A stretch of DNA of 60,263 bases, counting the filler. It is 7 parts of 7 records of this genome, joined end to end, with 100 filler letters (N's around TTAATTAATTAA, not from the genome) between each part and the next. Parts side by side here need not be neighbours in the genome. Positions count along the whole stretch, not along the records: positions 5,933 to 15,078 come from SRR31156797_19708; 6 more parts are not named here. One strand, 5' to 3'. Positions 1 through 60,263 of this stretch are shown here, piece by piece. Under the pieces are notes generated by a model. That model had not been told where the DNA came from. It worked only from the letters and a program-made list of their open reading frames with translations, and made no database searches. Both the position numbers and the translations under genes were made by a program. Each line of letters begins with the position of its first letter. Within the stretch, counting starts at the first letter, position 1.

Positions 1-190
1 CACTTTTTTGGATTGCGCCGGCTTCGCCGGGCCCTTCGGGACGGTTTTAGTTGTTCATGATTTCCGATTAGGCAAACTTGTTGCCCTTTACGTCCTGTGT
101 TTTTGATAGGTCGAAAAAAATCGTTGATTAACAAGTCAGAGAACAAAAAAAAAGATTTAAGGTGTCCGGGAATCAAACACCATTTATAAA

Positions 191-778
191 TTACTCACAG
201 GAACACTCAAAATCGAATCCCAGCAGGAAAGTACCGGTTCCGTGAACATTTTCAAGTCCCATTTTCTCCTTCAGGTATTCATCACTAGGTGGTGATGGTG
301 AAGCCAGTACTACGTTGCAAACCTCTTCAACATCCTCCACATCCTTACATGGCTTTGGAGGCATCACAACAACCAGAGGATTGTTCTTAACATCCATCTT
401 CTTGAGCACACTGGTATCATAGATTACGATATTACCAATCACTAGCTTATCCTTGCAGCCTTTAATCTCTTCCAGTTTCTCTTCATCATCAAGATCCTGC
501 CCGACTACACAACCATCGTGCATAAGGATGACATTGGGACCCTCAGGCCAGCAGAAATCCATATCCGTAGTAAATGCAAAGATCACATCATTTTTGAGGA
601 CTGCCTTTACACCTTTATTGTCTCCCCTGCCAAGGCCCATAAGAGTCATCTCATCAGCCTTTTTCTCAAGCTCCCTGATGATTTCCCTGTCATCTTCATT
701 TAATAAGAGTGTAGTTCCTACACCCTGCATATCCATGATACTGTTTTTTACATTGTTTATAACTTCATCATTTGTCAT
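191..778 (-). CDS. Conserved-looking archaeal hypothetical protein (~195 aa)
   Basis: Long ORF with protein-like composition. ATG at 778 (MTNDEV) preferred over 838. No recognisable motif. Confidence 0.7.
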   Translation of the reverse strand: MTNDEVINNVKNSIMDMQGVGTTLLLNEDDREIIRELEKKADEMTLMGLGRGDNKGVKAVLKNDVIFAFTTDMDFCWPEGPNVILMHDGCVVGQDLDDEEKLEEIKGCKDKLVIGNIVIYDTSVLKKMDVKNNPLVVVMPPKPCKDVEDVEEVCNVVLASPSPPSDEYLKEKMGLENVHGTGTFLLGFDFECSCE

Positions 779-889
779 GAGTAGCCCTTCTGATAATATG
801 ATTAAATAAGCGGATTTCTCTTCAGGAGTAATATTCATGCATATTTAAGCATGTCGCATGCAAAGAAATATTAGCAACTAAGAGAACAA

Positions 890-1768
890 CTAATGTATTA
901 CCTTGAAAATACCTGCCTTTGGTTCATATATATGCCCTTTTGAAAGCAGGGACTTGAGCGTAGATTCTGCAATGTTTGCAGGAATGTTCTTTGAAGAAGC
1001 TACTATCAAGTATTCCGAATAATCAAACCCACTTCCGTCATCCAGTGCTTCAAGTATAGACTCGATGACAGATTCATAATCTGTTTCTTCTTCTTTTTCT
1101 TCAAAGGATTCACGGATAGAACATAGAGCCTTTTTGACACCGGACTTCAGGGAGTCATAATATTCCCTGTCATTGTGATAATAATCCAGTGAAAGGCACA
1201 TGCCACCTGCATTATTTTCAGACACGCCACTGGCCAGCAAACGGTCCATCAATTTTCCATCATCACTTTCCGAACTAAAGAATTTCTCAAATTCAGACAG
1301 GCGTTTTAAGGTCATTTCCGCAGTATCAACTACCCACCGGTCACGTAAGGATTCATCAACATAGTTGATCTCTTCAGGACGCAGTGAAACATAAACCGAA
1401 CCATCTCCCGGCTCATAGGAGCGAACCTTTCCCAGTACCATGACATATGAAGGCACATCTACATTTGAAAGGAAAAGTGATGCTTCAGGCTGGTAGCTTC
1501 CTGCATACACAGTAAAAGCCCCTGTAGGATCTGATATCCTTGCCCTCCAGAGTTCTTTCTCGCTACCAGTCTGGTCTGAGAGCCTGTCAACTTCCGTAAC
1601 AACACCAACCACAAAAATCCTGTTTACCTTCAGGCCGGTGGGGCTTATAAGAAAATTAGGTGAATAAACCTCCTGCTCATCTGAAACACTGGAATTTGAA
1701 TGCAGATTAAAACGCGAATCATTGAATTCCTGCGCAAACATCCTGTGTGCTACTTCCCTCTCAACCAT
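890..1768 (-). CDS. RPA-associated OB-fold protein (RPA32/Rpap-like) with probable C-terminal winged helix
   Basis: REVAHRMFAQEF, NRIFVVGVVTEV and RISDPTGAFTVYAGSYQPEA motifs; C-terminal LLSKGHIYEPKAG; start overlaps the rpa stop at 1768. Confidence 0.85.
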   Translation of the reverse strand: MVEREVAHRMFAQEFNDSRFNLHSNSSVSDEQEVYSPNFLISPTGLKVNRIFVVGVVTEVDRLSDQTGSEKELWRARISDPTGAFTVYAGSYQPEASLFLSNVDVPSYVMVLGKVRSYEPGDGSVYVSLRPEEINYVDESLRDRWVVDTAEMTLKRLSEFEKFFSSESDDGKLMDRLLASGVSENNAGGMCLSLDYYHNDREYYDSLKSGVKKALCSIRESFEEKEEETDYESVIESILEALDDGSGFDYSEYLIVASSKNIPANIAESTLKSLLSKGHIYEPKAGIFKVIH

Positions 1769-3075
1769 CAGTCATCACATCCCTCACCAATTATTTCAAG
1801 CAATTGATCTATACGCTCCGATAAATCATCTTCCGGAACCCAGAGTGATCGGGCAACAAGTGAAACGCCGAATTCATTTCTGGAAGAATTACCCCTGGCT
1901 GCAAAATATTTACCTGTCAGTACTTTTTTCATATCTTCAAAAACCGCATCACTTGATAATGAGTCCTTGGCTATTTTCTCTGCATCATGCATACTCTTGC
2001 CATATATCGCTTCAGAGAGTTCACGGTTAAGCATCAGGTGAACCGCTCCCGTACCATCATCAAGAATAGCCTTTATGCGCATATCAGTAAGACACTCCAC
2101 ATCTCCATGGGATCTGCAGGACGATTTCTGGGTTACGCGATTACATGAAGGACATCTTTCAATAAGACCGGATCCGGACCTTACAGAAATTATATTCCCC
2201 GTGACGGTCACATCAAACATGCCTTCTTTCTCAAGAACTTTTTCAATGGCTAACGGAGAACTTGACTTACTTACAGACTCCATGGAAAAAGACAGTCCTT
2301 CAGCAGACTGCAGTTTTTCAATCGTAGTTGCATCATTAAAATTAATAGATGGAAGTCCCCTGAACATCCTGACAGCAGCACCTTCAAAATGAACATAGTC
2401 ACCTATGTCAATACCTTTAAGGAGAATCCATGATGTGAACGGGAGCTTGCCAGTCTCATCTGCAATGACGCCCTCCACAATGGTTACTTGGTCACCTTTC
2501 AGCGTTATTTCCCTGTGATACATCTCCGCTACAAGAACAATGGAACTTGCAAGCACATCTGCAGGAAAAATCTCATCAAGTTTCTTGAGAGTTGAGTGCG
2601 ACATCTCCTCAATACCTGGTACATCCTCATCTTTCTGATGAATAAGTGTTGACCTTTTACCAAAATAAAGCTCAGGACGATTATTCCATAAGCGGGTATA
2701 GGCATTTTTGATCAGGATAACATCACCAGACTTCAGGGACAGATCATCCCAGCACGTAAATGAACATATACCTGTTTCATCACCCAGAGTACCTGAAAAG
2801 ATGGTTTTATGTTCGCCCTGTATAGATACTGCCTTTTCAATAATTTCTATTATACGACCTGTTATCTCAATTCCATTTAAGCCCGGTGTGAGATCTTTTA
2901 CTTTTAAAGCACTCACCGATGATGAAGAATATTTATTCTTAAGTATCCTTTTTGCTTCCTCAAGAGGAACACGATATTTCAGCAATTTGTTAAGTTCCTC
3001 TTCGATCTCATCCTTGCTAATATTACCAAGCGCCATGTTTAATTCATCAATATGTGGCGCGATTTTCTCGTCCAT
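1768..3075 (-). CDS. rpa: Replication protein A (multi-OB-fold ssDNA-binding protein with Zn finger)
   Basis: Three OB-fold signatures (GDETG, ADETG, DDGTG) and a CPSC...C..H zinc finger. Confidence 0.9.
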   Translation of the reverse strand: MDEKIAPHIDELNMALGNISKDEIEEELNKLLKYRVPLEEAKRILKNKYSSSSVSALKVKDLTPGLNGIEITGRIIEIIEKAVSIQGEHKTIFSGTLGDETGICSFTCWDDLSLKSGDVILIKNAYTRLWNNRPELYFGKRSTLIHQKDEDVPGIEEMSHSTLKKLDEIFPADVLASSIVLVAEMYHREITLKGDQVTIVEGVIADETGKLPFTSWILLKGIDIGDYVHFEGAAVRMFRGLPSINFNDATTIEKLQSAEGLSFSMESVSKSSSPLAIEKVLEKEGMFDVTVTGNIISVRSGSGLIERCPSCNRVTQKSSCRSHGDVECLTDMRIKAILDDGTGAVHLMLNRELSEAIYGKSMHDAEKIAKDSLSSDAVFEDMKKVLTGKYFAARGNSSRNEFGVSLVARSLWVPEDDLSERIDQLLEIIGEGCDD

Positions 3076-3269
3076 AGGAAATCCCCGTAATTAGAAGTAG
3101 TAATTATGTATTGCTGATCTGCAATAAAGATAACCTTATTAAAAATGCAATGTGGCATGCTATATAACGCTCGGAAATGTTTATGAACAGGCAACCTGCA
3201 TATTCTAAAAAGACTAATGTCAATGCTTTTAAGACGGCTGGTAAACCAGATCGAAAAGGGGAATAATAA

Positions 3270-3704
3270 ATGCCAAAACTAGCAATAGTGTATCTCAGTA
3301 CCCAGGGGAGTACAAAAATGATGGCAGAAGCCATTGCTCAGGGCGCACGTGAAAGACACATAGATGTTGATGTTGACAATTTTTACGAATGGGACCCGGC
3401 AGAGGTTGCAAAATATGATGCCATCTGTATTGGTTCCTCCACATTTTACTATGCAATGCTTGAACCAATATCCAAATTCCTGGACAAACTCATAGATATA
3501 GGCATCGAGGGAAAAATAGGAGCTGCATTTGGTTCTTACGGATGGAGCGGGGAAGCCCCTGTGCAGATTGCCGGAAAGCTCAGAGAGGCCGGAGTTGATG
3601 TTATTGATCCGGTTTTGAGAATCCAATACATCCCCAATGAAAAAGACCTCGCAGAATGTATCAGGCTTGGAAAAGACCTGGCAACCAAGATGAAGAAAAA
3701 GTAA
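3270..3704 (+). CDS. Flavodoxin domain protein
   Basis: YLSTQGSTKMMAEAIA FMN-binding loop, GSSTF, AFGSYGWSGEA. Confidence 0.92.
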   Translation: MPKLAIVYLSTQGSTKMMAEAIAQGARERHIDVDVDNFYEWDPAEVAKYDAICIGSSTFYYAMLEPISKFLDKLIDIGIEGKIGAAFGSYGWSGEAPVQIAGKLREAGVDVIDPVLRIQYIPNEKDLAECIRLGKDLATKMKKK

Positions 3705-3860
3705 TTACAAGTTCAGGCAAAAGACAAAAATTGCCCGGATAAGATAAAAAGGATTTATTTTATTGTAAAATGTTGTTAAAAAACTATTTATATGGTATTT
3801 TGCTAATCAATAGATGAAACTCAATCAAATCTTAATTATATGACATATAAGAGGATATTT

Positions 3861-4073
3861 ATGACAATCATACCATTTGCACCCATAGAGAGAGTAATAA
3901 GGAATGCAGGAGCACAGAGAGTTAGCGAGTCTGCTGGTGTTGCACTTACCGAGATACTGGAAGAATACGGACTCGAAATATCAAGGGAAGCTATCAAGCT
4001 CGCAGAACATGCAGGAAGAAAAACTGTGAAGGCCGAGGATATTGATCTTGCAAAAGAAATGCTGAACAAGTGA
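3861..4073 (+). CDS. Archaeal histone (HMfB family)
   Basis: PFAPIERVIRNAGAQRVS...AEHAGRKTVKAEDI histone fold. ATG 3861 follows GAGG; TTTATA box near 3787. Confidence 0.95.
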   Translation: MTIIPFAPIERVIRNAGAQRVSESAGVALTEILEEYGLEISREAIKLAEHAGRKTVKAEDIDLAKEMLNK

Positions 4074-4147
4074 TCCCTGATCACACATCTTTTTTCTTTT
4101 AGTTTTACTTCGGCATTTTAAATTCACTTTTTACTATTACTCATTCA

Positions 4148-4651
4148 TCAGATAATATCCAGCAGACCCATACCTGTCAGAGTGACAACGCTGACGACCA
4201 TTCCGGCTATGAGCACACCTGCGAGGATTGCAGGGAAAGAATGCCTGAACTTAATACCAAAAACAAAAGCAGCTGCGCATCCAGTCCATGCGCCTGTAAC
4301 AGGCAAAGGGACTGCAACAAACAGAGTTAGTGCAAGAGTACCGTATTTTTCAAATCTTTCAGAGTGGTTACGGTGGGTTCTTCCAAAAAGCCAAGAGAAG
4401 AAACGGTCAAATATAGTAAACCTTCTGAGATAATCCGATACCGGGCCAAGAAACAGAAGCAATGGAACAACAGGCAACATATTGCCAAGAACTGCAAAGG
4501 AAAATGCAGATGCAGGAGACATCCCATACACGCCCAGGGCAATAGGAATAGCGCCCCTTAGCTCAAATACTGGCATTGCCCCGATGATTATAGTTGCAAG
4601 CCAGTGCGGGAAAGAGGAAAGCAAGTCAAGTACTATTGCTTCAGGACTCAC
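4148..4651 (-). CDS. COG2426 / small multi-drug export family membrane protein
   Basis: PVFELRGAIP and FVAVPLPVTGAWTG motifs. GTG at 4651 lies just after the rfcS stop and is the likely start. Confidence 0.85.
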   Translation of the reverse strand: MSPEAIVLDLLSSFPHWLATIIIGAMPVFELRGAIPIALGVYGMSPASAFSFAVLGNMLPVVPLLLFLGPVSDYLRRFTIFDRFFSWLFGRTHRNHSERFEKYGTLALTLFVAVPLPVTGAWTGCAAAFVFGIKFRHSFPAILAGVLIAGMVVSVVTLTGMGLLDII

Positions 4652-4653
4652 AA

Positions 4654-5610
4654 TTATTCCTTCCCTGATAAAGCAAAGTGTGCCAGCAGACATTCCAGTT
4701 GTATTCTTTCATTGGCACCTTCCGTAAGCCTGAAATCAATTTCCCCGATGACATCTATCAGTTCAACCATCTTTCTCTCAGATATATCAAGATCAAACAT
4801 TGCCCTGTATATCTGCCCCACTACATCCTCACCGGAGAGACCCTGTTCAAGCAGCAGAATGTCGAGGTGCTTTCTGGCAGCACTGAAGTTTCCTTCAAGG
4901 GCGGTTTCGATAAGCTCCTTTACCTGCTCAGGACGTGCTGTTGCAGTGATCTTGTATATGGCATCCTTGTGAATTGTATCTGAAGTGAGTGCTGCAGCCT
5001 GAAGGGCATTTATTGCCTTTCTCATATCACCCTGCGCAATGTACTTGATGGCATCCACACCATCGTCTGCAATGTCCAGTCCTTCATTAGTTGCCACAAA
5101 ACGAACGCGTTCTGCCACAGATTCATCAGAAAGTGCACGGAACCTGTAAACCGCACATCTTGATTGGATAGGCTCGATTATCTTGGATGAGTAGTTGCAT
5201 GAAAGGATGAAGCGACAATTGTTGGTATAGCGCTCCATTGTACGCCTGAGGGCAGATTGGGCATCTGAAGTCAGAGCATCAGCCTCATCAAGGAATATTA
5301 TCTTAAAATCTGCACCACCGATGGGAGTGGTCTTGGCGAAGTTCTTTATCTTGGTCCTTACAACATCGATACCACGTTCATCAGATGCATTAAGCTCTGT
5401 GAAGTTCTCACGCCATGAATCCTCGAAAAGCTCACGTGCGATCGAAACGGAAGTAGCTGTTTTTCCTACTCCGGGAGGACCTGAGAACAGAAGATGTGGA
5501 AGGTTTCTCGTCTTAATATACGACTTCAGCCTTTCTACGGCCTCTTTCTGACCCACTACATCATCGAGTTTAAAGGGCCTATACTTTTCAATCCATATCT
5601 CTTCTTTAAT
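4654..5610 (-). CDS. rfcS: Replication factor C small subunit
   Basis: WIEKYRP, GPPGVGKT, ELNASDERG, LDEADALT, SRC and GDMR motifs. Start uncertain (ATT 5610 or TTG 5646). Confidence 0.96.
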   Translation of the reverse strand: MKEEIWIEKYRPFKLDDVVGQKEAVERLKSYIKTRNLPHLLFSGPPGVGKTATSVSIARELFEDSWRENFTELNASDERGIDVVRTKIKNFAKTTPIGGADFKIIFLDEADALTSDAQSALRRTMERYTNNCRFILSCNYSSKIIEPIQSRCAVYRFRALSDESVAERVRFVATNEGLDIADDGVDAIKYIAQGDMRKAINALQAAALTSDTIHKDAIYKITATARPEQVKELIETALEGNFSAARKHLDILLLEQGLSGEDVVGQIYRAMFDLDISERKMVELIDVIGEIDFRLTEGANERIQLECLLAHFALSGKE

Positions 5611-5662
5611 TTCAAACCCTCCGCATAGAAGTATGCATACCTGCAATAATAGGCAGATGTAG

Positions 5663-5677
5663 TTTTTTAAGTTTTCG
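5663..5677 (-). promoter_or_regulatory. Probable archaeal BRE/TATA promoter of rfcS
   Basis: Minus strand reads CGAAAAC-TTAAAAAA about 50 nt upstream of the conserved coding start. Confidence 0.45.
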
Positions 5678-5738
5678 TAGATAAAAAAAAGATTTGCAGG
5701 AATTTGATGCCATACGGCTTTCCTGCATATTGTGTTGT

Positions 5739-5831
5739 TTACTGGTAAATCATCTTGTAAGCATAAGTGCCTACTACAGGAATCTTGAGCAATACGCCTC
5801 TGTATGCTATAATAGCAAGCACCAGTATGAG
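5739..5831 (-). CDS. 3' fragment of a DUF4870-like membrane protein (truncated by contig end)
   Basis: Minus frame reads LILVLAIIAYRGVLLKIPVVGTYAYKMIYQ*; the AYRG...KIPVVG pattern is typical of this family. Confidence 0.55.
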   Translation of the reverse strand, partial: LILVLAIIAYRGVLLKIPVVGTYAYKMIYQ

Positions 5832-5832
5832 G

Positions 5833-5932
5833 NNNNNNNNNNNNNNNNNNNNNNNNNNNNNNNNNNNNNNNNNNNNTTAATTAATTAANNNNNNNNNNNN
5901 NNNNNNNNNNNNNNNNNNNNNNNNNNNNNNNN
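5833..5932. other. Artificial contig linker
   Basis: N44-TTAATTAATTAA-N44, stops in all six frames. Confidence 0.99.
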
Positions 5933-6024
5933 TTGATTAAAAAAGTTTATGCTCATTTCATGGTATTATGAATTTACCGTAAAAATATAAAATTCACAAA
6001 CACCACCGGTAAATACAAAACCGG

Positions 6025-7761
6025 CTATTTTATGTAAACCTTCTTCACAAACCGGAAGTCCGGGGTAGCAACCGTTAAAACGTAAAATCCTGATTTGATT
6101 TCTGAAACGTCGAGGCGGTATTCATAATACCTGAGCATCTCCAGGTTTTTTTTCAAAACCGTCCTGCCAAAAATGTCGGTCAGGCTAAACGCAAAGGGTT
6201 TTTGGACAAGCTCTTCAAATTCAATTTTGAAATAAGTATCAGCAGGATTGGGATTCACTTCAATATCAAAAAAGCGGGGATTATTCTTAATCCTGATCAA
6301 TTCAAGCGAACCAAACCTTAAAATAACCCGTTCACTAAAACCTTTCAGGAACATACGCATGAAACCGCACGAATCTAAGGGTGGGGGATCATCAATAGCA
6401 TTTTCGTAAGTTTCGAGCGGAATATTAAAATGATACCATGTGCATTCGGTTTGTTCGCCGTTTGGCAACTCAATGCCTGTTGCATGACGCACCTGATCGA
6501 TGTAGTTCATACCCACCTGCATCTTATCGGGATATAGCCGGATTTTATATTGATAATAGTTTTCTTCCTGGTTCATTATCTGATCATAGTTTAAATCCTC
6601 TGAATCCGGCATGGACGTGGCAGTGGTTGGATATGGTTCGGGATTTTGATAATCTGTTGGGGAGTTCCCGTCGGTGCCGTTATATTGTTTGTATCTTTCG
6701 GTAATGCTCGAATACAGCGGGTCTTCATCAAAATCAGAGCCCCTGAAATAATGATAATCATCAGCAGAGGGATCGGCAAGTGCCTGTTGATACGCCAGGG
6801 AGGTGTCACCATAAAGTAATTTAATGGACGAATGGTATGCATAAAAGAAATCGAATTCAAGCTCGTTTCGCATCCCGTCCATTCCGGCGTCCTGATACGC
6901 GCGGGATCCGGACTGATTGCTGAAATTGTTCCATGCCGGATAATCATACTGCGGCAATAGCCCCCATTCCGAAAAACTATTACTGCCTGGAATGTCAGGA
7001 TTCTGAATCCCATGCTCGAAAAAAAATTTCGAATCGCACATTACATCCTCCGAAATATTCCCGAAATTAAAATACAGGTCACCTCCGGTGGTAAGGTCAT
7101 CAATAAACGGATCCATCAACCAGAATGCAAATGCGATTAATTTTTCTGATTCCTGACCATACAGATATGTTTCAATATTCCTTGTGATGCCGCCCCAGCG
7201 GCTTTCAGGTGCTTTAAGTGTGCCATCGCTTTTTATCCCCTCCGAAATGCCTTCCATTCCAAACGCATCGAAATTATAGGGGCCTCTTTCATTGGGGTAA
7301 TATGCCAGGTTAAGCATGGGCATGTTCAGTGGAATGCCGTCGGGAAATGACTTGTCCGGAAATAATTCATCTTCCCTGACTTGTCTTACCTTGTGATCCG
7401 ACAGATCATCAAGCCCAACATTGTCGGGTCTCAAGTTACCTGTGGTATCATAAAACAGCGGATCGATAATGTACCAGGCCAGTTTGGCACGGTTGTATCC
7501 TGTTGCCAGTTCGCCGGTATGATCCATTTCGGGGAACATGCCGGGTTCGGCTTGTTTTGCCGGGGTTGCTGCAAGATGCCAGAAGAAAAGATTTTTTAAG
7601 TCGATTTTTATCCATATAGTATCCTGAATTCCCGCATATTGATCACAATGATTTTGAGCGAATTTGTAGGATTGCTGTGCATGGGAATAAACTCCAGTGC
7701 AGAGAAAAAATGCAAGTGCTGCGATGCTGATAAACGGATACGGAGAGTTTAATCGCTTCAT
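6025..7761 (-). CDS. Secreted protein: SprA/Sov internal-domain homolog fused to a type A T9SS C-terminal domain
   Basis: Signal peptide from ATG 7761. SprA-like motifs GYNRAKLAWYIIDPLFY, YYPNERGPYN, RWGGI, FWLMDPF, GNISEDV, DPSADDYHYF, RYKQYNGTDGNSP, FMRMFLKGF. C-terminal VNPNPA...SGFYVLTV...KKVYIK. Confidence 0.8.
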   Translation of the reverse strand: MKRLNSPYPFISIAALAFFLCTGVYSHAQQSYKFAQNHCDQYAGIQDTIWIKIDLKNLFFWHLAATPAKQAEPGMFPEMDHTGELATGYNRAKLAWYIIDPLFYDTTGNLRPDNVGLDDLSDHKVRQVREDELFPDKSFPDGIPLNMPMLNLAYYPNERGPYNFDAFGMEGISEGIKSDGTLKAPESRWGGITRNIETYLYGQESEKLIAFAFWLMDPFIDDLTTGGDLYFNFGNISEDVMCDSKFFFEHGIQNPDIPGSNSFSEWGLLPQYDYPAWNNFSNQSGSRAYQDAGMDGMRNELEFDFFYAYHSSIKLLYGDTSLAYQQALADPSADDYHYFRGSDFDEDPLYSSITERYKQYNGTDGNSPTDYQNPEPYPTTATSMPDSEDLNYDQIMNQEENYYQYKIRLYPDKMQVGMNYIDQVRHATGIELPNGEQTECTWYHFNIPLETYENAIDDPPPLDSCGFMRMFLKGFSERVILRFGSLELIRIKNNPRFFDIEVNPNPADTYFKIEFEELVQKPFAFSLTDIFGRTVLKKNLEMLRYYEYRLDVSEIKSGFYVLTVATPDFRFVKKVYIK

Positions 7762-7783
7762 CTTGAAGTTTTCCCGTAAAGAT

Positions 7784-7818
7784 AAAAAAAGGTGGATTCC
7801 CGAATGAATCCACCTTTT
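7784..7818 (-). terminator. Intrinsic terminator after the S8 peptidase gene
   Basis: AAAAGGTGGATTC-6 nt-GAATCCACCTTTT perfect stem followed by T7 on the minus strand. Confidence 0.85.
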
Positions 7819-7840
7819 GTTTTTTTCTGAAAAATATATT

Positions 7841-10522
7841 TTATTCCACAACTACTTTGTGTGTGGCAACGCCATTTACGCTCTTCACATTCACCACATA
7901 CACGCCGTTTGTGAGGCCTGAAAGATTCACAGGAATCATGGTGGTTCCTGTTTTTGCGGTGGCTTCGGTTTCACGTACAAGCTGCCCGCTCATCGAAGTT
8001 ACCGAAACGGTTACATCGGATTCGGTGTTGGTGAAAAACTCTACCGTTACTTTGTCGCTGGCCGGGTTGGGGAACAGCGAAACGATGTCGAACGGAACTT
8101 CCACCGGCTCGTCAACGCCCACGAGGCTACCGATGAGCTGAATGTTGTCAACAAACACGTTATCACCTTCAGCAAAGAAATTATCATATAACCGGCATGA
8201 GGCCTGCAGCTGCAGTGAGAAATATCCGCCTGCCCATGGCTGGAGGTTGAATTTACGCTCAACAAATGGATCGGAGTTTGTCTCCGGATTGAAATTCAGG
8301 TTCCCGTCAACATCCGGGATTTGTTCAGTTTCGTTAACCAGTACCCTGAACCACGATAATGTGGTGCCAAGACTGTAGGTCTGTTTCAGATCCAATACCA
8401 GGTAAACACCGTCAAGTTCTGTTGCATTTACGTTACAGATATGCGCTGTGGAGTGGAATGCTACATTATCTTCCCAGGCTTGCTCCGGTGATGTGTTGGC
8501 CGGGCCGCCTGACCAACCCTGAAGGTTACTCACACCGGTAAAGTGCAATCCGTAGTCGCCTGTATATGCTGCCCTGGAATCAACCATAATAGCAGCATTT
8601 TCGTTGGCCATGAGTTCCATTTCGCTTGGAGGGCCTGATTCAAACCCATCTTCAAACGGCAGCAGCATACCTGATACATTCATGAAATCTTCATATATTA
8701 ATGCGGTTTCTCCGTTGGCGTTTGAAGCCTCAAAAGTTAAGGTATAAATGCCGGGTTCTGAAAACTGAACGACAGGGTTTTGTGATTCTGCTGTGGTTCC
8801 TTCAACAAATTCATAGGTGTCGGGCTCAAAGCTCCAGTTCCATGATGTAGGTTCGTAGAGCGATTCATCAGTAAACGAAACCGGGGTCATGATACAGGCG
8901 TTGGTTACATCCACCGAAAACATGAGATAAGGGCTCGGTGTGTTGGTAACTTCCACATAATCCTCCTTGGTGATAGTGGTTGTGCCAAATTCGTTGGTTA
9001 CTTCCAGTATAACATCAAATGTGCCTTCCGAGCTGTATGTTACGCTTGGGTTTTGATCGGTTGAAGAGGCTGGTGTGCCGCCCTCAAATGTCCAGCTCCA
9101 TGTTTCTGGTACGCCAAGTGTCATGTCGGTAAAATTAATGTCGCCTCCCGGAAGAATGATGGGAAGGTCTGCTTCAAATTCAGGTACGGGTTCATATGGA
9201 GTTGCCAGAACAGCCTGATATGCATTAATTCTTCCGGCGCCAAGCTGGCCGATATAATCCGGGTTTTGTACGTCGATGTTGTCGCATGTGCTCTCAAGAA
9301 TATCTTCTACCTGGTCAGGCGTGAGTTCCGGGTTAACTGAAAGGATAAGGCTGCAAAGGCCGGATACCATCGGGCAGGCCATTGAAGTGCCGTAAAAGGC
9401 GTCATAATTCCCCAGGGAAGTACTCGAATAAGTCGTGCTCAACAGGCCGTCAGGGCCTGAAGAGCCTGAACCACCCGGAGCAGAAACATCCACTCCGTCG
9501 CTGTAATTTGAGAATGAAGCCTTGCCATCATCTTCATCCGTAGCAGCAACAGAAATTACATGGTTGTAATGTGATGGATAGTGTGCAAGGGAATTATTAT
9601 CATTGCCGGCTGCGGCAACATAAACGATCCCGTTGTTATGCCCTGCATTAATCAGGTTCTGAACAGTTGACGAATATCCGGGGCCACCATATGACATACT
9701 GATAACATGTGCACCATTGTTTTGAGCCCATGACATTCCCGTTTGACCATAAATGCCATTAGGGTTTGAATTGTTGGCAGCTTTAACTGCAATAATGCTT
9801 GTGGTAAATCCAATACCCGCAATCCCAACATCATTATCGGTAATAGCCGTAGCCAGGCCTGAGCAGTGTGTTCCGTGTGACCATTCACCCGGATCACCTG
9901 ATCCAGGAGGATTTGAGCTATTTGTATTGTAAATTACATCACGCTGCAAAATGATCTTATCTGCGAGGTCTGGATGGTCTGCCCAAATGGCATTATCAAC
10001 GATAGCCACATGCACGTCGGGGCTGCCCTGCGTAATATCCCATGCCATTTCAGCCTGGATTTTATCGAGGTGCCAGTTCCAGTTGTTGAGGCCTGTAATC
10101 AGGTTATACAATGGATCGTTTGGCTGGTAATCGACGTATTGAAAAGGAACTTTTTCAGCGTATTCTATTTCAGGCATTTTTTCCAGTTCGGCAATGGCTT
10201 CTTCAAGTCGGGCGTGTTCTTCAATAGTGAATTCGAAAGACCTGAGCAACTTTGGGTCATTGTTATAATCAAACGGGCGTTTTAATGACTTGGCGCCAAA
10301 TTCAGCAATGAATGCGTTGAAATATGTTGCTTCGGCCAGGTCGACTGATTTGTCGTGCGCAACTTTAATGTCAGGATTGTATGTATCTTTAAACTTTACA
10401 TACAATTTGCAGTCCTCGTAATACTTTTCATAATTTTGAGCCTCGGTTTGAACGCTCAGAATTAAAAGCGCAAAGAGTGTGAATAGTAATGATTTAAAAA
10501 TTGTTGAAGTAAATTTCTTCAT
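7841..10522 (-). CDS. S8 subtilisin-like serine peptidase with two PKD domains and a T9SS type A CTD
   Basis: Catalytic triad VAIVDN / HGTHCSG / GTSMACP; PKD repeats (WSWTFEGG..STDQNP); LFPNPA...GVYVV CTD; signal peptide. Confidence 0.93.
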   Translation of the reverse strand: MKKFTSTIFKSLLFTLFALLILSVQTEAQNYEKYYEDCKLYVKFKDTYNPDIKVAHDKSVDLAEATYFNAFIAEFGAKSLKRPFDYNNDPKLLRSFEFTIEEHARLEEAIAELEKMPEIEYAEKVPFQYVDYQPNDPLYNLITGLNNWNWHLDKIQAEMAWDITQGSPDVHVAIVDNAIWADHPDLADKIILQRDVIYNTNSSNPPGSGDPGEWSHGTHCSGLATAITDNDVGIAGIGFTTSIIAVKAANNSNPNGIYGQTGMSWAQNNGAHVISMSYGGPGYSSTVQNLINAGHNNGIVYVAAAGNDNNSLAHYPSHYNHVISVAATDEDDGKASFSNYSDGVDVSAPGGSGSSGPDGLLSTTYSSTSLGNYDAFYGTSMACPMVSGLCSLILSVNPELTPDQVEDILESTCDNIDVQNPDYIGQLGAGRINAYQAVLATPYEPVPEFEADLPIILPGGDINFTDMTLGVPETWSWTFEGGTPASSTDQNPSVTYSSEGTFDVILEVTNEFGTTTITKEDYVEVTNTPSPYLMFSVDVTNACIMTPVSFTDESLYEPTSWNWSFEPDTYEFVEGTTAESQNPVVQFSEPGIYTLTFEASNANGETALIYEDFMNVSGMLLPFEDGFESGPPSEMELMANENAAIMVDSRAAYTGDYGLHFTGVSNLQGWSGGPANTSPEQAWEDNVAFHSTAHICNVNATELDGVYLVLDLKQTYSLGTTLSWFRVLVNETEQIPDVDGNLNFNPETNSDPFVERKFNLQPWAGGYFSLQLQASCRLYDNFFAEGDNVFVDNIQLIGSLVGVDEPVEVPFDIVSLFPNPASDKVTVEFFTNTESDVTVSVTSMSGQLVRETEATAKTGTTMIPVNLSGLTNGVYVVNVKSVNGVATHKVVVE

Positions 10523-10589
10523 GATAATGAGATTTATGTTTATGATTCAATGATTTGACAATCAATATTTATTCAAACGTAAGAAGCCG

Positions 10590-10597
10590 CAAATTTA
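10590..10597 (-). promoter_or_regulatory. Bacteroidota -7 promoter element (TAnnTTTG) for the S8 gene
   Basis: TAAATTTG on the minus strand about 70 nt upstream of the ATG. Confidence 0.55.
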
Positions 10598-10626
10598 TGT
10601 AAATCATTTAAAAATTTATAATAAAA

Positions 10627-11880
10627 ATGAAAATACTGATCAGGAATATCAAAGAACTGGTGCAGGTTGAAACGGTACCCAAATTAAAAGTTTCAGGAAG
10701 TGAAATGGCGTCACTGGAAACCATCAAAAATGCTTTCATCCTCGTTGAAGATGGAAAAATAGCAGACTTCGGCATGATGGATGATATTGCCGCCTCGCAT
10801 AAGGTAGCAGCTTCTTCAGATGCCCTTGAGGTAGATGCAACCGGTAAAATGGTCTTTCCTTCGTTTTGTGATTCGCACACCCACCTGGTTTATCCTGAAA
10901 GCCGTGAGATTGAGTATGTGGATAAGATCAAAGGCCTGTCATACGAAGAGATCGCCAAACGTGGAGGAGGTATTTTGAATTCCGCCCGCCGCATGCAGGA
11001 AGTTACAGAGGATGAACTGGTAGAGTCTGCTCTGGGCAGGCTGAATGAGACCATGGCATACGGAACCGGTGCCGTTGAAATTAAAAGTGGTTACGGCCTT
11101 ACTCCTGATACAGAGCTTAAAATGCTGCGTGTGATCCGGAAATTAAAAGAACTGTCACCACTCACCATCGTTGCAACATTTCTCGGGGCTCACGCTGTTC
11201 CCATGGAATACAAGAAGAACCAAAGCGAGTATGTTGATTTGGTGATCAACGAAATGATCCCCCTGGTGGCTTCCGAAGAACTGGCGGATTATATTGATGT
11301 TTTTTGTGATCGTGGATTCTTTACCGTTGAAGACACCGACCGCATCCTGAATGCCGGCATGAAATATGGCCTGCGCCCAAAAATCCACGCCAACGAACTG
11401 GATTATTCCGGTGGTATCCAGGTGGGGGTAAAATACAACGCACTTTCTGTTGATCACCTCGAATTTACAGGACCTGAAGAAATAGCGGCTTTGCGCGATT
11501 CTGAAACGATGCCCACAGTTTTGCCGGGTGCAGCATTTTTCCTGAATATGAAATATGCCCCGGCCCGCGAAATGATTGATGCCGGGCTGCCGGTGGCCAT
11601 GGCCAGCGACTTTAACCCAGGGTCCTCACCATCCGGAAATATGCAACTCATCCTTTCGATGGCCAGCATACTTTACCGCCTTACACCCGAAGAAGGGATC
11701 AATGCCACCACCATTAACACAGCTTATGCCATGGGCCTGAGCGATGAACTGGGCAGCATCGCCATTGGAAAAAAAGCCAATCTTTTCATCAGCTCAAAAA
11801 TTCCTAACCTGGAGTTTATGCCATATTACTATGGATCGAATAAAGTGGAGCGGGTGATGATAAACGGGGAGTTTAAATAG
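10627..11880 (+). CDS. hutI: Imidazolonepropionase
   Basis: DSHTHLV, GGGI, EIKSGYGL, TFLGAH, KIHANEL, SVDHLE, SDFNPGSSP. Confidence 0.96.
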   Translation: MKILIRNIKELVQVETVPKLKVSGSEMASLETIKNAFILVEDGKIADFGMMDDIAASHKVAASSDALEVDATGKMVFPSFCDSHTHLVYPESREIEYVDKIKGLSYEEIAKRGGGILNSARRMQEVTEDELVESALGRLNETMAYGTGAVEIKSGYGLTPDTELKMLRVIRKLKELSPLTIVATFLGAHAVPMEYKKNQSEYVDLVINEMIPLVASEELADYIDVFCDRGFFTVEDTDRILNAGMKYGLRPKIHANELDYSGGIQVGVKYNALSVDHLEFTGPEEIAALRDSETMPTVLPGAAFFLNMKYAPAREMIDAGLPVAMASDFNPGSSPSGNMQLILSMASILYRLTPEEGINATTINTAYAMGLSDELGSIAIGKKANLFISSKIPNLEFMPYYYGSNKVERVMINGEFK

Positions 11881-11906
11881 ATTGTGTCATTTATTTGGTA
11901 AATGCT

Positions 11907-11914
11907 TATTTTTG
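11907..11914 (+). promoter_or_regulatory. Bacteroidota -7 promoter element for the H-NOX operon
   Basis: TATTTTTG 25 nt upstream of ATG 11939. Confidence 0.55.
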
Positions 11915-11938
11915 AAAGATTAATAAATCAGCCTAAAA

Positions 11939-12481
11939 ATGAAAGGTATCATTTTTACAGAGTTTATCGAAATGGTGGAAGATAAGTTTGGCTTTGAAGT
12001 TTCCGAACATATCATCACCAATGCACACCTGCCATCAGGAGCTGCTTATACCGCTGTAGGGACATATGATTTTGACGAAATGGCGCAGCTGGTTACCAAC
12101 CTGAGTAAAAAAACTGGGCTTGAAATACCCAAACTGCTTTTTGTGTTTGGTGAGCATTTGTTCGGCAGGTTTTTTAATGTTTACCCCCACTTTTTTAAAG
12201 GTAAAAAAGATACATTTGAATTTCTGGGTAATATTGAAGATTATATCCATGTTGAGGTGAAAAAACTCTATCCCGATGCGCAACTGCCAATTATTGGCAC
12301 TTCCGTTTCCGGCGATGGAAACAAAATGACCATGGTATATAAAAGCAAGCGTAAGCTGGGTGACCTTGCACTTGGCCTGATAAACGGTTGCATCAAACAT
12401 TTTAAGGAAAAAATTGAAATTGAAAAAAGCAAGGTTGATGATGATGGTGGAGAGGTTACATTTACCCTGACCAAAAAATAA
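11939..12481 (+). CDS. Heme NO-binding (H-NOX/HNOB) protein
   Basis: MKGIIFTEF N-terminus, YTAVGTY, IHVEVKKLYPDA (proximal His) and the YxSxR heme motif (YKSKR). Confidence 0.9.
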   Translation: MKGIIFTEFIEMVEDKFGFEVSEHIITNAHLPSGAAYTAVGTYDFDEMAQLVTNLSKKTGLEIPKLLFVFGEHLFGRFFNVYPHFFKGKKDTFEFLGNIEDYIHVEVKKLYPDAQLPIIGTSVSGDGNKMTMVYKSKRKLGDLALGLINGCIKHFKEKIEIEKSKVDDDGGEVTFTLTKK

Positions 12482-12498
12482 TTCTACGAAACAACAGT

Positions 12499-13860
12499 AT
12501 GGATGAACTGGAGGCCGTAAAAAGCGCATTAAACCGGGAAAGGGCTGCACGAAAGCATGCCGAAAGCGTGATCGAGAAAAAGTCGCTTGAGATTTATCAG
12601 GCCAATCAGGAGTTGAAGCAGCTTAACAACTCACTTGAGCAAAAAATCCGGGAGCGAACCAGTCAAATAGAAGCATCGAGGCAGCAGTTGTTGAAAGCAA
12701 AAGAAGAAGCCGAGCGCTCAACCAAAGCAAAATCTTTGTTCCTTTCCAACATGAGCCACGAAATCCGGACACCCCTCAACGGTATCATCAGCATTACCGA
12801 AATCATGTTGCGCGAAACCGGTGAAAACAATATCAGGGATATGCTCAACACAGTTAAATATTCAGCCGATCACCTGCTGGGGATTATCAACGATATTCTT
12901 GACTTTTCTAAAATTGAATCCGGTAAAATGACTTTCGAAAAAATTTCGTTTAACCCAAAGGAACTGGTTGACAACCTGATGAAGGTGATGCAGTTCAAAG
13001 CCGACGAAAAGGATATCAAATTTAAGTTGGATTGGGATGACAAAATTCCCCAAAACCTGATTGGCGATAAAGTAAAACTTAACCAGATATTGACAAATTT
13101 GCTCGGCAATGCGTTTAAATTTACGGATCAGGGCCATGTTGATCTTTCGGTAAAAAACTTGGGGCGAAGTTCATCAGAAATGGTAAAACTCGAATTCATC
13201 GTTTCGGATAGTGGTATAGGGATTCCGGTAGATAGAATGGAAAGTGTTTTTGAGAGTTTTACACAATCTGCACAATCCATCACACGAAAATTTGGAGGAA
13301 CGGGCCTTGGGCTTACAATCACGAAACGACTTGTGGAACTGCAGGGTGGAACCATTCACGTGCAAAGCAGTGAAAATAGAGGCTCTGTATTTACCGTTGC
13401 CCTGGATTATCAGGTTTCCAAAATGAAAGCAAAAATTCAGAAAAAAATTTCAATTCAGGATCGTAAAGAGCTGGCGGGAATGCGAATATTGATCGTAGAA
13501 GACAACCAGGTAAACCAGTTTGTGGCTGTTAAAATCCTCAAAAACTGGGGTATCCAATCGATGATCTGCGAGAACGGGGTTGAAGCCATAAAGCTGCTCA
13601 GCAAAGAAACTTTTGATCTTATCCTGCTTGATCTTCACATGCCACTGATGGATGGTTACGAAACCTGCACCATCATACGCGATAAAAAGTCTCCTGTGAT
13701 TGATCACAATGTTCCGGTAATCGCACTCTCTGCCGATGCATTCACAGAAAACCGGCAGCGCATCCTTGATGTAGGTATGAACGATTTCTCCACCAAACCT
13801 ATCAATCAGGCAGAACTGTTCAATAAAATGTACGCATTACTAAAAAGCCAGGGTGAATAA
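12499..13860 (+). CDS. Cytoplasmic hybrid histidine kinase (coiled coil-HisKA-HATPase-REC)
   Basis: FLSNMSHEIRTPLNG, NLLGNAFKFT, DSGIGI, GGTGLGL; receiver domain VEDN..DLHMP..KP. Confidence 0.95.
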   Translation: MDELEAVKSALNRERAARKHAESVIEKKSLEIYQANQELKQLNNSLEQKIRERTSQIEASRQQLLKAKEEAERSTKAKSLFLSNMSHEIRTPLNGIISITEIMLRETGENNIRDMLNTVKYSADHLLGIINDILDFSKIESGKMTFEKISFNPKELVDNLMKVMQFKADEKDIKFKLDWDDKIPQNLIGDKVKLNQILTNLLGNAFKFTDQGHVDLSVKNLGRSSSEMVKLEFIVSDSGIGIPVDRMESVFESFTQSAQSITRKFGGTGLGLTITKRLVELQGGTIHVQSSENRGSVFTVALDYQVSKMKAKIQKKISIQDRKELAGMRILIVEDNQVNQFVAVKILKNWGIQSMICENGVEAIKLLSKETFDLILLDLHMPLMDGYETCTIIRDKKSPVIDHNVPVIALSADAFTENRQRILDVGMNDFSTKPINQAELFNKMYALLKSQGE

Positions 13861-14335
13861 AATGGAAGAAAACCAGTTTTTGAAATACAGCCACGATTCC
13901 GGATTTCTACATCATATCAGCAACACATTATGCGACGCAATATGTGTGGTGAACAAGGATATCGAAATTGTTTATCACAATGTGGAGTTTGCAGAGATGT
14001 TTGGTGAACCCGGTAAGGAATTGACGGGTAAACGTTTTGGCGAATCAATCAGTTGCAGGGGACACGAAAAAATGTATCCTGACAGCATATGTAACAATTG
14101 TAAACTCAGGTTATCCATGCTTGCTACAATTGTATCAGGATCCAACCAGGAAAAACAATCGATAGTGCTGGAGATGGAATCCGGTAACAAAGAGGAGTTG
14201 CGTTTGATTCAGTTTAAAAGCAACTTTATGGAATACGAGGGCGAAGAATACGCTGTTGTTGTGATGAACGACCTCACTGATATGGGCAATGAATCGCTGG
14301 AGTTCATCAACCGGTTTTATGAGGAGGGGAATTGA
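13853..14335 (+). CDS. Stand-alone PAS-like protein with Cys cluster
   Basis: DAICVVNKDIEIVYHN..F..MFG...ELTGK PAS pattern, and C-x2-H...CNNCKLR. Confidence 0.7.
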   Translation: MNKMEENQFLKYSHDSGFLHHISNTLCDAICVVNKDIEIVYHNVEFAEMFGEPGKELTGKRFGESISCRGHEKMYPDSICNNCKLRLSMLATIVSGSNQEKQSIVLEMESGNKEELRLIQFKSNFMEYEGEEYAVVVMNDLTDMGNESLEFINRFYEEGN

Positions 14336-14636
14336 TTTTTGTTCAGGATGTGTTTTCAAAGCATTGGGGTTCTTAAATATATAATCTACGATATATATAT
14401 TGTGAACTTATCCATAATTTAGGCAAACTTGTCAGGGTAGCAATCTGATTTTCGGAGGGAACATAAGATCGCTTCAAACCTTTTGGGTATTTTGATAGTA
14501 TTTGGTCAATTATTTCGAATCATCGATTTTTTATAAGGTATGCATTCTGATATCTTTTTATAATACTGGCTGAAGTCAATATATTTGAAATTCGTATATC
14601 TGATTTTCTAACGATCTATTACTCCGACAAAATATT

Positions 14637-14644
14637 TACCTTTG
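14637..14644 (+). promoter_or_regulatory. Bacteroidota -7 promoter element for ssrA
   Basis: TACCTTTG about 40 nt upstream of the mature tmRNA 5' end. Confidence 0.6.
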
Positions 14645-14681
14645 CAGGCCCGTTTTTTAGGGGGACGTTCATTTACATATT

Positions 14682-15078
14682 GGGGCTGACCGGTTTTGAC
14701 AGCAAGGAAGTGGTATAGTAAGCATGCCGGGCATTGGGAATGTGGCTCGTTAATAACTATTCCTAAAGCCATAACTGGCAACACAAATTATGCTCTCGCA
14801 GCGTAATCGAAGTATAGTAGATTACAGCTTAATCCCAACTCAAGGAGTTCGGGACGAGACTCTCCGCAGGCGGACATGCCTTGTTCCTGCCTGATAACGG
14901 GGTGACGCAAAACAGGGCTAGTCAGATGCAGGCTTCGGGCATCTGGCGAAACTTAAGAAGCTAAGGTTCAGGTTGGGTGTTTGTCCTCTGCCTGCTCCCG
15001 ACAATTAATGGCAAAATAAGCATGTAGAAAGCTCTATTGCTGCTTGTTTGGACCAGGGTTCGACTCCCTGCAGCTCCA
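14682..15078 (+). ncRNA. ssrA: tmRNA; tag (A)GNTNYALAA encoded at 14777-14806
   Basis: 5' GGGGCTGACCGGTTTTGAC; 3' T-arm and acceptor GGACCAGGGTTCGACTCCCTGCAGCTCCA; ATAACT precedes the resume codon; tag ends YALAA*. Confidence 0.97.
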
Positions 15079-15178
15079 NNNNNNNNNNNNNNNNNNNNNN
15101 NNNNNNNNNNNNNNNNNNNNNNTTAATTAATTAANNNNNNNNNNNNNNNNNNNNNNNNNNNNNNNNNNNNNNNNNNNN
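15079..15178. other. Artificial contig linker
   Basis: N-run with TTAATTAATTAA. Confidence 0.99.
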
Positions 15179-15710
15179 AATCCTGCATAAACCACTCTTC
15201 TTTAACAATTTCACCTTTATTTTTAAGCTCTTCAATAAAATGCTTTCTTCCAATTCCTCCGAGGATCTTTCCATCAGCTGGCGGAGTCAGATAACCATCT
15301 TCAGTTTTCACAAAAACATTGGTATAACTTCCCTCAAGAACAAAACCTGTCCTTTTTTCAATTAGAATGATCTCTTCACCAGCATTTTCAGTGTGTGATC
15401 TATGTGGCCAAACTTTTTTATCACCCTGGGGAAGATCAATTTCTTTGAGTTTTAAACTAAGTGGTTTTGCAAGATCAGCAAAAGGCTCTAAAGTTGTTTC
15501 AAGAGCACCATCTTCATGAAGAATTATCCTCAGTCGCGCGTCTTTAAGATTATTGTTTTCTAGAGCAACTTTCACAACGTCAACAACAGTTTTTTCATCC
15601 ATCTTAACTTTAAAAAAGTCCGCTCCATTTAGAATTCTCTCAACATGATCGTCAAGCCAAATGGCCTTAAAGTTATCAATTCTTAAAGTTGTAAAGAGCG
15701 CCTTACTCAA
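15179..15710 (-). CDS. pabC: Aminotransferase class IV / aminodeoxychorismate lyase, 3' truncated
   Basis: LFTTLR, HVERI, VLEGSYTNVF, LTPP...ILGGIGR; overlaps the pabB stop. Confidence 0.75.
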
Positions 15711-17016
15711 ATTTTATCTCCACATCATCAAAAATGTTCAAAAAAGCCCTTAATTTGACCAGAGTTTCTTCAAATTCCATTTGCGGATCGCTTTTCCAGG
15801 TTATTCCGCCACCAGTTGAATAGATGAGAGTGTCACCAACTCTCTGAACTGTCCTAATCGGTATATTAAACGTGGCTTTACCGTTCAGTCCGCAAAAACC
15901 GATCGCTCCCGTATAAATATTTCTTCTGTATTTTTCGAGATCTCCGATAATCCGCATCGCACTTTCTTTTGGTGCACCTGTGATCGAACCCCCGGGAAAA
16001 ATTGATCTAAAAAGTTCTGCTCTCCTTGATTTATCTATCTCACCAGTTACGGAAGAATAAAGATGAAAAAGAGTTGGAAACTCCATGATGCGTGCATGGA
16101 AATCAACATTAACAGAACCAGGTTGGGCGATCTTTCCAATATCGTTCCTCACAAGATCAACAATCATTGCAAGTTCAGCACGGTCTTTCTCACTGTTCTC
16201 AAGTTCATTTTTCAGTCTTGAATTTTCAGCTTCTTCATCAACTTTCTTGATCGTCCCTTTTATGGGAAAACTACTGACTTTATTAAAGTTATCGAATTTG
16301 AGCAGACACTCCGGAGAAATGGAAAGAACCTCAACATTTTCACTGTTAAAATACACAGCATAATCAACATGATTTTTTGAAAGATAACGATCAAAAAGAA
16401 TCCATGAAGGAGTCTTTGTGTTAATTTTGACAGGATATGTAAAACTTATCTGATAAACATCGCCCTCTCCTATCAGTCTCCTGATCTCATCAATTGATCT
16501 TAGATAACTATCTTTTGAGATCAGCGCATTAGCTTCAACCCTTTCTTCGCTTGATCCAGTTTCAGGAACCAGCCGATCTAATTCTTTGATATATTCTTCA
16601 ATTCTTTCATCCATCGGAGTTTTTGAAAAATCCGCGTCAATAACAACAAGCTCAGCAACCATTTTTTGATTATCAACAACCAGAAAACTGTCGCTATAAA
16701 CAAAGAAGTGATCAGGAATTTCAATTCCATCAGGAGATTGTTCATTCCCAAAGTTATTCATAAACTCATAGCTGAAAAATCCCGAAAAAACAGGAAGAGG
16801 AAACTCCGTTTCAGCCATTTCATCATAGTTGAAGATCTTCTCAACAACATCACCTTCAACAATTCCAACCGGATTAAGAACAACAATAGAATATCTGCCA
16901 TGAGAATCATCCAGACCGCTGCTATAAAATAGTATCCTGTTCTTCACCCGCGAAGTCAGATAACTAAGCTTTTTAAGGTTGGGAACTGTCTTAAGCTCCA
17001 ATCTTTTAATATCCAA
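15703..17016 (-). CDS. pabB: Aminodeoxychorismate synthase component I (chorismate-binding)
   Basis: GDVYQ, SISPE, PIKGT, EKDRAELAMIVDLVRND, FPGGSITGAPK; TTG start after GGAGG. Confidence 0.88.
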   Translation of the reverse strand: MDIKRLELKTVPNLKKLSYLTSRVKNRILFYSSGLDDSHGRYSIVVLNPVGIVEGDVVEKIFNYDEMAETEFPLPVFSGFFSYEFMNNFGNEQSPDGIEIPDHFFVYSDSFLVVDNQKMVAELVVIDADFSKTPMDERIEEYIKELDRLVPETGSSEERVEANALISKDSYLRSIDEIRRLIGEGDVYQISFTYPVKINTKTPSWILFDRYLSKNHVDYAVYFNSENVEVLSISPECLLKFDNFNKVSSFPIKGTIKKVDEEAENSRLKNELENSEKDRAELAMIVDLVRNDIGKIAQPGSVNVDFHARIMEFPTLFHLYSSVTGEIDKSRRAELFRSIFPGGSITGAPKESAMRIIGDLEKYRRNIYTGAIGFCGLNGKATFNIPIRTVQRVGDTLIYSTGGGITWKSDPQMEFEETLVKLRAFLNIFDDVEIKFE

Positions 17017-17151
17017 ATTGCGCCTCCTTGATCTGAGGCAAGAATATCAGATTTAAGATGTTTTGCAATTGAACTGAGAATATTTGACAAACCTCATTTT
17101 ATAATACTAAACTCCCCTTGTAGGTGGTTATTAAAATCAATGGAGGATAAT

Positions 17152-18072
17152 ATGAAAAAAGTTTTGCTCGCAACTGTTAAACCCTTTGCTCCAAAGGCAG
17201 TTGTTGAAATTGAAAAGATCTTTGGTGATGCTGGTTATGAACTTGTTAAACTTGAATCTTATGGTGATGTAAGTGAGTTTAAAGAAGCAGTAAAAGATGC
17301 CCAGGGACTTATTATTAGAAGTGATAAAGTTACAAAAGAAATTATTGATGGTGCTCAGCAGCTTAAAATAGTTATCAGAGGCGGAGCCGGTTACGACAAT
17401 GTTGACTGTGCTGCAGCAACTGAAAAAGGCGTTACAGTTATGAATACTCCTGGTCAGAATTCTAATGCAGTTGCTGAACTTGCAATGGGAATGGCAGTTT
17501 ACGCTGCAAGAAACCTTTACAACCCAAAAGCAGGTACAGAGCTTCTTGGCAAAAAGATCGGAATACACGCTTACGGAAACGTTGGAAAACACGTTGCAAG
17601 AATAGCAAAAGGTTTTGGAATGGAAGTTTATGCTTTTGATCCTTTTATTGAAAGATCATCGATCGAAGCAGATGGTGTTAAAGCAGTTGACAGCGCTGAA
17701 GAACTTTACTCAATTTGCAATTACATCTCTTTACATATTCCTGCAAATGACAAAACAAAGAAGTCTATCCATAAAAAACTTCTCGCTTCAATGCCACAAG
17801 GCGCAACTGTGATCAATACAGCAAGAAAAGAAGTAGTTTGCGAAGATGGTCTTAAAATGGTTCTTGCTTCAAGACCTGATTTCAAATACCTCTCAGACAT
17901 TGCTCCGGTTACTGCTGAAGAACTTGAGAAAGAGTTCGCTGGACAGGTTTTCTTCACACCGAAAAAGATGGGAGCACAGACAAAAGAAGCAAATATCAAT
18001 GCTGCAAAAGCTGCTGCGACTCAGATCGTAGATTTCTTTGAAAAAGGCGACATAACTTTTAAAGTTAATTAG
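17152..18072 (+). CDS. serA: D-3-phosphoglycerate dehydrogenase-like protein (short form, Lys-type active site)
   Basis: IRGGAGYDNVD, NTPGQNSNAVAE, INTARKE, TPKKMGAQT; GGAGG precedes ATG 17152. Confidence 0.8.
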   Translation: MKKVLLATVKPFAPKAVVEIEKIFGDAGYELVKLESYGDVSEFKEAVKDAQGLIIRSDKVTKEIIDGAQQLKIVIRGGAGYDNVDCAAATEKGVTVMNTPGQNSNAVAELAMGMAVYAARNLYNPKAGTELLGKKIGIHAYGNVGKHVARIAKGFGMEVYAFDPFIERSSIEADGVKAVDSAEELYSICNYISLHIPANDKTKKSIHKKLLASMPQGATVINTARKEVVCEDGLKMVLASRPDFKYLSDIAPVTAEELEKEFAGQVFFTPKKMGAQTKEANINAAKAAATQIVDFFEKGDITFKVN

Positions 18073-18218
18073 TCAGACCAAAAATCCCCTTAAATTTCAT
18101 AATATTACCAGAATCCTTTAAAAACATTTAAATACGTGCAAATTTACGAATCAGGTCGCAATCATACTTGATAATGATATAATGACCCTGTTGTGTTGTA
18201 ACTTTCAAGGAGGAACTT

Positions 18219-19397
18219 ATGAGACCTGTACTTATTTTCGTATTGATCATTCTTTTTGCATTTGTCAGTTGCGACAATGGATCAGTAAAAAACAATCATC
18301 CTGATGATCTTGGAAATTCAGGAATGGACGAAGAGGATACTGAGGACAACCAGGACGAAGAGAACATTGAGGACGTGGAGATTGAGGACGAAGTGGACGA
18401 AGAGGACGAAGTGGACGATGTGGACATGGACGAAGAAAACGGGGTAGATGATAAGGACATAGGGAATACTGGAGACACTGGGAACACTGGAGACACAGAT
18501 GATACGGGAAATACTGGAAATTCAGGTGTTGATCCAACGGCGATCTTTCAGCTTGGGCCCCATTTTGTTCTTACAAATGAATATGAAAAAGGCGATAACG
18601 GTGCTCCAAGGGATTTTAAGATCTATGAACCTCAGGGAGCAACAGGAAATGTGCCTGTTATCCATTTTCAACATGGGTTTCAGCTAAAGTTCAATTACTA
18701 TGATGATGTTCTTGTTCAACTTGCTTCACATGGGTTTGTTGTTGTTTCAAGTCAATCTGCTCACAGCATGATCGGCGGAGATACAACGCCTGTTGAAGCA
18801 GGGAAAGTCGCTGAATTCATTACTTGGATGAAAACAGATCTACCTGCAAGGATTGCTGTTACTGCAGATCTTAGTAAATTTGGAGTTTCCGGGCACAGTA
18901 GAGGTGGAAAAGTTACGAACCATATGCTCAATGCAAATTCTTCACTTGCAGTTAGTTTTTTCGGACTTGATCCGGTTGATTCTTCCCCGCCAACAGGTGG
19001 AGATCCTCATAGTCTAGAAAACCCTGTACTCTTCACTGGAAAATCAATGTTCCTGGGAGCGGAAAAAGGTCCTAACGGATTTCAGGCATGCGCTCCTGCC
19101 GGAGAGAATTCAGTTGCATTTTATGCTGGCTACCCTTCTCCTTCATGGCATATTATTGCCGCCGGAGTCGGTCACATGGATATGATAGATGAGCCTGACC
19201 TTTCTGTTTGTGGAATGACTTGCTCTCTTTGCGAAGGAAGTGATGACAACACTCTTAACGCTTCTTTTCGAACTTACAGCGGCGCAATGATGGCTGCATT
19301 TTTCTCATACACTCTTAAAGACATAACAGAATACCAACCGCTCCTTTCAAACACTGCCGACCATCCATTTCTAAACACTCTTGCTGAAAGTAAATAA
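18219..19397 (+). CDS. Lipoprotein with acidic/GNTGDT linker and a chlorophyllase-family alpha/beta hydrolase domain
   Basis: Lipobox FVSC; FQHGF, LASHGFVVV, GHSRGGK, LDPVD, CAP, GHMDMID. Confidence 0.8.
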   Translation: MRPVLIFVLIILFAFVSCDNGSVKNNHPDDLGNSGMDEEDTEDNQDEENIEDVEIEDEVDEEDEVDDVDMDEENGVDDKDIGNTGDTGNTGDTDDTGNTGNSGVDPTAIFQLGPHFVLTNEYEKGDNGAPRDFKIYEPQGATGNVPVIHFQHGFQLKFNYYDDVLVQLASHGFVVVSSQSAHSMIGGDTTPVEAGKVAEFITWMKTDLPARIAVTADLSKFGVSGHSRGGKVTNHMLNANSSLAVSFFGLDPVDSSPPTGGDPHSLENPVLFTGKSMFLGAEKGPNGFQACAPAGENSVAFYAGYPSPSWHIIAAGVGHMDMIDEPDLSVCGMTCSLCEGSDDNTLNASFRTYSGAMMAAFFSYTLKDITEYQPLLSNTADHPFLNTLAESK

Positions 19398-19410
19398 TCA
19401 AAAAATCATC

Positions 19411-19438
19411 TTGCAAATTAAAAAAACTCTGATATAAA
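19411..19438 (+). promoter_or_regulatory. Sigma70-type promoter upstream of the RNA motif
   Basis: TTGCAA-16 nt-TATAAA with an extended -10 TG. Confidence 0.55.
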
Positions 19439-19451
19439 TCTCATCAAATAG

Positions 19452-19543
19452 CTCCGAGCTCAGGTTCCTAAAGCTAACGCAATGGATAATGAGCCGATAG
19501 GGCCGTTTCTGAAAAGATGCGACCTCCCACCTTTGGAAAGGAG
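19452..19543 (+). promoter_or_regulatory. Moco RNA motif riboswitch (P3-less, Tuco-like)
   Basis: CTCCGAGC...CCTAA...ATGG...AGGG..GAAA tetraloop hairpin..CCTCCCACCTTTGGAAAGGAG. P1 (CTCC/GGAG) sequesters a Shine-Dalgarno sequence. Confidence 0.8.
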
Positions 19544-19548
19544 AGTAA

Positions 19549-19605
19549 ATGCGACAATACTATCATATTATCTTTTCACTTAAACTATACAAAAAGGAGA
19601 ACTAA
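19549..19605 (+). CDS. Putative 18-aa leader ORF MRQYYHIIFSLKLYKKEN
   Basis: ATG lies 5 nt after the riboswitch GGAG; its TAA directly abuts the pruA ATG. Confidence 0.45.
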   Translation: MRQYYHIIFSLKLYKKEN

Positions 19606-21234
19606 ATGAGTAATGGAATTTTTTCTGTACCTGTACCAAAAAACGAGCCGGTACTTGATCACGCGCCGGGATCAAAGGAAAGAGAACTTCTTGAAAAAGA
19701 GCTTAAAAGACAATCAGAAATAAAGGTCGAGGTCCCTGTAATAATTGGCGGAATGGAGATCGAAACAAGAAAAACGATAAACATAACCTGTCCCCATGAT
19801 CATAAACATATCCTTGGAACATGCCATCTTGCAGGAGAGAATGAAGTTAATTTAGCAATTGAAACTGCAATGAAAGCTCAGGAAAAATGGGAATCGATGC
19901 CCTGGCCAGACCGTGCAGCGATCTTTTTAAAAGCTGCTGAACTTATCTCAACTAAATACCGATATATTCTCAATGCAGCGACCATGCTTAATCAGTCAAA
20001 AAGTGCATACCAGGCTGAGATAGATAGCTCATGTGAAATTGCAGATTTCTTGAGATTCAACGTCCACTATATGCAGCAGATCTACTCCCAGCAACCAATC
20101 AGAAATTCTAAAGGAATGTGGAATAGACTTCAGTACAGAGCACTTGAAGGCTTCGTTTTTGCTGTAACACCCTTTAACTTTACGGCAATTGCTGGAAACC
20201 TGCCTACAGCACCTGCTATGATGGGAAATGTGGTTCTTTGGAAACCTGCTTCGACTTCAATTCTTTCAAATTACTACCTGATGCAGCTTTTTAAAGAGGC
20301 AGGGCTGCCTGATGGTGTTCTCAACTTCATTCCGGGGCGTGGTAGTGAGGTTGGAGATCCTGTTGTTGCAAGCAAGCATTTTGCAGGTCTTCATTTCACC
20401 GGCTCTACCGGAACTTTCAATAGATTATGGCAAAATATCGCAGACAATATCAGCAACTATCGCACATATCCAAAGATCGTAGGCGAAACAGGTGGTAAAG
20501 ATTTTATCGTGGTTCATAAATCGGCTGAGCCTTTGGAAGTTGCTGTTGCAGCAATTCGCGGAGCATTTGAATATCAGGGCCAAAAATGCAGTGCCGCATC
20601 AAGAATGTATGCTCCTTCTAATCTATGGCCGGAAATATCCAAAAAAATGAAAACCATGTTAAAAAAGATCCGGGTTGGAGATGTTAAAGATCTTGGTAAT
20701 TTTATGAACGCGGTTATTGATGAGAATAGTTTTGATAATATAATGAGCTACATAAAAACTGTTAAGAACTCTGATAAAGCTGAGATATTTTTTGGGGGTG
20801 AAGGTGACAAGACCAATGGATATTTTGTTGATCCTACAGTTGTTGTAACTAAAGACCCCAATTTTGTTACAATGGAAAATGAGATCTTCGGTCCCGTTCT
20901 AACTGTCTATATTTATGATTGTGAAAAGTTTGATGAAGTTCTCGAGCTTTGTGACAACACTTCTCCCTATGCTTTGACGGGAGCGATCTTTGCAAAAGAA
21001 CGTGAAGTGATCATAAAAGCTGAACAGAAATTAAAAAATTGTGCAGGAAATTTCTATATTAATGATAAACCTACTGGAGCTGTTGTTGGTCAACAGCCTT
21101 TTGGAGGAGCAAGAGGAAGCGGAACGAACGACAAGGCTGGCTCAGTATTTAACCTTCTACGCTGGACAAGCCCAAGGACTATTAAAGAAACTTTTTGCCC
21201 AGCAAAAGACTATAAATATCCATTCATGAATTAG
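19606..21234 (+). CDS. pruA: 1-pyrroline-5-carboxylate dehydrogenase (ALDH4)
   Basis: PKNEPV, AEIDSSCEIADFLRFN, TPFNFTAI, FTGST, GETGGKDF, EYQGQKCSA, GQQPFGG. Confidence 0.96.
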   Translation: MSNGIFSVPVPKNEPVLDHAPGSKERELLEKELKRQSEIKVEVPVIIGGMEIETRKTINITCPHDHKHILGTCHLAGENEVNLAIETAMKAQEKWESMPWPDRAAIFLKAAELISTKYRYILNAATMLNQSKSAYQAEIDSSCEIADFLRFNVHYMQQIYSQQPIRNSKGMWNRLQYRALEGFVFAVTPFNFTAIAGNLPTAPAMMGNVVLWKPASTSILSNYYLMQLFKEAGLPDGVLNFIPGRGSEVGDPVVASKHFAGLHFTGSTGTFNRLWQNIADNISNYRTYPKIVGETGGKDFIVVHKSAEPLEVAVAAIRGAFEYQGQKCSAASRMYAPSNLWPEISKKMKTMLKKIRVGDVKDLGNFMNAVIDENSFDNIMSYIKTVKNSDKAEIFFGGEGDKTNGYFVDPTVVVTKDPNFVTMENEIFGPVLTVYIYDCEKFDEVLELCDNTSPYALTGAIFAKEREVIIKAEQKLKNCAGNFYINDKPTGAVVGQQPFGGARGSGTNDKAGSVFNLLRWTSPRTIKETFCPAKDYKYPFMN

Positions 21235-21314
21235 CTTAGAAATAACTTTTAATAGCGTTCAATTAATGATAATATCTGTGGAATATCCACGTGTGTTTTT
21301 CGGAGGAAAACTTT

Positions 21315-22830
21315 ATGAAGGGACTTTTTATTATTCTTGTTTCTATTTTATTGTTTGTTTCTTGTGATAGCGATCTTAAAGAGTATGAGAATGGATTCGC
21401 TGATAAGGATATCGTTGATGAACTTGACGACACAACTATAGACGATGTTGTTGAAGACAATGATATTGTTGAAACTGACAATGAAGAAACAGATGACATT
21501 GTTGAACCTGATGAGGTAGAAGAAGTTGATGATACTGAAGAAACTGATGATTCAGAAAATGGCGACATTGATGAGTTCATTTGTGATGACGGTGAAAAAG
21601 AAGCTTGTTACTCCGGTGATGATACCACTAGAGGTGTCGGTGCATGTACAGACGGTGAGAAAACATGTGTTGACGGTGTTTGGGGAAAATGTAAGGACGA
21701 TGTTAAGCCGACAGACGAACTTTGCGACAACATTGATAATGACTGTGACGGTTCTATTGATGAAGAACTTTTTGAAATGAACTCTGAAAATTGTCTTACC
21801 GATGGTGTTTGCGGTCTTGAAGCAGCAACAGTCGAAGCAATATGTTCAAAAGGCGACTGGGTTTGTAACTACTCAGAAGTTGATGGATACCAGGGAAAAG
21901 ACGAGATCACCTGTGACGGCATTGATAATGACTGTGATGGCGAGATTGACGAAGGTTTTGCAGACAGCGACAGCGATGGCGTGCCGGATTGTCTTGACAA
22001 CTGCGTGCTTGATGACACTGCTAACCAGACAGATAGTGATGGTGACGGGTTTGGTGATCCTTGCGACAACTGTGTGAATGACTCTAATGCAGATCAGCTT
22101 GATACAGATAAAGATGGACTTGGTGACATTTGTGACAACTGTCCAAATGCCTTTGACTCCACATTTAAAGATAGTGACAGTGATGGTGTAGGCGATGTTT
22201 GTGACAACTGCCCTCTTCATGCAAATACAGATCAGGCTGATGAGAATGGAAACAACATTGGAAATGCCTGTGAAGATAATGATGGAGATTCTATTCCTAA
22301 TGTTACTGATAACTGTCCAGAAGCTTACAACCCTGATCAGAAAGACTCTGATACAGACATGGTTGGAGATATCTGCGACAACTGCGTTCAGGCAATAAAT
22401 ACTGATCAGGCTGATTCAGATGAAGATGGTATTGGAGATGCCTGTGACGATGAGGATAAAGATAGCGACACAATTCTTGATTACGAAGACAACTGTCCTG
22501 ATGTCGCTAATGAGCTTCAGGAAGATGGCGATGGCGATGGAGTTGGTGATGTCTGTGACAACTGTGTAGATGACGCTAATCCTGATCAGAAAGATACTGA
22601 TCTAGATGGCAAAGGTGATGTTTGTGACCTTGATGATACAGATGAGGATACTGTTATTGATCTTGAAGATAACTGTCCAAACGATCCAAATGAACTTCAG
22701 GAAGATGTTGACGGTGATGGAGTTGGTGATGTCTGTGACAACTGTCCTGATGATGCTAACCCTGATCAGGAAAACATCTGTGGAGATACTGACGGCGACA
22801 CAATCCTTGATCCTGTCGACAACTGTCCTC
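21315..22830 (+). CDS. Acidic Ca-binding lipoprotein with MopE-like (DNDCDGxIDE) and thrombospondin type 3 repeats, 3' truncated
   Basis: Lipobox FVSC, two CDxIDNDCDG motifs, and many DxDxDGxGDxCDNC repeats. Confidence 0.88.
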
Positions 22831-22930
22831 NNNNNNNNNNNNNNNNNNNNNNNNNNNNNNNNNNNNNNNNNNNNTTAATTAATTAANNNNNNNNNNNNNN
22901 NNNNNNNNNNNNNNNNNNNNNNNNNNNNNN
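22831..22930. other. Artificial contig linker
   Basis: N-run with TTAATTAATTAA. Confidence 0.99.
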
Positions 22931-22990
22931 AATCGTCTTCGTGAAATCTTGCGGAACAGGTCGAAAGACCTCATTGGGGACGGTGAATGA
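22931..22990 (+). CDS. 3' end of an upstream gene, probably an ECF sigma factor
   Basis: Frame reads NRLREILRNRSKDLIGDGE* and abuts the next ATG. The sigma call rests on context (anti-sigma plus periplasmic sensor). Confidence 0.4.
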   Translation, partial: NRLREILRNRSKDLIGDGE

Positions 22991-23440
22991 ATGGGACTGA
23001 AAGAATTTCAGGATCTACTTGACCGCTACGGCGGGGATCCGATGACGTGGCCGGCCGATCAACGGCCGGAGGCGTTGGAGTTTGCACGGACATCGCCGGA
23101 AGCATTTCGGCTGTTGAGGGAAACCTCCGAGGTCGAAAAAGCGCTCATTGGCGGCGACCTGCCGGAACCGGACATGGGGTCTGTCGACAAAGTCATGGAC
23201 CGGATTCGGGCGCATGAAGAAGCAGTGGCGACGATGCAGGATGGCCTCTCGCCCTCGGTCCAGGCCGCGCGGCCGGCCATATGGCGTGAGATCCGAAACG
23301 TTCTGGGTGGATTCGTCTATCGGCCGCTATTGCTCATCGCGATGGCTTCGCTGATCGGCGTAATCGTCGGCTTCGCCGATCGGTCGATGAGCGCTCGCTC
23401 GAGCTATGACGGCCTGATGTATTTCATCATGACTCTATAG
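22991..23440 (+). CDS. Putative membrane anti-sigma factor
   Basis: F..LLDRYGGDP..WP N-terminal motif and a single C-terminal TM helix. Confidence 0.7.
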   Translation: MGLKEFQDLLDRYGGDPMTWPADQRPEALEFARTSPEAFRLLRETSEVEKALIGGDLPEPDMGSVDKVMDRIRAHEEAVATMQDGLSPSVQAARPAIWREIRNVLGGFVYRPLLLIAMASLIGVIVGFADRSMSARSSYDGLMYFIMTL

Positions 23441-23495
23441 GCCGGTGCGGCCCAGGCCGAAGTTTCCAGAGTGCGCAGAATGCATCGGAACAGGA

Positions 23496-24032
23496 ATGAA
23501 CGGTATGTCGACAACAAAACGCACGAAGGTCATCCTAACCATGGCGATGACCGTTTCCCTCGCCCTGAACTTCTTTCTTCTCGGCTGGCTGGTCGGCTCC
23601 AGCCCGTTCGTGCCCGGTCCGGCCGTTGGACCATTTGGACGGGATTTCGTTCCCTTCGGTCCGATGGTCAAGGAGGATCGAGTACCCGAACTGTGGTTCA
23701 TAGACTTCATTACTATGGGCATGTCGGTCGAAGGACGGCGGCAAATATCGGATGCTGTGGCGAAGCAGGATGCCGATATCCGGCACCTCAGGAAGATGAC
23801 AGAGGAAATCCGCGAGTCGACCGTCTCCTTGCTTTTGGAGGAGAAACCCGATTCCGATCGTATCCGGGAAGGCGTCAAAAAACTGGAGGACGTCATGCAA
23901 CGGCGTTTGGCGACAATGCATGACGCATTGATCCCGGTGGTTTCGCAACTCGACTCCAACGACCGCAGGATATTCGCCCAGCGTTGGGAATCCGAACCGG
24001 GCGGCAAACTACCGCCGCCGCCACCTCGCTGA
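23496..24032 (+). CDS. Periplasmic heavy-metal sensor (CpxP/ZraP-like)
   Basis: VSLALNFFLLG TM motif followed by helical domain ending L....RR.FA. Start approximate. Confidence 0.7.
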   Translation: MNGMSTTKRTKVILTMAMTVSLALNFFLLGWLVGSSPFVPGPAVGPFGRDFVPFGPMVKEDRVPELWFIDFITMGMSVEGRRQISDAVAKQDADIRHLRKMTEEIRESTVSLLLEEKPDSDRIREGVKKLEDVMQRRLATMHDALIPVVSQLDSNDRRIFAQRWESEPGGKLPPPPPR

Positions 24033-24050
24033 ATTTGCCCGCTCGCGAAC

Positions 24051-24077
24051 ACTCCGGCCTCGGCCGGAGTTTTTTTT
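24051..24077 (+). terminator. Intrinsic terminator
   Basis: ACTCCGGCC-TC-GGCCGGAGT followed by T7. Confidence 0.85.
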
Positions 24078-24161
24078 GCGCCAGGTTTTCGTGGGGTCTC
24101 CGTTTAATCGAATAAGGGTTCCGGGCCGGGACAGTGGGCCGAACCCGCAAGGAGACCCTTG

Positions 24162-24848
24162 ATGACGACAACCTCCGTTACTTCGGACAACTACAGCAGC
24201 GCGATTCTCGAGTCCCTCGCTGCGACCAGTACAGACGATTCGACATCCTCGTCCGCCGAGGAGATCTATTCGACCTGGATTGCCATTCTCGCGGCGCAAC
24301 TGGAAAACCAGGATCCGACGGATCCCGTCGATACATCGGATTTCACCAGCCAGCTGACTTCGATCGCCAGCCTGGAACAGCAGGCTCTGACCAACGAGAC
24401 GCTGACCAGTTTGCTTTCCGCCGTGCAGGGCGTGGAGGCCGACTCCGCACTCGACTATCTCGGCGCTTCGATTACCGCCTATGGCGACACGGCGCCGTTG
24501 AGCGGCGGAACCGCTGAATGGGAATACTCCCTGTCGACGGAAGCTGACGAGGTCGTTCTCAACGTTGTCGATGAAGACGGCAACGTCGTCTACACGGTCA
24601 GCGGAGAAACCTCCGCCGGCACGCATGAGTTTACCTGGGACGGCAGCACCAACGACGGCGGTACGGCCGAAGACGGCGCCTATACGCTCTCCGTCGAGGC
24701 TGTCGACGGCGACGGCGAAGAAATAGCGCCGACCGTCTACGCCCTGGGCACGGTCACCTCCGTCGATACGTCGACATCGCCGGCAACCCTTCTGATGGAC
24801 GACGTCGAGGTTCCGACCTCGTACATCGTTTCCATGGCCGTCCATTGA
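24162..24848 (+). CDS. flgD: Flagellar hook capping protein
   Basis: AQLENQDPTDPVD..FTSQL, FTWDG...DGAYT Ig-like domain; AAGGAG ribosome-binding site. Confidence 0.9.
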   Translation: MTTTSVTSDNYSSAILESLAATSTDDSTSSSAEEIYSTWIAILAAQLENQDPTDPVDTSDFTSQLTSIASLEQQALTNETLTSLLSAVQGVEADSALDYLGASITAYGDTAPLSGGTAEWEYSLSTEADEVVLNVVDEDGNVVYTVSGETSAGTHEFTWDGSTNDGGTAEDGAYTLSVEAVDGDGEEIAPTVYALGTVTSVDTSTSPATLLMDDVEVPTSYIVSMAVH

Positions 24849-24873
24849 TCGGCGGCAAGCGGGAGGACGGGAT

Positions 24874-26115
24874 ATGAGCAGTAGCAACGCAGCCATGTAC
24901 ATCGCGGTCTCGGCGCTGAGCGCCCAGAGCACGAATCTGTCCATTATTTCAACCAATTTGGCCAACGCTTCGACGGTCGGCTACAAGGAGGTCACGGCGA
25001 ATTTTTCGACCCTCGTCACCGACCCGTACGGCTCGAGTGAAATGGCCTCTGCCGGCGTGACCGTCAATTCGGTCCAGAACGTCGATCTTCAGGGGCTGAT
25101 CGAATCGGCGGATACCTCGACCTATATGGCCATCGACGGCAACGGTTTCTTTGTCGTCTCGGCGGATTCGGACAGCAACGAATACTACTATACGCGGACC
25201 GGCACTTTCGATACGGACGAAAACGGCTACCTGGTTAACGAGAACGGCTACTACCTGCAGGGGTGGCCGGTCGATTCCGACGGCAACCTGACCTCCAGCA
25301 GCGCGTCGGCCAGCAGCCTCGAAACCATCAACCTCAACAGCATCAGCGGTGCCGCCGAAGCTACCGAGAATATCGAGATCGTAGCCAATCTGCCGGCCGA
25401 CGCCGATATTGGCGACACCTTCACCACCTCGTCGGAAATCTACGACGCGGTCGGAACCAGCCACACCCTCGAATATACCTGGGAGAAGACCGACACCTCC
25501 GAATGGACGCTGAACATCGCATCCGACGACGGCACCATTTCGGCCGGCGGCAGCTACACCTTCACCTTTGCCGACGGCGCGTTGGACAGCGTTTCATCCA
25601 CAGACCTGACGATCACCGGCTGGGGCAGTGGCGCCAGCGACACCAACATCACGTTCGACTTCGGCACCGTCGGGCGGTCCGACGGCCTGAGCAGCTTCGA
25701 CAGCGATGCGGATACACCTCAGGTCTCAGTGACCTCGGTGAGCCAGGACGGTCTGCAATACGGCGAACTGGCCAGCGTCTCGATTGACGATAGCGGTCTG
25801 GTGACCGCCAGCTTCGACAACGGCATGAGCCGGCCCATCTACCAGATTACGTTGGCGACCTTCAACAATCCGAACGGCCTGACCGAGATTTCCGGCAACG
25901 CCTATGTCGCCACCGTCGACTCCGGCACCGCCAACCTGAACGTCGCCGGCTACGGCGGCTCCGGGGCCATCTCCGGTGGTTCGGTCGAAGCCTCGACGGT
26001 CACGACGTCCGAGGAACTGACGGACATGATCGTCGCCCAGCAGGCCTATTCGGCGGCATCCCAGGTCATCAGCACATCGCAGGACATGTTCGATGCGTTG
26101 ATCAACGCCGTTTAA
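24874..26115 (+). CDS. flgE: Flagellar hook protein
   Basis: STNLANASTVGYK, AIDGNGFF, YTRTG, GYYLQGW, LATFNNPNGL, ELTDMIVAQ. Confidence 0.93.
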   Translation: MSSSNAAMYIAVSALSAQSTNLSIISTNLANASTVGYKEVTANFSTLVTDPYGSSEMASAGVTVNSVQNVDLQGLIESADTSTYMAIDGNGFFVVSADSDSNEYYYTRTGTFDTDENGYLVNENGYYLQGWPVDSDGNLTSSSASASSLETINLNSISGAAEATENIEIVANLPADADIGDTFTTSSEIYDAVGTSHTLEYTWEKTDTSEWTLNIASDDGTISAGGSYTFTFADGALDSVSSTDLTITGWGSGASDTNITFDFGTVGRSDGLSSFDSDADTPQVSVTSVSQDGLQYGELASVSIDDSGLVTASFDNGMSRPIYQITLATFNNPNGLTEISGNAYVATVDSGTANLNVAGYGGSGAISGGSVEASTVTTSEELTDMIVAQQAYSAASQVISTSQDMFDALINAV

Positions 26116-26147
26116 CGCAACTCCAATCCGAGGGGACGACAAGCACC

Positions 26148-26489
26148 ATGGCACTACCGAAAGAGAATAAAGACCTTGGTCTGCCTGCGGATCAGCAACT
26201 CGCCGGAGACTATCTTCGATTGGTGGAGACCGGCCAATCGATCCTGGGGATTTCGACCATCGACGAGAACGAGGTCGTTGTGCTGGCGCGTCAAACGGCC
26301 GGCCGTATGGCATCGCTGCCGTCGGACGTCAGACTGGCCGATCGAAATGACCTGATTTCACTCTTCGACGAGGTGAAGGACGTGATCGGTCGACTGGGAG
26401 ACGAGCAGACGCTCGTTAAGGAGAAACTGGCCAACCGCGCGCGCCATGATGTGGCACGCCAGGCCTACCAACGGGGAAATCCGAGATGA
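26148..26489 (+). CDS. Small helical hypothetical protein (possible flagellar chaperone)
   Basis: Lies within the operon, ATGA overlap with the next gene, C-terminal A..AY motif. Confidence 0.6.
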   Translation: MALPKENKDLGLPADQQLAGDYLRLVETGQSILGISTIDENEVVVLARQTAGRMASLPSDVRLADRNDLISLFDEVKDVIGRLGDEQTLVKEKLANRARHDVARQAYQRGNPR

Positions 26490-26932
26490 CAAAGCCGCAG
26501 CAATCCAACATCGTCTATCTTGCGGACCTCGACCGGGCCTTCAAACGGTTCGTCGATCTGGTCAAAGCCGAGAACACGGCACTGGAAAGTCAGAACAGCC
26601 GACTTCTCCGCGAGTTGACACCGAAGAAGGTGAAAGCCGGCGAAGCGCTCGATGTTCTCACCCGGGATTTCCGGTCGCGGCTAGGGACTGCCACGGAGGC
26701 GGAAATCCTCGCGTTCACCGATCTCATTCACCGGGCGACCGGATTGCGGCCCTTGCTTGAGCGGAACATGGCGCTTCTCAATGCCGCGAAGGTAACGACC
26801 GCCACCCGCATCGAGGCTGGAGTGGCCGCTTGGCGCCGGTCTCATAACGAACGGTCGACCGGATACGGGGACGACGGCGGCAACGCTCATTCGGACCGGC
26901 CAATCTCCATCAACCCCGCGCGGCTGATTTAG
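26486..26932 (+). CDS. FlgN-like flagellar export chaperone
   Basis: E...L......L..L...K and L...N..LL patterns, late Tyr-Gly motif, directly upstream of flgK. Confidence 0.65.
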   Translation: MTKPQQSNIVYLADLDRAFKRFVDLVKAENTALESQNSRLLRELTPKKVKAGEALDVLTRDFRSRLGTATEAEILAFTDLIHRATGLRPLLERNMALLNAAKVTTATRIEAGVAAWRRSHNERSTGYGDDGGNAHSDRPISINPARLI

Positions 26933-26970
26933 GAGGAGGACTGCCGGAAATTTCCGGGAGTCGATGAACC

Positions 26971-28710
26971 ATGGACCTGCGCATAGCCCTGAACGCGGCA
27001 TTGAGCGGCCTCGCGGCAACGGAAGCCCAGACATCCGTTGCCTCGACCAACATTGCCAATGCCGACGTCGACGGCTACACCACCAAGGTCACCAACCTGA
27101 AGACGACGGTCACGGCCGGCAGCGCGACCGGCGTCGATCTGTCCTCCATCAGCACCTACGTGGACGAGAATCTCGTCAAATCGCTGGTCGATGCCACCAG
27201 CGACGAGAGCTTCAGCCAAACCATCGCCGACTATCTGGAAACCGTTACCAACGCCTTCGGGAGCACCGATTCCGACAGCTCCATCGCGGCGCTCGTTACC
27301 GCTTTCGAAACGGCCATAGCGGACCTTGCCGTAACACCGGAAAGCGACAGTCTGAAATATCTGGTGGTCGATGCCGCGGTCGACCTCGCCGAAGGTCTTT
27401 CCGCCCTATCCGACGAAATCCAGGATCAGCGCGCCAATGCGGACCAGCAAATCGAAACCGCGGTGGAAGAGTTGAACGCGGCGCTCGAGGAGATCGACAG
27501 TCTCAACGATCAGATCGTCAAGGCGAAGGCGCTCGGCCACGACAGCAGCGATCTCGAGGATGCCCGCCGGACCGCTCTGGCGACCGTCGCCGAGAAGCTC
27601 GACATCAACTATTTCGAAACGTCGACCGGTGAATTGCACATATACACGACATCGGGGCAAGCCCTGGTCACCGGCACGGCTCATAGCTTGTCCTATGATG
27701 CGACCAGTGCGGTTTCCTCGGGGATGGAATACCCCTCGGGTTTCGACGGCATCGTGCTTGACGGAAACGATGTCACAACCCTGCTTTCCGGCGGCGAAAT
27801 CGGCGCGCTGATCGAACTGCGCGACGAAACCCTGCCGGGCATCCAGGACGAACTGAACGAACTGGCCGCGACTCTGATCCAAACCGTCAATACCATCAGT
27901 AACCAGGGATCGGCCAACCCCGCGGCGGCGAGTTTGACGGGTGAAACGTCCGTAACGCCATCCGATGCCGCCACCTGGAGCGGCACCATGCGGATCGCGT
28001 TGGTCGATGGCGACGGCACCGTCGATACCGTCGTGGACCTGGATCTAAGTTCCTATGCGACCTATCAGGACCTGGCGACGGCCATCGATTCGATCACCGG
28101 GATCAGCGCGTCGTTCGATGCCGAGGGACGGTTGGTGATCAGCTCGGACGACGATTCGCTGGGGATCGCGATCAACGAAATGGATAGTGCCGTCGGCAGC
28201 GACGACGTCGGCGTTTCCTATTTCTTCGGCCTCAACAACGTCTTTTCCGGTACTTCGGCCGAAACCGTTTCCGTCAACGACGCGCTCGCCTCGGACAGCA
28301 CACTGCTGACGGTGGCCACGCTGAGCGGCGCTTCGGGCCTGGCCGCCAGCGATACGGGGCTTGCCTCGGGCGATGCCTCGATTGCCGAGACTCTCGGAGA
28401 AGTATTGAGCGACACGGCCGATTTTTCGGCCTCCGGTTCGCTGTCCGAAGGTTCCTGGACCCTTTCCGAATATGCCTCGAAGGTCGTCTCGGATGTCGCC
28501 ACCAAGGCGTCCTCGGCGGAATCCGACGCCGAGACGGCCGAGCTCGTCGCCGACAATCTGCAGAACACGTACAGCAACGCCACGGGGGTTAATATCGACG
28601 AGGAGACGGCCATCCTCTCTACCTTGGAGAACCAGTACGCCGCCTGCTCTCAGGTCGTTCAGATTATTGAAGAGATGTTTGAGGTCCTGCTCGACGCCAT
28701 TGCGTCATGA
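26971..28710 (+). CDS. flgK: Flagellar hook-associated protein 1
   Basis: ALSGL, STNIANADVDGYT, GGEIGALIELRD, GVNIDEE..L...Y.A. Confidence 0.93.
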   Translation: MDLRIALNAALSGLAATEAQTSVASTNIANADVDGYTTKVTNLKTTVTAGSATGVDLSSISTYVDENLVKSLVDATSDESFSQTIADYLETVTNAFGSTDSDSSIAALVTAFETAIADLAVTPESDSLKYLVVDAAVDLAEGLSALSDEIQDQRANADQQIETAVEELNAALEEIDSLNDQIVKAKALGHDSSDLEDARRTALATVAEKLDINYFETSTGELHIYTTSGQALVTGTAHSLSYDATSAVSSGMEYPSGFDGIVLDGNDVTTLLSGGEIGALIELRDETLPGIQDELNELAATLIQTVNTISNQGSANPAAASLTGETSVTPSDAATWSGTMRIALVDGDGTVDTVVDLDLSSYATYQDLATAIDSITGISASFDAEGRLVISSDDDSLGIAINEMDSAVGSDDVGVSYFFGLNNVFSGTSAETVSVNDALASDSTLLTVATLSGASGLAASDTGLASGDASIAETLGEVLSDTADFSASGSLSEGSWTLSEYASKVVSDVATKASSAESDAETAELVADNLQNTYSNATGVNIDEETAILSTLENQYAACSQVVQIIEEMFEVLLDAIAS

Positions 28711-28726
28711 TTGGAGAAGCACACCG

Positions 28727-29632
28727 ATGACCCGGATTTCGACATATGGGCAATTGAACGCCACCCTGGCAAACGTCATGCGGCTCCAGAACCAAGTCGC
28801 CGAGGCGACGACCCAGAGTTCGAGCGGCCTGAAGGCGGAAACCTATCAGGGACTGGCCAGCGACAGTCAGCACGTGCTCGATCTGGAGAGCCAGATCGCC
28901 CGCTCGCAGCAATATGTCGAGCAGGGCGAGGTCGAGCTGTCGCGGATCGAAACCATGTACGCTGCCGTCACCAACATGGTCGACGTTATGGGCAGCTACC
29001 AATCCCTCCTCAGTACCACCATCAGCGGCGATCAGGCCGAGGATGCCGGCCTCAACTACCAGAGCCAGAGCTATCTCGACAGCTTCGTGGACCTGGTCAA
29101 CACGCGCTCCTCCGGACGCTTTCTGTTCAGCGGCGATGCGACCGACACGGCGCCTGTGGATCTCAGCGGCTATGCGGCGCAAAGTTATCCGTCGACGGCG
29201 AGCACGGACTACTATCAGGGCGACGATTCCGTCGCCGCCTTCAAGGCCTCGGACGATCGGACCATTACCTATGGCGTGACGGCCGACGGGGACGCCTTCG
29301 AAATGGTCATTCGGGCCCTGAGTCTGGGCGCCAACGCCTCCGAGGATCCGGCCGACACCGACGCCATGACCGAGGCCCTCGATCTGGTCAACGAGGCGAT
29401 CGATGCTCTTCTGGTGGTCCAGACCAAGCTGTCGTCGGCGGCCAGCGACCTGGACCGGGAAATGGACATTCAGACGGAAACTCAGGTCCAGCTCGAGGCC
29501 TTTGCCAGCGAGATCAAGGAGGTCGACGTCGCCGAGGCGGTCACCCGCATGGAAACCCTGCAGACCCAACTGGAGGCCAGCTATTCCGCCATCTCGCGGA
29601 TCAATGACCTGAAGCTGACGGACTACCTGTAG
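28727..29632 (+). CDS. flgL: Flagellar hook-associated protein 3 (flagellin-like)
   Basis: MTRIST, SSGLKA, GRFLFSG, EVDVAEA...LEASY...LKLTDYL. True start 28727, not 28472. Confidence 0.9.
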   Translation: MTRISTYGQLNATLANVMRLQNQVAEATTQSSSGLKAETYQGLASDSQHVLDLESQIARSQQYVEQGEVELSRIETMYAAVTNMVDVMGSYQSLLSTTISGDQAEDAGLNYQSQSYLDSFVDLVNTRSSGRFLFSGDATDTAPVDLSGYAAQSYPSTASTDYYQGDDSVAAFKASDDRTITYGVTADGDAFEMVIRALSLGANASEDPADTDAMTEALDLVNEAIDALLVVQTKLSSAASDLDREMDIQTETQVQLEAFASEIKEVDVAEAVTRMETLQTQLEASYSAISRINDLKLTDYL

Positions 29633-29751
29633 TCGGCCGGCGTCATAAACGGCGTACGGCCCACCGTTCGCGTTCACAGGAATGTTGGTTGAAATTCTGG
29701 TGTAACCCTTAAACCACCAGCCGATTTCCGTTCACATTGTCTGTTTGTAGC

Positions 29752-29920
29752 AGCGGATGTCCGCTTTGGGTCTTGGTCGTGTGAAAACGTTCATGGGAAA
29801 GCCAATCACGTCGCTTGGTTCGGCGGATCGATGTCGGATCCGACATTTAGCGATTGTGGCCGTATCGGGTTGTTTCGCGTTCTGAGGCCATTGCGGCGGC
29901 TTGAGGCGTAGGCTTCAGAG
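29752..29920 (-). mobile_element. Possible IS1182-like terminal remnant abutting an AAGCGGACAT-type palindromic repeat
   Basis: Minus strand reads GTTTTCACACGACC-AAGACCCAAAGCGGACAT; perfect 16-bp palindrome at 29831-29846. The resemblance is from memory; no transposase is present. Confidence 0.35.
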
Positions 29921-29926
29921 TATTCA

Positions 29927-31549
29927 TCAACGTTGCGGGATGCATCGGAGGATCGTCGCAGTAGTAGCTCTCAGAGTTTCATCGACTTGATCATACACAG
30001 TGTCGAGAGCATATCCCCATCCTTGTCTTGTCGATTCAGGATCAATAACGAAGTCCTCAAGCGCAGTGTTCCTACGATCGACGTGTTCACTTCGAACGTT
30101 ATGACCTATTAGCGTGCGAAGGTTGTTTAGTCGGAAAAGTTGGTGGATTGGGCTATTCCATTCTCGGTCTGGTTCTCGTAGGCGGGCGACGACTTTCGGA
30201 GTTTCCTCCGGAATAGAGAGGCCCGACTCGTTGGCTTCGAAGCAGCATCTAACGATAGCATCTAGGAGTTTTAGCGACCTCAGGTTTGATAGCTCGCCAC
30301 TTTCGAAGCCGAGTTTTCGGCACAGTTGACGAAGTTTGCGTTCTTGAAGGGCTTCAATGACAGCCTTTGTCAGATCGTTGCAGCGGGAAAGAAAATCGTG
30401 TTCCGTCATCGTCGGTGGGGCGTGCCGGGCCAGTGCTTGGAACTCGTTCTTTCCCCACCACCCAAAGTAATCGAGCTCGGCCGCGTCGATGCCGACGAAG
30501 TCCTTTGAATCGGATTGCTCGTCGAGAATTCCTGCAAGGGCGGCGAGTGAGTCACCAAGTTGGCATAAACTTGCCGAAATCGATTTCGCGCGGGTTGCAA
30601 TGTTGGCTTCCTGTCTCAGCGCGGCCAAGTCCTGTTCGTTCGGAGGTTCAACAACGTATTTGTGCCAGTGATTGATGATCTCTCGACGACCGCCCTCGTA
30701 AAGCTTCTTGAGTTCCAACCGAATGAGATCACGTCCAACGCGATTGCAGTGGGAAATTGACCACTGCCCGCCATGCGCCACACTTCCCATCTCTGGAATG
30801 ATGCGGTACTCCGGTCTTCCCTCGAATTTCTGTAGTACCGCGTCATTTACGTATACAACGTCGCGGATGCCGAGTTTCATGGCTAGATCATAGTTGATAG
30901 CTTGGTCAAAGCTCGGCCACGACAGATCAAAATCATCGCGTTCAACTCCGCTGATAGGAGCTGACCCGGGCCGCAATAGAACGCGCGCTCCATACACTTG
31001 CGCACAGATCGGATTGGCACCGTATCGGGTATTGTTGACCACCACTTTTCTGTCGGCGTAAGCTACTTCGAAGTAATCGTCGTCTCCGAACTTGCCCGCA
31101 ATATCGTCGTCGATTTTCCCCCATCTCTCCTCGAAATATACCTGCACGAGGGCTGCGGCGCGGAGCGAAGCGTAGTCTGCAAGATAGTCCTGTGCGATGA
31201 GGACTTCTGCTCGGGTGACATTGGGAAAGTCATACACAGATACCGGTCGAACCTTGACCACGTCGTACCGGGGAAGCTGTTGTTCATCCCAACAGATCAC
31301 ACCATCCCGATCCAGGATTCGTGGAATCAAACCATAGGTCATCAAGAAACCTTGATCGGGTAATAGGGTGGTGCGGTTGTGCGATTCCCAAGAAACGACC
31401 AATGGCTCGTACTGCGCCGCAAGGTGGTCAGCAGCACCAATCCAGAAACGCGGCGAAAAAGGTTCTTCTCCTGGTCTAAAACTCGGAAATGGGCCATTGG
31501 ACGAGCAGGTTGTGTGGAGTTGCGCCAACCGCTTTTCAATCTCGTCCAA
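29927..31549 (-). CDS. Hypothetical protein with a C-terminal HEPN-like Rx4H motif
   Basis: 540-aa ORF, lower GC than the flg genes; LNNLRTLIGH at about 30101-30130. Start uncertain: the frame stays open to about 31651. Confidence 0.7.
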   Translation of the reverse strand: MDEIEKRLAQLHTTCSSNGPFPSFRPGEEPFSPRFWIGAADHLAAQYEPLVVSWESHNRTTLLPDQGFLMTYGLIPRILDRDGVICWDEQQLPRYDVVKVRPVSVYDFPNVTRAEVLIAQDYLADYASLRAAALVQVYFEERWGKIDDDIAGKFGDDDYFEVAYADRKVVVNNTRYGANPICAQVYGARVLLRPGSAPISGVERDDFDLSWPSFDQAINYDLAMKLGIRDVVYVNDAVLQKFEGRPEYRIIPEMGSVAHGGQWSISHCNRVGRDLIRLELKKLYEGGRREIINHWHKYVVEPPNEQDLAALRQEANIATRAKSISASLCQLGDSLAALAGILDEQSDSKDFVGIDAAELDYFGWWGKNEFQALARHAPPTMTEHDFLSRCNDLTKAVIEALQERKLRQLCRKLGFESGELSNLRSLKLLDAIVRCCFEANESGLSIPEETPKVVARLREPDREWNSPIHQLFRLNNLRTLIGHNVRSEHVDRRNTALEDFVIDPESTRQGWGYALDTVYDQVDETLRATTATILRCIPQR

Positions 31550-31665
31550 TTCTTCCAGTGGGACCAGGGCCGTGAATGTTGATCGGTATTCACGGGGCTC
31601 TTTGTTGTCGGCGCCGGAAATCTCAGCGACACAAACTAGAGCGTAATTCGATCATCTGGAATCGA

Positions 31666-31765
31666 NNNNNNNNNNNNNNNNNNNNNNNNNNNNNNNNNNN
31701 NNNNNNNNNTTAATTAATTAANNNNNNNNNNNNNNNNNNNNNNNNNNNNNNNNNNNNNNNNNNNN
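31666..31765. other. Artificial contig linker
   Basis: N-run with TTAATTAATTAA. Confidence 0.99.
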
Positions 31766-31825
31766 CTGTTTCTGCGCCATGAAGGCGTTCTTTTTAGAAT
31801 ATTAAAAACTGTCCCTCGGTTCAAC

Positions 31826-31874
31826 AAAGCCACGAAGGCCGAACCTTTTTTGTTCGGTATTCGTGGCTTTTTTT
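31826..31874 (+). terminator. Leader terminator/attenuator upstream of the FmdE-TonB receptor operon
   Basis: AAAGCCACGAA..CCGAAC-loop-GTTCGG..TTCGTGGCTTT plus a T-tract, about 25 nt before the first gene. Confidence 0.75.
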
Positions 31875-31898
31875 ATGGAGAAGGAAAGGAGACTGGAA

Positions 31899-33044
31899 TT
31901 GAAAAAGAGCAAAAAATGTATGGAGAAAATCGGATATTCGAAAACGGCAACTCTTCTGTGGCTTCTGGGGGCCTGCCTGCTAATCCTGATGGTGAAAACA
32001 AGTTATGCCGAAATTACCGATTCCGGGTATGAAAAGTGGAAAATGGTCGGAAAACGGTCAGGGGAAGAGGCCCTCGCTTTGATGAAGCAACGCGGGACCG
32101 TCCTGAAAAAAAAGGATCTGGTGGCTCTGACGAATGCCGGATATGCTGAAGTGAACGGGACCTCCACCCAAGGCGCTCTGGACGGATTTGGCTCTGCAAC
32201 GGGGGTGAGCAGGGGCAGAAATACCCTTGTGGAAATTCATCAAGGACCCTGGATACCTCTTTGGTTCGCAGTATACGACCGCCGTTCCGGTCTATGCGCC
32301 TATTTGCAGATGGATCCTTCCGATATCCGGAAAGGATCGGAAATTTCAGTTATACCCCTGTCGGAACTCTTTTCCATCGTGGTCCTGGAGAGAATCAATG
32401 CCGAATATCTTTATGAACATGCCGCGGCGTTTGAGAAAAAACTCGCCCGAAAAGTGTTCGGAGGCAACGAATTTCGCATTGTCGCCATTGCCAACGCCAT
32501 AGGGGAGGGTGCCCCCCCTTATGCGGTCAGGGTTTTCGAGTTCCACGATCACTTCTGCCCCGGCGTCAGCTCCGGCATCCTCATGTCCAATTATCTGAAA
32601 AAACATTTTCCACCGGAACCGGGCGGTCGATACTTCATACACGCGGTGGAACCCTGGTGCAAGGAAGACGCCTTGCTGGTCCTTTTAAACGCAACGCCGG
32701 GAAAGCGCTGCTACGCCGCTTACCACCCCACAAAAGCGGATAAGGAAAGGCTGGTTCCCTCGGCAAAAAATGCATCCGCCATCGTTTATCGAAAAAACAA
32801 GGCCGCAAAAACATGGGAAGGATTGGTTCTCGCATTCGAATGGCCCGAAACCGGATGTCCCAAAAGTAAAAGCTGGTTTATCGACAAGCTTTGCGAAGAT
32901 CTCTGGTATTTGAAACGCCTGGAAAAACCCGAGGATTTCGTGAAGGTGGTCAAGGCCTTTAAACTTTCCAAAGGTGTCTCGCCTAAGGATTGGGCGAGAC
33001 CCGGAATCGACCCCTTAAAAAAACTGGGATTGTTGAAGGAATAA
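31899..33044 (+). CDS. Exported FmdE/FwdE-family metal-binding protein
   Basis: FHDHFCPGVSSG and PWCKEDA...TPGK motifs; N-terminal hydrophobic signal ending SYA-E. Start 31899 (TTG after AGGAG) or 31920. Confidence 0.82.
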   Translation: MKKSKKCMEKIGYSKTATLLWLLGACLLILMVKTSYAEITDSGYEKWKMVGKRSGEEALALMKQRGTVLKKKDLVALTNAGYAEVNGTSTQGALDGFGSATGVSRGRNTLVEIHQGPWIPLWFAVYDRRSGLCAYLQMDPSDIRKGSEISVIPLSELFSIVVLERINAEYLYEHAAAFEKKLARKVFGGNEFRIVAIANAIGEGAPPYAVRVFEFHDHFCPGVSSGILMSNYLKKHFPPEPGGRYFIHAVEPWCKEDALLVLLNATPGKRCYAAYHPTKADKERLVPSAKNASAIVYRKNKAAKTWEGLVLAFEWPETGCPKSKSWFIDKLCEDLWYLKRLEKPEDFVKVVKAFKLSKGVSPKDWARPGIDPLKKLGLLKE

Positions 33045-33094
33045 TTTTCACCAAAACGGGCACTTATCGATTTGTTTAACAAAGGAGGAAAGGT

Positions 33095-35179
33095 ATGAAG
33101 AAATTGTTTGGCATTGTTTTTTGCGTTTTTGTTGTTTTCGGGTGGCTCACCCCTTGCACCATTTCATTTGCCCATGAGAAAGAACGGGAATCGGAGAGCA
33201 CCAAGACCGGACAGGCGGAAAAGTCTGTGGATCTGGAGGAGATGGTGGTAACCGCCAATCGATATGAAACGCCCATCGAAAATATTCCCGCCAGCGTAAC
33301 CGTCATCACAAGAGAACAGATAGCGGAAGCCAGCGGTTTGAGGGTGGACCATATTTTGAGGAAATATGCGGGTCTGGATGTAACGCGAACATCCTTTTTA
33401 TCCCACAGCGCAAACGTGGTTCTGCGGGGCATGGGTGAAATGCCGGGAAGGACGTTGATCCTTTATGACGGCATGCCCATGAACAAGGCCGATACCGGTA
33501 CCACCAACTGGGACCTCTTCCAACCCGAGGACATCGAGAGGATCGAGATCGTCAGGGGGCCGGCATCCGTGCTTTACGGTTCAAACGCCATGGGCGGGGT
33601 GATCAACATCATTTCCAGAAAGGTGGATCACAAACCCATCGGTTTCAATGCCAGGGGCATGTACGGTACATTCAACACCTGGGATGCCGGTGCAACCTTG
33701 ACGGGTGAAGTGGACAATTTCGGCTATTACGTCTCTTTTGATCATCTGGCGAGCGATGGGTACAACCCCGTGCCCGAAGGAGAGCGCTCCCCATACGATG
33801 TTAAAAGAGACCTTCGGGAAGACCACCTGAGGACCCAATTCACCTACGAATTTGAAAACGCCTCAAAGATCAGTCTGGGCTATCTTTTCTACGACGACAA
33901 AAGGGGGGAGGGGACTAAAATCCGCCACGATGACGGTGTCTATCGCAAATGGAAAACCAACAATTTTAACATGGCCTATGACTGGGCCATGGGGTTTTCA
34001 AACTGGGTGATCAAGGCCTATTACAACAAGGAGGACTATTTCTGGAATCGGGAGAGTCTGAGAAGGGGTAAATACACCTTGTATGAAGTGGATGTGGATA
34101 GGGTGGATGCCGGGGGGACCCTGCAGAGCACCATCCCGATCCTGGATTGGAATCTGCTCACCGCCGGCTTTGATTACCGGTTCGGCAGCGTTGACGGCGG
34201 CGACACCGACGTTATTCGCAATAACAAACCGAGCAACAAAAAGGTCCACAACGAAGGAAAACAGCACACCTATTCTCTTTTTTTGAACGACCAGATAACC
34301 ATCGGGGAGCGTGTAACCGTGGATGCGGGCCTCCGCTACGATTATGTCAAGAGCGTTGACGGTAAATTTTCCGATTCCAGCGGCTTTCTTCCAGACCGCG
34401 AATACCCAGACAAAAGTTGGGATCATTTGACCCCCAGGGCCGGCGCTATTTTCCGGATCACCGACGATACGTCCATACGCGGTTCCATCGGAACCGCGTT
34501 TCGGGCGCCCATCCTGGACGATTTGTACCGGAACGGCATATTTCGGGGAAGAATCTACGCGGCCAATCCGGACCTGGGACCGGAAAAAACCATCTCATAT
34601 GAGGCGGGGCTGAATCACAGTTTTACGCAAGGCTTTTCCTGCGGCCTTTCCGGCTATTTTACCCGGGGCGACGACTTTTTTTATCCCATCAAGATCGGCA
34701 TCGATCCCGATACCGGTCGAGACCTGTATCAGCGGCAGAATGTGGGCAAAGTCAACATATACGGCGTTGAGGTGGAGGCCAATTGGACCATCAACGAGAT
34801 GTTTGCGCTGTTCGGGAATTACACCTTCAATGTATCCAAAATCGATGAGTTCAGCCAAAGGCCGGGGTTGGAAGGGAAGTATCTGATGGATTCTCCCCGG
34901 AATAAGGCCAATATGGGGGTTACTTTTTATCATCCCGATATTTTCAGGGCCGAGTTGGTGGGAAGATATGTGGGCAATCGGTATGGGGACGACGAAAACA
35001 CATCAGAATACGAACTGGATGATTACGTTGTCTTTGACGTCAAGTTCATGCGTGGCTTCACCCGGTATTGTGAAGCCTATGTGGATATTGTGAATATCTT
35101 TAATAAAAAGATTCTGTACGCTTCCGATTACGAAGGCCCCGGGATCGAGATCCGCGCCGGCGTGACCGTCAGATTTTAG
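33095..35179 (+). CDS. TonB-dependent receptor (BtuB/CirA-like)
   Basis: EMVVTANR TonB box, IERIEIVRGPASVLYGSNAMGGVINII plug, NPDLGPE, terminal Phe. Confidence 0.95.
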   Translation: MKKLFGIVFCVFVVFGWLTPCTISFAHEKERESESTKTGQAEKSVDLEEMVVTANRYETPIENIPASVTVITREQIAEASGLRVDHILRKYAGLDVTRTSFLSHSANVVLRGMGEMPGRTLILYDGMPMNKADTGTTNWDLFQPEDIERIEIVRGPASVLYGSNAMGGVINIISRKVDHKPIGFNARGMYGTFNTWDAGATLTGEVDNFGYYVSFDHLASDGYNPVPEGERSPYDVKRDLREDHLRTQFTYEFENASKISLGYLFYDDKRGEGTKIRHDDGVYRKWKTNNFNMAYDWAMGFSNWVIKAYYNKEDYFWNRESLRRGKYTLYEVDVDRVDAGGTLQSTIPILDWNLLTAGFDYRFGSVDGGDTDVIRNNKPSNKKVHNEGKQHTYSLFLNDQITIGERVTVDAGLRYDYVKSVDGKFSDSSGFLPDREYPDKSWDHLTPRAGAIFRITDDTSIRGSIGTAFRAPILDDLYRNGIFRGRIYAANPDLGPEKTISYEAGLNHSFTQGFSCGLSGYFTRGDDFFYPIKIGIDPDTGRDLYQRQNVGKVNIYGVEVEANWTINEMFALFGNYTFNVSKIDEFSQRPGLEGKYLMDSPRNKANMGVTFYHPDIFRAELVGRYVGNRYGDDENTSEYELDDYVVFDVKFMRGFTRYCEAYVDIVNIFNKKILYASDYEGPGIEIRAGVTVRF

Positions 35180-35389
35180 GAATTCAGGTTTTAGGAGGTC
35201 ATGTGAGAACCCTCGGTACGGTCCTCTTTTAGCCGTTGAATTCCCTTGCCGCCGCCAACAAAGGGGACAAGTTCAACCTTGACTCTTGCTTGATTTTTTG
35301 TCAGGTTCTCCTTAATCCAGATCGGTAAGAACTCCATATCCGGTGTGTGACATCACCAAAAAGTCAAAAAATGCAGCGAAACATTAACC

Positions 35390-36466
35390 ATGCCCACTGA
35401 AAAAGTTGATACTGTGATTATCGGAGGCGGTCTCAGCGGTATTTATGCCGCCTACCTGCTCTCCCAAAAAAATGAATCCTTTGTGGTCCTCGAAGCCCGG
35501 GACCGCATGGGCGGCAGGATTTTAAGCCCTGAACATCAAGGGTTTTTCTCCGATCTCGGTCCCTCCTGGTACTGGCCCGCCATTCACCCCAAAATGGTGC
35601 GTCTTATTCAAGATCTGGGTCTTGAAGGATATCGCCAGTTTGAAGAGGGCATGGGCCGTTTTCAAAATCCTGACGGCACTGCACTGACCGTCAGCGGTTA
35701 CCCCATGGAACCTCTCTCCTGGCGGCTTACGGGTGGCATGGCGGCATTGATCACAAAACTTTGTGAGGAGATTGATGAAAACAGCATCAGACTCAAACAT
35801 CCGGTCTGTAAGATTGAAAAAAAAATCACCGGGGCGCTGGTCAGCGTCGGCGAGCTGGAGAAAGAGCCCTGGAAACGGTTCAATGTCAAAAAGATAATCC
35901 TTGCTCTGCCGCCACGCCTTGCCGCAGCCACCATCCTCTTTGAGCCTGATCTTTCCCATGATTTGACCCAGGCCATGCTCAAAATCGGTACCTGGATGGC
36001 GGGTCAGGCGAAATTTTGCGCGCTTTACGAAGCGCCTTTCTGGCGGCGGACGGGCCTTTCGGGCCAGGCTTTCAGCCAGTGCGGTCCTTTGGGTGAAATC
36101 CATGATGGAAGCAACAACAGCCATGGCCCCTACGGATTGACCGGTTTTCTCGGCATTCCGGCGGCCCAACGAAACCATCACCGCCGCATTGCCGGGGAGA
36201 TTCTCTCCCAACTTGCCGTCATCTACGGCGAACCGGCGGCCAAGCCGATGACGTTGTTTTACCAGGATTGGGCGCGCGAACAATTTACCGCCACCCGGTT
36301 CGACCAGCCGCCCATGTACGAACATCCCCTCTATCACCCCCCGGCGGGTCAAACCGCTATTTGGGACGGCGTTATCCATTTTGCCGGTACGGAAACCGCC
36401 GACCGGCAAGGCGGTTACCTGGAAGGCGCTCTTGCGGCCGCCGAACGGGCGGTGGAGAATGACTGA
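35390..36466 (+). CDS. Flavin monoamine oxidase family protein
   Basis: IIGGGLSG..EARDRMGGR, DLGPSWYWP, HFAGTET...GYLEGA. Confidence 0.9.
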   Translation: MPTEKVDTVIIGGGLSGIYAAYLLSQKNESFVVLEARDRMGGRILSPEHQGFFSDLGPSWYWPAIHPKMVRLIQDLGLEGYRQFEEGMGRFQNPDGTALTVSGYPMEPLSWRLTGGMAALITKLCEEIDENSIRLKHPVCKIEKKITGALVSVGELEKEPWKRFNVKKIILALPPRLAAATILFEPDLSHDLTQAMLKIGTWMAGQAKFCALYEAPFWRRTGLSGQAFSQCGPLGEIHDGSNNSHGPYGLTGFLGIPAAQRNHHRRIAGEILSQLAVIYGEPAAKPMTLFYQDWAREQFTATRFDQPPMYEHPLYHPPAGQTAIWDGVIHFAGTETADRQGGYLEGALAAAERAVEND

Positions 36467-36496
36467 GACTAGGGCTTCCCTAGGAGGAGATTTTTT

Positions 36497-36991
36497 TTGA
36501 TAATCGTCGTGCTTATGGGTGTTTCCGGTTGCGGTAAGACCACTATCGGCAGACGCGTGGCCAAGGTACTTCAGGTCCCTTTTTTGGACGCAGATGATCT
36601 TCATCCACCCGCCAATATTTCAAAAATGGAAAAGGGTATTCCCTTGACGGATGATGATCGGTATCCGTGGCTTAAAAGGGTGGCGGAAAAGATCGCCGAG
36701 ATGGAGAGGGGTGGCGTTGTGGCCTGTTCGGCCCTTAAGGAGAGATATCGACGTATTCTCCTGGGTGATTCATCTTTTCCGGTTTTGCTGGTGTACCTCA
36801 AGGGAACGCGGGATACCCTTTACCGGCGATTGAGACAGCGGAAAAGCCATTTTTTTGCCCCTGATTTGCTGGACAGCCAGTTAAAGGACCTGGAAGAACC
36901 TGAAAATGCATTGACCCTCTCAATTGAACTTTCTCCGGAAACTATCTGTAAAAAGATCCGTCAAGATGTGGTGGGGAAACCGGTATTGTGA
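36497..36991 (+). CDS. gntK: Gluconokinase (GntK/IdnK)
   Basis: MGVSGCGKT, DADDLHP, PLTDDDRYPWL, CSALK, SQLKDLEEP. Confidence 0.92.
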   Translation: MIIVVLMGVSGCGKTTIGRRVAKVLQVPFLDADDLHPPANISKMEKGIPLTDDDRYPWLKRVAEKIAEMERGGVVACSALKERYRRILLGDSSFPVLLVYLKGTRDTLYRRLRQRKSHFFAPDLLDSQLKDLEEPENALTLSIELSPETICKKIRQDVVGKPVL

Positions 36992-37005
36992 TGTCGAGCG
37001 CTTTT

Positions 37006-38844
37006 TCAACCGCTGTTTTTTGCCCAGAGTGCCTGGTAGGGGGATAGGTTCAGGAGTAGGGTGTCCCCGTCGGCGGTAAGCGATTGGTCTGACAGAATAT
37101 CCAGCCAGGATCTCGCCTTCAATCCCTGTTCTGTCAGGTCCATTGTAATCTGTTGATCCCGGGGAGTGATATTGGTAATGCAGAGGATCTGCTCTTTTTC
37201 GTCAATACTGGTCCGTACCAGGGCGAAAAGGGCGTCGGAAACCTGAAGGATGCGTTGATCGGCATTGGGATGAAATGCTCTTTCGCGGACCCTCATGGCG
37301 ATCATATGGCCAAACCCATAGGCGATTTTGTGGGTGGACGTATCCGGGTCGTCGAGGGTATGGTAAAGACTCTCGTGGTCAAAGCTGCGACGGCTGATGC
37401 TTCGGGTCTGCCCTTCATCCAGAACCGCGTCGGCATCGTTTTTGGAACCGAAAAGACCGTGTAGGTAGATTCCCGGTACGCCCATCATGACCAGCGCAAT
37501 GGACCTGGAGGCCAGGAACCGCTTGATTTTAAAATCCATGGTTTCATCGCAGTCTTCCCGGTTCAGGGCGCTGTACCAGGTGGTGTTCAATTCATAGGGG
37601 CTGGTGGTACCGTCTCCGTTATCCTTAAAAGAGATGAATCCGCCGTGTTCCACCACCCGCAGCGCCATCATCTCGATCTCTTCATCGGTTAGAATGTTTT
37701 TGGCGCCCAGGACGCCGATGCCGTCATGGGAGTCCAGGATATTGAAATAGGTGGCCGAGTCGGATACGCGGGTGAGATTCATTGCCCATTTCGTCAAGGC
37801 GGCGGATGTCCCGGTTTGAAAGGTGTGAAGCACTAGCGGAGGGAGTGCAAAATTGTACACCATCTGGGCTTCATCGTGACCGTTGCCGAAATACTGGATA
37901 TTTTCCGCATGGGGAACATTGGTTTCCGAAATCAAGGCCACATGGGGTGCCACCGCATTCAGGACATCCCGAAACAATTTGATGACGGTGTGGGTTTCTT
38001 CCAGATGGGCGCAGCTGGTGCCCAGTTCATGCCAGAGGTACGTGATGGCATCCAAGCGGATGAGATCGGCGCCTCTCCGCACATAAAGCAAAAGGATCTG
38101 CGCCATTTTGAGCAACACTTCCGGATTTTTGAAATTCAGGTCAATCTGGTCCCGGCTGAAGGTGGTCCACACGGAGCGCGTTCCGTTCAAGGTGCTGAAA
38201 GTGGAGAGTAGTTCCGAGGTGCGCGGGCGCAGAATCAGGCTCAGATATTCCTCGGAAATGGCGGTTTTGGTGGAGAAAACAATGAAAAACTCCCGGAACC
38301 TCGGGTTGCCGTCCAGGAATTCCTGGAACCACCGGCTCTTGGATGAAATGTGATTGAAAACCCCGTCAAACATCAACTTTGTGGAAGATTTCAGATTCAG
38401 GATGTCGTCCCAGGTTCCCAGCCTGGGATCCACCTCCTCAAAATCGGTCACTGAGAATCCCCGGTCCGAAGAATAGGGGAAAAAGGGAAGGATGTGCAGG
38501 GTATTGATGGCGCCTTTTAAATATTTCGTGAAATCCGTCAGGATTTCGAGAGGCTTTCGGTTTTTACCTTGAATCAGGTCGCCATAGGTAATGAGGATCA
38601 CGTCCTTTTCCGTAAACCGCTCATGGGCGTCAAACGCCTCGTCCATTTGAATCATGTGGGGTGTTTTGTAGGCGTAATAGACCTTCATGATCCTTTCAAG
38701 CTCTCCATAGCACCCGTGGGCCCTTTGTTCACCGTATAAAAAGGCCAGCTTTTCGTAAATTTTCTCTTTGAATTCAGGGGGGATTTCAAAAATACCGCGG
38801 TCGTAATCCGGTTCTAAGAGATGAAACTCGGAATGGTTGTCCAT
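37006..38844 (-). CDS. GH13_18 sucrose/glucosylglycerate phosphorylase family protein
   Basis: LITYGD, HILPFFPYSSDRGF, WTTFSRDQ, RLDA, SETNVPH, SHDGIG. ATG 38844 preferred. Confidence 0.9.
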   Translation of the reverse strand: MDNHSEFHLLEPDYDRGIFEIPPEFKEKIYEKLAFLYGEQRAHGCYGELERIMKVYYAYKTPHMIQMDEAFDAHERFTEKDVILITYGDLIQGKNRKPLEILTDFTKYLKGAINTLHILPFFPYSSDRGFSVTDFEEVDPRLGTWDDILNLKSSTKLMFDGVFNHISSKSRWFQEFLDGNPRFREFFIVFSTKTAISEEYLSLILRPRTSELLSTFSTLNGTRSVWTTFSRDQIDLNFKNPEVLLKMAQILLLYVRRGADLIRLDAITYLWHELGTSCAHLEETHTVIKLFRDVLNAVAPHVALISETNVPHAENIQYFGNGHDEAQMVYNFALPPLVLHTFQTGTSAALTKWAMNLTRVSDSATYFNILDSHDGIGVLGAKNILTDEEIEMMALRVVEHGGFISFKDNGDGTTSPYELNTTWYSALNREDCDETMDFKIKRFLASRSIALVMMGVPGIYLHGLFGSKNDADAVLDEGQTRSISRRSFDHESLYHTLDDPDTSTHKIAYGFGHMIAMRVRERAFHPNADQRILQVSDALFALVRTSIDEKEQILCITNITPRDQQITMDLTEQGLKARSWLDILSDQSLTADGDTLLLNLSPYQALWAKNSG

Positions 38845-38857
38845 TATTTTCTCCGCC

Positions 38858-39199
38858 CTAGTCAAAACTTTTGATGGCGGATGCAACATCGTCATAACAT
38901 TTAAAGATTTTATCCAGATGGGTTATTTTAAGGAGATTCAGGATGAAGGGGCATGAGCACGCTAGGCGGACATCCCCCCCATTGGCGCGGGTGGCGGCAA
39001 TGCGGGAAACCAGTGCGCCAAGCCCGCTGGAGTCCATGAACTCCGTTTTTTCCATGTTAATGACCAGGCAGGTTTTTCCCTCATCCACCAGACCATTGAT
39101 CATTTTTCTGAAGTCTTCCGAAATGTTTGCCTCGAGCCTGTCGGGTCCCTCCACGATGAAAACTTTTCCATCGGGTGTTTCAGACGTAACAAACTCCAT
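38858..39199 (-). CDS. STAS-domain anti-sigma factor antagonist
   Basis: FMDSSGLGALV phosphorylation motif. Confidence 0.92.
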   Translation of the reverse strand: MEFVTSETPDGKVFIVEGPDRLEANISEDFRKMINGLVDEGKTCLVINMEKTEFMDSSGLGALVSRIAATRANGGDVRLACSCPFILNLLKITHLDKIFKCYDDVASAIKSFD

Positions 39200-39247
39200 G
39201 GGGAAAACCTCCTATAAGGGACTCTGTTATTTGGTATTGGGTCATGA

Positions 39248-39745
39248 TTAAGAAGCGCAATCCGATGGATCCCCACCCAGTTTTGCAAGGGCGTGACTTA
39301 ATGCCGGTAATACCACCGATAGATTTTCGGCGGCCCCTTTCGGGCTCCCCGGAAGGTTAATGATAAGCGATGCTTTCCGGACACCGACCATGGCCCTCGA
39401 AATCATGGCATGGGCGGTTTTTTTCAGGCTTTCAGCGCGCATTGCCTCGGCCATACCGGGTACCGGGTAATCAATCACACGCTCCATGGCCTGGGGTGTC
39501 ACATCCGTGGGGCTTAGACCGGTGCCCCCGGATGTGACGATGAGGGGAAGATTGTCTTCATCCACCCAGGCCATGAGGGTGTCCGCAATTTCCTGAAGCC
39601 GGTCCGGAATGATGTGTCTTCGAACTACCGATAATCCTTGTTCTTCCAGCATGCGCTGGACGGTGTTCCCACTTTCATCATCCCTTAGGCCGGCGGCCCC
39701 CTTGGTGCTGATGGTGAGAACGCCTGCCTTGATTCCGCTTTCCAT
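39248..39745 (-). CDS. mog: Molybdopterin adenylyltransferase (MogA/MoaB)
   Basis: LTIS...RDDESG, TSGGTG.SPTDVTP, SRA, NLPGSPKG. Confidence 0.9.
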   Translation of the reverse strand: MESGIKAGVLTISTKGAAGLRDDESGNTVQRMLEEQGLSVVRRHIIPDRLQEIADTLMAWVDEDNLPLIVTSGGTGLSPTDVTPQAMERVIDYPVPGMAEAMRAESLKKTAHAMISRAMVGVRKASLIINLPGSPKGAAENLSVVLPALSHALAKLGGDPSDCAS

Positions 39746-39758
39746 TGTCGTGTGCCTT

Positions 39759-41837
39759 TTACTCTTCAACCCGGGCTGCGGCGATGACCTTTTCCGCCAG
39801 CTGGCTTGGCAGTTCTTCGTAATGGGATTGTTCCATCACAAATGTTCCCCGGCCGCCGGTAATGGAATTGAGGTCCAAGGCGTATCTCAGAACTTCGGAC
39901 ATGGGAACCTGCGCCATGATGACCTGGTATTTTCCCTTGGCGTCCATACCCAGCACCTTGCCGCGACGGCCGTTGAGATCGCCCATGACATCCCCCATGA
40001 CTTCCTCGGGAACGGTGATTTCCATTTTCATGATGGGTTCAAGCAGGATGGGATTGGCGCCCTCCATGGCCTTTTTCAGGCACATCCGGGCGGCGATTTT
40101 GAAGGCCATTTCAGAGGAGTCCACGTCATGGCTTTTGCCGTCGTAAAATCGGACCTTCAGGTCCACCACCGGGTAACCTGCGACCGCCCCGCTGTCGAGG
40201 GACTCCACAAGACCTTTTTCCACGGCGGGAACAAAATTTCGGGGAACGTTCATTCCGGTTAAGTCTTCCATGAACTCAAATCCCGAGTCCAGTTTCAGCG
40301 GCATGACATCGAAATGGACTTCCGCAAACTGTCCCCTGCCGCCCGACTGTTTTTTGTGACGGTAGACAACGCCCTTGACGGATTTTTTGATGGTCTCCCG
40401 GTAGGGTACTTTCACCGGGTTCAGGTTCACTTCCACGCCGAATTTTCGATTCAGCTTTTCGCATGCAATTTCCAGATGGATCTGTCCCGTGCCGGACAGA
40501 ATGACTTCGCCCGTGGATTGATCCCGGCCCAGTTTGAGGGTGGGATCCTCTTCCAGAAGTTTGGCAAATGAGGTAAAGACTTTATCTTCACTCCCCTTGA
40601 CCTTGGCCACCACCGCGTACGAGATAACCGACGGCAATCCTTCGGTGGGTTTGTAAATGATGGGATCGGCGGCGGAACAGAGGGTATCGCCCGTGACGGT
40701 TTCCTTGAGTTTGGCCATGGCAACAATATCTCCGGGGCCGGCCGCTTCAATGGGTTGCTGTTTTTTTCCTTCAAGGATCAGGAGTTGACCGATCTTTTCC
40801 TTGGCATCTTTGGTGGCGTTGTACACGGTGGAATCTGAGGAAAGGGTTCCGGAGAAAATTCTGGCCAGGGTCAGCTTACCGGCAAAGGGGTCTGCAACGG
40901 TTTTAAAGACAAGGGCTGAAAAAGGCGCGTCCACGGCGGGTGGCCTCTCCGTTTCTTCGTCGGTACCCGGGACGGTCCCTTTCCTGGGGGGCCTTTCAAC
41001 AGGGGATGGAAATCCGTCCACTATCAGGTCCATCAGTTGGGGGACGCCCATATTGAGCACTGCGGAACCGCATAAAACAGGTGTGACCAAGCCGGATTTA
41101 ATGCCCTGTATCAGGGTTTTTTCAATTTCCTTATGGGAAAGTTCTTCTCCTTCAAGGTATTTTTCCATGAGATCATCATCGACTTCCACCACGTTCTCAA
41201 TCATGATTTCGCGCCATTCATCGGCTGTGTCTTTCAAGTCTTCCGGAATGTCGGTGGTTTCAAAGGTGCCGCTACCGTCTTTGTTGTAATGATAGGCTTT
41301 TTGCTTGACAAGGTCCACAATGCCCGAAAAGTTGTCTTCTTCCCCGATGGGGATGGACACGGGAGTCGTCTTGATTTCAAATGTCTGGCTGACGGCTTCC
41401 AATGTTTGGAAAAAATCGGCTCGTTCACGGTCCATTCTGTTGATGAAAACAATCTTGGGAAGTTCCTGTTCTTCGGCAAAGGCCCAGACCTTCTCGGTTC
41501 CGACCTTTACGCCTGCCGTGGCGTCAATTAAGACCACTGAACCGTCAGCGGCCTGCAGGGAAAATTTGGCATCGGAAAGGAAATTATCGTCTCCCGGCGT
41601 GTCGATAATATTGATGGCGTGTTTTTTCCAGGTGCAGTGGTGAAATGCGGTGGTCAGGGTCGATTTTCGCTTGATTTCTTCCGGTTCAACATCCAGGTTG
41701 GAGGAGCCGTCATCCACTTTGCAAAGCCGGGTTGTGGCTTTCCCATTAAACAGCATTGCTTCCGCCAGAGATGTTTTTCCTGAGCCCCCATGTGCGATGA
41801 GAGCAGCATTCCTCAATTGTTCAGCCTTTTTTTCCAT
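39759..41837 (-). CDS. fusA: Elongation factor G paralog (EF-G2 type)
   Basis: AHGGSGKT, DTPG, EEDPTL, HKKQSGGRGQF, SHDVDSSEMAFKIA, LLEPIM; divergent switch motifs. Confidence 0.93.
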   Translation of the reverse strand: MEKKAEQLRNAALIAHGGSGKTSLAEAMLFNGKATTRLCKVDDGSSNLDVEPEEIKRKSTLTTAFHHCTWKKHAINIIDTPGDDNFLSDAKFSLQAADGSVVLIDATAGVKVGTEKVWAFAEEQELPKIVFINRMDRERADFFQTLEAVSQTFEIKTTPVSIPIGEEDNFSGIVDLVKQKAYHYNKDGSGTFETTDIPEDLKDTADEWREIMIENVVEVDDDLMEKYLEGEELSHKEIEKTLIQGIKSGLVTPVLCGSAVLNMGVPQLMDLIVDGFPSPVERPPRKGTVPGTDEETERPPAVDAPFSALVFKTVADPFAGKLTLARIFSGTLSSDSTVYNATKDAKEKIGQLLILEGKKQQPIEAAGPGDIVAMAKLKETVTGDTLCSAADPIIYKPTEGLPSVISYAVVAKVKGSEDKVFTSFAKLLEEDPTLKLGRDQSTGEVILSGTGQIHLEIACEKLNRKFGVEVNLNPVKVPYRETIKKSVKGVVYRHKKQSGGRGQFAEVHFDVMPLKLDSGFEFMEDLTGMNVPRNFVPAVEKGLVESLDSGAVAGYPVVDLKVRFYDGKSHDVDSSEMAFKIAARMCLKKAMEGANPILLEPIMKMEITVPEEVMGDVMGDLNGRRGKVLGMDAKGKYQVIMAQVPMSEVLRYALDLNSITGGRGTFVMEQSHYEELPSQLAEKVIAAARVEE

Positions 41838-42082
41838 TTAGAACCCTTTCCTGGTCAATTTTATTGTATGTATGGTTTGAATTTATAACGGTTTGAGATA
41901 AACATTTGTTCAGGCCTCACCACTTCTCACCTTTTTTTCTTTCACGATATTTTGATGATGGCGCAGACGATCGGATGACGCATGCACTTGCCAAGATAAG
42001 AAAATTACATCAACCGGCAAAATAAAGTCAAGACAAGAATTCCGCTCGGTTTTTTTTAATTGCCAATCATAAAAAATGTGTT

Positions 42083-43072
42083 ATGCTTAAAGATTGTGAA
42101 ATAAAGGACTTGATACGAAGTTTCTTTTTGGAGAACGCCGGTTTGTTGTTGAGTGAGGCCATAGCGCTTTTTTTTAAGTACCTTAAGGATGAAAAAGGGT
42201 ATTCAAACCATACAGAGCGAAGTTATCGGGTTGATCTGAGTCAGTTTTCATCCTTTTTGAGGCGTCATAGTGTTCGATTCCGGAGGGAAAACCAGGGTGA
42301 ACTTTCCATCGAGGAAATTCACATCCCCGCGGTCAAAGAATATGTGGGGAGCCTTTATGGTCACTTTAAACGCGCTACCATTGCGCGTAAGCTTTCCGCG
42401 GTGCGGTCCTTTTTTCTTTTCCTGGAGAGGGAGGGCTTAATCAAGACCAATCCGGCTGTGGCGGTACAAAGCCCCAAACTGGGAAAATATATCCCTAGCC
42501 ATCTTCCCGTGGATGATGTTTTCAGGCTGATGGACTTGCCGGATCGGGAAAAACCCCTGGGATTGAGGGACCTGGCTATTTTGGAGGTGCTCTATTCCTG
42601 CGGTATCAGGGTTGCCGAATTGGCGGGAATGAATGTCTCCAGTATTGATGATGCCGAACGCCTTGTGAAAGTTACGGGGAAAGGCGACAGAGAGCGGCTT
42701 GTGCCCATCGGCAGGCAGGCTTTGAAGGCTGTAAAGGCCTACTTGTCCGCCACCGGCGAAGTTCGAAAAAAAAACGCATTGGCGGGGCGTGGCGACCCTC
42801 TTTTTATGAATTTCCGAGGCGGGCGTTTGACAACCCGCAGCATTGGAAGGATCGTCAAACGATATGCAAGGACAGGTGGGTTGACGGAAGAGATCAGTCC
42901 TCACAGCATGCGGCATACCTTTGCAACCCATCTGCTGGATGGCGGCGCGGATCTTCGTTCCGTCCAGGAGCTTCTGGGGCACAAAAGTCTTGCCACGACA
43001 CAGAAATATACCCATGTGAGCCTAAAGCGGCTCATGGAAGTTTACGATAAGGCGCATCCTAGAAGTAGTTGA
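42083..43072 (+). CDS. xerC: Tyrosine recombinase XerC
   Basis: LYSCGIR, GKGDRER, HSMRHTFATHLL, LGH, TQKYTH; first gene of xerC-hslVU. True start probably a TTG near 42143-42149. Confidence 0.9.
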   Translation: MLKDCEIKDLIRSFFLENAGLLLSEAIALFFKYLKDEKGYSNHTERSYRVDLSQFSSFLRRHSVRFRRENQGELSIEEIHIPAVKEYVGSLYGHFKRATIARKLSAVRSFFLFLEREGLIKTNPAVAVQSPKLGKYIPSHLPVDDVFRLMDLPDREKPLGLRDLAILEVLYSCGIRVAELAGMNVSSIDDAERLVKVTGKGDRERLVPIGRQALKAVKAYLSATGEVRKKNALAGRGDPLFMNFRGGRLTTRSIGRIVKRYARTGGLTEEISPHSMRHTFATHLLDGGADLRSVQELLGHKSLATTQKYTHVSLKRLMEVYDKAHPRSS

Positions 43073-43096
43073 ACTTTAAGGAAAAAGGATAGAATA

Positions 43097-43648
43097 ATGG
43101 GAGATGATGGGTGGGGGAAAATACGGGCAACGACCGTTTTGGCCGTCAGGAAAAACGGTAAATGTGTCATGGGGGGGGACGGCCAGGTGACCTTGGGCGA
43201 TACCATCATGAAACATAAGGCCTCAAAAGTACGTCTCATGTACCAGGATACGGTGCTGACCGGGTTTGCGGGGGCAGCGGCGGATGCTTTCAACCTGTTT
43301 GAGCGGTTGGAAGGAAAACTGGAGAGTTACGGCGGAAACCTTGTCAGGGCCGCGGTGGAACTGGCAAAGGATTGGAGAACCGACAAGATACTTCGCAAGC
43401 TGGAGGCATTACTGCTGGCTGCGGATCAAGAGCATATGCTGATCATTTCCGGAACCGGGGATGTCATCGAACCGGATATGAGCGTGGCGGCTATCGGTTC
43501 AGGGGGGTCATTCGCCCTTGCGGCCGCCCAGGCTTTGGTGGAGCATTCGGATTTGGAAGCGGATGCCATTGTCCAAGAGTCCCTGAAGATTGCCTCATCC
43601 ATATGTTTGTATACCAACGACCACATTACCCTTTGTGAACTGGAATGA
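43097..43648 (+). CDS. hslV: ATP-dependent protease peptidase subunit
   Basis: [30 protein letters not shown]. Confidence 0.97.
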
Positions 43649-43709
43649 GATAGTGGGCCTTGGTACAATGTGAAAAAAGAGATTATTGACGTTTGAACAT
43701 GAGGTAAGC

Positions 43710-45944
<2,235 letters not shown>

Positions 45945-46044
45945 NNNNNNNNNNNNNNNNNNNNNNNNNNNNNNNNNNNNNNNNNNNNTTAATTAATTAA
46001 NNNNNNNNNNNNNNNNNNNNNNNNNNNNNNNNNNNNNNNNNNNN
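45945..46044. other. Artificial contig linker
   Basis: N-run with TTAATTAATTAA. Confidence 0.99.
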
Positions 46045-46085
46045 AATTGAATCTTTTTTGAATTAAAAAATATACAGGAGGTACA

Positions 46086-47003
46086 ATGGAAAAATTTCTT
46101 GAAGATGTGGTAGAAGACAGCAGATTTTGGACTTCAGAAGGAAAAGTAGCAGATTATATACCAAAACTTGCTTTAGCGAATAAAAAGCATGTTGCAGTTG
46201 GAGTATACGATGTGGATAATAACTATTATGAGGCTGGAGATAGTAATGTGAAATTTAGTATACAAAGTGTTGCAAAGATATTCTCATTAATTTGCGCACT
46301 ACAGGATAGCGGTTTAGACAAATTCCTGATGAAAGTAGATGTAGAACCGTCAGGTGATAGCTTCAATTCACTTATTAAACTTGAAACTATGGAGAAGCAC
46401 AGACCTCTTAATCCATTTATAAATGCAGGTGCCATAGCTACAGTCGGACTTGTTAGAGGTAAAACCAGCAAAGATAGATTTGATAAAATAATAAATTTAG
46501 CTAGAAAAATGACTGATAATGATAAAATTAATTTTAATAAAGAGATATTTGAATCAGAAAGAGAAACAGGAGATACAAATAAAGCAATAGCATACTTCCT
46601 AAAAGGTGCAGGAATAATAGAGGGAAGTATAGATGATATACTTGAGACATATTTCAAAATATGTTCTATAGAAGCGAAAGTCAGTGATATGGTAAAAGCT
46701 GCCGCTGTATTAGCAAATAACGGAGTTGCACCGTGGAGTAATGAGAGAATAATCGATGAAGAAACAGTAAGAATAGTCAGAGCTGTAATGAGTTCATGTG
46801 GTTTATATGACGGTTCAGGGAATTTCTCTGTTAAAGTAGGAATACCGGCGAAAAGTGGAGTAGGCGGATGTATATTCGGTGTAGTTCCTAATAGAATGGG
46901 AGTTGTGACATTTGCACCTGCACTTGATAAAAAAGGAAATAGTATTGCAGGATATAAAATTTTTGAGAAACTGTCAAAAGAGTACAATTTAAGTATTTTC
47001 TAG
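46086..47003 (+). CDS. glsA: Glutaminase A
   Basis: GKVADYIP, FSIQSVAK, EPSG..FN, NPFINAGA, GLYDGSG, KSGVGG. Confidence 0.96.
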   Translation: MEKFLEDVVEDSRFWTSEGKVADYIPKLALANKKHVAVGVYDVDNNYYEAGDSNVKFSIQSVAKIFSLICALQDSGLDKFLMKVDVEPSGDSFNSLIKLETMEKHRPLNPFINAGAIATVGLVRGKTSKDRFDKIINLARKMTDNDKINFNKEIFESERETGDTNKAIAYFLKGAGIIEGSIDDILETYFKICSIEAKVSDMVKAAAVLANNGVAPWSNERIIDEETVRIVRAVMSSCGLYDGSGNFSVKVGIPAKSGVGGCIFGVVPNRMGVVTFAPALDKKGNSIAGYKIFEKLSKEYNLSIF

Positions 47004-47013
47004 AAAACTATAT

Positions 47014-47047
47014 AAACTCTCGTTTGTTTTTACAAATGGGAGTTTTT
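47014..47047 (+). terminator. Intrinsic terminator after glsA
   Basis: AAACTCTCGTTTGT-TTTT-ACAAATGGGAGTTT followed by further Ts. Confidence 0.8.
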
Positions 47048-47151
47048 CTTAAATAATATTAAAAAGATAAATTTGTAAATAAGCTTGTATAATTTTGCTT
47101 TTGAATACGAAAAACTATACGAAAAATAAACATGAATCATCGGAAAATGTA

Positions 47152-47180
47152 TTGTAAAAACAGTATCCGTATGTTAAAAT
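47152..47180 (+). promoter_or_regulatory. Sigma70 promoter for the GGDEF cluster
   Basis: TTGTAA-17 nt-TAAAAT with an extended -10 TG. Confidence 0.55.
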
Positions 47181-47338
47181 AATTAGAGTAATTAAGTTAA
47201 TTTTACACGGAAAATAAGTGAATAAGAAATAATGTAAATATAAAGGGGTTTTATAAATTTTGATGGTTTTTAAAAAGTCCGATTTTTTTATTTTTTGACT
47301 TAATTTTAAAACTATTTAAAGATAAAAGGGAGTTATAA

Positions 47339-48535
47339 ATGAATAAAATTGACATGGGAACTGTCTCATTAGTTCTGATACTGATACAGCTGCTCTTTGC
47401 ACTGGGATTTGCTGTAGCTTCTGTAAATGATAAACATAAATATATGAGGAAACAAACTCTGGGAATAGTTCTGAATGCACTGGGATTGATTTTGTTAATC
47501 TTATATAGAGAAGAGCTGTTTTTCGGAGTCTATTTAGGAAACTCACTGCTTCTTGCCGGTTATGTATTTTTTATACATGGTGTATTTGAACTTATTGATG
47601 TATTATCAAATCGAAAATTTTTTCTATTCGCAACATTTTTACATTTAACTATATACTTTTATTTTGTTTATATAACGAATAATATTTCTGCAAGAATATT
47701 TATCTTTAGCGTAGAAGCGGGACTTATGTCGATCTATTTTGGCATGAAGATTTTAAGCTATTTTTTCAAAAGAAAATATCCCACTTTACTTTTACTGGCA
47801 ATTAACTCATTTATATATGGAGGATTTCATTTTTTTAGAGGTTTAAGTGTACTTTTTGTTAATATAGACAGCTTACAGGTAAATCAGTATTATATGAAAA
47901 CTACTTTTATATTAGCAATTGCATTTAATATAATACTCTATTTATCAGTGATATTATTAGCTACAAAACTAGCTCTGTCTAAACTGATCGAAACAAATGA
48001 AAATTTAGAGGAGTTAGCTACAATTGATTATCTAACAAGAGCACATAATTCGAGATCTGTTATTCACCATTTTGAAGTTGAACTGGAAAAAGTAAGAAGG
48101 TATAACAGAGTGATGTCAGCTGCAATTATCGATATTGATTATTTCAAAAAGGTTAATGATATCTATGGACATCTTGTTGGTGATGAAGTTCTGGTAGAAA
48201 TAAGTAAAATATTTAATGATTCTTTGAAAAAAACAGATATATTCGGACGATATGGTGGAGAGGAATTTTTGATAATTATGCCAGATACGCCACTTGAGAA
48301 AGCTCAATTCAGAGTAGAGTTAGTTCAAACTGTGTTAAAAAATCATAATTGGGAATATGAAAATCTATCGGTAACATTTAGCGCAGGAGTGATTGAAGTA
48401 AATGAAACTCATAGAAAAAAAGAGGTGAAAGAACTTCTTGAAGATGCAGATAAACTACTTTATCAAGCTAAACATAATGGTCGAGATAGAGTGGAGATAG
48501 ATTTCGAAGAAGATGAGTATAGTTTAGATTATTAA
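47339..48535 (+). CDS. Multi-TM diguanylate cyclase 1
   Basis: About 7 hydrophobic helices, DYLT, DIDYFK, RYGGEEF. Confidence 0.93.
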   Translation: MNKIDMGTVSLVLILIQLLFALGFAVASVNDKHKYMRKQTLGIVLNALGLILLILYREELFFGVYLGNSLLLAGYVFFIHGVFELIDVLSNRKFFLFATFLHLTIYFYFVYITNNISARIFIFSVEAGLMSIYFGMKILSYFFKRKYPTLLLLAINSFIYGGFHFFRGLSVLFVNIDSLQVNQYYMKTTFILAIAFNIILYLSVILLATKLALSKLIETNENLEELATIDYLTRAHNSRSVIHHFEVELEKVRRYNRVMSAAIIDIDYFKKVNDIYGHLVGDEVLVEISKIFNDSLKKTDIFGRYGGEEFLIIMPDTPLEKAQFRVELVQTVLKNHNWEYENLSVTFSAGVIEVNETHRKKEVKELLEDADKLLYQAKHNGRDRVEIDFEEDEYSLDY

Positions 48536-48609
48536 GTTTGATTTTTGGTGAAACTATATAAATTTATATAAGCTCTTTTTATATAGGGAAAATAAGGGGA
48601 TATACTTCT

Positions 48610-49779
48610 ATGGAAAATTTAGATGCACAGACACTTGCACTTTTAGTTGCTTTTATACAGTTTGTATTTTTCTTGGTTTTTGGAGTTTCGGCACTTAGAA
48701 GTAAAGAAAAATATCTTAAGTATATAACAACTGGTTTATTTATAAATACACTGGGATTTGCTTTTGTTAGTTTAAACTCAGTGAGTATAATTATTGGTAG
48801 CTATATTGCAAATATACTGTTGATTTACGGTTATGTAGTTGTAATTTTTGGTTTTTGTGAACTGATGAATTTCAAAAAAAGAGAAGAGTTTTTCTTCTAT
48901 ACTTTGATTGTTCATTTAATTATCTATTTTTATTTTACTTTTGTTGCTTATAATCTGATAGTTCGTATGTTTATATTTAGTTTTGAGGCTGTAGCCATCG
49001 GCTTATATTTTTTAGTTATTTCATTAAAATATTACAGTAAAAAAGGTTATTTAATAATTTTATTATTTGCATTATCAACTATAGTTTTTAAATCTATTCA
49101 TATATGGAGAATGGCAAAAATACTAATAGAGATAAGCCAACCCGGAATATATTTTTTGGATTATGATATAACAAAATATCTGTTTTTATCAATGGTAATT
49201 TTTAATGTAACACTATTTACGTCTATAGTTTTATTAGCTTCAAAAATTTATTGTGATAAGTTAAATGAAAAAAATGCTGAATTATTTGAATTAGCTTCAA
49301 TTGATTATTTAACAAAAATAGATAATTTGAGAACTCTGCTAAAAAAACTTGAAAGAGAGATAAGAAAATCTAAAACTAATGATGAAAAGTTATCACTTCT
49401 AATGATTGATATTGATAATTTTAAGAAAATAAATGATAAATTCGGGCATATGATAGGGGATAAAGTTTTGCTTGTTTTTTCACAAATAATTAAAGCAAAT
49501 CTTAGATTATCTGATATATTTGGAAGATACGGTGGAGAAGAGTTTCTTTTGATTTTACCAAATACAGGAATTGAAGAGAGTAAACATTTAATAAATAGAA
49601 TTTATAAGTCACTCAATGAAATTGATTGGGAGCTTGATGATCAAGATATTACTTTTAGTGGCGGAATGATAGAAATAAATAATAATAATTATGATTTGGA
49701 AACAAGGCATTTAATTAATAAAGCAGATGAGTTATTATATCTCGCGAAGAAAAAAGGTAAAAACAGGATAGAGTGCTAG
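48610..49779 (+). CDS. Multi-TM diguanylate cyclase 2
   Basis: About 7 TM helices, DYLT, DIDNFK, RLSD I-site, RYGGEEF. Confidence 0.93.
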   Translation: MENLDAQTLALLVAFIQFVFFLVFGVSALRSKEKYLKYITTGLFINTLGFAFVSLNSVSIIIGSYIANILLIYGYVVVIFGFCELMNFKKREEFFFYTLIVHLIIYFYFTFVAYNLIVRMFIFSFEAVAIGLYFLVISLKYYSKKGYLIILLFALSTIVFKSIHIWRMAKILIEISQPGIYFLDYDITKYLFLSMVIFNVTLFTSIVLLASKIYCDKLNEKNAELFELASIDYLTKIDNLRTLLKKLEREIRKSKTNDEKLSLLMIDIDNFKKINDKFGHMIGDKVLLVFSQIIKANLRLSDIFGRYGGEEFLLILPNTGIEESKHLINRIYKSLNEIDWELDDQDITFSGGMIEINNNNYDLETRHLINKADELLYLAKKKGKNRIEC

Positions 49780-49813
49780 TTTTAATATTAACTAGTTGAA
49801 GGGGTGGTTAAGT

Positions 49814-51004
49814 TTGTTTGAATATATTGAGCCGAGAACGTTATCTTATACTTTAGTTTTACTTCAATTAGTTTATATTGTTGTTTTTTGTGTTGCAATT
49901 ATTAAGGATAATCAAAGCTATATGAAATATGTAACAGCCAGTTTATTAATTAATTTTTTTGGATTTTTAGTAATCAGTATCCATAGAATAGAGGGAAATT
50001 GGTTAATCTATTTAGGTAATTCTTTACTTTTTTTAGGTTATGTTTATTTTGTTGCCGGAATATTTACTTTAACCGGTTTTACAATAAATAAAAAAAATAT
50101 TTTATATATATATTTGCTGCATTTACTAATTCATTTTTTTCCATCGATTATGGCACCGAACTTTCTGATTAGAACAACATTATTTAGTTTACAATCTTTT
50201 TGTTTGTCGATATTATTAGCTATAATTTTATTTAGATTTTATATAACTAATAAATTTCTAATTACACTTTTACCTGCGTTTTCTTCAATAGGATTAGGGA
50301 TTTATCAATTAGTGAGAATAGTTATTATTATGGAAAATATTAAAATAAGAGAACTGTTTTCAAGTTCTAGTTTAGTTATATCGATGTACCTGGTTACTAT
50401 AGTTTATAATGCAATTATTTATAGTTCAACTATTCTAATAGCTTCCAAGATTTATTCAGAACAGCTTAAAGAGAAAAGTAAAGAGTTAAAAAAAGCGGCT
50501 TCAACTGATTATTTAACAAAAACTCAAAATCTTAGATCGCTGATAAAACACTTGGATGTTGAACTTGAAAAATTAAATAAGGATAGTAGAAAATTATCAA
50601 TTGCAGTAATAGATCTGGATCATTTCAAAAATGTAAATGATGAATACGGTCATTTAGTCGGGGATGAAGTACTGACAAAAATTGCGCAACTTTTTCAGAG
50701 AAATATAAAAAAAACAGATATTTTTGGTCGTTACGGAGGAGAAGAATTTTTGCTGATACTTCCGGAAACTAATTTGAGAAATTCAAAAGATTTACTTGAT
50801 AGTATTAGAGAAAATATAAAAAATTATAGATGGAAATATAGAGGTTTAGAAGTTGATTTTAGTGCAGGTTTAATTGAAATTGACTCTATAAACACTAAAA
50901 AAAATGACTATAAGGCTTTATTGAAAGAAGCTGATAAATATCTCTATATTGCAAAGAATAACGGGAGAGGAAGAACTGAGTGTCCCGTTGAAGAAAGTTC
51001 TTGA
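49814..51004 (+). CDS. Multi-TM diguanylate cyclase 3
   Basis: About 7 TM helices, DYLT, DLDHFK, RYGGEEF. TTG 49814 after AAGGGG is the likely start. Confidence 0.93.
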   Translation: MFEYIEPRTLSYTLVLLQLVYIVVFCVAIIKDNQSYMKYVTASLLINFFGFLVISIHRIEGNWLIYLGNSLLFLGYVYFVAGIFTLTGFTINKKNILYIYLLHLLIHFFPSIMAPNFLIRTTLFSLQSFCLSILLAIILFRFYITNKFLITLLPAFSSIGLGIYQLVRIVIIMENIKIRELFSSSSLVISMYLVTIVYNAIIYSSTILIASKIYSEQLKEKSKELKKAASTDYLTKTQNLRSLIKHLDVELEKLNKDSRKLSIAVIDLDHFKNVNDEYGHLVGDEVLTKIAQLFQRNIKKTDIFGRYGGEEFLLILPETNLRNSKDLLDSIRENIKNYRWKYRGLEVDFSAGLIEIDSINTKKNDYKALLKEADKYLYIAKNNGRGRTECPVEESS

Positions 51005-51029
51005 CTTCAAAGTTAATGCATTATAGAAT
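51001..51029 (+). promoter_or_regulatory. Sigma70 promoter of the cbi leader
   Basis: TTGACT-17 nt-TAGAAT. Confidence 0.75.
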
Positions 51030-51059
51030 AGAAAGAAAAGTTCAAACATAAAACATATT

Positions 51060-51325
51060 TATCTTGGTGATCGTGTAATTTTTAATTATTTGATCTTAAA
51101 AAGGAAGTCGGTGTGAATCCGATACAGCCCCCACTACTGTGATGCTGACGAAAGCACATATATCCACTGGTTGAGGAAGAATTTTGTTTTAGTTTACTAA
51201 AGTATGCTAAAACAAATCAAAAAAATCTAAAATCTATAGAAAGATTAAGATTTTTTCTTCTTTATAATTTCAACTGGGAAGGACGTGCGAGTAGAATGAA
51301 GCTAGTCAGGAGACTTACCTCGATA
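51060..51325 (+). promoter_or_regulatory. Cobalamin riboswitch
   Basis: GGTG...AAAAGGAAGTCGGTGTGAATCCGATACAGCCCCCACTACTGT...CCACTG...CTGGGAAGG...AGTCAGGAGACTTACC, upstream of cbi genes. Confidence 0.92.
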
Positions 51326-51455
51326 ATGAATAGTAATTTAATTTTCGGGGATGGGAAAATTCATACTTAAATAAAATAAATAGAATTGAGTGTGAGCTCA
51401 GTTTTGTTATATATATAATGCAGTATTTTCTGTAACTGCGTACTTTAAGTATATT

Positions 51456-51483
51456 AAGACCATTTTCGTAATGGTCTTTTTTT
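51456..51483 (+). terminator. Riboswitch-controlled terminator
   Basis: AAGACCATT-TTCGT-AATGGTCTT plus a T-tract, between the aptamer and cbiA. Confidence 0.8.
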
Positions 51484-51631
51484 ATTTTTTAAATTGTCAT
51501 ATTTTGTCAATTTTTGTTATATTTTGCTTTTAATCATGATTGAGTTTAATTTTTTGCTACATCATACCTTGTCCGCTTGCGGCGTGGTTTGTTTATTTTT
51601 ATTTACACTATTTTTACGAGGATGAAATAAT

Positions 51632-52966
51632 ATGAGAAGAGTAATGATAGCCGGTGTTCGAAGCGGTGTAGGAAAAACTACTATAAGTAGCGCTATAATG
51701 AGTGCTATGAATAAAAGATATGGAAATATAGCTCCGTTTAAATCAGGGCCTGATTATATTGACCCAAGATTTCATGAGTTTATGACGGGTAATCCATCAT
51801 ATAACTTAGATGCGTTTATGCTTGGAGAGGAGACTCTTAAACATAACTTTTATAAGAATTCACGAGATAAAAGTATATCTATAGTAGAAGGAGTAATGGG
51901 CCTGTATGATGGTTTAGGTCACGGACTTGATAACTATAGTTCGGCTCATACAGCCAGAATATTAGATATTCCTGTTATCTTAGTGGTAAACGGAAAAGGA
52001 TTATCAACCAGTATAGCTGCTGAAATTAAAGGTTATTCAGAGCTTGATCCCAGAGTAAATATAGTCGGTGTGATAATCAATAATATCTCTAATGAAAAAT
52101 TATATGAGCATTTAAAAGAGGCTGTTGAAAAGTATACTAATACAGAGTGCTTGGGATATTTTCCAATTGATGAATCGATTAAGCTGGAAAGCAGACATCT
52201 GGGTCTAAAGCAAGCAAGTGAACTGGAAGATATGAAAAACAGGGTAAATAACTTAGGCGAATTAGCAGAAAAATATATAGACTTAGATAAAATATATGAG
52301 CTGGCATATACTGATAAAAATTATGAGTATATAGATATTAATAAAGATGTTAGCGAAACCTTATCAGGGAAACGAATAGCCATTGCAAAAGATAAAGCAT
52401 TTTCTTTTTATTATAACTCTAATATAGATTTAATTAAAGAAAGTGGTGCTGAAATAGTTTATTTTAGTCCTCTGGAAGACAGCGAACTTCCTAAAAATAT
52501 TGATACACTTTATCTTGGAGGAGGCTACCCTGAAAATTATGCTAAAGAGTTATTTGCAAATAAAAATATGCTAAACAGTATCAGAGGATTTTATGAATCA
52601 AATAAACGAATTTATGCTGAATGTGGTGGTTTTATCTATCTAACAAATGGAATTAAACAGTTAAACGGAGAGTTTGATAAGTTGTGCGGAATTCTTGATA
52701 TAGAGATAGAGATGAAATCAAGGCTAAATATCAGAAGGTTCGGTTATATAGAGATAGAAACAGATGATAAAGACAAGATAAGGGCACATGAATTTCATTA
52801 TTCCGGAATATCAAATAGCAAAGAAGAGAACTGCTATTTTGATATAAAAAAAGTAAGTAAAGGAACTAAGTGGAAATGTGGGTATAGAAAGTTAGGAGTG
52901 ATTGCAGGTTATCCGCATATAAATTTTTATAGTAATATGGAATTTTTTAAGAAAGTATTTAAATAA
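51632..52966 (+). CDS. cbiA: Cobyrinate a,c-diamide synthase
   Basis: SGVGKT, FKSGPDYIDP, EGVMGLYDG, SRHLGL, GGGYPE, AECGG, HEFHY. Confidence 0.96.
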   Translation: MRRVMIAGVRSGVGKTTISSAIMSAMNKRYGNIAPFKSGPDYIDPRFHEFMTGNPSYNLDAFMLGEETLKHNFYKNSRDKSISIVEGVMGLYDGLGHGLDNYSSAHTARILDIPVILVVNGKGLSTSIAAEIKGYSELDPRVNIVGVIINNISNEKLYEHLKEAVEKYTNTECLGYFPIDESIKLESRHLGLKQASELEDMKNRVNNLGELAEKYIDLDKIYELAYTDKNYEYIDINKDVSETLSGKRIAIAKDKAFSFYYNSNIDLIKESGAEIVYFSPLEDSELPKNIDTLYLGGGYPENYAKELFANKNMLNSIRGFYESNKRIYAECGGFIYLTNGIKQLNGEFDKLCGILDIEIEMKSRLNIRRFGYIEIETDDKDKIRAHEFHYSGISNSKEENCYFDIKKVSKGTKWKCGYRKLGVIAGYPHINFYSNMEFFKKVFK

Positions 52967-53047
52967 AGAAATTTTAAAACTTTTTAGCTGATTGATAAAA
53001 CGATGCAAGGTTTAAATGTGTTATTAAATAAAGAGAGGAATAAAGCG

Positions 53048-53689
53048 ATGTCATATATAAAAAAACCAATGGATATTGAGAGAAGAAGTTTTGAGATAAT
53101 AACAGAAGAACTTGGAGATAAAATTAATAAGTTTGAGGAAAATCAAAAGGCAATAGTAAAAAGAGTGATTCATACAACTGCTGATTTTGAATATGCTGAC
53201 TTGATTGAATTTAATAATAATGCAGTAGAATCAGCAATGGAAGCAATAAAAGGCGGATGTAAAATTTACTGTGATACAAAAATGATAGTAAATGGTTTAA
53301 GTAAAAAAAATCTTGAGAGATTTAACTGTACAGCTTATTCTCTTGTATCTGACGAAGAGGTAGCGAAAGAAGCTAAAGAGCGTGGAGTTACTCGTTCAAT
53401 TGTTGGGATGGAGAAAGCTCTAAATGATAAAGAGACTAAAATATTTCTAATAGGAAATGCACCAACAGCTCTATTTACTTTAATGGAAGCAGTAGAAAAA
53501 ACAGGAATTAACCCCTCACTTGTTATAGGAGTACCTGTAGGTTTTGTAGGAGCTGAGGAATCAAAAGAGCAGTTAGCAAGTAAGGATTATCCATATATTA
53601 GAATTAAAGGAAGAAAAGGCGGGAGTACAGTTGCTGTAGCAACACTTCACGGTATTTTATATCAAATGTATGATAGAAAAGGTTTCTAG
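53048..53689 (+). CDS. cbiC: Cobalt-precorrin-8 methylmutase
   Basis: PMDIERRSF, RVIHTTADF, GNAPTAL, PVGFVGA, GRKGGS. ATG 53048 follows GAGG. Confidence 0.95.
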   Translation: MSYIKKPMDIERRSFEIITEELGDKINKFEENQKAIVKRVIHTTADFEYADLIEFNNNAVESAMEAIKGGCKIYCDTKMIVNGLSKKNLERFNCTAYSLVSDEEVAKEAKERGVTRSIVGMEKALNDKETKIFLIGNAPTALFTLMEAVEKTGINPSLVIGVPVGFVGAEESKEQLASKDYPYIRIKGRKGGSTVAVATLHGILYQMYDRKGF

Positions 53690-53694
53690 TTAAA

Positions 53695-54792
53695 ATGGAA
53701 AAATACGTAGTTTATAATGGTAAAAAACTGAGATGTGGTTACACAACAGGTTCATGTGCTACAGCTGGAGCAAAGACCGGAGTGATGTTATTAAACGGAT
53801 TAATAAATAAAGAGACATCAGAGATATCAATAACTTTGCCTAACTCTGAAGAGATAAATATTCCTGTCAAAATTATAGAATCTTCAGCAAATCATGTAAT
53901 TACTTCTGTAATAAAAGATGGCGGAGATGATGTAGATATAACTAACGGACTGGAGATATTAACTAAAGTTTCCAAAAGAGAAGATAGCTTAATTAATATT
54001 AGCGGAGGAACAGGAGTTGGGAGAGTAACTAAAAAAGGACTTCCTGTAGAACTAGGAAAGTCGGCAATCAATCCTGTACCAATGCAGATGATAGAGAGTG
54101 CAGTAAAAGAGTATAGCAAAGATTCTGGTTATGACATAGAGCTAATAGTGCCTGAAGGTGAGGAAGCAGCCAAAAAAACACTGAACTCTAAACTTGGAAT
54201 AATCGGCGGAATATCTATCCTTGGAACGACAGGAATAGTTAAACCGATGTCAGAAGAAGCGTTTAAAGATTCTCTGGCAATTGAGCTGAAGTCTCTATTA
54301 ACTCAAAATAATAGTAAAGAAGTAATATTTACATTTGGAAATTTTGGTAAAAAATTTGCAGTAGAACAGCTTGGCAGAGATAAAAAAAATATAATAACTA
54401 TTAGTAATTTCGTAGGATTTATGCTTGAAAAAGCCTGTGAATACGGAGTCCGTAAAATAGAGTTTATTGGTAATATAGGTAAATTCGTAAAAGTATCCGG
54501 AGGGATATTTCACACTCATAGTTATGTATCTGATGCGAGATTAGAGATATTAACTTCAAATGCACTTCTGTGTGGTGAGAGCAGAGAAAACTTAATAAAT
54601 ATTATGAACTCTAATACAACAGAAGAAGCACTTGAATATATAGAGAAATGTGAAGTTTATGAATTACTAGCTGAAAAAGCAAAAGAAAAATGCAAAGCTT
54701 ATATTAGAAGAAATGGAAAAGAGATAGAGGTATCAACTCTTATTTTTTCAAATATAAAAGGGGAGTTGGCTAGAAGTAGTAATTATGAATAA
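53695..54792 (+). CDS. cbiD: Cobalt-precorrin-5B C1-methyltransferase
   Basis: LRCGYTTGSCA, KDGGDD.D.T, GVGRVT, AINPVP, GGISILGTTGIV, HTHS. Confidence 0.96.
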   Translation: MEKYVVYNGKKLRCGYTTGSCATAGAKTGVMLLNGLINKETSEISITLPNSEEINIPVKIIESSANHVITSVIKDGGDDVDITNGLEILTKVSKREDSLINISGGTGVGRVTKKGLPVELGKSAINPVPMQMIESAVKEYSKDSGYDIELIVPEGEEAAKKTLNSKLGIIGGISILGTTGIVKPMSEEAFKDSLAIELKSLLTQNNSKEVIFTFGNFGKKFAVEQLGRDKKNIITISNFVGFMLEKACEYGVRKIEFIGNIGKFVKVSGGIFHTHSYVSDARLEILTSNALLCGESRENLINIMNSNTTEEALEYIEKCEVYELLAEKAKEKCKAYIRRNGKEIEVSTLIFSNIKGELARSSNYE

Positions 54793-54841
54793 ATAATTTA
54801 GAAGAAAAAGATATATATAAATTCTAGTTTCTTATAGGCAC

Positions 54842-54941
54842 NNNNNNNNNNNNNNNNNNNNNNNNNNNNNNNNNNNNNNNNNNNNTTAATTAATTAANNN
54901 NNNNNNNNNNNNNNNNNNNNNNNNNNNNNNNNNNNNNNNNN
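54842..54941. other. Artificial contig linker
   Basis: N-run with TTAATTAATTAA. Confidence 0.99.
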
Positions 54942-55806
54942 CATGGGAGCGGGGAATCGCCGCGCTTATGTATCCGGCGCCGCTGCGGTAGGCCGCGGAA
55001 GCCGCCAGCGCGGGCGCCCCGTAGTAACAGCGCCCGCCGCCGATGATCAGGACCCGGCCGAAACTGCTTTTGTACCCCAGGGGATCCCTTTCCGCGAGTG
55101 GGCCCGGCAGGTTCAGTTCCGTCTTGAAATCATCCGCCTCATAGATCTCGGGCGGAAAGGATATGCGGGAACAGGAGAGCTTTCCGTTAAGGACAAAACC
55201 GGGGCTGATCAGATTGCCCAGCTTGGGCAGGCCGAAGCAGATCGTTCTGTCCGCTATGACGGCGCATCCCCGGGGCTGAGAGTTCAATCCGTCCAGCCCC
55301 GATGGAATATCCAGGGAGAGAACGGGAGCGTCCGCCTGGTTCATCATGCCTATGAGCAGCTTTTTCTCGCCCTCTGCTTCCCGGCTGAGTCCTATGCCCA
55401 GGAGGGCGTCCACGATCAGATCCGCCCGCCCGAAGAGCTCATCCAGCCTGTCAGATCCTTCAGCAGAGGGGCTGTCCCCTTCCGTTTTGTAGACTGGTAT
55501 TTTAAGTGAGGCAAGAGCATCGTAATTCTGCCGGGCCTCAGGACTCATCCTGTCGGGGGAGCCCGAGAGAAGGACGGCGGGACGTCTGCCGGCCGAATAG
55601 AGCTTGCGGGCCAGGGCGAGTCCGTCGCCGCCGTTGTTACCGCTGCCGCAGACAAGGGTGATCTCCCTGGCGGCAGGGTACTCTCTTTCTATCAGGAAAA
55701 GGCAGGAGGACGCTGCGCTCTCCATAAGGAGAGCGGCGGGTATGCCGAATCGGCGGATACAGTTCTCATCGGCCAGACGCATTTCATCGGGACCAGGAAC
55801 CTTCAT
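54942..55806 (-). CDS. nnr: Bifunctional NAD(P)HX epimerase/dehydratase, 3' truncated
   Basis: LMESAA, CGSGNNGGDG, VDALLGIG, DIPSG, then K..FG.VLIIGG...YGAP. Confidence 0.93.
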
Positions 55807-55809
55807 GAC

Positions 55810-56082
55810 CTATTCCGGATCAAAGCCCGCGAAGATGAAAATCTCGGACTGAACCCACATGAAGTTATTGTTCTCCGTGGGCACGAGGAACTTGGATGTC
55901 TCGATAACCGACTCGTCTTCAGCCACCAGGGTCACATCCTTTACGGCGAGAACAGGTATCTTTCTGCCGGGAAGGAAATTTTTGGCGATCTTGGCATAGT
56001 GGGACGATATATAAGGGAAAAAGTCATTCCTGTCCGTTTCATAGTTTTCCCTGATGGTGACAAAGAATATAGAGCTTTTCAT
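55810..56082 (-). CDS. Small hypothetical protein (90 aa)
   Basis: GGAGG ribosome-binding site; ends 3 nt upstream of nnr; protein-like composition. Confidence 0.75.
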   Translation of the reverse strand: MKSSIFFVTIRENYETDRNDFFPYISSHYAKIAKNFLPGRKIPVLAVKDVTLVAEDESVIETSKFLVPTENNNFMWVQSEIFIFAGFDPE

Positions 56083-56178
56083 TGGTACCTCCGAGAAGCG
56101 GATACGCTGTGTTTTCGTCTATCAGATTTAATTTATTATACAGGATTCGGAAAAGAAAGCCTGTAATTTTTTTATAAA

Positions 56179-57954
56179 TTATCCGGCGGGAGCGGCATTG
56201 TCAGTCGATTCCCCGTCAGACGCCTCTCCCTCACTGGCAACAGGCTCAACCGGAGCGGGGGGGGCAAACTGGACGCGAACGGTTTCCCTCGTATTTCTGT
56301 GCTTGATCTTCATATAAAGGGTCTTGCTGACGGAATCGTATACCCATCCGTCCGAATAACGCTGAAAACGGGGATCGCTTTTCCATCGGATGTTATGAAG
56401 GAAGAGGCGGTCGAAGGGTTCGACCCCTTTGACGACGAAGTGGTGAATCTGGCCCTTGGGAAAGTCGAAGTTCAGCTCAAGATACTGATCCGTCTTCCTG
56501 ACGGAGCTGCTCTCGGCAGCCGTATACAGCCAGTTACCCGATCCCAGTTCCCTGCTCAGGTCGATCATATCGGGAGCATATTCGGGGCTCTCATAAAGGG
56601 CGAAAACCTCTTCCGGTGAGATCCCGCCCTCTTCCAGGGACGCCCGTTCTCTGGAGAAAGATATACGGGAAGGGAGGATGCCGTTATCGTCCGCCCTGCC
56701 CAGGATCGAGATCCTCAGTTGAGAGGCGATGGCCTGGAGTTCCCTCGTATCCGACTCCTCTCCGGCCCTCTCCAGAAGCTCCGCTGCCTCAAGGGTGAAA
56801 AGGGTATCCGATTCGGGGGTGTCGGGATGGAAGATATAGAGCCCTTCCTCGAGCCATACGATCAGGGGATAGACATTCTCTTCAATCCAGGAAACCGTTT
56901 CATCCGTCGCCTCCCTGTCCAGCATGGCCTTCAGTTCCAGGATCTCCTTATAGGGAGACTGGTCGGGATTGGCATCGAGTTTCAGTTCTTTTTCACGGCT
57001 CAGCAGGGTTTCGGGCCCGCTTCTGAGTATGGGTCCCGACTTGTTGACGATATCCCCGCTGAAAGGGCTGGAGTACCAGCTCAGCTCGGTATTGTGTCTT
57101 TCTGCCGCCCTGAGGAGGTCTCCGGACAGGAGAGAGGCCTCTCCCCTTCTGAACGATTCGGAAAGGAACTGAACGAGAGCCTTCTCGCTGAATTCCGAGC
57201 CTCCTTTCGGCATCTTCCATTCACCCGAGTTCTTATCAAAGCGTTTTTTCCAGCCCTCGTAGGCCTTGTCAGAAAAAGCGCTGATGCTTTCGTTGCGCCC
57301 CGGGAGCCCCTGCCCGCCGTCGGCCAGCCATTCGCGAACGCTGCGGCCCAGGCCGGGCGCCTTGTCCTCCAGGGTGAGGGTATGGCTGACCCTGTCGACC
57401 ATGGAGACCAGAAGTTCGCCCTTGATATACTGAATGTTTCCGCTGGAGCTCAGAAAAAAGCTGCTTGTACCGTCGCTGAGGATCATGCGGTTCTTCTCAT
57501 CCAGGCTTAACTCGTAGTTCTCCATCGGCCCGCAGCTGAACCTCAGCTCCGTGATGGGCGGAATGGTCTGGGGAACCGTAATGTCGATGCTGCTTTTATT
57601 GGGAAGGCTCGTAGCCGTGATGGATATTCCATATTTAAAGGAAAGGACGACGGAGTTCTCTTTCTCATCCAGTCTCTCAAGGCCCAGCTTGCGGACGATT
57701 CCGTCCTCCGTCTTCATCGTAATGCTGCGGCCGCCCCGGAACAGCATCTTCAGGCCGTTGGTGGACAGCTCCAGCCGGCTGATCCTCGCCGGAGACAGTC
57801 CGGTAGGTATGGTCATCTTCCCTTTGTAAGAAACGTTTTCCAGGACCAGAGACATCCCTTCGTAGCGGGAAAAGTGAAGATAAAGAAAGAGAGCGATCAG
57901 CAGGAGATAGACGAAGGGGAGCCCCCTCAGGAAGGGCTTGGTTTTCTGGTTCAT
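56179..57954 (-). CDS. Membrane-anchored hypothetical protein (~590 aa)
   Basis: ATG 57954, one N-terminal TM helix, C-terminal GVEPF...W.SDPRFQRY..GW.Y motif. Confidence 0.75.
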   Translation of the reverse strand: MNQKTKPFLRGLPFVYLLLIALFLYLHFSRYEGMSLVLENVSYKGKMTIPTGLSPARISRLELSTNGLKMLFRGGRSITMKTEDGIVRKLGLERLDEKENSVVLSFKYGISITATSLPNKSSIDITVPQTIPPITELRFSCGPMENYELSLDEKNRMILSDGTSSFFLSSSGNIQYIKGELLVSMVDRVSHTLTLEDKAPGLGRSVREWLADGGQGLPGRNESISAFSDKAYEGWKKRFDKNSGEWKMPKGGSEFSEKALVQFLSESFRRGEASLLSGDLLRAAERHNTELSWYSSPFSGDIVNKSGPILRSGPETLLSREKELKLDANPDQSPYKEILELKAMLDREATDETVSWIEENVYPLIVWLEEGLYIFHPDTPESDTLFTLEAAELLERAGEESDTRELQAIASQLRISILGRADDNGILPSRISFSRERASLEEGGISPEEVFALYESPEYAPDMIDLSRELGSGNWLYTAAESSSVRKTDQYLELNFDFPKGQIHHFVVKGVEPFDRLFLHNIRWKSDPRFQRYSDGWVYDSVSKTLYMKIKHRNTRETVRVQFAPPAPVEPVASEGEASDGESTDNAAPAG

Positions 57955-58115
57955 AGGACCCGATATTACCAGCAGGAAAGTAAAAATGCAACCTTGTCCA
58001 AAACGGCCTCGAGCGGTATATTTACATCTATATGTAGCGAATTTCTGATCGCCGTTCCCCGGCAGGCGGCCCTTCGGCCGCACCGGTTATCTCTTCTGTT
58101 CTAAAAGGAGTTCAA

Positions 58116-59570
58116 ATGAACTGGAAACGACTCGTGAAGGGTGTTCTGATCACCTCCATCCTATTTCTGCCCCTGGGCTGTTCCACATCCACCGGCAGCG
58201 ACAGCCCTTCCCCGGTTGAGAAGCCTGTGGATAAGACTCCGGAAAAACCAGTAGAGGAGCCTTCCGGAAACGAGAGTGCTGAAAGGCCGGTGGAAAGGCC
58301 TGTGGAAGAGCCCGTTGAAAAAACTGTGGCCCAGTCTCTGGAGAGCCTGAGTTCCTATCAGGACGGAGCCGAAGCCCTGGCCGTACTGGAAAATGCCGAT
58401 GCCCTCAGCTTTGAGGAGAGGATCCTGAAATCTGCTCTGCTTATGTCAGAGGGGCGTTACGATGATGCCCGGGAGGAGCTGGACGCTCTGAACGCCGAGA
58501 AGCCGGGGCACGCGGATGTTCAATACAACTATGCCCTTCTTGAGGATTCAGTCGGAGACACTCCCGCCAGAGACAAGGCGATAGAGGCGGCACTGAAAAG
58601 CGATTCCCGTCACGAGGGGGCCCTCCTTCTCAAGGGAACGGCCGCTTTGAAGGCGAAGCGGTATAAGGATGCGGATAAGAGCTTTCGCAGGATCCTGGAA
58701 TCCGATCCTGAGAATTTCTTAGCCCTTTCCGGCTCGGCCACGGCCCAGATGAACCAGGATGAGCTTGAAACGGCGATCAAACTGCTGGACAGGGCCATCG
58801 CCCTGGAGCCGGAGTACGCTTATCTGTACGTCGACAGGGCCCGGGCCTGGAGAGGCCTGAAGAACTACGGCAACGCCGAGGACGATTACGGACGGGCCAT
58901 GGCGCTGGAGCCCGACGTGGAATGGCACTATCTGGACAGAGCCAGGATCCGCATCCAGTACTTCTACAACCTGGAAGGGGCCATGGAGGACCTGGACAGG
59001 CTGGAGCAGATCAACGGGGATAATTTCTTCGCCAATATCTACAAAGCGGGTATCCTGGATGAATGGAACCGCTTCGATGAGGCCGAGAGCTACTACGAAA
59101 AAGTCATCGCCGCCAGACCGAACTACGGTTTCGCACACGAACCCCTGGCCAAATACGCCTACATAAAGGGGGAGTACGGCAAGGCGAAGGACCATTTCCT
59201 GAAGGCCTATGAGTTTGAGAGCCGCGAGGTCCTCTACGCCCTGGCCGCGGCCCTCTGTATGGAGAGATCCGGCGATAGCCGCGCGGCCAAGTCTTTCCTG
59301 AAGGAGATGACCCCCCGGGTGGAACGGAACACCCTGCAGTATGAGATGTTCCGCTACTACCTCAATCCGGGTTCCAACTTCTTCATCACCGACAAGATCC
59401 GCAAGGAGAAGGATGAGGATCTCAAGTCCCGGATGTACTTCTATCTGGGGGCACGCGACGATCTGAACGGCATGAGAAACAGTGCCCTGGCCAGCTATGA
59501 GCAGGTAAACGATAAGACCGACTTCTTTGAGTCCGATCTGGCCGTCTGGGAACTGACAAGAGAGGAATAG
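58116..59570 (+). CDS. TPR-repeat lipoprotein
   Basis: Lipobox LPLGC, PVE(K/E/R) repeat linker, multiple TPR units. Confidence 0.88.
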   Translation: MNWKRLVKGVLITSILFLPLGCSTSTGSDSPSPVEKPVDKTPEKPVEEPSGNESAERPVERPVEEPVEKTVAQSLESLSSYQDGAEALAVLENADALSFEERILKSALLMSEGRYDDAREELDALNAEKPGHADVQYNYALLEDSVGDTPARDKAIEAALKSDSRHEGALLLKGTAALKAKRYKDADKSFRRILESDPENFLALSGSATAQMNQDELETAIKLLDRAIALEPEYAYLYVDRARAWRGLKNYGNAEDDYGRAMALEPDVEWHYLDRARIRIQYFYNLEGAMEDLDRLEQINGDNFFANIYKAGILDEWNRFDEAESYYEKVIAARPNYGFAHEPLAKYAYIKGEYGKAKDHFLKAYEFESREVLYALAAALCMERSGDSRAAKSFLKEMTPRVERNTLQYEMFRYYLNPGSNFFITDKIRKEKDEDLKSRMYFYLGARDDLNGMRNSALASYEQVNDKTDFFESDLAVWELTREE

Positions 59571-59571
59571 T

Positions 59572-60263
59572 ATGAGTAATGAAATAAAGGTCTCCCATGA
59601 GGGGGATACGGTCTGCCGGATTCAGGCCGGCGAAAGGGAGATCATCCTACTGGGTACGGCCCATGTCTCCCAGGAGAGTGTGGACCAGGTCTGCCAGTCC
59701 ATCCGCGAGGAGCTGCCCGACCGCATCTGCGTTGAGATCGACGCCGGTCGCTATCAGTCCCTTTCCAAGGATGAGAAGTGGCAGCAGATGGATCTGACCC
59801 GGGTTTTCCGTGAGAAGAAGGGTTTCCTCCTTCTGGCCAACCTCGTTCTGACCTCCTTTCAGAGGAAGGTGGGAAACAATACGGGAATCAAGCCGGGAGA
59901 GGATATGAAGCAGGCTGTTGAGGTTGCCCATGAGATGTCCATTCCCTACTCCTTCAGCGACAGGCCCGTGCAGATGACCCTGCAGAGGGCCTGGGCCAAG
60001 AGCGGATTCTGGAACAAGATGAAGCTGCTGGCCTCGCTGGTCAGTTCCGTGTTCACCACGGAAAAGGTGGACGCCCAGGAGGTGGAGTCCCTGAAAAAGA
60101 AGGGCGCCCTCGAGGATATGATGCAGGAGCTTTCCGATTATCTGCCTTCGGTCAAGGAGGTCCTGATCGATGAGAGGGACCAGTATCTGGCAACCAACAT
60201 CTACCAGGCGCCCGGAAAGAAGATCATCGCCGTCGTCGGCGCCGGTCATATGAACGGAATCAT
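59572..60263 (+). CDS. TraB/PrgY/GumN family protein, 3' truncated (missing from the ORF track)
   Basis: Translation gives LLGTAHVS, CVEIDAGR, KPGEDM, DRPVQMTLQRAW, LIDERD, VVGAGH. Confidence 0.92.
   Translation, partial: MSNEIKVSHEGDTVCRIQAGEREIILLGTAHVSQESVDQVCQSIREELPDRICVEIDAGRYQSLSKDEKWQQMDLTRVFREKKGFLLLANLVLTSFQRKVGNNTGIKPGEDMKQAVEVAHEMSIPYSFSDRPVQMTLQRAWAKSGFWNKMKLLASLVSSVFTTEKVDAQEVESLKKKGALEDMMQELSDYLPSVKEVLIDERDQYLATNIYQAPGKKIIAVVGAGHMNGI

Follow-up and report, generated by a model that had tools for sequence, protein, structure and literature searches.

A predicted type IX secretion cargo protein whose passenger is a single domain of the SprA translocon

The window, the whole stretch of DNA analyzed here (60,263 nucleotides), contains on its minus strand at 6025–7761 a coding sequence for a protein of 578 amino acids plus stop that comprises (i) a putative signal peptide, (ii) a SprA-insert domain, and (iii) a type A C-terminal sorting domain (CTD) for secretion by the type IX system (T9SS). 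The protein is almost certainly a Sec-exported type A cargo, the sole passenger of which is a complete SprA domain, and such genes appear to have been born by partial duplication of sprA at least three times. The three-part layout, originally predicted from the nucleotide sequence, is confirmed by translation as well as by Pfam, NCBIfam, and PDB matches. SprA is a 36-strand outer-membrane barrel, to our knowledge the largest known to be formed by a single chain, and we know of no case in which it is itself a CTD cargo. The literature search retrieved no description of free-domain proteins, i.e., those carrying this domain outside a SprA chain.

The reading frame on the minus strand is unbroken from the ATG at 7761 to the stop codon at 6025–6027, and the gene is thus intact, as first claimed. 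ORF calling offers an alternative TTG start upstream, at 7851; the ATG is preferred because homologues start at the same place and because of a terminator-like hairpin of 13 pairs (7787–7818, minus strand) that belongs to the upstream gene and separates the two genes. This upstream neighbor (7841–10522, minus strand) encodes an S8 subtilase of 893 amino acids that has PKD domains as well as a type A CTD. The hairpin is followed by TATCTTTA (7777–7784, minus strand), 15 nt before the ATG, which resembles TAnnTTTG, the consensus of the Bacteroidota −7 promoter element. The promoter-like sequence that had been noted as overlapping the upstream terminator is only a candidate motif. A sigma-70 promoter scan, the model of which does not cover Bacteroidota promoters, found 5 sites where 5.1 were expected, i.e., chance.

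The putative Sec signal peptide (residues 1–28; 7678–7761, minus strand) was read by eye as MKR, a hydrophobic run, and a predicted cut between SHA and QQ that places Gln at +1; most aligned homologues have a hydrophobic N-terminal stretch that aligns with it. The subsequent linker (residues 29–44; 7630–7677, minus strand) is poorly conserved, and its CDQYAG is a faint remnant of the motif DDFEG, which precedes the domain in SprA itself. The SprA-insert domain spans residues 45–494 (6280–7629, minus strand), and the CTD, recognized by profiles and fold, spans residues 498–578 (NPNPA ... VKKVYIK; 6028–6270, minus strand).

The passenger is related to SprA at the level of motifs, profiles, and structure. 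All 12 SprA/Sov motifs quoted in the original prediction are present in the translation in the same order. Pfam places SprA_N on residues 323–495 (E 3e-47), and the NCBIfam SprA model TIGR04189 matches residues 52–490 with 407.6 bits (cut-off 200), this match covering only profile positions 773–1191 of 2319, or 18%. The comparison with solved SprA structures that had been proposed yields a significant match to one contiguous segment: residues 857–1274 of chain 6h3i_A align with query residues 38–503 in one stretch (E 1.6e-62), and the AlphaFold model of the protein superposes on SprA residues 861–1264 with a Z of 35.1 and an rmsd of 3.0 Å over 371 residues. When the 450-residue segment is predicted alone, it forms one compact domain (pLDDT 94.5, pTM 0.93) that matches residues 860–1264 of F. 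johnsoniae SprA, to which it is homologous, even more closely (Z 43.1, rmsd 2.2 Å over 386 residues). The segment-alone model, the superposition, and the recurrence of the architecture together support the proposal that a non-barrel insert of SprA folds autonomously and has been recruited as T9SS cargo.

With respect to SprA/Sov (PDB 6H3I, 6H3J, 8GL6, and 8GL8), residues 45–494 are therefore homologous and superposable and keep the conserved motifs, with 34–36% identity to the solved chain and up to 57% identity to full-length SprAs of related Bacteroidales. Unlike SprA/Sov, which has about 2300–2400 residues, the 578-residue protein has neither the barrel nor the N-terminal region nor the other inserts; the profile match is partial, and the region it covers is predicted to form one compact jelly-roll domain rather than a 36-strand transmembrane barrel. 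It also differs in that a putative signal peptide of its own immediately precedes the domain and a CTD immediately follows it. The residues flanking the domain in SprA, DFE on the N-terminal side and G.WR on the C-terminal side, have disappeared from the free form (query positions 45–47 and 491–494). The parent domain would be a folded unit of 45 kDa inserted in the SprA/Sov chain outside the barrel. Passages of PMC10202324 and PMC12611786 describe folded inserts that close the SprA barrel and place more than 150 kDa of SprA outside the cell. Judging from the fold, these reviews, and the ways in which the free forms would be exported, the SprA segment 860–1264 probably lies in the extracellular cap.

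The C-terminal part matches Pfam Por_Secre_tail (PF18962) on residues 503–577 with 36.6 bits (cut-off 27) and passes, narrowly, the type A sorting domain model TIGR04183, with which the original prediction was to be checked (24.7 bits, cut-off 23). Its fold resembles the solved CTDs of mirolase (Z 11.8) and NucA (Z 11.7). The order of putative signal peptide, passenger, and CTD is the same as in known type A cargo (mirolase, 8QB1; the NucA, RemA, and RemZ CTDs in 8GLK, 8GL6, and 8GL8), as is the tail, a C-terminal β-sandwich of 80 residues. Unlike in other cargo of this type, the passenger derives from the very channel that carries the cargo, and it matches no enzyme family and no known adhesin family. 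PorA of P. gingivalis sets a precedent for CTD proteins that serve the secretion system: it bears a CTD and remains attached to the Sov-PorV translocon as one of its components. PorA is small, is not derived from Sov, and is not expected to resemble the protein in the window in sequence or fold. A passage of PMC7463736 states that PorA associates with Sov and PorV. The protein in the window is probably exported via the T9SS, after which the CTD would be cut off. According to a part of PMC10994853, type A cargo is either released or linked to the surface, and the acidic jelly-roll domain may meet either fate.

A search for homologues that join a SprA segment to a CTD, suggested along with the original prediction, established that the architecture recurs, with both Pfam domains in 28 of the 120 homologues among the matches listed. 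In a sister form, a lipoprotein signal takes the place of the CTD, and the chain ends right after the domain; a lipobox Cys followed by K/D/E-rich residues is found in 22 of 109 domain-complete proteins of at most 700 residues. Carboxylicivirga linearis and Carboxylicivirga sp. N1Y90 have lipoprotein forms of 439 and 443 residues, respectively. Of the 150 top clusters formed at 50% identity, CTD-type proteins account for 15 representatives and proteins of lipoprotein size for 10. The ESM Atlas search returned SprA_N clusters only, and scanning metagenomes with peptides from the query itself gave no match. Other free forms also pass TIGR04189, with 308–471 bits against the cut-off of 200. Because the domain alone exceeds this equivalog cut-off, short free forms are named Sov/SprA in databases, and public records indeed label proteins of 435–640 residues “T9SS outer membrane translocon Sov/SprA.” Many short “SprA” database proteins are, for their part, mere contig-end fragments.

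Such fragments, a gene end located only 90 bp from the contig end, and the composition of the window as a chain of unrelated contigs are what would be expected if the gene had no function and were either an assembly chimera or a decaying piece of a duplicated sprA. This explanation is very improbable given the intact frame with signal peptide and CTD, the occurrence of the same architecture across numerous separate assemblies, at 36 to 88% identity and on contigs of up to 148 kb, and the conserved synteny of the S8 peptidase/free-domain pair in a second locus, L027. The Logan assembly of the probable source run, a re-assembly and not independent DNA, also has a single contig without an alternative joint (6986 bp, depth about 356) that covers 5934–9000 with 0 differences. 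A tblastn search of the window with full SprA found only the 578-residue gene. Compared with the G001 orthologue, dN/dS is about 0.18 for the domain, which argues against decay, and 0.08 for the CTD. The architecture is not an assembly artefact, and both domain and CTD are under purifying selection.

In trees, the free forms branch at no fewer than three separate points inside the SprA tree, and a single clade of free forms is rejected (p-AU 0.0009). That the free forms arose once and later underwent gene conversion with SprA is less likely, as the CTDs across free clades are no closer to one another than to those of unrelated cargo. CTDs of different free clades are not each other's closest relatives; that of the query scores 47.8 bits with the CTD of a C10 peptidase in L027 and at most 42.7 bits with the CTDs of other free clades. 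Very probably, a resident sprA was partially duplicated in a Bacteroidales lineage, and the copy acquired a signal peptide and a CTD and was kept by purifying selection. The same event, with identical domain boundaries, very probably took place at least three times, with other lineages having put a lipoprotein signal on the free domain in place of the CTD. Identical SprA-conserved positions are altered in independent free clades (e.g., Q444H, T395I/V, and N136D); the convergently altered sites correspond to query residues 136, 209, 274, 395, 444, and 461.

The fold of the domain offers a tentative view of its function. In the model, its core is a jelly roll similar to those of carbohydrate-binding modules (CBMs), not barrel wall, and bears long acidic and helical loops. 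After SprA, the next-best matches of the segment model are whole jelly-roll CBMs: CBM27 1pmj (Z 9.8, 161 of 185 residues), CBM11 1v0a and CBM30 2c24 (Z 9.1 each), and CBM27 1of3 (Z 8.7), with further CBMs and MAM, Eph, and gingipain adhesin domains below. Overall, the CBM matches have Z values of about 7–10, those to nearly whole CBM27, CBM11, and CBM30 modules lying at 7.6–9.8. The structure-search tool calls this range common, and the fold alone shows no function. The jelly-roll alignments span model residues from about 3 to 449, with strands near the start and near the end of the segment both taking part. Modules of CBM27, CBM11, CBM30, CBM15, CBM28, etc. align nearly whole to the core (161/185, 152/170, and 147/173; Z 9.8–9.1). 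In contrast to these CBMs, sequence identity is only 5–14%, and about 290 of the 450 residues of the SprA-insert domain form extra loops and helices. By sequence, no CBM or lectin family was found in Pfam or NCBIfam at E values up to 1.

It is possible, if doubtful, that the secreted acidic jelly-roll domain acts as a non-enzymatic binding module. The exported domain would hold an external ligand, e.g., a glycan or surface polymer, in the manner of CBM-type jelly rolls, and at the locus in the window it would work beside secreted proteases. The free-domain gene has other CTD cargo genes nearby in both the window and L027, where two C10-CUB-CTD peptidases come after the S8 peptidase/free-domain pair. 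A conserved operon was considered and rejected, since neighbors differ among the window and L027, G001, G069, and G201. No SusC/D-like genes were found beside the free-domain gene in G001, G069, and G201. A plain lectin role leaves the repeated choice of a SprA domain unexplained, as cells own many other jelly-roll modules. A catalytic role stays conceivable because many acidic and polar residues, invariant across the aligned homologues, are retained.

In a bolder alternative, the free, exported copy of an exposed cap domain would mimic the translocon and, as a decoy or a competitor, intercept whatever binds to SprA on its outer side. This reading is rather unlikely; candidates for such binding agents are phage receptor-binding proteins, bacteriocins, and host factors. 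It agrees with the births from resident sprA, always of the same domain with the same boundaries, and with the relation to the resident SprA, which is the best match for three of the four genome copies (55.6, 60.0, and 57.0% identity). However, descent alone predicts such closeness, and the 43–60% identity between the free copy and its own cell's SprA domain across the genomes compared is low for a mimic, unless only a small exposed patch is kept. The distribution is rare and patchy, as this reading would have it: 4 of the 301 genomes of the order carry the free CTD form, and a free form is absent from the 200 further genomes sampled across the phylum. Free forms also have longer branches than SprA in trees, and the free-domain gene evolves faster than its neighbor (59% versus 72% identity in the same pair of loci). 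Both the CTD and the lipoprotein routes, as read from their signals, would place the domain outside the cell. Passages of PMC9804748 report five phage-resistant isolates of F. psychrophilum in which T9SS genes, including sprA, are mutated. The spread of resistance mutations over many T9SS genes indicates that the receptor is a secreted one and not SprA. PADLOC and PHROGs hold no family for the query or a lipoprotein form, and no defense genes were seen near the free-domain gene in the window, L027, G001, G069, and G201, both of which weigh against a mimic.

A third function, in trans to the T9SS itself, is improbable and ranks behind the mimic. Here, the free cap domain would keep a surface that touches PorV or the cargo CTD and would act on PorV-cargo complexes outside the channel by stabilizing, receiving, or releasing them; alternatively, it would regulate the channel. 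Parts of PMC10994853 are compatible with such a role, stating that the SprA cap assists CTD binding, that the CTD buries about 1000 Å2 against SprA in solved substrate complexes, and that the affinity of the CTD for PorV is expected to drop on leaving SprA. A full-length or near full-length SprA accompanies the free CTD form in all four genomes, so the free-domain protein coexists with SprA and does not replace it, and the query's clade keeps most SprA-conserved columns (127 of 201). On the other hand, the free form occurs far too seldom to serve a core function and shows no linkage to T9SS machinery genes, none of which lie near the free-domain gene in the window, L027, G001, G069, and G201. 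A binding module remains the preferred, if tentative, reading.

This protein offers a clear case in which part of a secretion machine has become that machine's cargo. The features new here are (i) the lipoprotein sister form, (ii) the placement of free forms at three or more separate points of the SprA tree, (iii) CTDs that are not closest relatives across free clades, and (iv) changes of the same positions in independent clades. Free forms named Sov/SprA can mislead censuses of the T9SS. The convergent changes point to residues that distinguish the built-in from the free state; if the mimic reading were true, Q444H, T395I/V, and N136D would reflect how the domain adapted once it was free of the barrel. 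The repeated, independent release of the domain indicates that it is useful outside the channel, and a naturally occurring soluble form of a single cap domain, which is predicted to fold by itself, provides a handle on what that domain binds.

The free-domain gene runs on the minus strand from an ATG at 7761 to a stop codon at 6025-6027 and encodes 578 residues. A TTG at 7851 would give a longer reading, one that runs across the terminator-like hairpin of the upstream gene (7787-7818, minus strand, 13 pairs) and into the end of that gene, and in the alignment the start of the homologues coincides with the ATG of the query. The N-terminus consists of MKR, a hydrophobic run, and SHA followed by QQ, a boundary read as a predicted signal peptidase I site that would leave Gln at +1. 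Gln in this position is a habit of secreted Bacteroidota proteins. Pfam assigns SprA_N to residues 323-495 and Por_Secre_tail to residues 503-577. In NCBIfam, the SprA equivalog model (2319 positions) matches residues 52-490 through its positions 773-1191 at 407.6 bits, and the type A sorting domain (CTD) passes narrowly, with 24.7 bits against a cut-off of 23. The sole real match among PDB sequences is a single colinear stretch of F. johnsoniae SprA (residues 857-1274, E 1.6e-62), and every SprA motif quoted in the original prediction is present in the translation.

The whole-protein model, built from the 28-member family alignment, has a pLDDT of 72 and a pTM of 0.73. Its residues 46-493 superpose on SprA 861-1264 of 8GL8 (Z 35.1, rmsd 3.0 Å over 371 residues) and residues 498-578 on known CTDs (mirolase, Z 11.8; NucA, Z 11.7). 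The 450-residue segment, modelled by itself from 88 aligned sequences, reaches a pLDDT of 94.5 and a pTM of 0.93, with no stretch below 50, and matches SprA 860-1264 with a Z of 43.1 and an rmsd of 2.2 Å over 386 residues. The models thus support the proposal that a non-barrel insert of SprA can fold autonomously. In a search of 48,161 PDB representatives with a method that does not rely on Foldseek, the next-best matches of the lone segment are whole jelly-roll binding modules, namely CBM27 (Z 9.8, 161/185 residues), CBM11 (9.1), CBM30 (9.1), and Thermotoga CBM27 (8.7), values in a range where a common arrangement alone may be shared and which are taken to indicate the kind of fold, not function. 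Lower matches include CBM15, CBM28, CBM8, CBM29, and CBM4; chondroitinase N-terminal domains, MAM domains, Eph ligand-binding domains, and a gingipain adhesin domain are also found, and the whole-protein model retrieves the same CBMs. Because each jelly-roll alignment spans model residues about 3 to about 449, the strands at both ends of the segment lie in one sandwich of ordinary CBM size, and the remaining about 290 residues are modelled as acidic and helical loops. Strands that close a single sandwich of this kind argue that the segment is not barrel wall. SprA 860-1264 is likely an extracellular insert, a view based on three points, among them that the free forms use export routes leading outside the cell. 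Since the SprA cap is reported to help hold the CTD of cargo (PMC10994853), the free domain could also be an accessory that acts on the secretion system in trans, which we consider improbable.

Intact homologues with this architecture, on whose existence the original prediction depended, do occur. A search limited to 317-1012 residues returned 252 proteins, and 28 of the 120 listed carry both SprA_N and Por_Secre_tail; these are 500-612 residues long, share 36-83% identity with the query, and lie on contigs of up to 49 kb. The alignment of the query with 27 of them (A1; P0009 is N-terminally cut and was excluded) reveals a common plan of a hydrophobic N-terminus, a variable linker, the domain, a link of 6-14 residues after the last strand (LRFxxLEL), and the CTD. 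A subgroup of CTD forms (P0080, P0082, P0085; A1 columns about 346-386) lacks about 41 residues of a loop (query positions about 250-290) that is kept in SprA and every other form, so this loop is dispensable in the free state.

A second export type comprises free forms of 435-487 residues, including P0088, P0114, P0253, and P0293, in which a Cys is followed by K/Q/D/E-rich residues (e.g., CQKDE, CKKEN, CEKSE). The acidic residues after this Cys presumably resemble the export signal of Bacteroidota surface lipoproteins. That these proteins are mere fragments was considered and rejected, as they possess a lipoprotein signal and end within a few residues of the domain's end. Across the 330 proteins gathered, 109 have 700 residues or less and the whole domain: 40 carry a CTD, 22 have a lipobox without a tail, 32 appear to be parts of full SprA, and 15 are unclear because their start is cut or the lipobox pattern failed to match. 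A search of 1.84 billion representatives (50% identity) with a profile built from the 28 CTD forms yielded 632 proteins at E up to 1e-30, and the best 150 of these include 15 of CTD type (435-643 residues, matched through the CTD) and 10 of lipoprotein size (435-498 residues). The lipoprotein form also occurs in cultured Carboxylicivirga (439 and 443 residues) under the name "T9SS outer membrane translocon Sov/SprA". Such naming arises because the domain alone exceeds the 200-bit equivalog cut-off of TIGR04189, as it does in every free form tested (308, 341, 426, 471, and 408 bits). Five further "SprA" proteins of 500-1000 residues (P0024, P0063, P0069, P0087, P0117) lie on contigs of 100-280 kb, so truncation at a contig end does not simply account for them; the underlying sprA genes may be split or frameshifted, or the proteins may represent other partial paralogues.

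The free forms do not group together. Full-length SprAs of some Bacteroidales reach 57% identity to the query's domain, and many free forms only 36-41%. Of 241 gathered proteins, 209 span the domain (P0009 is among the 32 that do not). A FastTree phylogeny of these 209 places the query and its relatives, 14 CTD forms, in one clade with support of 100 deep within full-length SprAs, with the remaining free forms elsewhere. With IQ-TREE on 103 chosen rows, six changes of CTD label are needed, at least five of them forced by well-supported branches, and imposing one clade on all 48 free forms, a group named after the tree had been seen, lowers the log-likelihood by 160.8 units (p-AU 0.0009). A careful tree search with 65 rows gives the query clade 100/100, sister to two full SprAs (95/79) and nested in nodes of 100/99, 100/97, 96/86, 99/94, and 100/99; the free forms of genomes G069 and G201 (100/99) nest within the clade formed by their own two SprAs (100/100), and a third clade mixes lipoprotein and CTD forms. 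None of 200 bootstrap trees from these rows unites the CTD forms. By plain identity among eight SprAs compared, the free forms of G001, G069, and G201 are nearest to the SprA of their own genome (55.6, 60.0, and 57.0%) and less alike mutually (41-54%); that of G025 has no preference.

The CTD comparison agrees with separate origins. The CTD of the query is most similar to the CTDs within its clade and then to that of a C10 peptidase in the metagenome locus L027 (35%, 47.8 bits); those of other free clades reach at most 42.7 bits, with that of G069 not significant. We read these results as at least three separate births of free forms, in which the same SprA segment would have joined a signal peptide and a locally available CTD or lipobox, with a probable switch of anchor type within the mixed clade. 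A single origin followed by repeated conversion from SprA is less likely; it needs more steps than separate births, and the CTDs argue against it.

Among 301 genomes across the order of G001, a Bacteroidales MAG, the SprA domain is found in 284 and occurs twice in five. Free CTD forms are present in G001, G025, G069, and G201 (574, 639, 566, and 568 residues), each beside a SprA frame (1870 residues, cut by the contig end, 2227, 2499, and 2591), so they never replace SprA in these genomes. The fifth, G101, has two SprA-sized frames of 2225 and 1070 residues on different contigs (L016, L019), which points either to a pair of SprA genes or to an assembly that is split or mixed. G201 may hold a second free copy, a partial one at a contig end (L023, G201:C166:1-2355; 379-residue open frame, 41% identity). 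With four of 301 genomes in the order, and a second, short match in G001 alone among 201 across the phylum, the free forms are rare.

No conserved neighbours were found among G001, G069, G201, and the window. Synteny with the window is seen in L027 (island at 7631-18173), which encodes P0007 (59% identical to the query) and contains, in order, a divergent amidohydrolase, an S8-PKD-CTD peptidase, the free-domain gene, and two C10-CUB-CTD peptidases, the latter streptopain-like and both with CUB domains, I69 inhibitor prodomains, and CTDs. The S8-PKD-CTD peptidase lies directly upstream of the free-domain gene in the window (7841-10522, minus strand) and is 72% identical to its L027 counterpart. 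This synteny places the free-domain gene within a small island of T9SS cargo, in which it has diverged more (59% identity) than the neighbouring S8 peptidase. Such fast evolution, together with rarity, would fit a mimic or decoy of the SprA cap, which would also explain better than a general binding role why this domain, among all jelly rolls, was released repeatedly. At 43-60% identity to the SprA of the same cell, however, the free domain resembles it rather little for a mimic, and phage-resistance data (PMC9804748) point to the whole T9SS and not to SprA as receptor; a mimic appears rather unlikely.

The 60-kb window is a chain of contigs rather than a single genome stretch. Six linkers, N runs around TTAATTAATTAA, at 5877, 15123, 22875, 31710, 45989, and 54886 (the first spanning 5833-5933, the second about 15080-15180) join seven contigs, which derive from unrelated organisms, as their G+C ranges from 27% to 60%. 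The first contig has ORFs that, read by eye, look archaeal: a histone-like protein of 77 residues (3840-4073) and an RFC small-subunit-like protein of 330 residues (4654-5646). The free-domain gene is on the contig at about 5934-15080, and its stop lies 90 bp from the contig end. On the same contig (11939-14335, plus strand), an H-NOX (haem-NO-binding) gene precedes one for a hybrid histidine kinase/response regulator and an ORF with a PAS domain; together they likely form an NO- or O2-sensing signalling operon. The Logan assembly, a second one of the run that is probably the source, has the gene on one 6986-bp contig at a depth of about 356 and shows neither differences nor alternative joints. 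That assembly breaks at the same place and, because the same data underlie both, gives no independent support for the gene.

Between the query and its G001 orthologue, dN/dS is 0.18 for the whole gene, 0.18 for the domain, and 0.08 for the CTD, at a dS of 1.0-1.9, which is near saturation. An artefact or decaying gene is very improbable, being contradicted by these values, the intact ORF, and the recurring architecture. In 55 SprA rows, 201 columns reach at least 80% conservation; the query clade keeps 127 of them and the mixed clade 99. Thirteen are lost in both: six belong to the SprA flanks (DFE just before the domain, G.WR just after), and among the other seven are N136D, T395I/V, and Q444H, the His of the last also occurring in the G069 and G201 copies. 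These columns may mark contacts that the domain makes with the rest of SprA. The domain is strongly acidic, its mean net charge being -38 in the query clade versus -26 in SprA, and its conserved D/E-rich loops (QDxGxDG, DPSxDDY, PDxEDxNxD) are possible metal-binding sites.

Public records give free SprA-domain proteins simply the name SprA, and a full-text search, with supplements and subscription journals outside its reach, found none described in the papers it covered. Given the fold class, the lack of any enzyme family, the direction of both export routes to the cell surface, and the secreted proteases encoded nearby, the query is tentatively predicted to be an exported, non-enzymatic binding module, a possible role that we favour with caution.

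Follow-up and report, generated by a model that had tools for sequence, protein, structure and literature searches.

A P3-less Moco/Tuco riboswitch aptamer lies directly in front of pruA, the gene for an NAD-dependent aldehyde dehydrogenase that needs no Mo/W cofactor, in the 60,263-nucleotide stretch of DNA analysed here (the window), and no fewer than 15 further bacterial genomes have the same pairing. We propose, with a probability of roughly 0.55, that this is a canonical riboswitch that would turn pruA off in cis upon ligand binding, following the logic of a cofactor-independent fallback: PruA would be produced under Moco/Tuco shortage and switched off once the cofactor is abundant. Features of the locus are collected in the table.

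The window consists of seven contig pieces concatenated via N-linkers, and only positions 15179-22830 are physically linked to the riboswitch-pruA locus. Mo-related genes in the window (a MogA/MoaB-type gene at 39248-39769 and an FmdE-domain gene) are confined to other contig pieces of the bin.

Features of the riboswitch-pruA locus (positions count along the window)
Feature	Position	Strand	Basis
Promoter-like site	19411..19438	+	Read from sequence, tentative
Moco/Tuco riboswitch aptamer, P3-less form	19440..19559	+	RF01055 (Molybdenum/Tungsten riboswitch aptamer), cmscan, 62.7 bits (gathering 36), E 1e-12
Upstream ORF, 18 codons	19549..19605	+	Putative coding status
Spacer with pyrimidine run AUCUUUUC (19569-76) and second Shine-Dalgarno AAAGGAG (19592-98)	19569..19598	+	
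pruA, L-glutamate gamma-semialdehyde (P5C) dehydrogenase, NAD-dependent ALDH family, 542 aa	19606..21234	+	TIGR01236, PF00171, motifs
Terminator-like hairpin and T-run 3' of pruA	21277..21301	+	Consensus match only

The aptamer, its leader and the gene

The RF01055 alignment spans the full model (positions 1-135), and the window agrees with every upper-case (highly conserved) position of the consensus. The P1 strands CUCC (19452-55) and GGAG (19540-43) pair, P2 is formed by GCUCA and UGAGC with a receptor-like bulge (CCUAA...AUGG), P4 is capped by GAAA, and P5, the junction nucleotides and the CCUCCC...UUUGGAAAGGAG element are all present in the cmscan alignment. The hairpin P3, which would stand between P2 and P4, is absent and its columns are deleted, placing the RNA in the P3-less (‘Tuco-type’) subclass. 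A sequence-only reading of this DNA had named these hallmarks and the missing P3, and on both counts the alignment bears it out; it had also held that the lack of a covariance-model hit would tell against it, an objection removed by a match well over gathering. The aptamer ends 47 nt upstream of the pruA ATG on the same strand, and a Shine-Dalgarno (SD)-ATG module overlaps P1. The gene downstream encodes PruA rather than a Mo/W transporter, a cofactor synthesis protein or a Mo/W enzyme, a mismatch that concerns the genes controlled and not the fold of the RNA.

The promoter claimed by the same reading can be read from the letters as a -35 element TTGCAA (19411-16), a 16-nt spacer and an extended -10 element TGaTATAAA (19430-38), which would put the start of transcription at about 19445, just 5' of P1. 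A consensus scan did not list it, because its rule asks for a second hexamer that ends in T.

The identification of the gene as pruA, also made from the letters, stands on an NCBIfam equivalog match (TIGR01236, 801.9 bits against a cut-off of 613.6) that covers residues 12-541 and profile positions 1-532 of 533, on the Pfam family Aldedh (PF00171), and on GETGGK and GQKCSA in the translation, which we take to be the catalytic motifs of the ALDH family (general-base Glu and catalytic Cys). The hairpin and T-run that follow pruA are the sole terminator-like match of the consensus scan within 19200-21500, and pruA is therefore probably monocistronic. No close relative of the locus was found: the highest identities to its PruA are 62% in genome_contigs, 64-65% in metagenome_contigs and 60% in a sample of 401 Spirochaetota genomes. 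No RNA sequencing run is listed for 19200-20400, where the only match is a DNA run, possibly the one from which the sequence came.

Between aptamer and gene, the window leader has a layout of its own. The ATG of the upstream ORF (uORF) lies 5 nt after the GGAG of P1, the place that pruA's own ATG occupies in 12 relatives. The uORF shares the reading frame of pruA, and its stop (19603-05) directly abuts the pruA start (TAA-ATG). The second SD lies 8 nt before the pruA ATG and beyond the bounds of the aptamer; the SD-ATG module that it forms is similar to the first one (AAAGGAGAGTAAATG versus AAAGGAGAACTAAATG).

Recurrence of the riboswitch-pruA pairing

In one Spirochaetota family, RF01055 occurs directly upstream of pruA and on the same strand at 15 of 44 PruA (TIGR01236) places. 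These fall in 14 of the 42 PruA-bearing genomes and account for 15 of the 68 RF01055 matches in the family's 69 genomes; all but one of the 15 exceed the gathering score. One further Spirochaetota genome (G357) carries RF01055 upstream of pruA at 55.8 bits. A survey of downstream genes, suggested by the sequence-only reading, thus finds the pruA association recurring in 16 further leaders. That reading had also allowed that the RNA could be what was left of a lost Mo/W gene. However, the genes flanking pruA differ between riboswitch-pruA loci, and the unrelated neighbours across these 16 leaders therefore rule out that the RNA is left over from a deleted Mo/W operon.

Counting against the proposed control, the riboswitch is absent at pruA in 28 of the 42 PruA-bearing family genomes, 8 of which have RF01055 elsewhere together with AOR genes. 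At 20 riboswitch-less pruA loci of the family there was no Rfam match at E <= 0.1, and at 20 pruA loci of the phylum sample none at gathering. Also against it, only one of the 160 nearest PruA loci in the genome and metagenome collections, that of a spirochaete (L003), showed a riboswitch at pruA; this survey was made by regex, with cmscan on 19 loci, and the regex picks up no more than 12 of the 16 leaders already known. Literature searches found no paper that connects pruA, P5C dehydrogenase or Spirochaetes with the Moco riboswitch; PMC2836559 proved irrelevant, and the ‘PruA’ of the Agrobacterium pterin papers is apparently an unrelated protein.

On a 93-row PruA tree it takes 6 changes to account for the trait of having a riboswitch at pruA, and well-supported branches force no fewer than 5 of these; the window PruA falls in a separate 17-row clade (SH-aLRT 99) with 16 non-spirochaete rows. 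Judged from this distribution, the link between a Moco/Tuco sensor and pruA appears to be conserved and repeatedly gained. In P4 and P5, compensatory changes are seen at 7 of 12 RNAalifold pairs when the 17 pruA aptamers are compared, which counts in favour of pruA aptamers being under selection.

Proposed control of pruA and the alternatives

In most relatives the SD of pruA (GGAG) is itself the P1 3' strand, with the ATG 5-8 nt beyond (12 of 17 leaders). We propose that cofactor binding closes P1 in such leaders, hiding the ribosome-binding site and turning pruA off. The window has kept the SD-ATG module in or next to P1, yet there it starts the 18-codon uORF; the second SD, that of pruA, comes 57 nt further on. 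Control could then follow one or both of two routes, by which pruA would be coupled to the uORF through termination-reinitiation, or the pyrimidine run of the spacer would pair with the second SD once P1 has closed. Constrained folds are consistent with the latter, predicting the second SD to be paired at p 0.73-0.97 with P1 enforced as against 0.19-0.76 with the P1 5' strand blocked. In the unconstrained minimum-energy fold the P1 5' strand pairs with the second SD, but this is a 4-bp closure of a large loop and was set aside.

This design suggests that cells shut off PruA when the metal cofactor is plentiful, and we hypothesize that they would do so because a pterin-dependent oxidoreductase, of the AOR family or the MOP type, can then replace PruA, itself NAD-dependent and independent of the pterin cofactor, in oxidising glutamate semialdehyde/P5C. 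This fallback is a plausible reading of pruA control. The sequence-only reading had offered a cofactor-independent backup as one of its two options, and that option is favoured by the OFF design and by AOR-family genes in 14/14 family genomes with a riboswitch-pruA pairing against 9/28 other pruA genomes (Fisher p 2.7e-5, uncorrected for kinship); the enzyme that would replace PruA was not identified. The co-occurrence weighs little, because AOR genes track RF01055 generally (41/42 genomes with RF01055 against 4/27 without) and the genomes share ancestry. Against the fallback counts that the YdhYVW-like AOR-type operon has a riboswitch of its own that contains P3, unlike that of pruA. The presence of XDH/MOP-family genes was rejected as a discriminator, being matched in 68 of 69 family genomes.

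An AOR gene lies near pruA in G001, G025, G030 and G053, in the last of these divergently and 728 nt away; this synteny is a lead only, since ORF calling at these GC-rich loci is noisy and the genomes are related.

A bolder form of the fallback reading, which we put forward tentatively and consider doubtful, would have AOR-family or MOP-type enzymes of these anaerobes oxidise glutamate gamma-semialdehyde/P5C in a so far undescribed, ferredoxin-linked, W/Mo-dependent route from proline or ornithine to glutamate, with the riboswitch arbitrating between that route and PruA. The P3-less RNAs would then define a ‘which aldehyde oxidiser’ regulon comprising PruA, the MOP-like oxidoreductase, MCD synthesis and a pterin-type importer.

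It is somewhat unlikely, in our judgement, that the riboswitch represses pruA while proline/ornithine-to-glutamate catabolism is tied to cofactor status in some other way, with no pterin-dependent substitute. Such a tie could be a supply of glutamate or nitrogen when Mo/W-dependent assimilation or fermentation fails, or redox balancing between NADH and ferredoxin. Conservation and the OFF design speak for it as well as they do for the fallback, and it has no need of the PruA-replacing enzyme, which was not found. The pathway of PruA is itself unclear, as proline dehydrogenase (Pro_dh) occurs in only 4 of 69 family genomes and is absent from the other 65. Glycyl-radical enzyme genes (YjjI/YjjW) adjoin pruA in G017, G030 and probably G001, hinting at an aldehyde-forming pathway. 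However, a particular nitrogen or glutamate route that depends on Mo/W was not found, and the AOR co-occurrence and the AOR gene that neighbours pruA in G053 fit better with substitution of PruA.

We consider it unlikely that, in the window, the aptamer has been uncoupled from pruA by insertion or duplication of an SD-ATG module, leaving a relic or a regulator of the uORF alone. The position of pruA's own SD outside the aptamer and the near-duplicate SD-ATG modules would fit such an event, as would a free fold of the window leader no better than shuffles (z -0.23 and -1.59). Spacers of 85-140 nt precede pruA in four relatives (G023, G049, G050, G064), and the insertion in G049 and G050 (~115 nt, against two direct copies in G051) is comparable with the one that the window would have. 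Control of pruA in the window may be weak or lost. However, the aptamer is intact at its conserved positions and its score is among the best of 70 examined, which argues for continued selection; in addition, the uORF ends right at the pruA ATG, and more pairing of the second SD is predicted with P1 closed.

In these genomes, P3 is carried by the leaders of AOR-type (YdhYVW-like) and TupA-like operons, and P3-less leaders belong to a MOP-like molybdopterin aldehyde oxidoreductase, a MocA-like transferase and an operon of an SBP and a sulfite-oxidase-fold ABC system. The P3-less type of the pruA leaders also precedes the MOP-like enzyme of G025; such an aptamer controls a bona fide pterin enzyme (L100). 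The P3 columns are deleted likewise in L003, L085, L097, L098 and L173, and ten more pruA leaders were scored P3-less by inspection; the pruA aptamer of G028 has P3. The expectation that P3-less forms go with tungsten genes does not fit here, since AOR-type and TupA-like leaders and one pruA leader bear P3, and ‘P3-less means tungsten’ therefore cannot name the metal. In at least one family of bacteria, whether P3 is present thus does not simply separate tungsten from molybdenum genes. That the pruA aptamers are a variant binding another ligand, such as another pterin or a proline/glutamate metabolite, is very improbable: PruA needs no Mo/W cofactor, and P3-less and P3-containing RNAs split cleanly by gene class in the family, as if sensing different molecules, but core nucleotides are canonical in the window and other pruA aptamers, the same P3-less type precedes the MOP-like molybdopterin enzyme and the MocA-like cofactor transferase, and G028 has a P3-containing aptamer on pruA, so that the new ligand proposed by the sequence-only reading finds no support.

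Comparison with known systems

In its full-length TIGR01236 match and its ALDH Glu/Cys motifs, the window protein is like group 1 P5C dehydrogenases (PruA/RocA/ALDH4A1). Elsewhere in bacteria, the known control of this gene is by protein regulators, for example PutA/PutR or RocR-type, and it is not known to be under a riboswitch. In the spirochaete family the gene stands mostly in genomes without proline dehydrogenase.

The RNA shares the fold and conserved core of the E. coli moaABCDE Moco RNA (RF01055), and 12 of the 17 pruA leaders also share its placement of the ribosome-binding site in the P1 3' strand, a design shown experimentally to repress E. coli moaA (Regulski et al. 2008, PMC2408646). 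The P3-less subclass was already described there; the available text of that paper has 0 occurrences of proline or pyrroline and does not list Spirochaetes. Unlike the Moco RNAs of that text, P3-less forms in these genomes do not go with AOR- or Tup-like genes. Unlike in E. coli, the gene here is an NAD-dependent aldehyde dehydrogenase without a Mo/W cofactor, and the leader in the window carries a uORF and a second SD in addition.

Riboswitch regulons serve to infer ligands and gene functions, and the fallback reading, if true, would point to a so far unrecognised pterin-dependent oxidation of glutamate semialdehyde in anaerobes. It has a parallel in cobalamin riboswitches, which on metE and on class I/III ribonucleotide reductase genes act as OFF switches that repress the B12-independent isozyme and so leave the work to the B12-dependent one whenever B12 is at hand. 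The control proposed for pruA is alike in placing a cofactor-sensing OFF switch on a cofactor-independent enzyme; it differs in the class of RNA, in the cofactor and in that the cofactor-dependent counterpart of PruA is hypothetical. If it holds, the logic of repressing a cofactor-independent isozyme, known mainly for B12, would extend to pterin cofactors.

The riboswitch and pruA in the window

The RNA in front of pruA is, by membership of RF01055, a canonical Moco/Tuco-class riboswitch. Scanned in full with cmscan and the Rfam 15 models, the window gave three matches at gathering level, and the one preceding pruA spans the full model at 62.7 bits (gathering score 36, E 1e-12). In its alignment, P1 pairs CUCC (19452-55) with GGAG (19540-43), P2 is accompanied by CCUAA...AUGG, P4 is GAAA-capped and CCUCCC...UUUGGAAAGGAG is present; the P3 columns are deleted, and the highly conserved consensus positions are all matched. 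The sequence-only reading had described a Moco-motif RNA with these helices and lacking P3, and the covariance model confirms that observation; its interpretation is partly supported. The gene downstream encodes an ordinary group 1 P5C dehydrogenase, which scores 801.9 bits against TIGR01236 (cut-off 613.6), also matches Pfam Aldedh, and contains the GETGGK and GQKCSA motifs. The promoter-like element TTGCAA-16-TGaTATAAA was recognized by reading the sequence and was not listed by the consensus scan, which gave a terminator-like hairpin 3' of pruA.

The 60-kb window strings together seven contig pieces with linkers (N44-TTAATTAATTAA-N44) between them, and genes on separate pieces are physically unlinked. 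The only molybdenum-related genes seen within it are an FmdE-domain gene and a MogA/MoaB-type gene, which share a contig piece. Piece 1 also encodes an OB-fold protein, and other pieces hold genes for T9SS-sorted proteins and flagellar genes; given the archaeal-type RFC beside these, the bin behind the window may be mixed. The context of the cobalamin riboswitch is ordinary.

Features of the window and their positions
Feature	Position	Strand	Remark
Linkers	5833-5932, 15079-15178, 22831-22930, 31666-31765, 45945-46044, 54842-54941
RFC small subunit, archaeal-type	4654-5646		piece 1
tmRNA gene (RF00023)	14682-15078		153.3 bits; reaches exactly to contig end, last three model positions inside N linker
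pabC-like fragment and pabB	piece 15179-22830	minus
2-hydroxyacid dehydrogenase gene	piece 15179-22830		ahead of hydrolase gene
Chlorophyllase/PETase-like hydrolase gene	18219-19397		ahead of RNA
Promoter-like element	19411-38
RF01055 match	19440-19559	+
uORF, 18 codons	19549-19605	+	ATG 5 nt after P1 GGAG; in frame with pruA; TAA abuts pruA ATG
Spacer pyrimidine run	19569-76	+
Second Shine-Dalgarno (SD), pruA's own	19592-98	+
pruA	19606-21234
Terminator-like hairpin	21277
Thrombospondin-repeat protein gene	piece 15179-22830		after pruA; interrupted by contig end
FmdE-domain protein adjoining TonB-dependent receptor	31863-35179
MogA/MoaB-type molybdopterin gene	39248-39769		TIGR00177, 109.4 bits vs 85.35
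GGDEF-domain genes	47339-51004		three tandem paralogues, ~390-400 aa each
Cobalamin riboswitch (RF00174)	51048-51336		74.9 bits, 98-nt insertion
Cobyrinic acid a,c-diamide synthase-like, CbiC and CbiD genes	51632-54792		preceded by cobalamin riboswitch

Recurrence of the pairing

The best 80 PruA relatives fetched from one-genome-per-species contigs share 55-62% identity and are mostly from Bacteroidota. Among them, a Moco-core regex and cmscan of the 19 non-Bacteroidota loci found one riboswitch case, a Spirochaetaceae MAG (locus L003), whose P3-less RF01055 match (39.5 bits) ends GGAG-5 nt-ATG of pruA. The 69 genomes searched from this Spirochaetota family hold 68 RF01055 matches in 42 genomes and 44 TIGR01236 places, also in 42 genomes. 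By coordinate comparison, 15 of the RNAs lie directly upstream of 15 pruA genes on the same strand in 14 genomes, one genome having two copies; 14 exceed the gathering score and the remaining one reaches 32.1 bits. A phylum sample of 401 genomes, 23 of them with a PruA relative, added one further arrangement (genome G357, 55.8 bits).

No Rfam match at E <= 0.1 was found at 20 of the 29 riboswitch-less family pruA loci with 400 nt upstream, and no gathering-level match at 20 phylum-sample pruA loci. At 80 PruA loci from metagenomes the Moco-core regex matched nowhere adjacent to pruA, a soft negative, since this pattern picks up just 12 of the 16 pruA leaders already known. In an Acidobacteriota MAG (L002), two convergent Acido-Lenti-1 RNAs (RF01687; 2607-2652 and 2737-2782, 48.8 and 52.5 bits) precede pruA.

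In a maximum-likelihood tree of 93 PruA sequences (IQ-TREE quick, LG+G4; the partial sequence of genome G064 excluded), riboswitch-bearing pruA genes fall in at least three separate clades, and the trait requires six changes, at least five of them forced by well-supported branches. The PruA of the window stands apart from the spirochaete genes. Its clade of 17 rows (SH-aLRT 99) is otherwise made up of 16 sequences from metagenomes, Bacteroidota, Aminicenantes and Myxococcota. Judged from this tree, the pairing is not a single inherited event, and the target is conserved and repeatedly acquired.

A canonical Moco/Tuco-class riboswitch is paired here with a non-canonical target. The RNA class and the enzyme are already known, and the new part is the regulon link between them. 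The founding riboswitch paper (PMC2408646) does not mention proline or pyrroline and lists no Spirochaetes, and a full-text search of freely accessible literature returned no paper linking the Moco riboswitch to pruA.

A possible cofactor-free fallback and the ligand

NAD-dependent PruA is a putative fallback, free of the cofactor, that would stand in for a pterin-dependent aldehyde oxidoreductase, and our data are compatible with this reading. Genes of the AOR family (PF02730) were found in 45 of the 69 family genomes, including all 14 with a riboswitch-pruA pair versus 9 of the 28 whose pruA lacks one (Fisher p 2.7e-5, kinship ignored). This co-occurrence suits the earlier proposal of a cofactor-independent backup, but AOR presence tracks any RF01055 copy (41/42 genomes versus 4/27, again ignoring kinship). 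XDH/MOP-family genes are uninformative because they are nearly universal (68/69).

Genomic neighbors may point to an uncharacterized aldehyde-forming pathway involving YjjI/YjjW and AOR. An AOR-family gene is divergent from pruA 728 nt away in G053 (L281 3688-5985), and G001, G025 and G030 have AOR N-domain matches at a distance of 5-13 kb from the gene. In G017 and G030 a YjjI-family glycyl-radical enzyme and a YjjW-type activase adjoin pruA, and near pruA in G001 there are radical-SAM/Fer4 domains only (L086 1-1629; L284 4253-6651; L283 11716-14343). Proline dehydrogenase (PF01619) is present in only 4 of the 69 genomes and PruA in 42, so most PruA in the family work without their usual partner. 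Their substrate probably comes from elsewhere, for example ornithine or a route via the YjjI/YjjW glycyl-radical system.

The other explanation offered earlier was a variant aptamer with a new ligand. The genes downstream of the remaining 53 family RF01055 loci (L099-L151) were clustered and named. Twenty precede a TupA-like binding protein, permease, ATPase and MoeA; 17 a MalE-like binding protein, an Oxidored_molyb (sulfite-oxidase-fold) protein and a MalF-like permease; 10 YdhY/YdhV/YdhW-like genes (AOR-family enzyme; PRK09849 1089.7 bits, cut-off 868); two MoeA first; one a MOP-like molybdopterin aldehyde oxidoreductase; one a MocA/DVU_1551-like nucleotidyl transferase; and two genes without assignment. 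P3, scored in model alignments for part of the loci and by eye for the rest, is present in TupA-like, YdhYVW-like and MoeA (MoeA/radical-SAM operon) leaders and absent from binding-protein/sulfite-oxidase-fold, MOP-like and MocA-like leaders. It is also absent from 16 of 17 pruA leaders (the window, 15 in the family and G357). Apart from the P3-bearing pruA leader of G028, the structural forms thus split by gene class within one family. A new ligand is unlikely because the pruA aptamers are of the ordinary P3-less type, which also controls genuine pterin-cofactor genes.

The conserved 17-locus operon (L101, L103-L105, L107, L108, L110-L112, L114, L115, L117-L119, L123, L133, L150) encodes a ~504-aa MalE-like protein, a ~506-aa Oxidored_molyb-domain protein and the MalF-like permease, possibly a pterin/cofactor uptake system. 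In P5 of its aptamer core, compensated substitutions have turned a C-G pair into U-A (CCUUCC...UGAAAAGG).

Genes flanking riboswitch-pruA vary by locus (histidine kinases, NMT1-like, FecR-like, AzlCD, YjjI-like glycyl-radical enzyme, RF3 and others) and the next gene is usually on the opposite strand, so the RNA goes with pruA itself. That it is a relic of a deleted Mo/W gene is ruled out by these differing flanks.

Expression platforms and known Moco riboswitches

Most likely, the riboswitch is of the OFF type and acts on an aldehyde dehydrogenase that needs no Mo/W cofactor. The start codon of pruA stands 5-8 nt past the GGAG of the P1 3' strand in 12 of the 17 leaders; in the commonest type, an outer P1 extension (ATGGAT with ATCCAT) takes in the first two bases of that codon as well. 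Four leaders (G023, G049, G050 and G064) have spacers of 85-140 nt with a separate SD; the spacer of G064 contains a CUCCCUCCUUU run that looks like an anti-SD. The leaders of G049 and G050 (L093 2140-2275, L094 4597-4735) resemble the two direct leaders of G051 (L095, L096) plus a ~115-nt insertion between aptamer and pruA RBS, with a strong hairpin within it in G049.

The window leader is a fifth variant, whose 57-nt spacer parallels this insertion and whose two SD-ATG modules are near-duplicates. Translation of pruA could be coupled to the uORF, whose SD and ATG P1 would hide; alternatively, the pyrimidine run could pair with the second SD once P1 has closed. In constrained folds the pairing probability of the second SD was 0.73-0.97 with P1 enforced versus 0.19-0.76 with the P1 5' strand blocked. 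Because free folds of this leader were no better than those of shuffled sequence, we infer both routes, coupling and SD masking, only as conceivable, and control of pruA in the window may be weak or lost.

Two comparisons can be made with Regulski et al. (PMC2408646). The correlation reported there in 2008, and adopted in the sequence-only reading, that P3-less forms go with tungsten genes is not simply valid in this family, because here AOR-type and Tup-like operons carry P3. The 12 pruA leaders with the ATG just past the GGAG of P1 resemble that of E. coli moaA, where the same placement of the RBS in P1 was described and tested, and cofactor production represses expression. Because their arrangement matches this repressed leader, we read the 12 GGAG-ATG leaders as ligand-OFF translational switches, a prediction from leader geometry.
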